The translations under genes and the position numbers were made by a program. DNA of 50,683 bases, the filler included, from Jimgerdemannia flammicorona (lineage: Eukaryota), in the NCBI GenBank assembly GCA_003990765.1. It is 2 parts of 2 records of this genome, joined end to end, with 100 filler letters (N's around TTAATTAATTAA, not from the genome) between each part and the next. Parts side by side here need not be neighbours in the genome. Positions count along the whole stretch, not along the records: positions 1 to 25,302 come from RBNJ01000854.1; 1 more part is not named here. One strand, written 5' to 3'. The notes under the pieces are model-generated. The model was not told the DNA's origin and searched no databases. It worked only from the letters and a program-made list of their open reading frames with translations. The stretch's first letter is position 1. Each line of letters opens with the position of its first letter. Positions 1 through 50,683 of this stretch are shown piece by piece.

Positions 1-1045
1 CCTCCCCCCCCATTAACCTAGGCTAGCTATTGTCCAGCAGCTCAACTATGCTAGATATAGCAGGACTGATAGTGGTCCATACCTCATTCTATACACCATA
101 CTCTCCCTATTACTAAGGGGAACTCAGCCATATACCAATAACTGAAAGTATATACCCAAAACTCCAATATATATACAAGGCCACACTTAAGCTGAATAGA
201 ATAACCCCTACAACCTCAAGAAGAATGACAGGCAAAGAAAACCCCTCATCAAAGTATATCATAGTAGATAGGGCCTAATTCTCTCAGATGAGGTAAGTAA
301 AGGACTTACATGTGAGATGGGAGGAGACTCCTAATATCTCATTACTCAAGTTTATGAGCCTCAATCACATTACTATATCAGCTTCTGGTTCTAGTTAAGT
401 ATAGCTAAGATATCTGAAATAGGTAGCCTCAGGCCCCCCTATCATCAAAAGAAGTCAAGAGTAATACCTACTACCTAACTGCTCTATATCAATTAAAAGG
501 CCCCACCAAAGCAGTACCTGTCTCAGCTCTGATGACTGTCTCCAGTTTGGCACTCTACTGGTTCAGCATTATCACTCTTCCTCCTATCTATAATGGCCAT
601 CTTCTCTCCCATCCTGACAATATCCAAAAAACAGTTACCTATACCAGAACTGTACTCACTGGGAAGCTCACCAAAGCCAGAGGATCTCACCACAGATACT
701 GAGGTAGCCTATACTAGGCACTTGATGCCCAAGGTCAGCTGACTCTCTATATAATCCATGACATATCAAGATAATACCTTGTTGGTGACAGCAAAAGGAG
801 AAAAATACTACATCAAAATAAGTATATCCTAGAGGAGCTAAAGGTACCAGAAACTATACAAAAGTGAAGAAGACACTGATCTGATACTGATAAAGGGGCA
901 ACTTATCACCAATATCTTCCCCCTACTGTCTTGCAATAGGTACAGCAAATCAACCCAAGGTAGAGGGGATATTAGTTGTAGAAGTAGACTTAGAAGGTTG
1001 CCTACCAAATCTTATAACTGGTAAGATAGCAGAGAAAGGTGTTGC
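1..1045 (-). mobile_element. Non-autonomous polyA retroposon, copy 1 (3' end lies outside the window)
   Basis: Colinear with 9882-10965 (e.g. attaacctaggctagctat; ccccaccaaagcag; cagcaaa..aacc..aggtagagggg), differing mostly by transitions; ends immediately before the dUTPase of gypsy A. Confidence 0.8.
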
Positions 1046-1049
1046 TGCA

Positions 1050-1414
1050 AAGATCTCAGATAAGGTACATGAATCTAATACTAACTATGACCTCTACTCA
1101 AGTATAGAAGTAACTATTAAACCAGATAAGTAAGCAATTATCAGCATAGATATTAATGAAGGTCCCAAAAGAAACCTATATCTACCTTATAGAAAGGAGT
1201 AGTCTGGCCAAGGAAGAAAGACTCTATATAGCTAGAGGAGTTATAGATCAAAAATTCAAAGATAAAATCAAGGTCCTATTATATAATACTGAATAAAAGG
1301 CTGTCAAAATTATATATATATGGAAAACAAATTGCCTAAGCTATCATTGAAGTAAAAGAAATAAATAATCTATCACTTTCCAATAGAGGAGAGAAAGCCT
1401 TCAGATTAACAGAA
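1050..1414 (+). pseudogene. dUTPase domain of gypsy A
   Basis: Motifs TNYDL (AGYDL, 1080-1094), ERSSLA (1192-1209), GVIDQKFKD (1237-1263), GKQIA*A and RGEKAFRLT (RGxxGFGSTG, 1385-1411) in the correct order, with small frameshifts. Confidence 0.85.
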
Positions 1415-4400
1415 AAGTACTCTGATAATATAAAAAAAAAAACTAAGATACAAAAGATTGTCTATATTAAAGAACCTCAAGATTGAGACCAGAAATGATA
1501 TCAGCATATTACTGATAGATATATTCCAATAAGATGATGCCTTCATGAAATCAAGATATACTGTTTTAAATATATAAGAGAATATATTATATATATTCTC
1601 AAATCCAAGAAGTATAAGCCAACTATCTCAGAATGATGAGATAAGGAAATCAAGAACATCAATGATGAAGATAGAGAAGTACAAGATTAGAAAGAAGAAA
1701 CTACTCCAGAAACAATTACTATCTGATAAGAAATCAATACAGAATGCATCTGCCTATAAGGGAAAATTGAAGGAAATACTATTGAAGTCCTAATCAACAG
1801 TGGTGCAAACAAATGTTATCTCAATTAAAAAACTGCCAACAAATTCCACCTTAAGATATAGAGAAATCCAGAAGGAAATATTGCCATATTTGGTAATAGA
1901 ACAATATAGAAACTCTCTAAGATATGTAAGAATACACTTCTATAACTTAGAAATTATACTGCAAAACAAATCTTCCATATTGCACATCTCTCTAGATATA
2001 ATCTCATTCTTAGAGATTCCTGGCTCACTTAGGAAAATCTCCACATCAATTGGTGGATCAATAAAATTTCCCTAGAAGATATCAAATTACAACCTGAACA
2101 TACTAAGAAAAAATCAAAGCCTGAGTGTAATATTATCTCTACTATTTAAATGAAGAAGCTAATTTGAAAATCAGATCAGTATATTTATATATATATAGTT
2201 AAGGAGACTCTAGAAGAGAATAATGAAGAACTCTCTAAACTCCTAAAGAATGATAATGATGAAGACAACCTTCAAGAATTACTCAAGGATTATAAAGATA
2301 TCTTCTAAGAACTCCAAGAACTACCACCAGTCTAAGCAATAGAATATAGTATCAAAACTATTCCCAGTTCTACCCCTCTTATCATAGAATCTACCAACTA
2401 GTCTAATCTGAGCTGGAGACTCTTAAGGAATAATTATATAGTAGAACTAATAAGCAAAGATCTCATCTATCTATCAAAATTACCATATAACATACTAATT
2501 CTCTTTATTTATAAGAAGGATAGAAGTCTTTATATATATATTGATTACTGAGTACTCAACAAGATCTCTATCAAGAACTGATATATACTCTTAAGAATTG
2601 ATAAATTACTTGACTAAATATATAAGGCCAAGATCTTCTTACTCACCAACCTTATATCTGGATACTATCAAATCTATATCAAAGAAGAAGATATTTCCAA
2701 GATAGCATTTTAAATAAGATTTAGACATTATGAATTTTATATGATATCATTTAGTCTCACTAATATACTAGTAACCTTTTAAATACTGATAAATGATATT
2801 TTTTGAAAATACCTTAGAGTGTTTATTCTAGTCTATCTAGATAACATTCTAGTATATAGTATAAATAACATCATGTACTAATAATATCTATAAATAGTTT
2901 TTGATATACTTTGAGAATACAAACTCTTAGCAAAGAGAAAGAAATATCACTTTTTCAAAAAGAAATTGAATATCTAGACTATATTATCTCTGAAAACAGT
3001 ATTACTATTAACCCCAAGAAGACTCAAGCAATTTACAATTGGTCTATCCCAAAAACTCTCAAGTCTCTATAAGGATTCAATAGACTGACAGAATATTATA
3101 GGAGATTTATTTAAGAATTCTCCACAATTGCTATCTTACTTACAAGCCTTATCAAAAAGAGTGCCAATATCAAAAAAAGATAAATAAAAACATATACTAT
3201 AGCTATAAATATTTTTAAGAAAATACTGATAGATATACTAATCCTGATTAGTCCTGACTTTACAGGGCCCTTTATGGTTACTACCAATGTCTTGAATATT
3301 GCCATTAGAGCTGTCCTAATATAATATGAATACTCTGTCACCTACTTGTCTCAGAAACTTAATAAGTATGAAAGAAACTATATAATATAGGATAAGGAAC
3401 TCCTTGCTATTATCTAAACTCTGTAAGTATAGTAATATTTCCTTCTTGACAAAAAGTTCACTTTATGGACTAATTATCAAGTCCTCTGATATATCTAGAT
3501 ATAGCTAATTCTTACTGAAAGATAGATCCAATAGATGCAGATTCTTGTATCCTTTAATATTGAAATCAAGTACATTACTAAAACTAAGAATAAAGTAGCT
3601 GATGCACTCTCCCAAAGAATATAAAAAAATGATCTCATAGTAATTAGCAATATTATCACTAGTCTATTTAAAGAGGTTAAAGAGTATACTAAGAATACTA
3701 ATATATAAGAAATTGCCAAATAAATCCTTAAAGAAGGCAATAATATTATAAAGAAAGTCTATAAGAATATATCAGTCCAAAATAGATATATATACCTTAA
3801 TAATACAAGAATTTGGGTCTCTAATACTCTCATTCATTTATAAATCCTACAAGAACTTTATAATATATCTATAGCTAAATATATAGATTTTGACAAGATA
3901 TATCAATATATTGCCCAAGACTTCTACTAATTCAAAATAATATCCAACATTAAGAACTATATTGTATCTTACAATATCTACAAAAGATATAAGCTCAGCA
4001 ATTAGACACTAGCTAATACTCTACAATTACTATTAAAAACTAAGAAGAGAAGAGATGTGATCATCATCTTTATTGATCATCTTAGCAAGCAGACCCACTT
4101 TGTTATAACAACCACTACATTAACAATACTGGAAATAGCTCAGCTATTTATTAACAATATATTCTGCCTTCATGGACTACCATCAACAATTATCTCAAAT
4201 TAAGATACAAAGTTCATAAGAAACTTTTGACAAGTACTCTTCAAGAGCCTAGAAATATAGTTGAAAATGTCTACAGCATACTATTTACAAACAAATGACC
4301 AGATGGAAAGAACTAATTGAATTCTGAAACAAATGCTTAGCATCTATTGTAGCTATAAGTAAAATGATTGGAATGAAAAGCTAACTCTAGTCAAATTTGC

Positions 4401-4884
4401 TTACAATAACAGCCTAAGCATAAGTATCAAGATTATACCATTCTACTTGAATCATGGACAATATCCACAAACTCCAACAGTTGCCATCTGAACTATAATA
4501 CTAATAGTATAAGAAATCACTGATACTATACAAGATAATATTCAGTAAGTACAAGATACTCTTATAGAAGTACAAAGAATACAAATAGTATATACTGATA
4601 AGAATAGAAAAGAAGTCACCTATGAAATAGGAGAATAAGTATTACTTAGTACCCAATATCTGATCCTGAGTAATATAGATCTAAAAAAGAAACTCAAACC
4701 ATGCTATATTGGACCATTCAAGATTCTTAAAAAATATAGACCTGTTGTATATAAGTTAGATCTCTCAGAATATTAGAAAGGATCTATCCAGTATTTTATA
4801 TACATATCTCAACTTCAGCTATATATCCAAAATATCTTCAAAGAAAGAACTATACTACTTTCAGATCTAATAATTATTGATCAG

Positions 4885-5065
4885 TAGTCAAAATATAAAG
4901 TTAACTATATTTTGGACCTAAGGATTACTAGTTTGGAAGAGCCACCAAGTCCACTTAGTACTACCTCATGAAATAGAAAGGATATCCTAAATATAATGCT
5001 ATCTGGGAAAAAGAAGACAACTTATTGCCAAATATAGAAGAGGTAGTAACCCAATACAGATATCT
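4885..5065 (+). pseudogene. Chromodomain at the integrase C-terminus of gypsy A
   Basis: KYKVNYILD...YYLMK*KGYPKYNAIWEKEDNL matches the consensus EYEV..ILD..YLVKWKGY..D.TWE...NL. Confidence 0.85.
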
Positions 5066-5071
5066 AATATA

Positions 5072-5670
5072 ATGGAAATTCTGATGGAATTTTCAAAAGA
5101 TAGTCATATCTCTGAATAACCTCAGTGAAAGGAAGTATAAATTTTCTAATATAACTCTGCATAGTTAACCTACCCTCTGATATAAGCACCTAGTAATAAT
5201 ACTGAGAACAAGTCAAGAATAAGATTATTACTATAGTTCTTGGAGTAATTAAATATCAATAAAACTCTACTGAACTACTATCTGTTAACATAAATATCTC
5301 TGGAGACTCAGACCCAAATAAAGCTCAATAATATCTTAGAAGAATACAGTATTTCCAGGCCTTCTGATATCAATAAGAACTCAAAGAGTACTATAAGATA
5401 GGATGTCTTATTTATCAATAAGCTACTCTCAGTACTGCTAAATAACAAATCTGTCTTTTTATTGACCATCATACTTACATAGTTGCTAAGAGACTCTATA
5501 TTCTCTTCTGCATCTAACTCAAAACTCTTGACCACCTCTGTAGAGTATTCTCTGAAAATATTACTAACTTGAGTAATGAATAATAGAGAAAAATTATCTT
5601 TTAAGTAGTCTACTATACTGTTCTTCAGTTTGATGAATATCTAGAGTTTAGTACTGAGTCTAATGAGTAG
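5072..5670 (+). pseudogene. Accessory ORF after the chromodomain (unknown function)
   Basis: The frame from 5308 reads SDPNKAQ*YLRRIQYF..EYYKIGCLIY..IDHHTYIVAKRLYILFCI*LKTLDHL; stops are TAA/TGA/TAG revertible by single transitions; similar to the LTR ORF of B. The start position is approximate. Confidence 0.65.
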
Positions 5671-5692
5671 GCTCAAGTAAAGAAGAGAAGAA

Positions 5693-6007
5693 TATAATGA
5701 ATTATTATAAGCCTCTATAATTTCCAACAGAAATTTCTATATAAATTTCTATAGAATTTCCTATAGAATTTATAACTAGTAGTTATAGTTACCCAAAGTA
5801 GTATAACTATATATAAATATACTCAGCATACCATATTTAGTCATAGTTTTAAATATAAATAAATACTCTCTATATTGAGTAAATTGTAACCTCAGCTCTA
5901 CTTTCTTTAAATATAAGAATAAAGTAGTATTCTTACAGAAATCTCAGATCTGACTTATTAATAATTCTAAGTCTGATCAACTTGAGATATAAGTATAGCC
6001 TCTTACA
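5693..6007 (+). repeat. Probable 3' LTR of gypsy A
   Basis: Follows the purine tract aaagaagagaagaa (5679-5692); starts tataat (mutated tgtaa) and ends ttaca at 6007. The right boundary is uncertain (6007-6051). Confidence 0.5.
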
Positions 6008-6059
6008 TCTGGACAAGAACCCAAAAGTAATATTTAGATCTTACTATAACAGGTGATTC

Positions 6060-7355
6060 AGAACTCAACACTTTCTCAAGAACTCAGAACTTAGGGTGGA
6101 TAGTTATCATTGATTATTTATAATATAGTAATTCTATCAGTATATAGTTTTATTATATTAGAACTTTTACTGGCTAAGGATGACAGATGATATTAAGAAC
6201 TTCTGTTATTTCTATAATCTATATTAAAGAAATAAAATAAGAAATTAAGTATCTTTAGAACTTCTTCAACCTCTTTCAATATCTATTAGAAATTGAGATC
6301 AGATTGCCTTAGACTTTATAGTAAGACTACTCAAAACTAACTAAAAAAAGAATACTATAGTAGTATATATAGATAGGCTCAATAAATAGATATATTTTGA
6401 ACCTACTACTACTATAGTCACTACATCAGAAATAGCAAAAATCTTCTTGCATATAGTTTTTAAACTATATAAACTACTCTCAATAATAGTCTTAGATAGA
6501 GATTCCAAATTTATAAGTACTTTCTGAAAAGCATTCTTTGAAATAATAAATACTAAGTTATTATTCTTTACTACCTACTATTCACAACTGATGGTCAGAC
6601 AGAAAGAACTAACAGAACTCTCAAACAAATATTGAGAATATTCTATAGATATAAATAAGATAACTAGAACCAATACTTCCCATTAGCAGAATTTATCTAT
6701 AATAATATCAAATAGTTATCTACTCAAATGATATCTTTCTTTATAAATACTAGTTAATCTCACAAACTCTAACAACTATAGAAAAATCTATAGTATCTGT
6801 AGCAGAAGATCTTATAGTAACTATTAGAAATATTATATAATTAGTATAAAAAGAATTATAAAAGGCTTAAGAGTAATAAGTCAAATATACCAATTAATAT
6901 AGAAGAGAAGTTCTCTTTAAGTAAGAGACTTAGTTCTCTTAGAAGTCTCTAATATAACTATAGTAAATTAGACTGGATATCCTAAATAAAGTCTATGTCT
7001 AAAATATATTGAATCCTACTTAGTTAAAAAAATAATATCTAATGTATTATACTAATTAGAACTCTCTCAAGATATAAAAAATATATAATATATTTCATAT
7101 CTCACTACTTAAGTAATATACTCTAAATCAAATATCTAATTGAGAAATACTTCTACTACAATTAATAATAATTGAAGAATAATCAGAATATATAATGGAA
7201 CAAATTTTAGACTACTGAGTTATAAAAAGAAGATGAGAAATCTCTTTAGAGTATTTAGTAAAATAGGAAGATTATCTTTTATATAACTCTATCTAGAAAT
7301 CAGAAAGAAATCTCACCAATACTAAAGAAAAGATTTTAGAATATTTAGTATAATA
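6060..7355 (+). mobile_element. Second chromovirus remnant: integrase plus chromodomain
   Basis: QIALDFIVRLLKT (~6300), TDGQTERTNRTLKQILR (~6586-6637), EYIMEQILDY..EYLVK*EDY..I*KSERNL (~7186-7315). Confidence 0.8.
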
Positions 7356-8228
7356 AGAAAAAAAAACTGTAATCTCACTGATATATTACTCATATCTCCT
7401 AATCTAGAAAAATAAATAGATAAAATAGATCCAGATAATGTGGGCTAAAGAATATATATAATATATTGAATTGGAGAAGTTGCATCTCTAACTCATAGTC
7501 TTGAGATTAATCTATTACTTACTATACTATAAGATATTAATTACTAGAATAAAATAAGTAAATATGGAAAAAGTCACAAGAAATTTTTTTTCATAAACTA
7601 AGACTGATAACCTAAAAGGATTGACTGTAAGAATGATAATAAGATCAAGACAAAAGATATAAGCTATTTAAGAAAAAAACCAGTCAAACTGAAAGTTAGC
7701 CTATTCTCTCTATACTGCTGATGAAAAATGAGACATAGATATTTAAAAAGATTTCATTAAAGAAATTCTCTAGTAGTGATTGATATCAGAATTACTTCTG
7801 ATATATAGTATTGAACACAAACTCTTTAATATATAAATTCAATATATTAGATAACTATATTATAAGTATACTACTTTCTGAGAAAAATAAATATTTCTGA
7901 ACTTTTGACTATCTAAATGATATAATAATACTATATAAAAATAAAAAAACTTAATAAGGATATTGAAAATTGAGAAAGATTATTTAATAGGAATATTAAA
8001 TCTTAAAAAAGAATAATGTAATAAAATTATATTCCAATATTATAAAGAATAATATCATTAAGCTGATATTATTAAATTCATATCACCAGCAAGATTATAT
8101 ATTAGAAAACTTAAGAATATTAGTAAGATCATAGTTGTACTAATTTCAGCTCTCTTTAGCTGGTAATATTATAGTAGTTACACTAGTCTCTATACTAGGT
8201 TAGTATATACTTATACTGATATTACGAT

Positions 8229-9733
8229 TGTTATGTAGTGGTCGCTGAGTCCTTCAAATATGCCAGATTCTCTTCAAGGTGTATCTCTTAGACTAACTCA
8301 AGTTTATTATAAGTAAGTTCTTATTGGAGTGCCTTTCCGAGGTCTTATAGTCCTCAAACTTCTTATCTTTAACTATCTTGTTATCCCTTAGATTGCTTGC
8401 AAGAAAGTGTGTGTATTGCACTAAGAAGACTGACTTTATTTTAGAGGAAATAAGAGGGGTATTTATACAAAATACAATTCAATGGTTGCTAAGATATAAA
8501 GCTAAATATAAATTCCAATAACTAAAACTACTAAGTTCCAGGGTTGGTACTGATGGTTGTACAGGTTCAGGATGCTGGCATTATTTAGTATTATATCAAA
8601 ATGCCAGTACTGGAATAATTTCGCATTACCTCAGAATATCAGTGCTGGTATTATCCAGTGTAATAAAGAACTTAGAGCAGAAAGTTCAGGATCATGGGGG
8701 CTTCATCATCATCATCACTGAAGGAGATGAGATCTGTGAATTCATCATATAGGTTGCACATTTCACCTTGATATCATGTGGGATGACATCATTGCCGATG
8801 ATGTCATCACATTCGGCTGTGACGGGGAAATCGGGAACAAGGTCTGGAGCTCTCCAGTTTATGAGGTTCTCTTCTACAAAATAGGGGACAAATGTGGGGT
8901 CTTGGGGAGATCTAACCTAGATGCTTGGGCCTTGGAATACTGAGATCAATCCTTGTAGGAATTGGTCTGGGTTGTCCTAAAGGATAGGATGCCAGAAGTC
9001 TTCTACTTCTTCACTGTTGAGGGTGATAGTAGACTAGGTTTCTGTAGCCACTCTGACTTCTAGTGCATTGATACGGCAGAATGACAGGTCTCTGAAGTCT
9101 GAGACTCTAATATACTCTAAGTTGGAGATTGACCATGGTGTATGCCTGAAGATCTGATGGATCTTCTTAGCTGTCCTCATTTTGCGTATATCCATGGAAG
9201 TGGCATCTTATAGCTCTTGGGTGCTGGCCTGTGGGAACTCCTGGCAGAGAAGGTTTCTTATTTCATACTCCTACCACATTTGGAGGTATTTGGTAGCAAT
9301 GGTGATCTTTGTTTCCATTTCGTAGCAGTAGAGAATAAAGTGATAAGGGTCTGCAGTACTCAGGTTGATACTAGGAGTCCTTCTTGAGTGGGTCCCCATG
9401 GCTCTTCTGATGTCTTGGAATATCCTTTCCTCAACTGAGATACCTTGGTGATTCCTTGACCTTGAGGTTTAGCAGGCAGTAGGTATTTTTGTTTGTGGTA
9501 AGTCTTTGAGCTACATATTTTGGGATTGGTGGTTCTTGTTAGTTACTGCTACTGCGGTTCCTTGATCCTTCTTTTATATTCTTCAGGATGCTTATACTGT
9601 GGTTACAATGACTCACAGTTAGTCATCATTGCTTACCTTATATGCTGTATGATCTTCTTGTACTTCGATCTGGTGGCTTGCAAGGAAAGGCTGTCTCCTG
9701 TGCTGATGTCATCATTCTGGGGTCACTGTTACA
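8229..9733 (-). repeat. 3' LTR of element B (1505 bp)
   Basis: Direct repeat of 16634-18173; TATA-like tgtataaatacccc on the minus strand at ~8455-8470. Confidence 0.95.
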
Positions 9734-9769
9734 TCTTCTTCCTGAATAAGGATCTTCTCGAGCATCCTT

Positions 9770-10965
9770 TTTTTTTTTTTTTTTTTTTTTTTAACAGACT
9801 CATACTTATCCTGCAGATTTTTATTGGAAGGGAACCTAGACTATATAGACTAAAACCCTCCCCCACCACCCACTAAGCACTGCCCCCCTATTAACCTAGG
9901 CTAGCTATTATCCAGCAGCTCGACCATACCAGGTGCAGTAGGGCCAATTAGGCCTGTACCTCATTCTGCACACCATGCTCTCCCTACTACCAGGGGAAAC
10001 CCAACTATATGCCAATGACCAAAAGCATACACCTGAGAACCCAATATATGTACAAGGCCATACCTGAGCTGAATAGAATAGCTCCTGCCACTCCAAAGAG
10101 AATGACAGGCAAAGAAAAACTCTCATCAAAGTACAACACGGTGGGTAGGGCCTGGTTCTCTCAGTCAAGGTGAGTAAAGGACTTACACGTGAGGTAGGAG
10201 GAAACCCCCAATACCCCACTACTCAAGCCTGTGGACCTCAATCATGTTGCCATGTCAGCTTCTGGTTCCAGTTAAGTGCAGCCAAGACACCTGAAATGGG
10301 TAGCCTTGGGCCTTCTGACCCCCCCTGATGACTGGGGCCCAACCCTGCTGACTGCCAAAAGAAGCCAATAGTGATACCTACCACCTAACTGTGCCACACC
10401 AATTAAAAGGCCCCACCAAAGCAGCACCTACCCCAGCCCCAATGACTGCCCCCAGCCTGGCACCCTACTGGTTCACTGTTATTGCCCTTCCTCCTATCTG
10501 TGACAGCCATCTCCCCTCCCATCTCAACAATACCCGAAAAACAGTCACCTATACCAGAACTGTGCTTGCTGGGAAGCTCGTCAAAGCCAGAGGGCCCCAC
10601 TACAGGCACCGAGGACCTGCAGGTAACCTATACTAAGCACTTGATGCCCAAGGTCGGCCGACTCTCTATGTAGCCTGAGATACATCGAGACAACTCCTTG
10701 CTGGCAATGGCAAAAGGAAGAAGGCACCGCACCAAAACAGATATACCCCAGATGCAGCCAGAGGCACTAGAATTTGCGAAAAAGTGGAGGAAGCACCGAT
10801 CCAACATCGATAAAGGGGCAACTCATCACTATTGCCCTCCTCCCACAATGCCCCTGCAGGCACAGCAAACTAACTTGAGGTAGAGGGGGTAATAATAGGG
10901 GAAAGGGGACTCAGAAGGTTGCCTACCAAACCTTGTGACTGGTAAGGTAGTGGAGAAAGGAGCTG
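9770..10965 (-). mobile_element. Non-autonomous polyA retroposon, copy 2 (complete, ~1.2 kb), inserted into element B
   Basis: T-run 9768-9792 (polyA tail on the minus strand) with AATAAA upstream of it; 15 bp TSD ttctcgag[ca/tg]tcctt at 9755-9769 and 10966-10980; no RT or endonuclease motifs seen. Confidence 0.85.
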
Positions 10966-11257
10966 TTCTCGAGTGTCCTTATTCATTGGTCCAGTTCTGA
11001 AAAATTTGCTGATCCCATAATCTCTGGCAAGGGATTGAAAAGTAGTATTTATGGGCTGGCATCTTCTCTTTGTATTTTGGTGTGATAGTGAAGGGTCACT
11101 CCCTTCATATAGAGCAAGGGCCTGATTCTGATCTTGACCAATTAGTTGATGGTTCAAACTTCTCTGACTTTGAAAGTCTCATGGATGAGTAGTTGCCAGT
11201 GCCGTATCCCTTAGAGAATGGTCCAGACAGATAGCCTGTTGGTCATGGGACATGCTG

Positions 11258-14200
11258 TTACAATTTGCAAACTAGAACCTCATGGGTGGTCATCATGTTT
11301 TGCTTCTCTTGTATAGGTTCATGGTATTTCTTGAGTCTATTCCTATGTACCATGGTAGGCAGTATGGTCCCTGAGATTTTTCTAAGTCAGAAGGTAGTTC
11401 CCTTGATATCTTGTACATAGAAGGGTTCTTCCCATTTGGGCTCCAGTTTTCGTGACCATGAGGCTTCTACCATATTGTGATACAGTAGAACCTTTTCTCC
11501 AATTCAGATGGGTTCTAGGGTCTTGTAATTCTTTTCCACATTCTTCCTTATCAGTGCTTATGACTTGGTGATGTAATCTTCAGCCTTCTTCCTGATTTGG
11601 TGTAGTCTCCAGATTTCTGCATCAACCTGTCTCCAAGTTAGGTCTAGATTTGTGGCTGAGGTTCTATCAGAATCTTCTTCTCCGAAGAGCAGCTCTCTTG
11701 GGGTAAAATGTGTACTCTGTGACTATATGTCTCATAGGACAGAGAGGGTGGTTGGGAGATAGTTATCCCAATTCTCATATATCTCTGAGATCTTCGCTAG
11801 GATGTTCTTGAGGGTCTTGTTGGTTCTTTCTGTCTGTTCATTTCCTTGAGGGTGGTACACAGTGGTCTTGATGTGCTGGATCTTATATTTCTGATACATT
11901 ATCTCATGAAATCCATTGACAAATTCCATTCCACAGTCTGTTGTGATTTGCTTTGGTGTCTTGATGATTTCTCAGTATAGGAAGTCAGCTATAGAGAGGA
12001 CATTGGCTTCTTGTAATACTCCTGACTCTATCCATTTGGTGAAGAGGTCTATAATAACTATAATATAGTGGTTTCCTGATAGTATTACTGGTAGTGGTTT
12101 AATGATATCCATTGTGATGTGGTGGAAGGGGATAGGCTCAATTCTTGATAACCTGGGTGCCTGGTCTTGCTGATCTTGTTTCTATTTTTGGCACTTATCA
12201 CACTCTTTGATAAATTGGTGCAGGTCTTCTTCCATCTTGGACCACCATATGGTTCTTCTTATCTTATTGTATGTGTTGATTCCTCCTAAGTATCCTTGCT
12301 CATGTACTTCCTTCATTACTTGATACTTCTTGTATTCAGGTATTACTAGTTTTCCTCCTTTTCTGAGTGTAGTGTTGTCTAATTCAAACTATTTCCAAGT
12401 CCGGTTGATGATGGTAATTGTCCAGGGTTCAAGGTGGTTGGGCATCTTCTGCTGCCCAAGGTGGCTGATTAATCCATAGTATAGCTCCTTATTCATGTTG
12501 AATAGTCTTGATGGGGGTGTTTCAGGGTATTCTCGAGAGTGCATCAGCATTGGTGTTGCTCTTTCCTGAGTGGTGCTTGACAGTACAGTCATACTCTTGC
12601 AGCCTGTAGATCCATCTGATATATATTCCTTTGGGGTTCAGAGTGTGGAATAGCCAGGCAAGAGCAGAATGGTCTGTTTGAATGGTGAAGTGTTTCCCAG
12701 CTAGGTAGTAGTGGAACTTATCTACTGCTCAGACTACTGCTAAGTATTCAAGCTTGTATGACTTGTAGTTCTGTTCTGCTCTGTGGGTACCTCAGCTTGC
12801 ATAGGAGATGATATATTTATGTCTGTCTTTCTTCTGAGCTAGGACTGCTCCAAGTCCTATAGTACTCGCATCTGTCTGCAGGATGAATTCTAGGTTCCAG
12901 TCTGGTCTTCTGAGGATGGGTGCTTGGGTCAATCTAGTCTTGAGTTTATTGAAGATTTCTTGGTGCTCCTTGGTCCATTCGAATTTGGTCTTCTTCTTCA
13001 GTAGCTTGTAGATAGATGCTGCAATGTTGGAGTATCCTTTGATGAATCTTCTGTAGTAGCTGGCCAGTCCAAGGAAGGCATGGACTTCTGTGGTTATTCT
13101 GGGTCTCAGGTAGGCTGCAATAGCCTTGATCTTCATGAGGTCTGTGTGGATTCTGGTCTGGTTGATGAGGTGTCCTAGGTAGGTGATTTCTTGAGCTGCA
13201 AACTTGCATTTCTTGGGCTTGATGTAGAGGTCATGCTCCTTGAGCCTCTTGAGGGCTAGCTGTATGTGATTGACATGTTCCCATGTAGTATTGCTGAAGA
13301 TGATCATATCATCAACATAGACAAAGAGCCATTTTCCAATCTCATTGCTGAAGACTCTGTTCATCATTTGCTGGAAACTTGCTAGGGCATTGCACATTTC
13401 AAATGGCATTCACAGATAGATATAGGTGGCATCAGGTGTAATGAAGGCTGATTTCTCACTGGCATCTTGAGTGAGACCGATCTAATGGAAGCCAGAGAAC
13501 AGATCCAAGGTGGTGTAGTATTTGGCTTTTCTTCCAAGAGTAGTAAGGATTTCTTGAATATTCGGCAAGGGCTGCCTATCCTTCTTGGTGATGGTATTGA
13601 GCTTCCTATAGTCAATGCAGAGTCTTGGCACAAACTCTCCAGGCTTGCTTTCTTTCTTTGGGGCTAGGACAATGGGTGAGGCCCAGGGGCTGATAGCTTG
13701 CTTGATGATTCCAGCTTCTTCCATTTCCTTGAGTTCTGCTTGTAGCCACTCTCTATAGGCAGGTGGTATGGGTCTGGTTTTCTGATAGATGGGCTTGGTA
13801 TCACCAGTGTCAACTTTGTGGTAGTACTTGGGTTCTTGATTGTGGATATCCCTAAAGTCTGTAGCAAGTACTCCTTCATTCTGGTGCAGGATCTTGAGAA
13901 GTTGTTCCTCCAGGGGAAAGTTTTCTCCAATGGTATATGTGTGCTTGTTTTGGTCCTTGTCTTTCTTATACTCAAGTTTGTAATCTTGGTGGTGGCATAG
14001 ACTCCTCTTCTAGTAGATCCAAAGCCTTATTCTCCTCTCTTGGTCTTGATGAGTTTGATGGCTTCTATGATCTTGGGCTTCTTGATTTCATGGATTAGCA
14101 TCTGGCCAATCCTGTCATGCTTCTTGACTTCGAAGGGGGTGGTGTAGTTGTGATTTCTGACTATGAGAAAGATCTTGCCAGTATAATCAGGGTCAATTAC

Positions 14201-16513
14201 TCCTCTTTCAACTGAGATTTCACTTTTGGCCAGACTGCTCCTAGTCTTGATGATTCTGGCATGGTTTTCTGACAGCTTGACTCCAATTCTGGTACCAAGT
14301 AGGGTGGTGGTCTGTGGTTCAAGGGTAGCATCTTGAATGCTAGCAAGGTCTATTCCTATGGCTCCTTCAGTTTTATATTCTAGGATCTTGGCTTCAGGGT
14401 GAAACTTCTTGACCTTGAGGGTGATGTCTGATTCTTGTTCCTCCTCATTGTCACTGTCAGCTTGAAGCTCTGGGGGCTGGTCATCTTCTTCGGCTTTCCT
14501 TTTTGCTTTGGCAGCTTCTTGCTTATGTTTCTGTTAGTGGATTTTCCTGACTTCACTGATACAGGACCAGCAGTCATTCAGGTATTCAGAGCAGTACATT
14601 CTAGTACCATGGGGGCATCTTCCTTAAGGGGCATAGCCATCAATGATCTTATTGTATCACTGCTCATCTGTGAGCTTGGGTGTCTTGCTCTTGTTCTTGT
14701 TTACTGAGTGCATGAAGACCTCTGTGTCTTCTTCATCTCCTTCCTCTATGTCTGGTAGGACTCCTTTGTGGACATTGATAGAGACTCATACCTTTCTTCC
14801 TCTGTAGTTAATCTGCATCTTCTAGGCATTGAGGTCAATGATGGCCTTGGCCTTGTGAAGCCATTGGTTGCCAATGAGAATATTATAGTTGGTGGTGCTT
14901 GTAACAATCACATCTACTGGGATGGTAGCTCCTCCTATCTTGATGGGGACTTCTCGAATTTTGCCAAGAGGGGTAGCTTGTATACCATCTGCTGTGACAT
15001 AGACTATCTTGGTGGACTCTTCAATATCCCAACCTAGGCAGTCAATTGCCTTCTTGCTCATTAGGCATCCTCCAGCACCAGTATCAATGATGGCATCAAA
15101 GATACAGTCTTTGATCTGGCAGGGGGTATAGGCTGATGTCTTGTGCTGGTCTTTGGATTCTTCACCTGAGTTCTTAGATTCTTTCTGTACATTGTGGGCT
15201 TCTACAATCTTGTACTCTTGATTCTTGGTGGTAGTTGCAAGTCCTACTCTCAACTGTTGTCTGAAGGCAGGAACTTCAGCTAGCTGTCCAAAAGTGGCAT
15301 TGACCTTCTGTTCCTTAAGGTCCTTGTAGATATCATACTGGTGGATCTTGGTCTTATGCAGCTTCTGTTCCTTCTTGCTTTCGCTTTCTCCTGAGACTGG
15401 AGTAGTGCCTTCTATGATTTGGCAGACAGCTTCATCTAACTCCATGTCTTGATCAATCTCCTCAGGTTGAGTTTTGCTTTAAATAGTGACAGCTGGGGTC
15501 TTCTTTGGTCTTCCAACTGGCTTGCTGTTGCTCTTCTTGTCATAGGGCTTGGACCAGATTCTGGTACCTTCAGTAGCAGGGTAGAATTCGAGCTCCTCAT
15601 AGTATTCTTCATCATCAGTGTCACCAATCTCCTCGATGACTACTGCATTGGTTTGTTCTCTGGTTCTGCTAGCATTGCTTGGTTGGGCTTTGCATCTTAT
15701 TTTGGTCATGCAACTCTTTGCATAGTGGCCTTCTTCTCTATATCTAAAGCATGTGATATTGCATTCTTCTGTAGCAGCTACAAATCTCTGCACTGGTCTC
15801 CTGTTAGCACTTCGGACTTCTCTAACAACATTACTAAGATATATAGTTATCTCAGCAAACTACTTGGCGAGTTCTTCCACTGGATCAGCTTTGGCTGTCT
15901 TGGGGTAGGTGGGGTTGGTTGTCTATTTACGACTATGCCAGGTAAGATACTAGTTGGCTTTGATGGCTCCATCTTGATGCCAGTTATTTTCTCCATTGAG
16001 TGTTTGACAGGGTGTCTGGCAGTCCAATATCTCTATGCAAAGACCACTTTCTGATCAAGGATCAGTGCAGCTGGGGTAGACTAGATTGCTAGAGCAATTT
16101 CAGGGTGAACTCCTTTGAGGAAGGTTGAATCTGCTATTTGTTCCTTGAGGTGGTCATCATAGCCAGCCAAGACAATCTGGTGGCAAATTTAGGTATAGAA
16201 TAAGTTGGGATCTTCACTAAGTCTCTGGCAGATAGTATTGAGTTGATCCTTGAGAGCTTGCTTGATCTCTTCAGTATAATATATTGTTCTGAGAAAGACC
16301 TTCATGTTGGTAAGTTTGGCTGCACCAGCATCAGTAATGGTGGCTACATTGAACTTGTCTCTGGCAGATCCTCTAAGGCTGACTGGTAGAAGAGCCAATT
16401 GAGCATCCACACCAAGAGCTCGTATAGTGGCAAATTGTTCAAAGTCTTCAATGAAGGTCAGGATTGACTCTTCAGTAGTATATCTATAGAATGTGGGGGG
16501 GATGCATTTCCAT
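11258..16513 (-). pseudogene. gag-pol polyprotein of element B
   Basis: Starts MEMHPPTFY; zinc knuckle CFRYREEGHYAKSC; PR AIIDTGAG; RT RLCIDYRKLN, LDLFSGFH, YVDD; RH LQTDASTIGLGAVL; IN YHPQGNEQTERTN and KLEPKWEEPF; many transition-type stops. Confidence 0.95.
14009..14419 (-). pseudogene. dUTPase domain of element B, between PR and RT
   Basis: One frame reads LKVKKFHPEAKIL..GAIGIDL..RSSLA..GVIDPDYTGKI..DRIGQML..RGE*GFGST, i.e. all five dUTPase motifs, in frame with PR. Confidence 0.95.
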
Positions 16514-16613
16514 CTTGTCTTGAATTCTTGCAGGGGTGACTCTTATAGTCAGGGTAGTTGTTGTAGGGATTGTTCATTTTTCAGCTTGAAAGTGAGGGAT
16601 TCATCTTGAATCA

Positions 16614-16630
16614 CCAGTCAATGGGCACCA
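16614..16630 (-). promoter_or_regulatory. Putative primer-binding site of element B
   Basis: TGGTGCCCATTGACTGG begins 3 nt after the CA end of the 5' LTR; the tRNA is not identified. Confidence 0.6.
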
Positions 16631-16633
16631 AGT

Positions 16634-18173
16634 TGTCACGTAGTGGTCGCTGAGTCCTTCAAATATACCAGATTCTCTTCAAGGTGTATCTCTTAGACTA
16701 ACTCAAGTTTGTTATAAGCAAGTTCTTATTGGAGTGCCTTCCTGAGGTCTTATAGTCCTCAAACTTCTTATCTTTAACTGTCTTGTTATCTCTTAGATTG
16801 CTTGTAAGAAAGTATGTATATTATACTGAGAAGACTGACTTTATTTCAGAGAAAATAAGAGGGGTATTTATACAAAATACAATTCAATGGTTGCTAAGAT
16901 ATAAAGCTAAATATAAATTCCAATAACTAAAACTACTAAGTTCCAGGGTTGGTACTGATGGTTGTATAGGTTCAGAATGCTGGCATTATTTAGTGTTACA
17001 TCAAAATGCCAGTGCTGGAACAATTTCGCATCACCTCAGAATACCAGTGCTGGCATTATCCAGTATTATATGAGAATACCAGTGCTGGCATTATCCAGTG
17101 TAACAAAGAACTTAGAGCAGAAAGTTCAGGATCATGAGGGCTTTATCATCATCATCACTGAAGGAGATAAGATCCGCAAATTCGTCATACAGGTCATGTG
17201 TTTCGCATACCTCGATGTTGCGCAGAATGACATCATCACCGATGACATCATCATGTTCAGCTGTGGTGGGGAAATCAGGAACAAGATCTGGAGCTCTCTA
17301 GTCTATAAGGTTCTCTTCCACAAAATAAGGGACAAATGTGGGGCCTTAGAGAGATCTAACCCGAATGCTTGGGCCTTGGAATACTGAGATTAATCCTTGT
17401 AGGAATTGGTCTGAGTTGTTCTGAAGGATAGGATGCCAGAAGTTTTCTACTTCTTTACTGTTGAGGGTGATAGTGAACTGGGCTTCTGTAGTCACTTTGG
17501 CTTCTAGTGTATTGATAAGGCAGGATAACAGGTCTCTGAAGTCTGAGACTCTAACATACTCCAAGTTGGGGATCGACTATGGTACATGCCTGAAGATCTG
17601 ATGGATCTTCTTAGCTATCCTCGTTTCATGTATATCTATGGGAGTGGCATATTGTTGCTCTTGGGTGCTGGCCTGTGGGAACTCCCAGCAGAGAAGGTTT
17701 CCTATTTTGTACTCCTGCCACATTTGGAGGCATTCAGTAGCAATGGTGATCCTTGTTTCCATTTCGTGGCAGTAGAGAATAAAGTGATAAGGGTCTGCAG
17801 TACCCAGATTGATGCTAGGAGTCCTTCTTGAGTGGGTTTCCATGGCTCTTCTGATATCTTAGAACATCCTTTTCTCAACTGAGATACCTTGGTGATTCCT
17901 TGACCTTGAGGTTTGGCGGGCAGCAGGCATTTTTATTTGTGGTAAGTCTTTGAGTTATTTTGGGATTGGTGGTTCTTGTTGGTTGCTACTACTGCAGTTC
18001 CTTGATCCTTCTTTTATATTCTTCAGGATGCTTATACTGTAGTCACAATGACTCATAGTTAGTCATCATTACTTATCTTATATGCTGTATGATCTTCTTG
18101 TGCTTTGATCTGGTGGCTTGCAAGGAAAGGCTGTCTCCTATACTGATGTCATCATTCTGGGGTCACCATTACA
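16634..18173 (-). repeat. 5' LTR of element B (1540 bp)
   Basis: Direct repeat of 8229-9733 with one extra ~35 bp tandem unit at ~17040-17075. Confidence 0.95.
17112..17930 (-). pseudogene. LTR-encoded ORF, 272 codons (second copy at 8672-9486)
   Basis: MPAARQTSRS...ALMILNFLL*; its four internal stops are CAA, TGG, CAA and TGG in the other LTR copy. Confidence 0.8.
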
Positions 18174-19898
18174 CTATAAATATATCTCAAAAATAGACTA
18201 AAGATGCTAAAAATAGTATAAGACTAAATTAGTCTATAACTATATTGATGTTATAAGCTAAAATAGTCTATAATATTATAGAAACTAGAGTATATATATC
18301 AAAATTAGCCTACTAATATTATTAGCCCTCTAATGTCAGAAGCTAGTAAGATCTTTAAGATTAGTGACTTCATGAGCTAAACTAAACTATAACAAGTAAT
18401 GAAATTATAGTTATTATATACTAAAATAGTTTATTTAGTAAATAAATAAAAGATCAACAATTAGCTTTAGAAAATAATCAATCAAATAGTCATGCAAACT
18501 TATAAACATATACTCTAAAAAAGTAAAACTAAAATATAAACAAATTATGCTCTCTCTTTTTAAATATATCTATGAAGTCCTCTGGAAAGCAGTCTTTAAT
18601 TATTAATACTAATACTATTGGGAATATGTTAATCTTAATATTTATATATGATATAAAGTAGTTTTTAAAAACTGCTGATGAAATTATTACTAGAATATAA
18701 TCAGTTATAAGATACTTCCAAATATTAAGAAACTACTAAACTGATAGACTTTTAGTAAAGAGTAGTATGATCTTATCAGAGGTGGTAGATTAATATAATA
18801 TCTCTATATTTAGATAATATATTTTGATTTATATTTATTAATTACTCTGAAAAATATTCTATACTATTAGTAGTATAAAAGAAATAACTCCTGCAGAAAT
18901 TGATAGTCTTAATAATTAATTGATAGGTCAAATTGAGCTAAATCTTATAAATAACTTTAATCTATAAGAGTATTATAATGATAATGCTTAGTTATGTAAA
19001 AATAATATCTTTAATAGACTCATTATTCTATTTCAAACACTCACTTCTCAGATCCAGATATCTATAAATATCTAGCTATAGAGATTTTCTATACTAGCTA
19101 ATATGAGACTAGTCTCACTAGTATCTATATTATTATCTGAGATTATAAGATCAGAACTAGACTCTAAAAAGTCTAGTACTATATCATCTAAATCTGAGAC
19201 TCTAGAGAAGGTCTTAATCTCTTTTATAGAAGTCTGTTACTACTATATAATATAATACATTATATCATAAAGTCTTAGTCAAAATTTAGAATAATTATCT
19301 CATAGTTAGTATATAAAATAATATCATAAAATAGCATTATTATAACTTAGTAATATCATTATTATACATAGTATAAATTTTATCTCATTTCTAGTAACCT
19401 TCTGTCTCATATCTCTTAGCCAATAGTTAGTTAATATTCAAAGATCTTCAAAATATATAAATATCCCTAGAGAAGCAACTCAATAAAAGACAAAATATTC
19501 AATTTGAAAAAAGAGAACAATTAAGACTTAAGTCTATAATATAGATAATCTTTGAATGATCTTAGATTAAAAGACTATATCTAAATTAGATATCCTAAAC
19601 TCTATAAATACTTAAACTCTGAAGGATCTAAATATAATTATTAGAACTAAACTATATTTAAAAAAGATATACTAAAAGACTTAGACTTTAAAGAATTAAA
19701 ATCCATAATTGTCAAATGTTATCTAAGTCTACCAGAAGAAGACTGGATCAATTAGAAGTACAACAGACAGTGCTTAGATATTAAGACAGCCATTTTCTCA
19801 AACTAAAGACACCTGACATAAGTGCTTTTAAGTTATTGATAATAAGGATCATTAACTTAAAGAGTATAATTACCATAACAGTGAAGATACACTATTAT

Positions 19899-20090
19899 AT
19901 TATAGCTCTCATCACAACTTTTATTATAGCCCTCATTGTAATTCTCATTATAGTTATTATTATAGTTCTCATTGTAGCCCTTATTGTAGTCCTTATTATA
20001 GTTCTCATTATAGCTCTCATTATAGCTCTTGTTATAGTTTTTATTTTAGCCCTCATTACAGTTCTTATTATAGTCCTTACTATAGCCTTT
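19899..20090. repeat. Degenerate 12 bp tandem repeat (atagccctcatt) inside an unassigned decayed repeat region
   Basis: About 16 units visible; explains the hydrophobic ORF 19836-20132. Confidence 0.85.
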
Positions 20091-21939
20091 CTAATTGTTT
20101 CATTGCTCTCAAAATCTGTTATTTATATATAACATAGTTAGTAATCTCAACAATCTATTCTTTATATTACTTATACTACTGCATGTACAGAGCACCCGGT
20201 CATAGCAATATCTCTGAGCAATCTGTATTAGCAATCTGCAAGAAGCGTGAATGAAACGTCCGACAGTATTACTACAATCCCCAACCTCGGTGGAAGAAAT
20301 ATAAAATCAACGCCTTTGTCAAGGAAAGGGCATGGCGTTGTTGCTTTGGATGCGAAGCCCGAACATGTCTCCTGTCTTCCTGACGCTGTTGGAATGGCTA
20401 TTATTCTATGCATTGGTTCATATTATCATTAGGTGAGCATTGGTCTATAATGCTTACTCTCTTAATTATTCGAGCTCATCAACAGCCAACAGCTCCGTAG
20501 GCATCCCACATCATCTCGAGTCTAGTATTGTTAACTGGCATTTTGGGAGCTGCCCGTAACGACTAGATTTCACTTGGCCACTTCATCATGATGCGCGTGT
20601 GGTTGGTCTTGGCCAATCAGCATCATCAGCATCATCAGCATCGCCATCCCCATCCCATGAAACTCCCCCAATCTATAAAAACCCCCAGGGTTCTTGAACT
20701 AATTTTCCATTGCTAGAGTGCCTGTTTGCTGGTGTAGTTGGAAACAAGTTTCTCGAATAGAAACGAATTTTTAGCATAGTGAACTCGTTTGTTGTTATAG
20801 TGTAATCTGTATGGGTTTGTTGTTACAGCGTTATGTTTGTGACATTGGTTTTTGGGGCTCTGCTCCTTGACTTAAGTTGGTTTGTCTTGGCTTCAGATGA
20901 GAAATCGGGTGACTGCAAAACCACAAACAAATACAGCATCAAACAACTACATAATTACCTGGTCTATGGCCGTAATCCAACCGAACGCCCCTTCACAGAC
21001 ATTAATTTGAGGGACATCTAATACGTGACTATCGGATGGCTGCTCACGGAGCGTATTAGGGCGGTAACAAGAATATGAAATCCTGCGACAGGCCAATATG
21101 CCCAATACTTTGCAACCGCTATCGGGACCGGAAAACGGCCGCGAAAAGAAAATTATATGGGTTTTCGAAGAGGCGCCGGAGAATTGTTACTGTGCACTAA
21201 TTATACTACATCTATTATTATTGTTTTGTCTTCATCCAACCAGCACTGTGTAAATATGCAAAGCCATTTCGTTTTTATTTCATTATATTGGTTTAGTGCT
21301 GCCGGAAAATGCCCTCAATGGTATCCTGATTATCGAGCGCCTCCGCGATACTAGATAGATTGTGGGACTTTATGCATGAGAGGTTGTTTGGTGCATGGCA
21401 TAGTGGCCAATATTAAGAAGGGGAAGAGGCTCAAGGAGATGCTGGGGAAGGACACCGATGTGGAGATGATGAACCTTGAGAGAGGACCGTGCTGGTGAGG
21501 TACAATTCGCCGGCGAGTTCTTGAAATGAGACACGGTTGAAATGTGTCATCGCATCGGACACCCTATCATTCCCCTCCAATCTTGAGCCCGTAAGCAAAT
21601 TTTTATTCGGAGTTTGGGCCAACGTGCGTGTGCTTGTCAAAGTCCTGACCTTCGTAGCATCTTTCTGCTCGGAATTCTTGCTCAAATGATAGATATGGAT
21701 GGTCTCTTGTGCAGGCGCAGGAGTGGTACAGGACCTGAAACAAATAATGGTGATGTCAGCCCAAAGCCTGCTCCGCTAATTACTCCCTCTTTCGCTTTGC
21801 AGAATGCCTGGGTGCTATTACGACAGCCCACGCAAACTCGCATGGCACCCACACGAATCTTGCCAAACCCACGTGAATCGTAATGACCTGCATACGACCA
21901 TGGCAACAGTTGTCTTCATATATAACAGCTGACCAGATA

Positions 21940-22270
21940 CGTGCGAGCTGGCTGGGCTAGCGTGCTGGCTGGTGATATATGTGTGGCGGCACACAGGCTG
22001 GCGAGATGCGTGCAGGCTGGTGAATTGCATACGGACTGCCGAGATGCATGCGGGCTGGCGAGATGCGACTCTTGCCGCTCTCAAATCTGTTCATATGTTA
22101 AACATTCTTAAGGGTTTATTCAATAAACTAGCATAATCATTGGTACCTCCAATCGCTCTTCTACGGAGTGGGCAGGCGTATGGGCTAGTGAGATGGACGC
22201 ATGTGGGGCTAGCGAGATGCGGGTGAGATGCATGCGGACTTGCAAGGCGCATTTGGGCTGGCGACATGGT
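21940..22270. repeat. Degenerate ~19 bp repeats (gggctggcgagatgcatgc) in two clusters
   Basis: Units at ~21945-22070 and ~22180-22268; CpG is retained. Confidence 0.6.
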
Positions 22271-22845
22271 TGTGTGGGCTTACATGCCAGCACTGTGTGA
22301 AGCATGGCGTACAGCTATGTGATGAATTCAAGTTCACGATCAGTGCATGTTCGCTTATCCTCAGACAACGACATTGGTTACGAGGGGACGCAGCCTTTGA
22401 AGAAAAATGTGCCTTGACCGAGTTGAATCCTCGCCCCTATGTAAAGTGTAATGAATAATCAAGCCCACGATTTGCGAGTGTTCGTTCACTTTGTTCATCT
22501 TATCGGGTTTGATATGATTGGTTTGTGGCAGAATTAATGGCCGAAACCTTTTTTTGATTCTTGGCCATAGCAATAGCGTCGATCACGCCATGTCAGACTG
22601 ATGAAATACCGAGCTCTGTACGGTTAAGGTGAGAAATTTTCCCTTTTGGAGTTGTGGGGAGGATGTTGGGAGACAAGCGTAAACGACACAGCCGCTCCAT
22701 AACGACGCAATTGAGCAGACCAACACGATCACCAAGCACGAATGCGTCTGACGCGAAAAAAAAAAAAAAAAAGCGTGTTCAAGGAAGCACCGCGCAGACG
22801 GCTATATACATATGTATACGTGACGCGAGGCCTCCTGTCGCACAA

Positions 22846-23560
22846 CATGGATGCTATCTCACTTGCTCTATATCTTGTCATGCATATGGCACAGGTGGTA
22901 GATACAAGTAATATTATTCTTTCCTCATTCAATAGCTAACCACTTGAGTCATATTCTGTCATGAATGTGCACACACCTGGATCAAGGGCAATAACCCCTG
23001 CACCAAAATTAGGATCTTGGCTCTCAGCCTACACATCAAGTAGCATAGAAATACAGAGATAGAATTCACTGAGACAATTCATCACAAGCTGACTACCATA
23101 TTCAATATTAGCTGGTAAAGGCTCAGTAGCTCTCATATTGAGGAGAAAAGCAAATTTATTACAAGATTTTCCCAGTGCTTAGAAAGTAATATAATTGACT
23201 GCTGAGAGTCCTTCTTTATGTAAGACTTTATCTGAAAACTCTTCTGATCAGTAGTAAAGTTTGATATATATCTCTTGAGAAGATCATTCATGGTCTTATC
23301 ACAGATATCATATAGTATCTTCAGAATTTACTTATTATTGTTATTGAAGTTAGAGATATTGAGATATATATACTATACTTACAGATCCTTCTTATAATAC
23401 TTTATATCTTTATTTTGAATTATAGTAAGATACTGATTATAAGTTAACTGTGCTATCTTTATTTATGTTCAGAGTTTTGCTACTCATTATAAATAGAGAA
23501 AAGTCAGATATATCAAACTTTATCTATTAGAGATTTTTCTTCTTTTATCTTTTTTTTTAA
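22846..23560 (-). pseudogene. Fanzor2/TnpB-like RNA-guided nuclease, N-terminal half up to RuvC-I and the following helix; C-terminus missing
   Basis: Minus frames read TYNQYL..ILKILYDICDKTMNDLLKRYISNF..KKDSQQSIILLSKHW..EPLPANIEYGSQLVMNCLSEFYLCISM..GVIALDPGVCTFMTEYD (22948-22998)..AIE*GKNNITCIYHLCHMHDKI*SK. Confidence 0.8.
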
Positions 23561-23589
23561 AAGTCTTAGACTTTTTTTAGTATTCTCTC

Positions 23590-24211
23590 ATTTTTTTTTT
23601 TTTTTTATAATTAATAATAAAATATAGCTCATTATATTATACTATAAATATATACTATAATAATAAAGAATAGGTCTTCTGTAAGCTTACTAGTCTTACT
23701 ACTATTGATACTAATATTAAAACTAAGTACTATAAGTTAATTTATATTCTTTATAAAGATCTACTCTATAAACTTTAATATAAAATAATATAGTCAGTTT
23801 TTTTGGAATAACTACTACCTCTTTGACTTCTCTTATATATATATTTCAAAAAGGTCATAAAACTTCTATATTTTTAATTGAGCCCTAAACCAATATTACT
23901 AATACATAATCTCATAGTCTAAAAAATACTATTATAGATTAGAGATTTATCATTTAAGATCTCATTACTAGTATTCTGAGCTAACTCTAGTATAGCAGAC
24001 CTTGATCTTATATATATATAAATTACTATTATCTTATAAGTTAGTTATTACTAAATACTCTATAGAGATCTATAATAAAGCAAAGTTATTTACCACTAAA
24101 GATCTTAATAAAGTTATATATTTTGAGATAATCTATCACTATAAAGTTTCAACTGAGATATTATATACTTATTTGATATTACTTATGCTTATATAGATGA
24201 GATTATAAGCT

Positions 24212-24215
<4 letters not shown>
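23590..24215 (-). pseudogene. IS607-family serine recombinase (TnpA-like), decayed
   Basis: KVCYTRVSS (catalytic YARVS, 23977-23997), DLK**I, SNIGLGLN*K (SDIGSGLNWK, ~23872-23900), EVKEVVV, KLTEDLFFIIIV (ELAEDLLSIITV, ~23655-23690); N-terminal YNISVETL resembling a MerR-type HTH. Confidence 0.75.
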
Positions 24216-24247
<32 letters not shown>

Positions 24248-25302
24248 TTGCTCAGAAATATATAATATATATTATAAGTTACTTATATATTTGAATATAT
24301 TTAATATAAAAGCCAAACAACTATTACTTATCAATCTATAAGTTTATATAAAAAGTGTGGTTTATTCTGAAATATTCAGAAATACTATAATAATAATACT
24401 ATAAGAATATTTTTAACAAAAAAAAGAAAAAAAAAAAAGTTAATATATTTAAATTAATTTTTTTAATCAAATCGAATTGAAATATTATGAGCATTAATTA
24501 TCACCCTATATAACCATTTTAATTTTTGTTGGAATAAATAGAATAAATAGCAGATTAAATATTATTAAAATCTGTATAATCAAAAAAGATAAGATTGTAT
24601 AGATTATACAAACTGAATATTCTATCTTAATATAATTTGCCTGCTTTATAAATCTTTACTCTTTATTATAAACTCGATACTTTGCATACCTATGTATTTA
24701 AATGTACTCAGCTCAATGTATTGTTTTACCAAGCAACACTGACCACTACAATACAACCCCATATGGACGATCCTCCCCGTGCGAATATGCCAGGACGGTT
24801 AAAGTGGATGCCGTTGCTCTCGTGAATAGGTGTTTGAGATACACCAACTCACCAGGCTTGTTTATATTTCTAATTCCGTCGGTCCGACGCCTTATTTCCT
24901 TGATTTGCTGGCAGGGAATGAGCAATTATTGCAAGGGATCAACGTTGCCTGTGCCTTCACATGTCACGGTGGCCGGAACTGTTCCGACCAGCAGGCAAGC
25001 GGGGCTGCCCAATCACATGTTGAAGGTCATACACTTCAAAAATAAAATATCTCACCCATCGACACCTCTCTACAACCCTCACGTCCCCTCACGTCCCCCT
25101 TACCTCCTCCCCTTACATCTTCCCATACTCTTTTACACCCACCTTTAATACCATCATGGTACGCTGTCTTTAAGCGGTAGTATCTAGTCATCAACTTTCG
25201 TGTTGTTACAGTTACAGTGAACTGATTCCTTTTCTCCCTCCCCTTTGGCAGATTTCTTTCGAAGGCCTCAACATTTACGACACGTAGGTCCCCCCCCCCC
25301 CC

Positions 25303-25402
25303 NNNNNNNNNNNNNNNNNNNNNNNNNNNNNNNNNNNNNNNNNNNNTTAATTAATTAANNNNNNNNNNNNNNNNNNNNNNNNNNNNNNNNNNNNNNNNNN
25401 NN
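25303..25402. other. Artificial assembly linker/gap
   Basis: 44 N + TTAATTAATTAA (stops in all six frames) + 44 N = 100 bp. Confidence 0.95.
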
Positions 25403-25603
25403 TGAACCAATAATTTTTTTTTTTTAGATTTTTTTTTAAAGATAAAATAAAAATTTAAAAACAATAAATTTAATATTTTTAAATATCTCTAATATAAAAC
25501 TATAATATATTATAATATAAAATATATTTATTTAGAGTATTTTTATTTAAATAATTAAAATATAAAATTTAATAAAACATTGGTTCAGTTTTGGAACATA
25601 CTG
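25403..25603. mobile_element. Tc1/mariner-type MITE, left TIR cut by the gap
   Basis: Right end cattggttcagttttggaacatactg followed by TA; its reverse complement (..tgaaccaat) reappears at 25403; AT-rich interior; inserted in retroposon copy 3. Confidence 0.6.
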
Positions 25604-26067
25604 TAATAGCTATCTCCCCTCCTATCTTAATAATATCTAAAAAACAGTCACCTATATCAAAACTGTGCTTGCTGGAAAGCTCACCAAAGCCAGAGGGCCC
25701 CACTATAGGTACTAAGGACCTGCAGGTAATCTATACTAGATACTTGATACCTAAGGTCAGCTGACTCTCTACATAACCTATGATACTCTAAGACAATATC
25801 TTGTTAGTGACAGCAAAAGAAAGAAGATACTACACTAAATGAGTATATTCCAGATGCAGCTGAAGGTACTAGAATCTGCAAAAAAGTGGAGAAGACACCA
25901 ATCTGACACTGATAAAAGAGTAACTTATCACCATTGCCCTCCTCCCACCATGCCCCTGCAGGCACAGCAAACCAACCCAAGATAGAGGGGGTAATAATAG
26001 GAGAAAGGGGACTCAGAAGGTTGTCTACCAAACCTTGTGACTGGTAAGGTAGTGGAGAAAGGAGCTG
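25604..26067 (-). mobile_element. Non-autonomous retroposon, copy 3 (5' part)
   Basis: Colinear with 10501-10965 and ends at the same ggagaaaggagctg sequence. Confidence 0.85.
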
Positions 26068-29000
26068 TTCTTCTCTATTTCAATTCTTCATACAGTATAA
26101 TCTGATATTTGAAGTGTTTACCAAATAAGGAGAGTTCTCCATATATTAAATACAAAATCAGTATTGGCAAATCTGGACTTCCAATTACCATAACTGAATA
26201 AGACAACAAAGTTGATCTCACTGATCTTTATATGTAATTCCCACTGACATTGGTATAATGGTGATATACTGGCGGTTCTATGTTTGAAATTTAAATCTGA
26301 TCATTTATTCTATTCTTTATACATTTCTTAGCTTCATCCCCAATTCGAGTTGTGCGTCCTTGGAGTTATATATATATCAAGAAAATTGTCACCTCTACCA
26401 ATGCCGACCGCCTCCAGCCTTTATCTGATAGGATAGATAAAACCGAGAATCAGACAGCGGAGAAGGCGCGGGTGTAACGAAACGCAAATATGCGGCAACA
26501 GGCAGATCTTTCTAACTTTTGTTGGTTATAGATATTTCTTTGTCCGAGCACTCAAATGTATTGTGGTTACAAGAAATTCTAAATTTCAGCCTCTCAGCCC
26601 GAAAATACCACAAGTACTATTCCAATAAGCCCACTTCTCTGGAATTAGCATTCTCCCGTGCACAGCTCTCAATTCCAGATATATATAAAATACCAGCTGA
26701 ATTACCATTCATATTCATGAGCTATATCCAGTGTAGCCCTGCTGATGCTCATTCATTTCAGCACGAAAATAATTTACCAGTAGCAGAATACCGGCATCGG
26801 CGCTTACATTGTACATGGAATTCCTTGACGAGTAACCTCACCTCGGCCTCGTATTCCCCATGTGCAGCGGGATATATTTGTCAGGCACGCTTAATTCGTT
26901 CAATTTCATCACATCCACGTGGCCGATTTGATCGCCTTTCGATTTGTGCGTAATTAATCTTTCGGTGGACATGTTGGCTCAAATCGTATGCGGATACAAG
27001 ATTGCCTCATGCTGAGATCTATAAGTACCGCGAGAGAAGTACCATCTATGGTGACAATGTTCACGATGACGTAAAAGGTTCTCTTTCGTTGAGTGCTGAA
27101 GAAAATAAGGTATCCGAAATGTGATGTCTGATGTAAGTTGGTTGTGGAAATGGCACCTTAAAACCTATCTCTATTAACACGTTCTTCTCATTGAATTGAA
27201 TTCACAGGCGACCTGCCCCTCGTACTTTCCCGTCACCAACGTCATACATCAAGAGTTTATTGTACATCGGCATTCATGTACGTCTGTCACCCATCTTCCC
27301 ATTTTTATCACTCACATGCACCTCTGGAGACTAATTCAGTCGTAGGAAGATTGAGAAATTCGGAAGAAGTCAGTTTTTTGTATCGCGAGCAATAGATCGC
27401 AACTTTTGGCCAGAATCTTTGGAAGTCCCGCTCTACTTGAATTCACAAAAAGTAATCAAGTACAGCCAATAAAGTGACATATGGTAGAATGTTGACAAGT
27501 AACTGAAGCATTGCAAATACAATTATTGGCGAGGGAAAACTGTGTAGCTACGACATTCGAAAATAATCTGTAGAAAGGTTACCATTTATCGTCGTATTGT
27601 AGGTATTCAAACTAGATAATCTGCAAATTTAACAATGCCAAGCATTACTATAATCAGGGAAAATAAACTTATGGTTTACCCTTATTTACGTTATTTGCAT
27701 TGTGCTAAATGACCAAACTTTGCAACCATCGGTTATGGGCCAAATGACATCGGCAAACGTAAAATTTGAAAAACTGAGCGCTATGTTATCACAAAACTAA
27801 CCTGTAAAATTCTGTTACCGGGGTTTGGCTAACCTCTCACCCTGTTGAATGGCGCAGAAATGGTCAAAAAATTCTGTAGATGTACGCTGCCAAAATATGC
27901 TAAAGTTACGACCTGTGCCCTCAAATCAATGAAAACGACGCATCACGCAGCTGAAAATAATGCTCATTCATTTTACACATATGCGACATCAAACTGGATG
28001 AGCGTATTATTCTGCTCCAGAGACTTGGCCAGAGAAACGACTCTCTGTTACCAAAGGTATTTTTGCTAAACACATGAATGATAAAAAAATGCACAGACCA
28101 TCAGTTGGAGCCGACATTTGGCTCGATCAAGGTTGCGTTTTACTTCAGAGACGGCTAGGGCGAGTGATCTCTTTCTGGAAATTCTTTTCTCTGAACATGG
28201 AAAATGATTAAACGACATAGGCTCCTAGCTCAATCTCACAAACAATTTTTTATTCAGTGTTGCTGCTATGCTTCTGCGATTCCGATCGGTCAAAGCCTTG
28301 TTCCGCTTCAGATACTTGGCTAGAGCTCGGGCTCCCTCATTGTCTATGTTGTTTACTGTCCACGTCCAAGTAATGATTAAATATACAAGACCGTCCGCTA
28401 GTCCACATCAAGCAAAGGTTCACTCAGTTCAAACATACATCTGATATTCAACTTGGCCAGGTTCGTGTTCTGGCTTAGAGCCTCATCAAGGTCGCGGGCT
28501 ACTTTTGTTTGAAAAGAAGTGATAAGCAAACACGCAGCTGATCTCTTCAAGTAGCTGCAAATAGTGATTACTAATTTCGACTTACATTCAATATTCAGTC
28601 GATTCAGGCCTTGTATTGCTTCAGAGATTCAACAGGGGCGCCGGCTTCATGCAGCTGCAAACTATGATACACACAGTTCTGAATTTCGAGATTCCGCTCA
28701 ATCAAGGTCGCATTGGCTCGGGTAGAGCGAGTGCAAACTCTTTACTCGAAAATGACAGTGGCGATAACACAGCACAGACTGTTAGACAGATTTCATGTTG
28801 GTGAAATACCTTTGAAATTCAGCTCGGTATACTTCAAAGACTCTCTGTTCATTCATATAGTAGTATGTTGGAATAAATTGATCATCCTACAGGATGGTAT
28901 CATCTGTCTCATATACTGAATATAGTGTTGATGGGTAGAAAGAGGGTGTATCATCTTTACTTTCATCAGATTTGCTATCAGTATATCTTTGGTAGATTAC

Positions 29001-29519
29001 AGTACTGTATATCACAGAGTTATAGTATGCTGGCAGTTGTTCTTCATATTGCTTATACTTGAGGGGTGGTGTTATTGATTTTATTTTGAGAGTTGTCTGG
29101 AGATACAGATTGTGTTCTTCTGTTTCTTTATTATAATTGAAGTAGTTGGGTGTAAATACAGATTAGTACTTATACCAGTAGTTGTTATCTCAATAGGTCT
29201 TATAAATGATTATAAACCATTGTAAGTTTATTAATAAGATTGGCAGAGTGATCAGAGCAGGTAGAGATCCTTAGCTAGAAGATATCTTGGTGTTAGAGGG
29301 ATTGTTGTCTTCTGCTTTATAATTGTTGAACTAGATTATATTATAGATATTCTTTATAGCATATTCAACTTGAGATATTTGTAAGATATAGTTATCTGGA
29401 TATAGGAAGGGTCTGTCTGTAGTTTGGATATATTCAATATATTTCTAGTTGAGTTTTTTTTTTTTTTTTTATAGTCACTTGAACTCCACCTTTATTACCA
29501 GTCTATGAATAAATATACA

Positions 29520-32500
29520 TCATTCTGACCCACTATCCAATCCCCACTGGGGGGCCCCTCCCTACTTCCTCACAAATGAAATTCACCCTTTCACCAATTA
29601 CCCCAACTCTTCCCCCACTTTGCCCACAGATTTTCTCCACCAAGTGGCACCTCCGACCACTCCGCATCCCCCAGCCCAGTCACCAGCCTGTTAAGGTGTC
29701 TTCCATAAGCCTATGCCATTGCAGCAGCTGGTCCCCCAAGTGCTGTCTCCTCCCATCCTCAAAAACAAATAGTCAATGACTGGCCAGCCCCACCCAAATA
29801 GCTAAAGCCCAACCTAAAGTAAGCCACTCCTTCTCTATCCCCCCTACCAATCTATTCCTCAAGTCCTCCCACTGCCCCTGTACTTCATCACCCCTACCCC
29901 GGACCCCTAAGCGATCCCCAATTATCTGCCAAAAATCCCCCAATATCTCACACTCTCCTAGCCAATGTTCTGATGTCTGAATGTAACCCCCCTCCTGCCC
30001 TACATTATAGCACTCCTCACAGTCAAAGCAACCCCCTACAACAAGGTGCCCTGAGTGAAAGTTGAGCATAATGTTCCTCCACAGCATACACCACCAGACC
30101 ACCCAGTACTTTGGTAGCAGCCACACTCTCACTGCAGCACTCCAGGTCCAAACACCATGCCAGTTCCACTCTTCGCCAATTCCAACTTCTTGCCAACTGC
30201 TAGGCCACAGATCCTGGCCTGGTCCCCTTTGGCATTCCATTCCATCACCAATGTCGAACTCAGCTAAAGGAGCGCCACTCAGCAGTATATGATCCCATCT
30301 CCACATTGCTGGGTCCCAGTCCTCCTTGCCTTCATTCCCCTGCCAATGAATACCAATATGGTGCACTCCTTCTGCAATCCCCCACCAAAATCCTTTATAT
30401 CGTAGTTGGGCAGTGTTCTGAAGCCCAACTAAGGAGAGGAGATCGCCAGTTGAGCCCCTTGGCGATGCTCACCTCTCCCATATCTTCTGTAACAGAGGAA
30501 CCCATCCACCTCCTCTCAACTCCACCGCTCTCTTCAGCCACCATGCTCTCAAGCAGTGTAACCATTTTGGGAAGTCAACCAGCCCAAGGCCGCCTCTTGC
30601 CACTGGTAGAGACAAGGTCTCCCAACTAATTTGGCTCTGCCTGCCAGCCCAAATTCATTCCTTCGCCGACTTCATCAATCTCTTCACTATCCAGGCTGGG
30701 AAGTCCAGATGATATGCTAGGTACCATAACTTTGACAGCCAGTAGACATTCAAAACTGAGACCTGCCCTACCAGAGAAAAATGTCTTCCCCCCCAACTCC
30801 ACAGAGCCTCCTCCCAGATTCCAATCCTCTGCTCCCACCAAAGCTTGGGCAGAACTGACCCATAGACTGACAAGTAGATACCTAAGTACCACACTGCTTC
30901 ACCGGTGGGGACAATTGTTCCTATAACTTCCCCTCCCACCAGGCCATTACCAAGCACCATCATCTCACACTTATGCCAGTTCAGCTTAGCTCCAGAATGC
31001 TCCTCATACCACTCCACAGTCCTCTTGAGCTCCTCAACATCTGCAATTGAACCCAAACCCACCACCATGTTATCAGCAAAGGCTCCAACCTTCCATCCTA
31101 TGCCAAAGACAGAGAGCCCCACTATCCTCCGCCTAATTTGATCCATAAGCGGTTCCAGGGAAAGAGCATACAAAATGGGAGACAACGAATCCCCCTGGGG
31201 CACCCCCCTACCCAAGGGGAATGCTACCCCTCTATGTCCATTACACATGAGTGCAGCCCTACTCCCTTCCAATAGGCTGACCATTGTTGACTGGAATTGA
31301 TGTGGTACCCCCATTCTATCCAAAACTTTCTCCAGCCAGACTCTTCACACTCGGTCATATGCCTTCTCCTGGTCCAAGAAGACTAGATGCCCATCCAGTC
31401 CACAGGCTCTTGCCCCTTCGATAATGCCATGCACCCAGGCAGTGCCATCCCTGATGAGCCGACCACCCACAAAGCCCCTCTGCTTAACACCCACAACTTG
31501 CTGGGCCACCTTCTATAGTCTCACTACCACCACCTTAGTTACCAACTTTCTGTCCATATCTAGCAACATTATCAGCCACCAGTTCTTCCAATCCTCCCAC
31601 CTTTCTTTGCTTTTGTAAAGCAGTGTTACCAGTCCAAGGTCCTGTTCCCCCACCCACCTCCCTGTCTGTAGAATAAGGTTATACAATGCCATCATCTCTC
31701 CCATCACCCCTGGGACTCCAACCATTCGCTTCCAAAAGTCCCAGGGCAGACCATCCTCCCCAGGTGCCATACCGGGCATTGTCATGGTAAGAACCTGGTG
31801 GATCTCATCCTCCTGTACAGGTATCACCAGGTCCCCTAGCCCTTCGACTTGTGGTGGGTGCCAATCCTCCAATGTTCATTCAATTGTAGCAGCATCTGCC
31901 CCACCCTCCTCCTCACTCCACAATCCACTCCATCTCTCCTTCAGCGATCCAAGAATATCCTGTACACTATGCACCAGTACACCATCAGAGTCCAATACCC
32001 CTTCCCACCGTTGCTGGACCCACCTTGCCCTAAGGGCTCTTGTAAGAAGCTTGGAAGGCCTCTCTCCTTCCTCCAGATCCTGCCAGCGAAGATGTGCTGC
32101 CAAGCTCTGTACCCTTGCCTCTTCCTCCTCCCGCAGCACCTGTTGAAGTTCCCCAACCTCTATTTTCGCCCTCATTAATTGCCAATCTTCTTCTCCCTCC
32201 AACATCATCAGCCTTGCCTACTCCTCCAGGAGCCTTGTCAATCTGGTGGAGGCCCAACACACTCTTTGTTTCCACTGCTTCCCTGCCTCCTTGCCAGCCT
32301 CCCTCCAGTAAATCCTGGCCATTTCCTTCATCCTCATCTACCAGGTCCCCACTGAGGCCCCTTCCTGCCTCCAGTTCTCCACCCTCAGTTGAATGTCTTT
32401 AGCCCACTCATCCCACTGGGTCTTGTCATCTAACAAAGAGGAATTGAGGCGCTAATGTCCAGGCCTATCCCCACTTCCCCCAAAGCACCCCTGTCCCAGA

Positions 32501-33189
32501 AGCCCCCAGTGATCTGACCATGGACACCATTCCACCTCCAATAACTTCCAAACATCTAGTCCCCAGCAGCAGGCTGTCAAAATCCAGTCAATTCTAGTCC
32601 CCAGACCCCCTGCCCAATATGTATAGACCCTCCTACTCCCCCAGCACTCTCTTCCAGCATCCAATAGCGCACTTAGTCTTTCTACTTCCTCCCATGCTAT
32701 CAGTCCTCCACTCCTGCTTTCAGCACCTCGTCCTCCATCTGTTCTATCCAGCAGTGTATCCCTAACCATATTGAAATCTCCCTCAAGCACATCCACCCCA
32801 GCCTCCGCAAGTAGTCCACTCTCTTATAAGCCTTTCACCCACTCTACTCTCTCACTCCGTACCACAGGGCAGTAGCAGGAGCCAACTGTAACTGGCCCCC
32901 AGCCTGCCCAAATCCACTCTCCCCAGACCAGTCTCTCCCCTCAGCACTGCACATTCTGTATCACCCCTCTGCCTTTCCTAACCAAAATCCCAACCTTGCC
33001 CTTCCAAATCGCCACACCTCCCCATTCCTTTGTCCATTCCAACCTATCAGAGTCATCTTTGCACCAGACATCCTGCAATAGGAAGAGATCAGCCTCCAAT
33101 CCCTTTATCTAAGTAAAAATGTTCCTACATCGAGAAGTGCCCCGTAACCCATTCACATTCAAAGAGAAAATGTTGGTTGTACTGTTCAT
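29520..33189 (-). pseudogene. LINE ORF2 (APE endonuclease plus reverse transcriptase)
   Basis: IFSLNVNGL, GDFNM, SDH; APGEDGLPWDFWK, LDQEKAYDRV, GVPQGDSLSPILY, AFADNM; disrupted by stops. The 3' end is approximate. Confidence 0.9.
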
Positions 33190-33222
33190 ATTGATGATAT
33201 ATGTGATGTCGTCAATCAGCCT

Positions 33223-35247
33223 CTACTGCTCCATGCTCATCTCCTCCTGCTCCTTGTCCAAATTATGTTCCACAGCCACCTCCTCCTCTTCTGCCCTCTG
33301 AGCCTCCAATCCAGCCAGCAGTTCATTTATCTCTCCATCAGCCTTCTCCTCGAACTCCTCTCGGTATTCAATGCATGCCTCCTGCCAGAGCTATAGTCCA
33401 TGATGCTTGTTCCAGCAGTATTCAGCCCTTTCTCCAGCGATGACCGCCATCTCCTCCTCCCTCTCCTTATCCACCTCATACCCCTCCTCCTCCAGGTATA
33501 CCACAAGAATTTCTGCCTTCAATGCCTTCATTACGCCATCCCCCTGCAGTATCTCTGCCCAATGCTCATCACTCATCACTCACAAGTCTACTTCCCCCAA
33601 CTCTTCCGCCACCAGATTATTCATTATCCGGCACATCCAAAGCAAATTCCCCACCTCTTTCCCCCCTGGAGTCACTGGCCTCCCTCCATCCAGCATTGTG
33701 GTATCAGCTCCAGTACTTGCAGACTCATCCCATACTTCCGGGACATCCACCAGTTTCTCCTCGCTAGCCGCCACCACCTGTCCCTCATATGCCACCTCTG
33801 GAACTCCAAATTGCACCCTCTGGGCTCCTCGCATTGGCACATCTTCTACCACCCTATTCCGGGAAGCTGGACCATGCCTGATGAGAGGAGTAGGGGTAGG
33901 GGACCCCACCCAGTCCTCCTCCCACACCTCCAGTGTACCATTGGCATACAGGTCCTTCCCAGCCTTCTTCTTGTCCTCTCTCGCCTCCTACTTGTCCTTC
34001 CCCTCCCCCTTGCCGGCCCAGACACTTGCTTCAGCTCCCCCAGTGCCCTTCACCTTGCTTGCCTCCCCCAGTGGTCTGCTATCCAGCTTGGCCAGCAACT
34101 CCTTCTATCTCTTATACCCCTGAGCCCTTTCCCACTGCTCCTTGGTCACTCAAATCCACTTTTCATCCACCACCTCCAAGTGTGTCACCTCCACAAAAGC
34201 CTCCCAAGCCTTCGCTCTCCTCTCTATAGCACTACCCAACTCCTCTAGTGCTTTCAATAAATCCTCCTCCTCCTCCTCACTTTCCTTCACCCTTGTCACC
34301 TTACACAGGATCGCTCCCCAGACCATCGCTGAAGGCCAATCCCTTGCCTTTCCAGTGGCTTCTCTCCTAGCCAGCTGAATCCTCACATCTACATCACCAG
34401 TCCTGAGCGAGGTCCCTTCCCAGACCCTGAACCCAATATCCACCATCTTGCTATATTCTGCCATAAAATCCTCAACTCTCTTCCTTGTCTCCATCACTGT
34501 CACCATCGGCACTCCTTTCACCAGCAGTTGGACCACCCTGGAGTCCCACTTCAGACACTATGCTATTGGAACACACATCTCTCCAACCATCAATCCAACC
34601 TTCAGCGCCTCCTCCAGTGGTGCCTCCTCCTCAAAACCCACCTCTACTCCTTCCAGTCCCTTCAAAAACTTCACAGACACTGCTCCTGCCACCTGCTTAG
34701 CGATGAGCCCCAGCATCATTTTTGCTGTCACCGCCAGGCCCCAGAAGCATAGTGTGACCACAAATGCTGAAATCAATTTCTTGAGTAATGGGGCCACCGC
34801 CAGACCTGTTACACCATCCGCCAAGTCTCCTTGTCTTCTAAGCCTCAGCCACTCAGCCTCGCCATCAGCCGTCACATCTGGATTTTTTTCCAGATCGACA
34901 GTCCCACCACCATCAGCAGTCACACCCCCCCCAGCCACTACTCCCCCAGCTCCACTGCCCCCCCTTCTAAGAGCCGCTCCCCCCGGTACTGTTGCCTTCT
35001 CGGTCTCCTTGCCTTTCCTTAGCCAGCCCTCCAGCCCTGACACCTGCTGTCTCTCCTTCACCATCTCCGCAAAGCTTGTCCTCCCAGAACCTGATCCTCT
35101 ACCACCTCCTCCACCCCTTCTATGTCCACCCACCAGCAGGCCCCTCATACCTCCCCCCAGGCCTGGACCCCTCCCCACCTGCTGTCAGTCGAAAGCACTT
35201 GGGCCACCCTGCCCAGTATGCACCTCAGGTTGCCTGTTGGTTGCCAT
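33223..35247 (-). pseudogene. LINE ORF1 (~675 codons)
   Basis: Starts MATNRQPEV; Gly-rich N-terminus; ORF-track pieces 34558-35178, 34150-34536 and 33580-33927; homologous to the copy at ~43985-46000. Confidence 0.75.
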
Positions 35248-35872
35248 ATTGTTAGTCTCTTTATGCCAAAAACGATGTCGAAAGTGCCTTCCAAAGGTTG
35301 TGTAACCTGAATGGTACTGGAAAGAGATGTGCTATTTCTAGTTGAGTTCTTATACCATATCATTAATTTGGCCATAGGTCAGAGTAGTAACTATTTCAGC
35401 AGTAATAACTCAGAGGTAAGAAATAAAGATACTATACTTATAAAAGAGTTTTTAGTATTTATATGTAATGAGTTTTTGGTGTTGAGCTATTTTGGTAATA
35501 TCTGAATTATAGTGATAGTTAACCATATCCTTAAGAAGACAGCTGATCTGATAGTAGTTTGAGATTTATTCAATTTGGTGGACCTTGTTAAGTATGTTCA
35601 GAGTATTTCATCAGGCTTTTATAAATAGAGAGATTCTAGGCTATAGATATTTATGAGAGGTAAGAATACTATGATTTAGTTAATAATGATATTCCAAATA
35701 TCAGTACAGATGTAGTTATAGACTTCAGTGATTATAACTAGATACATATATATTTGAGAGTTATAGTTGTTATTTGATTATTATAGTTCTTTATTTTAGT
35801 ATATTATATATCTGGTATATATGCTTTCAATCTTAATTAGTAAGATTTTATTTTTATATATCTTATATTTCA

Positions 35873-35996
35873 TAACTTTAAGTTGACTCAGCTTCATAAT
35901 TTGTAACTTTAGTTTAACTCAGCTTTGTAATCTGTAACTTTGGTTTGACTCAGCTTTATGATCTGTAACTTCAGTTTAACTCAGCTTTGTAATCTT
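35873..35996. repeat. 31 bp tandem repeat x4 (taactttagtttgactcagctttgtaatctg)
   Basis: Four adjacent units read directly. Confidence 0.9.
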
Positions 35997-36099
35997 ATAT
36001 ATAATTTCTAAATTTGTTCAAAGAGTGATATATGATTTTAGTGGCTTGAAGATTGTATACTTATACTGTCCTTGATGATACTAAAAAGAAGCCATCATA

Positions 36100-37002
36100 T
36101 ATAATATAAGGGCTTCTGGTAGAGAGTGGTAGATGAGATCTATTGGATTAAAATCTACTAGTATAATAATAAGAGAGAGGTGGTCTAAGAATTAGAGATA
36201 TAGAAGTGAAATTATCTTCTATTGAGAGACTCTCTGATAGTAGATTTTTAACTAGAGAATAGTATAGAGTATCAGTAAGAGCAGAGTAGGTATCTGTGGT
36301 CTGAGAGTTAGCAAGAGATTAAAATAAACAAAGCTTGAAACTGAGTAGATATCTGTTTATAAAGAAAGAAGGTGTTGAGATAGCTTCTGTTTAAGATCTG
36401 AATAGTATAGTGATAACTTCTATAATAGAATATGATACTGAACTTTCAGTCAGGATATTTGATAGAAGAGAGTGAAGTGATATAGAATCTGAAATATTAG
36501 TTAGAAGAGTGTGAGATATTATCAGACTTCTGATTAGCTATTGAGAGCTGGTTGGAAATACAGCCTTCAGATAGAGTAAATAGAGAGTAGTAGAATACTC
36601 TCTGGTCACAACTGAGAGAGAGTTAGCAATGAGTGACTTTCTGTAAAATAGACTCTTATAGTATAGGTAAGTCTTTCTGAATATTAGCTGTTTGTTTTTG
36701 AGAATAATCAATGGCTATCACTAGAAGTGAGGGTAATAAGATAGAAGTGGCTATTGGTAGAATTATTGAATAGGTAGTGGGCTGAGTGAGACCCTAGAGG
36801 AGTCTGTACTATAGATTAGTAGAGAGGATTTGTGTGAAGAGTAAGAGGAGAGTTCAGATAATTGAGGGGAGTAGTTAAATTCTATAAAGAAAGAGGTAAG
36901 AGCAGGTCCAATAGGAAGATTGGGTAAGAGGTGAGGCTCCACTATTATATTATATAGATATAAATTAGTCTGATAATAAATATAGAAGTCTAAGTAACTA
37001 TT

Positions 37003-37035
<33 letters not shown>
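36100..37035 (+). mobile_element. 5'-truncated LINE copy (3' end plus polyA)
   Basis: gtctgataataaatatagaagtctaagtaactat followed by polyA (~37010-37035) matches the LINE 3' end agactggtaataaaggtggagttcaagtgactat. The left boundary is approximate. Confidence 0.7.
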
Positions 37036-37036
<1 letters not shown>

Positions 37037-38460
37037 TGAAGGGCTATTTAATACTAGTATCTTTCTAACCAAAAGACTCTTTTCTGGATTATTTCTTGTC
37101 TTGGAACAATAGTGACTATATTTGGTCCTTTTTTTTAGTATTCCAGAGATTGTTATCTTCTGATGGTATCTAGTAAGGGTTATCTTAGAGAATTAGCTCA
37201 GAGAGTTCTTCTAGTTTGAGAACTTCTTTATTAGTTATTTCTTATCTCTAGATTGCTTGTACTTCTGTAGCTTCAGTTATGAGTATTTTCTGTAAACAGT
37301 TATATTTCTTCTTCCTTCTTTTATATTTGAGGCAGACTATATTAGACAAGTTTTTTATTCCAATGATCTTAAAAGAGTATTCAGAGTACTTATATCTTTT
37401 GAGATAATAGAATATTCTTTGACTTATCCTGCAATAGCTCTGATTGTAATAGAGATAGTATCTTATATCTATATATTATCTTTTAGTCTGTCATCTATTA
37501 GATTGATTTGTGGATAAAGTCTAGAGTTATTTTCATCTTTAGATTCTTCTTCTTCCTCTATAGTAGATTCTTCACTATTGGTACATTCTTTCTAGATAAT
37601 GATCTTCTTTTTCTTATACTGCTCATAGCTAGTTATCTTAATTCAGTACTTATTTTCTCTATAGTCAAATTTGAGCACCTGTTGGTCAATATCAATTAGT
37701 GCTCCTAACGAGTCAATTTAATCTGGATTGGATTCGGATTGATTCCGATTGAATCCCATCCGAATCAACTCAGATGGGATTTGAATCAATCATTGTTTTG
37801 ATTTCCAAATTAGATAATTAAATTTTTACATCAATAACTCAATGAATAATAATCCAAATTTGATGATCTTGGTGTCATTTGAAAGCCCTTAATAAGGCCT
37901 ATCTAATGATACCAAGAACATTAAAATCCGATCATGCATTGCTGAGTTATGAAGGAAACTGTCTGAATCGCCGATTTTGGAAATTTCGTCAAATAGAACG
38001 TTTTCTTTAATATCTCGGTAACGCGCAATCCGATTTTAATGTTCTTGATATCATTAGAAAGGCCTTATTAAGGGCTTTCAAATGACACCAAGATCATCAA
38101 ATTTGGATGATTATTCATCGAGTTATTGATGTAAACATTTAATTGTCCAATTTGGAAATCAAAACAATGGTTGATTCGAATCCATCCGAATGGGATTCGA
38201 ATCCAATCCGAGTTGATCCAGATGGGATTCAAATCCAATCCAAGTTGATCCGGATGGGATTCGAATCCATCCGAATCCCATCTGGATTGACTCGTTCAGA
38301 GCACTAATATCAATAACTGCATTTATTTTCTTCATCTAGTTAGTACTAAGGATTATATCATAGATGACAGCTTCAGTTATATGTAATAGTCTTTATAATA
38401 GAGAACTGAATATATTCAAGAGTGATGGTAATTATAACAATTTCATAGTTATATTTAGTC
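37036..38460 (-). mobile_element. Gypsy remnant E (B-like protease C-terminus and linker), interrupted by a MITE
   Basis: YDIILSTN*MKKINAVIDIDQQVLKFDYRENKY aligns with B YNILIGNQWLHKAKAIIDLNA*KMQINYRGRKV. Confidence 0.6.
37697..38306. mobile_element. hAT-type palindromic MITE, copy 1
   Basis: TIR tagtgctc..aacgagtcaat; 8 bp TSD atatcaat (37689-37696 and 38307-38314); long internal inverted repeat; ggattcgaatcc subterminal repeats. Confidence 0.9.
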
Positions 38461-39453
38461 TTAATACTTTTTCACATCTTTTTGCTAGTCTTTTCTTGTC
38501 TTTTCTTAGTATCAAGTCTCATGTCTTGGCTAGTTATATGTAGAACCTTTTAGAATATTGTATAATATTATTAGTCATCTTTGCTGAGAACTTATTTCTT
38601 AGGTTTCTCTTCTTTTCTAAGATCCTTCTGAATCTTTATTTTAGATCCTATATAAATATTCTTATTTTCTACTTAAATAAAGCTTAGAATACTTTTTTCT
38701 AGAATTTCTTCAAGAATACTTAAACCTATAAGTATCTCTTTAAGCTACTTTAGGCCCACTAAAATTACTAGTCTTAGCTACTTCTTCTTAAAGAAACTAG
38801 AACTATTACACTTGATAGTAGTGATGTCATTATATCTTATCTTATTAAGAAACTTTATACAAATTTAGAAACTAGTTACAACTAATTATATAAGTCTAAA
38901 AATGAGTCATACTGGAGAATCAGCCTACTCTGCTACAGAGAAAGCAGATGGTGCTAAACTATAAGTTAATCTAGAGAATATGATTATCACTATGGTCTAT
39001 TAGATCTAACAACTTCAAGCATAACTAAAATATCAGAAAACTAAGATTGCAGCTATATTACATCCTACTGCTATACTAGTCAGTCTTAAGCTACTCAAGT
39101 CAGATAGTTTTGATAGCCATTAAGGAGAACTAACTATAGATATATGGACCTTCTAATTGGACCAATACTTTGAACTTATAAGAATAGAAGAAGACATATA
39201 AGTCTAATTTATCACAATACTTCTCTAAGGAAATATAGTCATCTAGTAGTATAATTATATTATGACTACTTCTATACACTTAAACACAAGAATCCAAGAC
39301 TAGAAATCTTTCAAAGAGGCCCTCTACCAGCAGTTCAAGCCTACTAATACTATGTACTAAGCTAGCCTGAGATAAGCTAGTGAACATCAAGCAACTCAAG
39401 TCTATATAAAGTTATAATATATAATTCCTGTCAATTCTACTTAAACTACTAGT

Positions 39454-39989
39454 TAGTACTCCTAATAAGTCAATTTAATCTGGATTGGATTCAGATTGAT
39501 TCGGATTGAATCCCATCTGGATCAACTTAGATGGGATTCAAATCCCATCTGGATGGATTTGAATCAACCATTGTTTTGATTTCCAAATTAGATAATTAAA
39601 TGTTTACATTAATAACTCAATGAATAATCATCCAAATTTGATGATCTTGGTGTCATTTGAAAGTCCTTAATAGGGCTTATCTAATGATACTAAGAATATT
39701 GAAATAGAATCATGCATTGCTGAGTTATGAAGGAAAACATCTGAATTACTGATTTTGGAAATTTTGTCAAATAGAACATTTTCCTTAATATCTCAGCAAG
39801 GCATAATCCTATTTTAATGTTTTTGGTATCATTAGAAAGGCCTTATTAAGGGCTTTCAAATGACATCAAGATCATCAAATTTGGATGATTATTTATCGAG
39901 TTATTAATATAAACATTTAATTATCTAATTTGAAAATCAAAACAATAGTTGATTTGAATCTCATCTGAATTGACTTGTTTGGAGCACTA
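39454..39989. mobile_element. hAT-type palindromic MITE, copy 2, inserted in the gag of C
   Basis: Same family as 37697-38306; 8 bp TSD ctactagt (39446-39453 and 39990-39997). Confidence 0.9.
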
Positions 39990-40371
39990 CTACTAGTGAT
40001 ATCTGAAGATAAGAAGATAGACTGCTATATCTGAGGTCTAAAAGGAAATACACAAGTCAAGGTCAAGTTAGAAGAGCCACAGACTCTCAATGAAGTTATG
40101 AGAATTGCTGATAGATTTAATATCATTATCTTTGGTAACTACTTTAAGAACTATTACAAACAGTTGGCCCAGCATCAATAGATCTAGATGCTATAAATAA
40201 GAAAAATAACAAGCTTACCCCAGAAGAAAAAGACAATCTGAAGTTTGTTTCTTCTGTTACCAAATAGAATATATTATAACCAAATATCCTAAAAAGACCA
40301 GTGAACTCTCAAGACCAGTCACTATGTTGTTTAAAGACACACTTATCAACTTTACTACTAGTTAACCTAAA

Positions 40372-40781
40372 CTCAAGATCAAGAAGCTTTACCCAAAGAC
40401 TCAGATCCCTCAATACCAATTAGAAGGAACTATTGATCTTAACTTATACTCTATCAAATAAGTTATCATTTCAGCCAAAGGCTGAACTCTGGTATCTACT
40501 AGAATTGCAGTCCAATGTTCTATAGGATATTATACCAAAATTATACTGTAATCAGGACTCAGTATAAATATCATTTAGATATTAGTACTGATATTATTAA
40601 TTCAGACTATCAAGAACAAGTTTAAGTCTTACTTGTCAATTAGAAAGATCAAGACTATATAGTTAAAGAAGAAGACTGAGTCATACAAATAATCCTAGAA
40701 AAAGCCAGTCAACTCAAAGTTACAGAAGTCCAAGAACTATCTAAAACTAAGTAAGATTAGAAAGATTTTGATAGTACTGAT
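40372..40781 (+). pseudogene. dUTPase domain of gypsy C, between gag and PR
   Basis: LKIKKLYPKTQIP..TIDLNLYS..*SGLS..DIINSDYQE (GVIDSDYRG)..ED*VIQIILEK..K*D*KDFDSTD (RGxKGFGSTG), with one frameshift. Confidence 0.8.
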
Positions 40782-42312
40782 CAAGCAGTAAGTCTTACTG
40801 AAAATTAAGCTCAAGTTATACTCATTTTCAAAGATCTAGTCAAAGGAAAAGAAGTTCAAGTACTCACAGATAGCAGAGTTGCAAGGAACTTCATCAATCA
40901 GAAAACCTTAAGATCCTTACTAAGTCTATATCCAAGAATAATAGTATAGTTACTATAGATAATATACTATATTCTATTGAGTCAATTGCTGCCAAACTAC
41001 TCATCAAGATCCAGAAATACTGAAAATGAGTAGACTTCAAGATTGTATTATTAGGAGATTCTAGTTTATGAAATATAATCTGAATATCAATTGGTATAAA
41101 AATGAAGTTACTTTATTTCAAAAAGAAGTCAATATCACTATCAAGATAGACAAGTCTGTAAACAAGACTCCAGTTATAATACTATTAGTAATAGAGTATA
41201 AGAAAGTACTCAAGAAGGTAGTATATACCTTTGTTATAATAGTCTATCTCAAGAAACAAGACAAAAAACTATCAATTAATAAAAGTATCAAGTTATTACT
41301 TAAAGAATTCAAGGATGTCTTTTCAGACAAACTACCTGGTTTACCACCTATATGAGAAGTTAATCAGGAAATCAAACTAACTCCAGGAGCTATATCACTC
41401 AAGAAACATATGTACTATATATCAATACTCAAAATTGAAGCAGTCAAGAAAGAAATAGAAGAACTACTTATATGAGAAGTTATTCAATCAAGCAAATCCC
41501 CCTATAACTCACTAGTTCTATTTGTCAAGAAGAAGAATAGTACTCTATAAATGTATATAGACTACTATATACTCAATAAGCTTATAGTTAAGAACCAATA
41601 TTCACTACTCTTGATTGATCAAATTTTTAATACTCTTAAGAATACCAAGTACTTCAATAAGTTAGACCTTATTTCAGACTACTACTTAATCTAAATTAAG
41701 TCAGAAGATATCTCCAAGACTATATTCATGACTCTCTTTAGACTCTATGAATTTCTAGTTTTAGCATTTGGTCTTACTAATATACCCATTACATTCCAGA
41801 CTCTCATGAATAAATATTTAAGAACTAACTATTTATCTTCTTATTGATATATCTTAATAATATTCTGATATTTAGTATAACTAAAGAAGAATATCTCAAG
41901 TACATCCAAATAGTTCTAAAGATCTTACAAAAATACAAGCTTTATATAAAGCTCAAGAAATGTGAATTCTTTAAAATATCTTAGCCACATTGTCTCTGCA
42001 TAAAGAATTCATTAGACTTATACAAGATAGAGATAATTCAAGAATAATCTATTTCATCAAATCTCACAGAACTCTGATCCTTTCTTGGTCTAGCTGGCTA
42101 CTACCATTGCTTTGTCAGAAACTTCTCTGGTATTGCTGAGCCACTGACTAATCTTATGAGGAAGGCACCTAACTCTGATCATTATATATTCTATATCTGA
42201 GATCTCTTCTATCAATAAGTCTTCTAAGAACTCAAGAACTATCTGACCCATATCTCAGTTCTATATAATATAGATCTAAGTTTGAAATTCACTATCACTA
42301 CTGATATATTAG

Positions 42313-43898
42313 TGAAGGAAGAAGGCCCAGCAAGAGTTAGAGAAATAAATCCAGAGCCATAGTCAAAATGAATAGAAGATATATAGAAAGCATATATAAG
42401 AGAGATGAACAAAGAATGTAACTGAAAATGTATCAGCTATTTATTATTATGCAAAAAGCATGGTTCATATATAAAATATAAGATCCTAAAAGAGAAGATG
42501 TACCTCAACTTAGAGTAAACCAAATTAGGAACTATATGACTATCAGAGATAAGTAGAGATAAAGAGAGAGCCAATCTTAGTTACAGGATAAAAATTACAA
42601 ACAAATATAAATAAAACAAATCCAAATCAAGATTAAAAAACATCTGCAGACCCTAGAGAGATGAGTGTGAGTGAGGGGTGAGGCTGAAACAGAGCAAGCT
42701 ATAGTGAGTCTAAGTAAAGTGAGGGACTGAAGGTAGCAGAGGAGAGTAGAGTGAAGGCTGAGACTCTGGAGCAAGTACAAGACCCCAGAGAGGGCAAGAA
42801 TGTTTTTTAATTCTCTCTAGAAGAACTGGAGGCACTAGAAGGTGACAAAAATGCAAAATGAGAGTGATAGATTAAAGAAGAAACAGAAGAAAGATATGAT
42901 CTGGCAATCAGAGAGTATCGAGGAAGAGATGAAAGTCTATGGCATGAAAGAGAAGAGTGTAGGACAGTATCAGGGCATTATGAAACCCAGCAAGCATAAT
43001 CAAATGGTATGATAAGAATTGGAAGTGAGAAAGAAGAGAGATTATAGAGTAGATAAGGGGGGAGAGAGAAAAGGAAGAGAGAGTAAAGGGGAGAGAGGAG
43101 AGAAGAATGAACAATAGACTATTCAATAGAAGTAAGTAGATCATGAATGATGGAAATTAGGTAGGCTTGGTGATAGACAACAAAGTTGCTGAGAATCTGA
43201 CTCAGTCAGAATGATGAGAGTAGTAGAGTACAAGATGATAAATCTCATTATGAATATATTCAAGAAGAGTACAACAAGAATGATTAGAATAAAAGTCAGA
43301 GAACTGTCAGGAACAGGGGAAATAAGAATAAACAACAGTTCAGAAAGGAGAAAGAGAAATAGAAAGGTCCAGAAAGAGAATACTGATCATACTATACACT
43401 CAAGTAATAAAATGATAGGAAGGGTAGATACTATAGAATATACTAGGAATATCAATATCAGCAATAGCAAGGATAATAAAGTCATCAATGTATTAGCAAA
43501 AGAAGATATTCCCAGCCTGGAATGTGATGGAAAGAGGTGAAGAAGGATCATATATCATACAAAGTTCATGGGCCAGACCAATGAGGTTGGCAAGAGTGGG
43601 GGTATAATTTGTTTCCATAATAATACCAGAAGTCTGGTAAAAAAAGCCAAGAACTGACTCAAAGTAATTGGAGCCACAGACAAGGAGTATAAGCTCAACA
43701 ATATAAGCCAATGAAACTGAGAAATCCAAAGAGAAAACAATAGAACCCAAAAAGCAAAGACAATTATCAATCTCATCAAAGTGAATAGTGGTATAGAAAG
43801 AAGAAAAGTCATTAGAGACTAAGTGGGAAAAGTAATGAATAGGTATGATAGTAGAGTAGAGGAGAGCAAGCTTCTGAGTATTATAAAGAATAGTATAC
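42313..43898 (-). mobile_element. Penelope-like element, RT remnant
   Basis: DFSSFYTTI, NYFE..FYQTSGIIMETNYTPTLANL, FFC*YIDD (43481-43492), FLDLSI (~43364-43375), then DFYSNH; this is the PLE-type motif spacing. Confidence 0.75.
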
Positions 43899-46800
43899 TC
43901 ATACTTTTCTCTAGTAACATTCAGGTTATACAACCTTTTGGCAGCACTCACAATATAGTTTTTGGAGAAAAGAGACTAGAAATATAGTGACTAACATATA
44001 TTCTGAGGTGTGTACTGAGCAGAGTGGCCCTAGTGCATTCAACTGGCAGCATGTGGGGAGGAGCTCTGACTTGGGGGGAAGTATGAGAGGTCTGCTGGCA
44101 GGAGATTATAGACAAAGAGAGAGCAGAGTTGGAGGGCAGGAGATAGGAAGAATAAGTTTCATAGATATGGCAAAGGAAGGACAGCCAGAATTTGGGCTAG
44201 AGAGATGGCTGAGAAAGAGCAAGGAGATGGTGAAGATGATAGGGTATGAGGGAGCAGCCCTTAACAGTAGGGATAGTGGAGCTGGAGGTATAGTGGCTGG
44301 AATAAGTGTAATAGCTGATGGAAACAGAACTACCAATTTGGAAAAAAATCCAGATGTAACTGCTGATAGTAGGGCTGAGAGGATGGAGCTTGGATAGATG
44401 AGAGATCTAGCAGATGATATGATGGGCCTGATGGTGGCCCCATTACTCAAGAAGTCAATCTTGGAGTTTATAGTTACTTTGTACTTCAGGGGCTTAGCAG
44501 TAATGGCAAAAATGATGCTGGGGCTAATTGCTAAGCAAATGACTGGAGCAGTATCTATAAAGTTCCTGAAGGGGTTGGAAGGAGTGGAGGTAAGCTTTGA
44601 GAAGGCTGGGCCATTAGAGGAAGTGCTGAAGGCTGGGCTGACTATTGGAGAGGTATGTATTCTGATGGTACACTACTTGAAGTGAGACCCCAAGATGATG
44701 CAGTTACTAATAAAAGGGGTACCTGTGATGACTGCTATAGAGACAAGAAGGAGAGTCAAGAAGGTTATAGCTAAGTATGAGAAAGTAGTTGATGTTGGGT
44801 TCTGGGTCTGAGAGGAGACCTCATTCAGGTCTGGGAATGTAAATATTAGGATTCAATTGGCAGAAAAGGAAGCTACTGAGAAGGCTAGAGACTGGTCTTT
44901 GGTGATAGTTTGGAGAGCTTTCTTATAAAAGGTGACAAGGGTGAAGGAGAGTAAGGAGGAGGAAGAGGATTTGTTAGAGGCATTGAAGGAGCTGAGTGAT
45001 GCTATAGAGTAGAGGACAAAGGCTTAGAAGATATATATGGAGTTGATGCATTTGGAAGTAGTAGATGGGAAGAGAATTTATATAGATAAGAGGCTGTGGG
45101 AAAGATCTCAAGAATGTAAGAGACAGAGAGAGCTGTTGGCAAACCTAAAGAGTAGGGCAAAGAAGGATGCTGGTGGTATTGAAATCATAGGGGGAGCCAA
45201 AGAGAGTGTCTGGGCCAGCAAAATTAGCAAAAATGCAAGAAAGGGACCAGAAGTAAACAAGGAGATAACTGATTATAACCCTTATGTAGATGGTATCTTT
45301 GAGGTCTAGAAAGACCCCCCAATCTCTACATCTCTTATTAGATGAGGTCCAGCTTCCAGGGACAGGATGGCAGAGGATGTGCCTATGCAGGGAGCCCAGT
45401 GAGTACACTTTGGAGTTCCTGAGGTAGCAAAAGGGGGGCAGGTGGTGGCGGCTAGCAAGAATTAGCTGATGGATATTTAAAAAGAGGAGTGGGATAAGAA
45501 TGTGAGTATAAGAGCTAATATCTTGATACTGGATGGAGGAAGGCCAGTGACTCCAGGAGGAAAGGAGGTGAGAAATCTGCTATAAATGTATAAGATGATA
45601 AATAACTTTGCAATAGAAGAGTTGGGAGAGGTGGACCTACAAGTAATGAGTGAAGAGTATTGGGTATATATCCTGCATAGTGAGAGAGTGGTGGAGGCAC
45701 TGAAGATAGAGGTTCTTGCAGTTTTCCTGAAGAAGGAAGGGTATGAGATTGATAAGGAGAGGGAGGCTAAGCTGGTAGTTGCTGCTAGTGAGCAGGCTAC
45801 TTTCTGTTGGGCAGAGTGGTATGGGTTGCAGCTCTGGCAGGAGGCCTGTCTGAAATATCATGAGGATTTTGAGTAGAAGAAGGATGGGGAGCTTATAGAA
45901 CTTCTGGTTGGATTGGAGGCTAAGAGGATTGAGGAGGAGATAGTGGCTACTGAATATGATCTGGACTTGGCTCAAGAGGAGATAAACATAGAGCAGTAGA
46001 GGATATACTCATTATTTACATTATTCTTCATAAATAGTACAACCAATATTTTTTCTTTGAATGTGAATGGGTTATGAAGTTCAGCTTGATGAAGGAACAT
46101 TTTTGCCTAACTGAAGGAATTAGAGACTGATCTCTTTCTTTTGCAGAATATCAGATGTGAGGATAATTTAGATAAACTAGAATAGATAAAGAAATAGAGA
46201 GGTGAGACAGTTTGGAAAGGCAAGGTTGGGATTCTGATCAGGAGGGACAGAGGGGAAGTATGTAATATACAGAGCTGGGGAGATAGACTAGTTTGGGGAG
46301 AGTGGATTTGTACTAGTCAGGAGCTAGTTATAGTGAGATTTTGCTACTACTCTGTAGTATAGAGTGAGTATATAAATTAGATGAAGGGTCTCCAGGAGGG
46401 AGGGGCTCTTGCAGAGACTGGAGTAGATGTGCTTGGCAGAGACTTTAATATGATCTGAGATATACTAATGGATAGAATAGATGGAGAGCAGGGGGCTGAG
46501 GGTAGAAGTGGAGGTTTGGAGGTGTGGGAGGAAGTGGAGCAGCTAAGTGCTTTGATGGATGCTGGCAGGGGGTTTTGGAGTAACAGGAGGATATATGTAC
46601 TGGACAGGTGGTCTGGAAATGAGAATTGACTGGATTTTGATGGTGGACTGCTGGGGCCTAGATGTTTGGAGGTCACTGGAGGCTGAATAGTACCTATAGT
46701 CTGATCATTGAGGATTGCTAGGACAGAGTCATTTTGGGAGGAGTGGAAATGGATCAGAACATTAGTATCTCAACTTCTCTTTATTAGACAATAAGGTGTT

Positions 46801-48612
46801 GTGAGACAAATGAGCTGAGGATATTCAGTAGAGAGTGAAGAGGTGGATACAGAAAGATGCCCCAGTAGAAGTTAGGTAGATGAGGCTGAAAGAGGCTACT
46901 AGAGGCTATTGGGGAGAACTGGTAGACAGAGGAGGAAGAGGATGTTGTGGGCTTCTACTAGACTGATGAGGTTGTTAGAAGGTTAGACAGATTTTTTGAC
47001 CCTAGAAGGAGTGGAGAACTGGAGATTATTATAGGTAAAAAAGGAGGTTGTTGAGTTGCAACAGGTATTATGGGAGGAGGAGGAAGCACAGGTATAGAGT
47101 TTGGCAGCATAGCTATATTGGCAGGGGCTGGAGGAAAGAGAGAGGCCCTCTAAGTTTCTCATGAGGGCCCTTTGAGTAAGGAGAGTTCAGCAGAGGTGGG
47201 AGGGAGTTCTCAATTCTGAGGAACTATTGATGTATGGTATACAAGATATTCTCAGATCGCTAAAGAAGAGATAGAGTAGTTTGTGGAGTGAGGAGAAGGG
47301 TGGGGCTGATGCTACTACTATTGATTATACCTTGGAGGATTGGCACCTACTACAGGCAGAAGAACTGGGCAATCTGATGTTGCTGGTACAAGAGGAGAAG
47401 ATTCACCAGATTCTTACTATAACTATACTGGGCACAGCACTAGAGGAGGATGGCCTGCCCTGGGATTTCTGGAAGAAGATAGTGAATGTCTCCAATATAC
47501 TGAGAGAGCTGAGAGTACTTTGTGACTTAGTACTACAGTCCAGAAGATAGGTAGGTGAGCAGGATCTGGGGCTGGTGATACTGCTGTATAAGAACAAGAA
47601 CAGGAGAGAGAACTGGAAGAACTGGAGGCTGATCATGTTACTGGACATAGACAGAAAGTTGGTTACCAAGGTGGTAGTAGTAAGGCTGCAGAAGGTGGCC
47701 CAACAAATCTTGGTGGAGGAGCAGCAGGACTTTGTTGGGGGCTGACTCATTCAGAATGGTATAGCTTGGGTATATAGTATTATTGAAGAGATATAAGCCT
47801 GTAGACTGAATGGGTACCTGGTCTTCTTGGATCAGGAAAAGGCATATGACCATGTTTAGCAGGTCTAGATGGTAAAGATATTAGATTGGATCAGTGTCCC
47901 TCAATAGTTCCAAGTAGTAATAGTCAGTCTACTGAAAGGAAGCAGAGCTATGCTCATATATAATGAGTATCAAGGGGTGGCTTTTCCTTTGAGTAGGGGT
48001 ATTCTCCAGAGAGACCTGCTGTCTCCCATTCTATATATGCTCTCCTTAGAGCCTTTGATGGATAGAATTCGGTGAAGAATAGGAGGGTTTTCAGTATTTG
48101 ACATTGGGTGGAAAGTCAGCACTTTTGCAGATGATATAGTGATTAGCCTAGACTCGATTACTGATATTGAGGAACTCAAGAAGACTATGAAGTAGTATGA
48201 GGTATACTCTAGAGACTAAACTCAATTAGTACAAGTATGAAACAATAGTACTAGGTAATGGCCTAGTGGGGGGGGGGGATATCATCAGAACAATTGTCTC
48301 TACTAGAGAGGCAGTGAGGTACTTGGGCATCTATCTCTCAGTATATGGGTCAGTCCTACCAAGACTCTGGTGAGAGCAGTGAGTTGTTATCTGGGAAGAG
48401 GTCTTGCAAAGTTGGAGAGATCAATACTTGTCTCTGGTAGGGCATATTTCTGTCTTGAATGTTTACTGGCTGCTAAAGTTGTGGTATTTGGCTTATCATC
48501 TAGACTTCTCAGCCTGAGTAGTGAAGAGATTGTTGAAACTAACCAAGAGATAGATTTGGGCCAGGAGGAGGAGTCAGATTAGCTGGAAACTCTTGTCTTT
48601 GCCAGTGGCCTG
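43899..48612 (+). mobile_element. Second LINE copy: 5' end, ORF1, APE and RT; 3' end interrupted
   Basis: 5' end cattcaggttatacaacc matches the reverse complement of 35296-35313; IFSLNVNGL (~46047), LDQEKAYDHV (~47827), FADD (~48124). Confidence 0.9.
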
Positions 48613-48619
48613 AGAGAGA

Positions 48620-49900
48620 CTTGTATAGTATATACTCTCTATTATCTTGCAGATAGCTCCAATTTTTGTATGTGGTGAGTTTTTTTTATTTGTCCAACTA
48701 ATTGGTTTAGTTTGGAGCTAAGATCTTAGATTTTATTCTTATTCTTTCTCTATTCCTTTGTAAGCTCCTTTTCTCTTATATTTTCTTGAAGAATTTTTTA
48801 GAGAGTCTTGACCAAGAGGTCTTTCTTATCTTCTTTCTTATTACCATTCTAAGTAGTTCTTTGCTTGACATCAAAGTATCCTTAGGCTATATCTACTTAT
48901 TTATCAGGCTTCTTAATATCAAGAGTACAGACATACTGAGTAATATTGAGAGAGATATTATTTATAAAGATCATTAGACTAATAATGTCTTAGTTAACAG
49001 TACTAAAACTAGCAGTATATATTCTCTTCTGAATTCTTGTGAAGAATACTCATATAGATTCTCTAAGATTTATCTTCATACTTATAATAGATTCTTAGAC
49101 TTTATAGTGAGTTTTTATTTCTATATATATCTCAATAAGCTAGTAAAAGATAGCTTCATACTGGTCTACATAATAGTTTGTATTAGCTATAACTTGTCCT
49201 AGATTAGAGTTTAGATTATTTAAGATTCTGATGAAGATTTCTTTAGCTAGTTCTCTCAGTTATATCTTGAAGACTGTAATTTATCTTCTAAGAGTAAGGT
49301 TCTTTACGACTGCAATTTCTTCAAGAGTATTTAGGAATTATCTTGGGTCTTCTTCTAGATATTCTGCAAATATGAATATTGGTACTATTATTTTATTATT
49401 ACTATCTTCTAGTTCTTCTTCAGTTCCTAAATTTATTTCACTTATTATAGATATATTAAGTCTTGTTGAACTACTACAAGTTAAGGAGATTGAAGGATAT
49501 ATACTTAATCTTTAGAGTACTGATACTTCTCTTTATATTTTTGAAAGTACTAAACTCAGAGAGTCTACTAATCTAGATAAGAATGAGATAGAACTTTTAA
49601 GTAAAATGAGAATTGAGTAATATGATCTTTAAGTTCTTATATAAGTTTGTCAAAAGTTCAGACAGGGTCTTCTGTATTGTCTGGCTGGAGTCAGATCTCT
49701 TAGTGGTAAGTCTGTTATACTTCTGGAGTATTTATAAACTATACTCTTAGTGATTGGAGTAGTACTGATTGAGAATTTTATACTATACTGATCTCTGATT
49801 GAGAACTTTTTAATGCTGGATAGTTGATAAGTCTTGAGGTGATTACTTCTCTTCTTGTTCAAATACTACTGATGATTCCTTCTTCTATAGTGACTGAGAT
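48620..49900 (-). mobile_element. Gypsy gag remnant, B-like
   Basis: ESI*VFFTRIQKRIYTASF..MIFINNISLNITQYV..DK*VDIA*GYF resembles B gag EDPNLFYT*ICHQIVLAGY..TFLKGVHPEIALAI..DQKVVFA*RYW. Boundaries are approximate. Confidence 0.5.
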
Positions 49901-50019
49901 TAGTACTATATCAAATATATCTAATTTGACTATTGGGTTTTATAAGCTAAAAAGTCATATAGATTTTTAAAAAAATCTTCTCAGTGAAGATAAATTATAA
50001 GGTTGGGGCTACTATATTA

Positions 50020-50670
50020 TTATATCCTACTATAATCTCCTCTACTCTTCTCTTTATCTCAACTACTATTACTGTAAGTATCTCTTTTACCAGAAGCTAA
50101 ACTACTCTCAGGTTCTATCTTAAGTACTAAGCCATTAGCACCACTATCTTACCAATTGTCAACTCAGTCCTCAAGATCTTCTTCAAGATCCTATCTTCTC
50201 AAAACTCACCTTAACCCCCTCCAACCTCTATAGAAACTTTACTGAAACTATTCTAGCCATTGGCTTTATAATTAGCCTCAGAACTATGTATCTTGACTAT
50301 TACTATCAGTCTCTGAAAGTATAATATAATAGAGAATTTAAAAATTGATTTCTTATATAATAGAGCAACTATCAGATCTATTATACTATCTATTAGGTTT
50401 CTCTTCTCTTTGTATCTCATCTATTCAGCCCCTCTATCAGCAGTCACACTTGGATTTTTTATCAGATTCTCTATTACATCACTATTAGTAGTTACACCCC
50501 CTATCCTTTACAGTAGCCCCACTAGTCCCTATATCTGCTTTGTTAGTTATCAATCTATCAGTTCTTCTAGTACTCACCTTTCCCTCTCTCTAGACTTAGT
50601 ACCCTGAGTACTCCCAGACCAACTTCCTATCTTCATCTTATCAGCAAAACTCATTAGCCTCTATCTTCCT
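50020..50670 (-). mobile_element. LINE ORF1 fragment (older copy)
   Basis: Colinear with ~34450-34900, e.g. tcagcagtcacacttggatttttt vs tcagccgtcacatctggatttttt. Confidence 0.7.
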
Positions 50671-50683
50671 CTTTTTTTTTTTT

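Follow-up and report, generated by a model that had tools for sequence, protein, structure and literature searches.

Both LTRs of element B, a decayed dUTPase-bearing Ty3/gypsy element of Jimgerdemannia flammicorona, contain an open reading frame (the LTR ORF) that was ancestrally intact and is conserved at the protein level in other assemblies (Table 1). The analysis covered one stretch of 50,683 nucleotides, filler included, referred to here as the window. A sequence-only reading of this DNA had placed two further stretches in the same ORF family: stretch A, which follows the chromodomain remnant of a chromovirus (element A), and stretch D. Our results suggest that the LTR gene of element B is real and that stretches A and D are probably AT-rich DNA degraded by repeat-induced point mutation (RIP), whose resemblance to the LTR ORF lies near the level of chance for A and at that level for D.

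The window is a mosaic of decayed retroelements, in which G+C switches block by block between 41-54% and 17-30%, and the AT-rich blocks bear the dinucleotide signature of RIP (TpA/ApT 1.03-1.24). An island of 46% G+C at 20300-23000, with low RIP indices (TA/AT 0.65), no second copy in the window and no Pfam match on its open frames of at least 75 codons, is possibly the only non-repeat DNA in the window. Across an AT-rich tandem array at 19875-20102, whose period is 12 bases (an 84-base unit in 12 overlapping registers), a frame of 115 codons stays open (19785-20129).

Table 1. Positions of the features discussed, counted along the window
Feature	Position	Strand	Remarks
Chromodomain remnant, end of element A pol	4941-5057	+	Pfam Chromo, E 0.001, 19.3 bits (curated cut-off 25.1)
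Second candidate polypurine tract of element A	5127-5135	+	GAAAGGAAG then TATAAAT
Stretch A	5308-5670	+	RIP-like AT-rich DNA between the chromodomain of A and the polypurine run at 5679-5692
Antisense open frame	5311-5640	-	110 codons stop to stop; first codon ATA; longest open frame in element A
Marginal family match in stretch A (N-terminal half of the LTR ORF)	about 5380-5586	+	Profile positions ~49-118
Candidate polypurine tract of element A	5679-5692	+	AAAGAAGAGAAGAA then TATAATG
Element B	8228-18173	-	Decayed dUTPase-bearing Ty3/gypsy element, 9.9 kb
3' LTR of element B	8228-9733	-	1506 bp; begins TGTAA
LTR ORF, 3' LTR copy	8668-9489	-	Start codon ATA; 6 stops in aligned part; frameshift in acidic tail
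Polypurine tract of element B	9734-9743	-	AGGAAGAAGA, directly before the 3' LTR
Internal part of element B, including gag-like region	9744-16616	-	Pfam on stop-to-stop frames
Integrase zinc domain of element B	12185-12388	-	Pfam
RT and RNase H of element B	12525-14009	-	Pfam
dUTPase of element B	14030-14533	-	Pfam; between protease and RT
Protease of element B	14825-15478	-	Pfam
PBS-like sequence of element B	16617-16630	-	TGGTGCCCATTGAC, after the 5' LTR
5' LTR of element B	16633-18173	-	1541 bp; begins TGTAA
LTR ORF, 5' LTR copy	17112-17930	-	ATG plus 272 codons; LTR positions 244-1062
Stretch D	35333-35600	-	AT-rich DNA; TA/AT index 1.13

The LTR ORF of element B and its protein family

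Element B is identified as a Ty3/gypsy element on the minus strand by its LTR pair, its PBS and polypurine tract, and the domain order protease, RT, RNase H, integrase. Pfam searches of its stop-to-stop frames recovered no chromodomain, and no target-site duplication was recognizable. The two LTRs are 87.8% identical over the 1545 columns of a local alignment, and transitions account for 143 of the 146 substitutions between them. The apparent insertion site lies ~870 bases downstream of a second chromovirus fragment (6272-7359, plus strand), which is 5'-truncated and extends from the integrase core to the chromodomain; because this fragment is only 58% identical to positions 3967-5078 of element A, with 16.5% transversions, it belongs to a different family from A.

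The window also holds three copies of a ~1.1-kb repeat (2-1044, 9880-10965 and 25601-26071), which are 74-83% identical and whose right-hand ends agree within ~20 bases. The copy in element B, on the minus strand, fills the gap from the last ~35 pol codons to the polypurine tract, and the other two adjoin unrelated DNA, namely the dUTPase of element A at 1150 and DNA of no assigned identity at 26086. This repeat could be a 3' internal module of B-like elements or of non-autonomous derivatives, and it is probably non-coding, since the amino-acid identity between its copies (55-71%) is below their nucleotide identity. Two runs of 44 N (25303-25346 and 25359-25402) lie in the AT-rich block that adjoins the third copy.

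The two copies of the LTR ORF are both interrupted, at different codons. The copy in the 5' LTR has four internal stops, at codons 24, 118, 195 and 211, all of which are Q or W in the 3' LTR copy, and the six aligned stops of the 3' LTR copy are all Q or R in the 5' LTR copy. Every aligned internal stop in either copy can be reached by a C-to-T or G-to-A change. As all 10 are sense codons in the sister copy, the frame of ~272 codons was intact in the LTR when the element inserted, and its place inside the LTR means that it is present twice per element. One of the W residues is pertinent to the sequence-only reading, which quoted HVPWSIPNL for B: in the copy at 17112-17930 this W is a TAG stop, and W is found only in the other LTR copy. 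Matches to the 3' LTR copy by hidden Markov model (HMM) are split over two frames (8728-9486 and 8675-8764), and the 5' LTR copy matches the family profile at 3.7e-103 to 2.1e-163. Both copies are also found by profiles built from external members only (E 1e-99 to 1e-127); with one of these, A4, the two E values are 3.7e-103 and 3.6e-103, and the matches are full-length and include the conserved start and the core.

Public protein collections contain about a dozen intact relatives of the LTR ORF, at identities down to 24-30%. A word-indexed search returned five of them (57-82% identity, E up to 0.01), a profile search of 1.84 billion cluster representatives returned six proteins, five of them credible, and a profile search of a 5.8-billion set returned 11 relatives, with further members added by cluster look-ups. 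The sixth protein from the cluster representatives, P0014, which is repetitive and has an E value of 6e-4, was discarded as a family member. The metagenome locus L001, on an AT-rich contig without direct repeats, had a profile score of 10.0, then 5.3, and was uninformative, its match resting on the search pattern itself (LNSEEVEDF). A scan of genome contigs and viral contigs found no relatives.

An alignment of 16 sequences (A5) falls into three subclades, in which identity to the first sequence drops to 24-30%. Common to all three are MPxxR at the start, the blocks W-H/Q-E/D-Y-E-I and A-x-x-x-H-Q-[IV]-F-R-H-x-P-W, and a core, LE..VA....S.I..S....L.DN....L....F.GP.I, which is the best-conserved block; each subclade also has a long acidic tail of which the character is kept and the sequence is not. 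R-to-C and R-to-H changes separate some members, as expected for multicopy DNA exposed to C-to-T mutation. The protein, of ~270 residues, is acidic overall (pI 4.5-4.9). Its tail segment has a pI of 4.1 in all four members tested, and the pI of residues 1-60 is 11.8 in P0004, 10.0 in P0015, 7.9 in P0012 and 6.5 in the N-terminally truncated P0023, such that the N-terminus is basic in two of the three full-length members tested.

Might this frame nevertheless be no functional gene, but a part of a long LTR that is open by chance and enters gene predictions in those copies where it is open? Every relative either has no name or is called 'hypothetical'; the predictions come from JGI and ENA collections, and their contigs are short (600-4848 nt, with a single one of 19434 nt). 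Most of these contigs measure 0.6-1.6 kb, about the size of the element B LTR, and are plausibly collapsed repeats. Neither a domain nor a fold was found for the B frame. Gene callers, moreover, list open copies only, which qualifies the openness of the relatives. However, the distant relatives, at 24-30% identity, still match at profile E values of 6e-11 to 1e-63 and have open frames of 200-342 residues, with a conserved start and conserved W, P, G and F positions, and diverged non-coding DNA would be neither open nor recognizable in translation. Selection on the protein is argued by this recognizable similarity with open frames at such divergence, and we consider it very unlikely that the B frame is not a functional gene.

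The sequence-only reading was borne out in describing the ORF of B as an uncharacterized accessory ORF inside the LTR that is not env. The window copies have no Pfam family; a Pfam match to ATG5_HBR (E 0.028, in three of nine members) was treated as chance. A profile search of the PDB with the LTR-ORF family gave no match at E up to 10, and in the ESM Atlas nothing scored above 0.83 by features and the best structural TM was 0.33. No transmembrane segment was found in the six members tested, in which the maximum Kyte-Doolittle 19-residue mean is 0.59-1.07, below the usual cut-off of 1.6 that an env-like ORF3 would be expected to exceed. Two AlphaFold2 models, from 9 and 16 sequences, have mean pLDDT values of 49.2 and 48.9, which lend no structural support to any function of the product; at this low confidence, the N-terminal two-thirds is predicted to be helical and the tail disordered. 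The LTR ORF probably encodes a soluble acidic protein with a predicted helical middle and a tail that is probably disordered, and this protein belongs to a small orphan family.

Stretches A and D in relation to the LTR-ORF family

According to the sequence-only reading, a single accessory ORF family recurs in three elements and was exchanged between gypsy lineages. The peptide strings on which this was based are present in the DNA (A, plus frame 0 from 5308; B, minus strand from 17930 to 17112; D, minus frame of 35658). The shared pattern drawn from them does not hold as worded: the spacing in A-K-x3-[LI]F is x4 in both A and B, neither of which fits x3, and D has 'IS' in place of 'IG', lacks 'AK' and fits only a relaxed, post hoc motif. 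The strict form of the motif occurred in 0 of 400 simulations, a count that is no test of it because the motif was derived post hoc from the same sequences. Claims of a shared ORF need profile tests against matched nulls, because peptide motifs picked by eye recur easily in RIP-degraded DNA of 25-30% G+C and because reverting transitions can explain any stop codon. In such tests, B alone was solid, its copies being recovered at the E values given above; D had no match, and A scored 0.8 bits, with an empirical p of about 0.007-0.017.

In stretch D, no profile of the LTR ORF found a match at E cut-offs up to 10-1000, and blastn gave no link from D to A or to the LTR of B. D lies 15 bases beyond the 5' boundary (35318) of the adjoining RT-bearing repeat and is flanking DNA rather than part of that repeat, because the homology of the two repeat copies stops at 35318/43913. 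These copies form an inverted pair of ~4.7 kb (30599-35318, minus strand, and 43913-48609, plus strand; 71% identical). An RVT_1 domain (30658-31344, minus strand) marks one end, and the strand bias is extreme, the GC skew reaching 0.5 in magnitude. The best explanation of the likeness of D to B is that it is at the level of chance.

Stretch A is less clear. Its score against the profile of external members only was 0.8 bits (iE 0.086) and against the 16-sequence profile -0.6 bits (iE 0.19), far below any accepted threshold. The alignment covers ~68 residues with a single one-residue gap, and profiles A1, A4 and A5 all gave A as their best non-self match in the six frames of the window. A score of 0.8 bits was reached in 2 of 300 Markov-simulated AT-rich 20-kb sets; on the real DNA, the score of A was reached by 2 of 150 column-permuted profiles, none of which gave two such matches; and the score of A with the 16-sequence profile was reached in 5 of 300 simulations. 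On these null counts we regard the match of A to the LTR-ORF family, as read from the DNA, as marginal, and with p values of this size across the three nulls chance is not comfortably established.

A true relationship would mean that A is a heavily RIP-mutated, truncated relative of the B LTR ORF, in a family common to chromovirus A and the non-chromoviral dUTPase element B, with D unrelated. Besides the rank and the null counts of the match, its location immediately 3' of pol in the sense orientation, as expected of an accessory ORF, is consistent with this, as are several mismatches at conserved positions that, by eye, are compatible with transitions (H to Y, R to C, P to L and D to N). Several observations point the other way. 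Adding more true members to the profile lowered the score of A from 0.8 to -0.6 bits. The most conserved part of the family gives no match downstream: in six frames of the window, the core-only profile matched only the two B LTR copies and nothing in A. With 10 stops in 121 codons, the sense frame of A is interrupted as often as expected of random DNA of this composition, and it is less open than the +1 frame. Within the LTR-ORF family, the K and G of the 'YKIG' that figured in the sequence-only reading are not conserved. We therefore consider a true relationship of A to the LTR ORF rather unlikely. The proposals of one family in three elements and of its exchange between gypsy lineages are thus not supported: D has no detectable similarity, and A has a marginal match to the N-terminal half, with no core and with stops at random density.

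A second sub-threshold match to the N-terminal half lies at 18650-18943 on the plus strand (0.9 bits, iE 0.08; -2.7 bits with the larger profile), 476 bases outside the 5' LTR of B and opposite to it in strand; the DNA there is AT-rich and has no Pfam domain. Were B removed, the second chromodomain fragment would lie ~1.3 kb upstream of this match and share its strand. Being as good as the match of A and located in DNA without a recognizable element, this second match indicates that such scores occur here without support, and it counts against a true relationship of A. A blastn likeness of 18638-19646 to the integrase fragment at 6365-7353 (59%) is probably compositional, because the stretch matches its own reverse complement and has no Pfam match.

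Comparisons of nucleotides did not strengthen the case for A. No blastn link was found among the tail of A, D and the LTR of B, no sister copy of stretch A is present in the window, and the tail of A showed no similarity above the null to the tail of the second chromoviral fragment after removal of the B insertion. A transition-tolerant alignment of the tail of A with the LTR of B scored 125, a value reached by 0.75% of simulations; it was rejected as support because it is long and gap-ridden, with offsets running from 5067 to 5001 as against 4935 for the protein alignment. The RIP-aware schemes comprised a best-ancestor BLOSUM scheme, which operates in the linear regime, and two log-odds models with a rate of C-to-T and G-to-A change, which are confounded by local G+C, as indicated by the regions 24.7-25.3 kb and 37.6-38.3 kb, where both strands, and several frames, give matches. 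Neither A nor D stood out among AT-rich tiles in these scans, which, although weak, also weigh against a true relationship of A.

The place of stretch A within its element depends on which polypurine tract is the real one: with that at 5679-5692 the stretch would be internal, and with that at 5127-5135 it would lie inside the LTR of A. The 5' LTR of A lies outside the window. Homology of A with the second chromoviral fragment stops at 5078/7359, shortly after the chromodomain.

If there is a coding feature here, it might instead run on the other strand, as an additional chromoviral ORF, antisense and placed after pol and before the 3' LTR, an arrangement described for brtn of Boty in passages of PMC7264820. 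The 110-codon antisense frame falls exactly between the chromodomain and the polypurine run, its first codon is one G-to-A change from ATG, and antisense frames of at least 110 codons arose in only 3.65% of 2000 simulated A-like sequences. This percentage is nevertheless weak before correction for looking, the only in-frame ATG leaves ~55 codons, a word-based protein search found no homologue and Pfam no family, and the parallel with brtn is one of arrangement. We judge an antisense gene at this position to be decidedly unlikely, and RIP-degraded AT-rich DNA is the reading that we prefer for stretch A.

Placement and possible expression of the LTR ORF

The LTR ORF is probably an accessory gene lying in U3. 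In both LTRs, TATAAATA is kept at LTR position 1302 (1267 in the shorter copy) and is followed 27 nt later by AATAAA at position 1329, with ~210 nt remaining to the LTR end. This pair is downstream of the ORF, and in the usual geometry the U3/R border falls just after the pair. A second TATAAA is present in both LTRs at position 156, 88 nt upstream of the ATG; U3, R and U5 are assigned here from consensus motifs alone, and RIP can create TATAAA.

Alternatively, the ORF of B could lie in the transcribed leader (R-U5), with genomic RNA starting from the TATAAA at 156 and the ORF as its first cistron, upstream of gag. The presence of this TATAAA in both LTRs, close before the ATG, and the A-rich context ahead of the ATG are compatible with such a leader, but the pair at 1302/1329 is the stronger one and gives the usual U3/R/U5 geometry, and it would be unusual for gag to be preceded by a ~1.35-kb leader containing an ORF of 272 codons. 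We consider a leader position unlikely and retain U3 as the probable location.

An ORF in U3 would ride at the 3' end of the genomic RNA. It would more likely have its own transcript, however, which may start from the upstream TATAAA (156) and end at the LTR poly(A) signal. Such an LTR-internal transcript, with a predicted start near 185 and a predicted end near 1350, would be the most economical route of expression; the alternative is a 3'-terminal position on genomic or spliced RNA, and a leader position appears less likely. With its own transcript, any LTR of this kind, even a solo one, would amount to a gene complete in itself. We speculate, with low confidence, that the product may serve the element as a regulator or adaptor, for instance by activating transcription or countering silencing via its acidic tail. 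The pointers to such a role are those of protein composition, that is, the basic N-terminus in two of three full-length members and the acidic tail in four of four. In a more far-reaching form of this model, the LTR of the family would itself be a gene with its own TATA and poly(A) signal, every LTR, solo or not, would express a trans-acting acidic regulator, and the degraded copy in A would be a module that moved between distant gypsy lineages; this combination strikes us as quite improbable.

Relation to known systems

Passages of PMC2864245 place the dUTPase at varying positions in fungal Ty3/gypsy elements and name as dUTPase-bearing PosPlaTy3-3, -4 and -5 of Postia placenta, elements of Phanerochaete chrysosporium and Tmt1 of Tuber melanosporum; an 'add. 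ORF' is marked in the legend of Figure 3 of the same source. The accessible text of the reports on such elements (PMC2864245) describes no ORF inside an LTR, and, among the papers listed by phrase searches of the open literature, judged by title and the start of the abstract, none describes a gene inside the LTR of a fungal element, Repbase-type catalogues and subscription papers being outside this scope. In PosPlaTy3-5, the dUTPase lies between protease and RT, as it does in element B, whereas in element A (1150-1293, plus strand) it lies upstream of the protease, which was recognized by eye (LINSGAN near 1700-2000).

Extra ORFs of unknown function that stand beside gag-pol in Ty3/gypsy elements and are conserved among copies are described in parts of PMC7264820 and PMC8365987. 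Examples given for these additional ORFs (aORFs) include brtn of Boty (Botrytis cinerea and Sclerotinia sclerotiorum) and those of the plant elements Grande1, RIRE2, Retand and PvRetro13; brtn is presented in passages of PMC7264820, PMC4227169 and PMC8365987 as an antisense extra gene between pol and the 3' LTR of the chromovirus Boty. Like the aORFs, the ORF of B is extra, family-specific and without an assigned function, and belongs to a Ty3/gypsy element. The aORFs occupy the internal region, either after pol and before the 3' LTR or ahead of gag, and many of them run antisense, whereas the ORF of B lies wholly in the LTR, in the sense orientation, and is hence duplicated; it is position that sets them apart.

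Additional ORFs are known in LTR retrotransposons and are almost always internal. A conserved sense gene wholly inside an LTR is an arrangement familiar from a few retroviruses, of which the accessory genes sag of MMTV and nef of HIV/SIV occupy the U3 region of the LTR. If the LTR ORF is such a gene, each element would carry it twice and solo LTRs would retain it, and this would change the view of what solo LTRs can do in a genome. Element B has no env, and the LTR ORF has no sequence or fold relation to sag or nef in the Pfam and PDB searches; like them, it is a sense frame that would lie in or overlap U3, and it is downstream of the polypurine tract in its 3' copy. We regard the LTR-embedded orphan gene as a modestly interesting variation on the known theme of the additional ORF, in which the new feature is the position of the gene inside the LTR.
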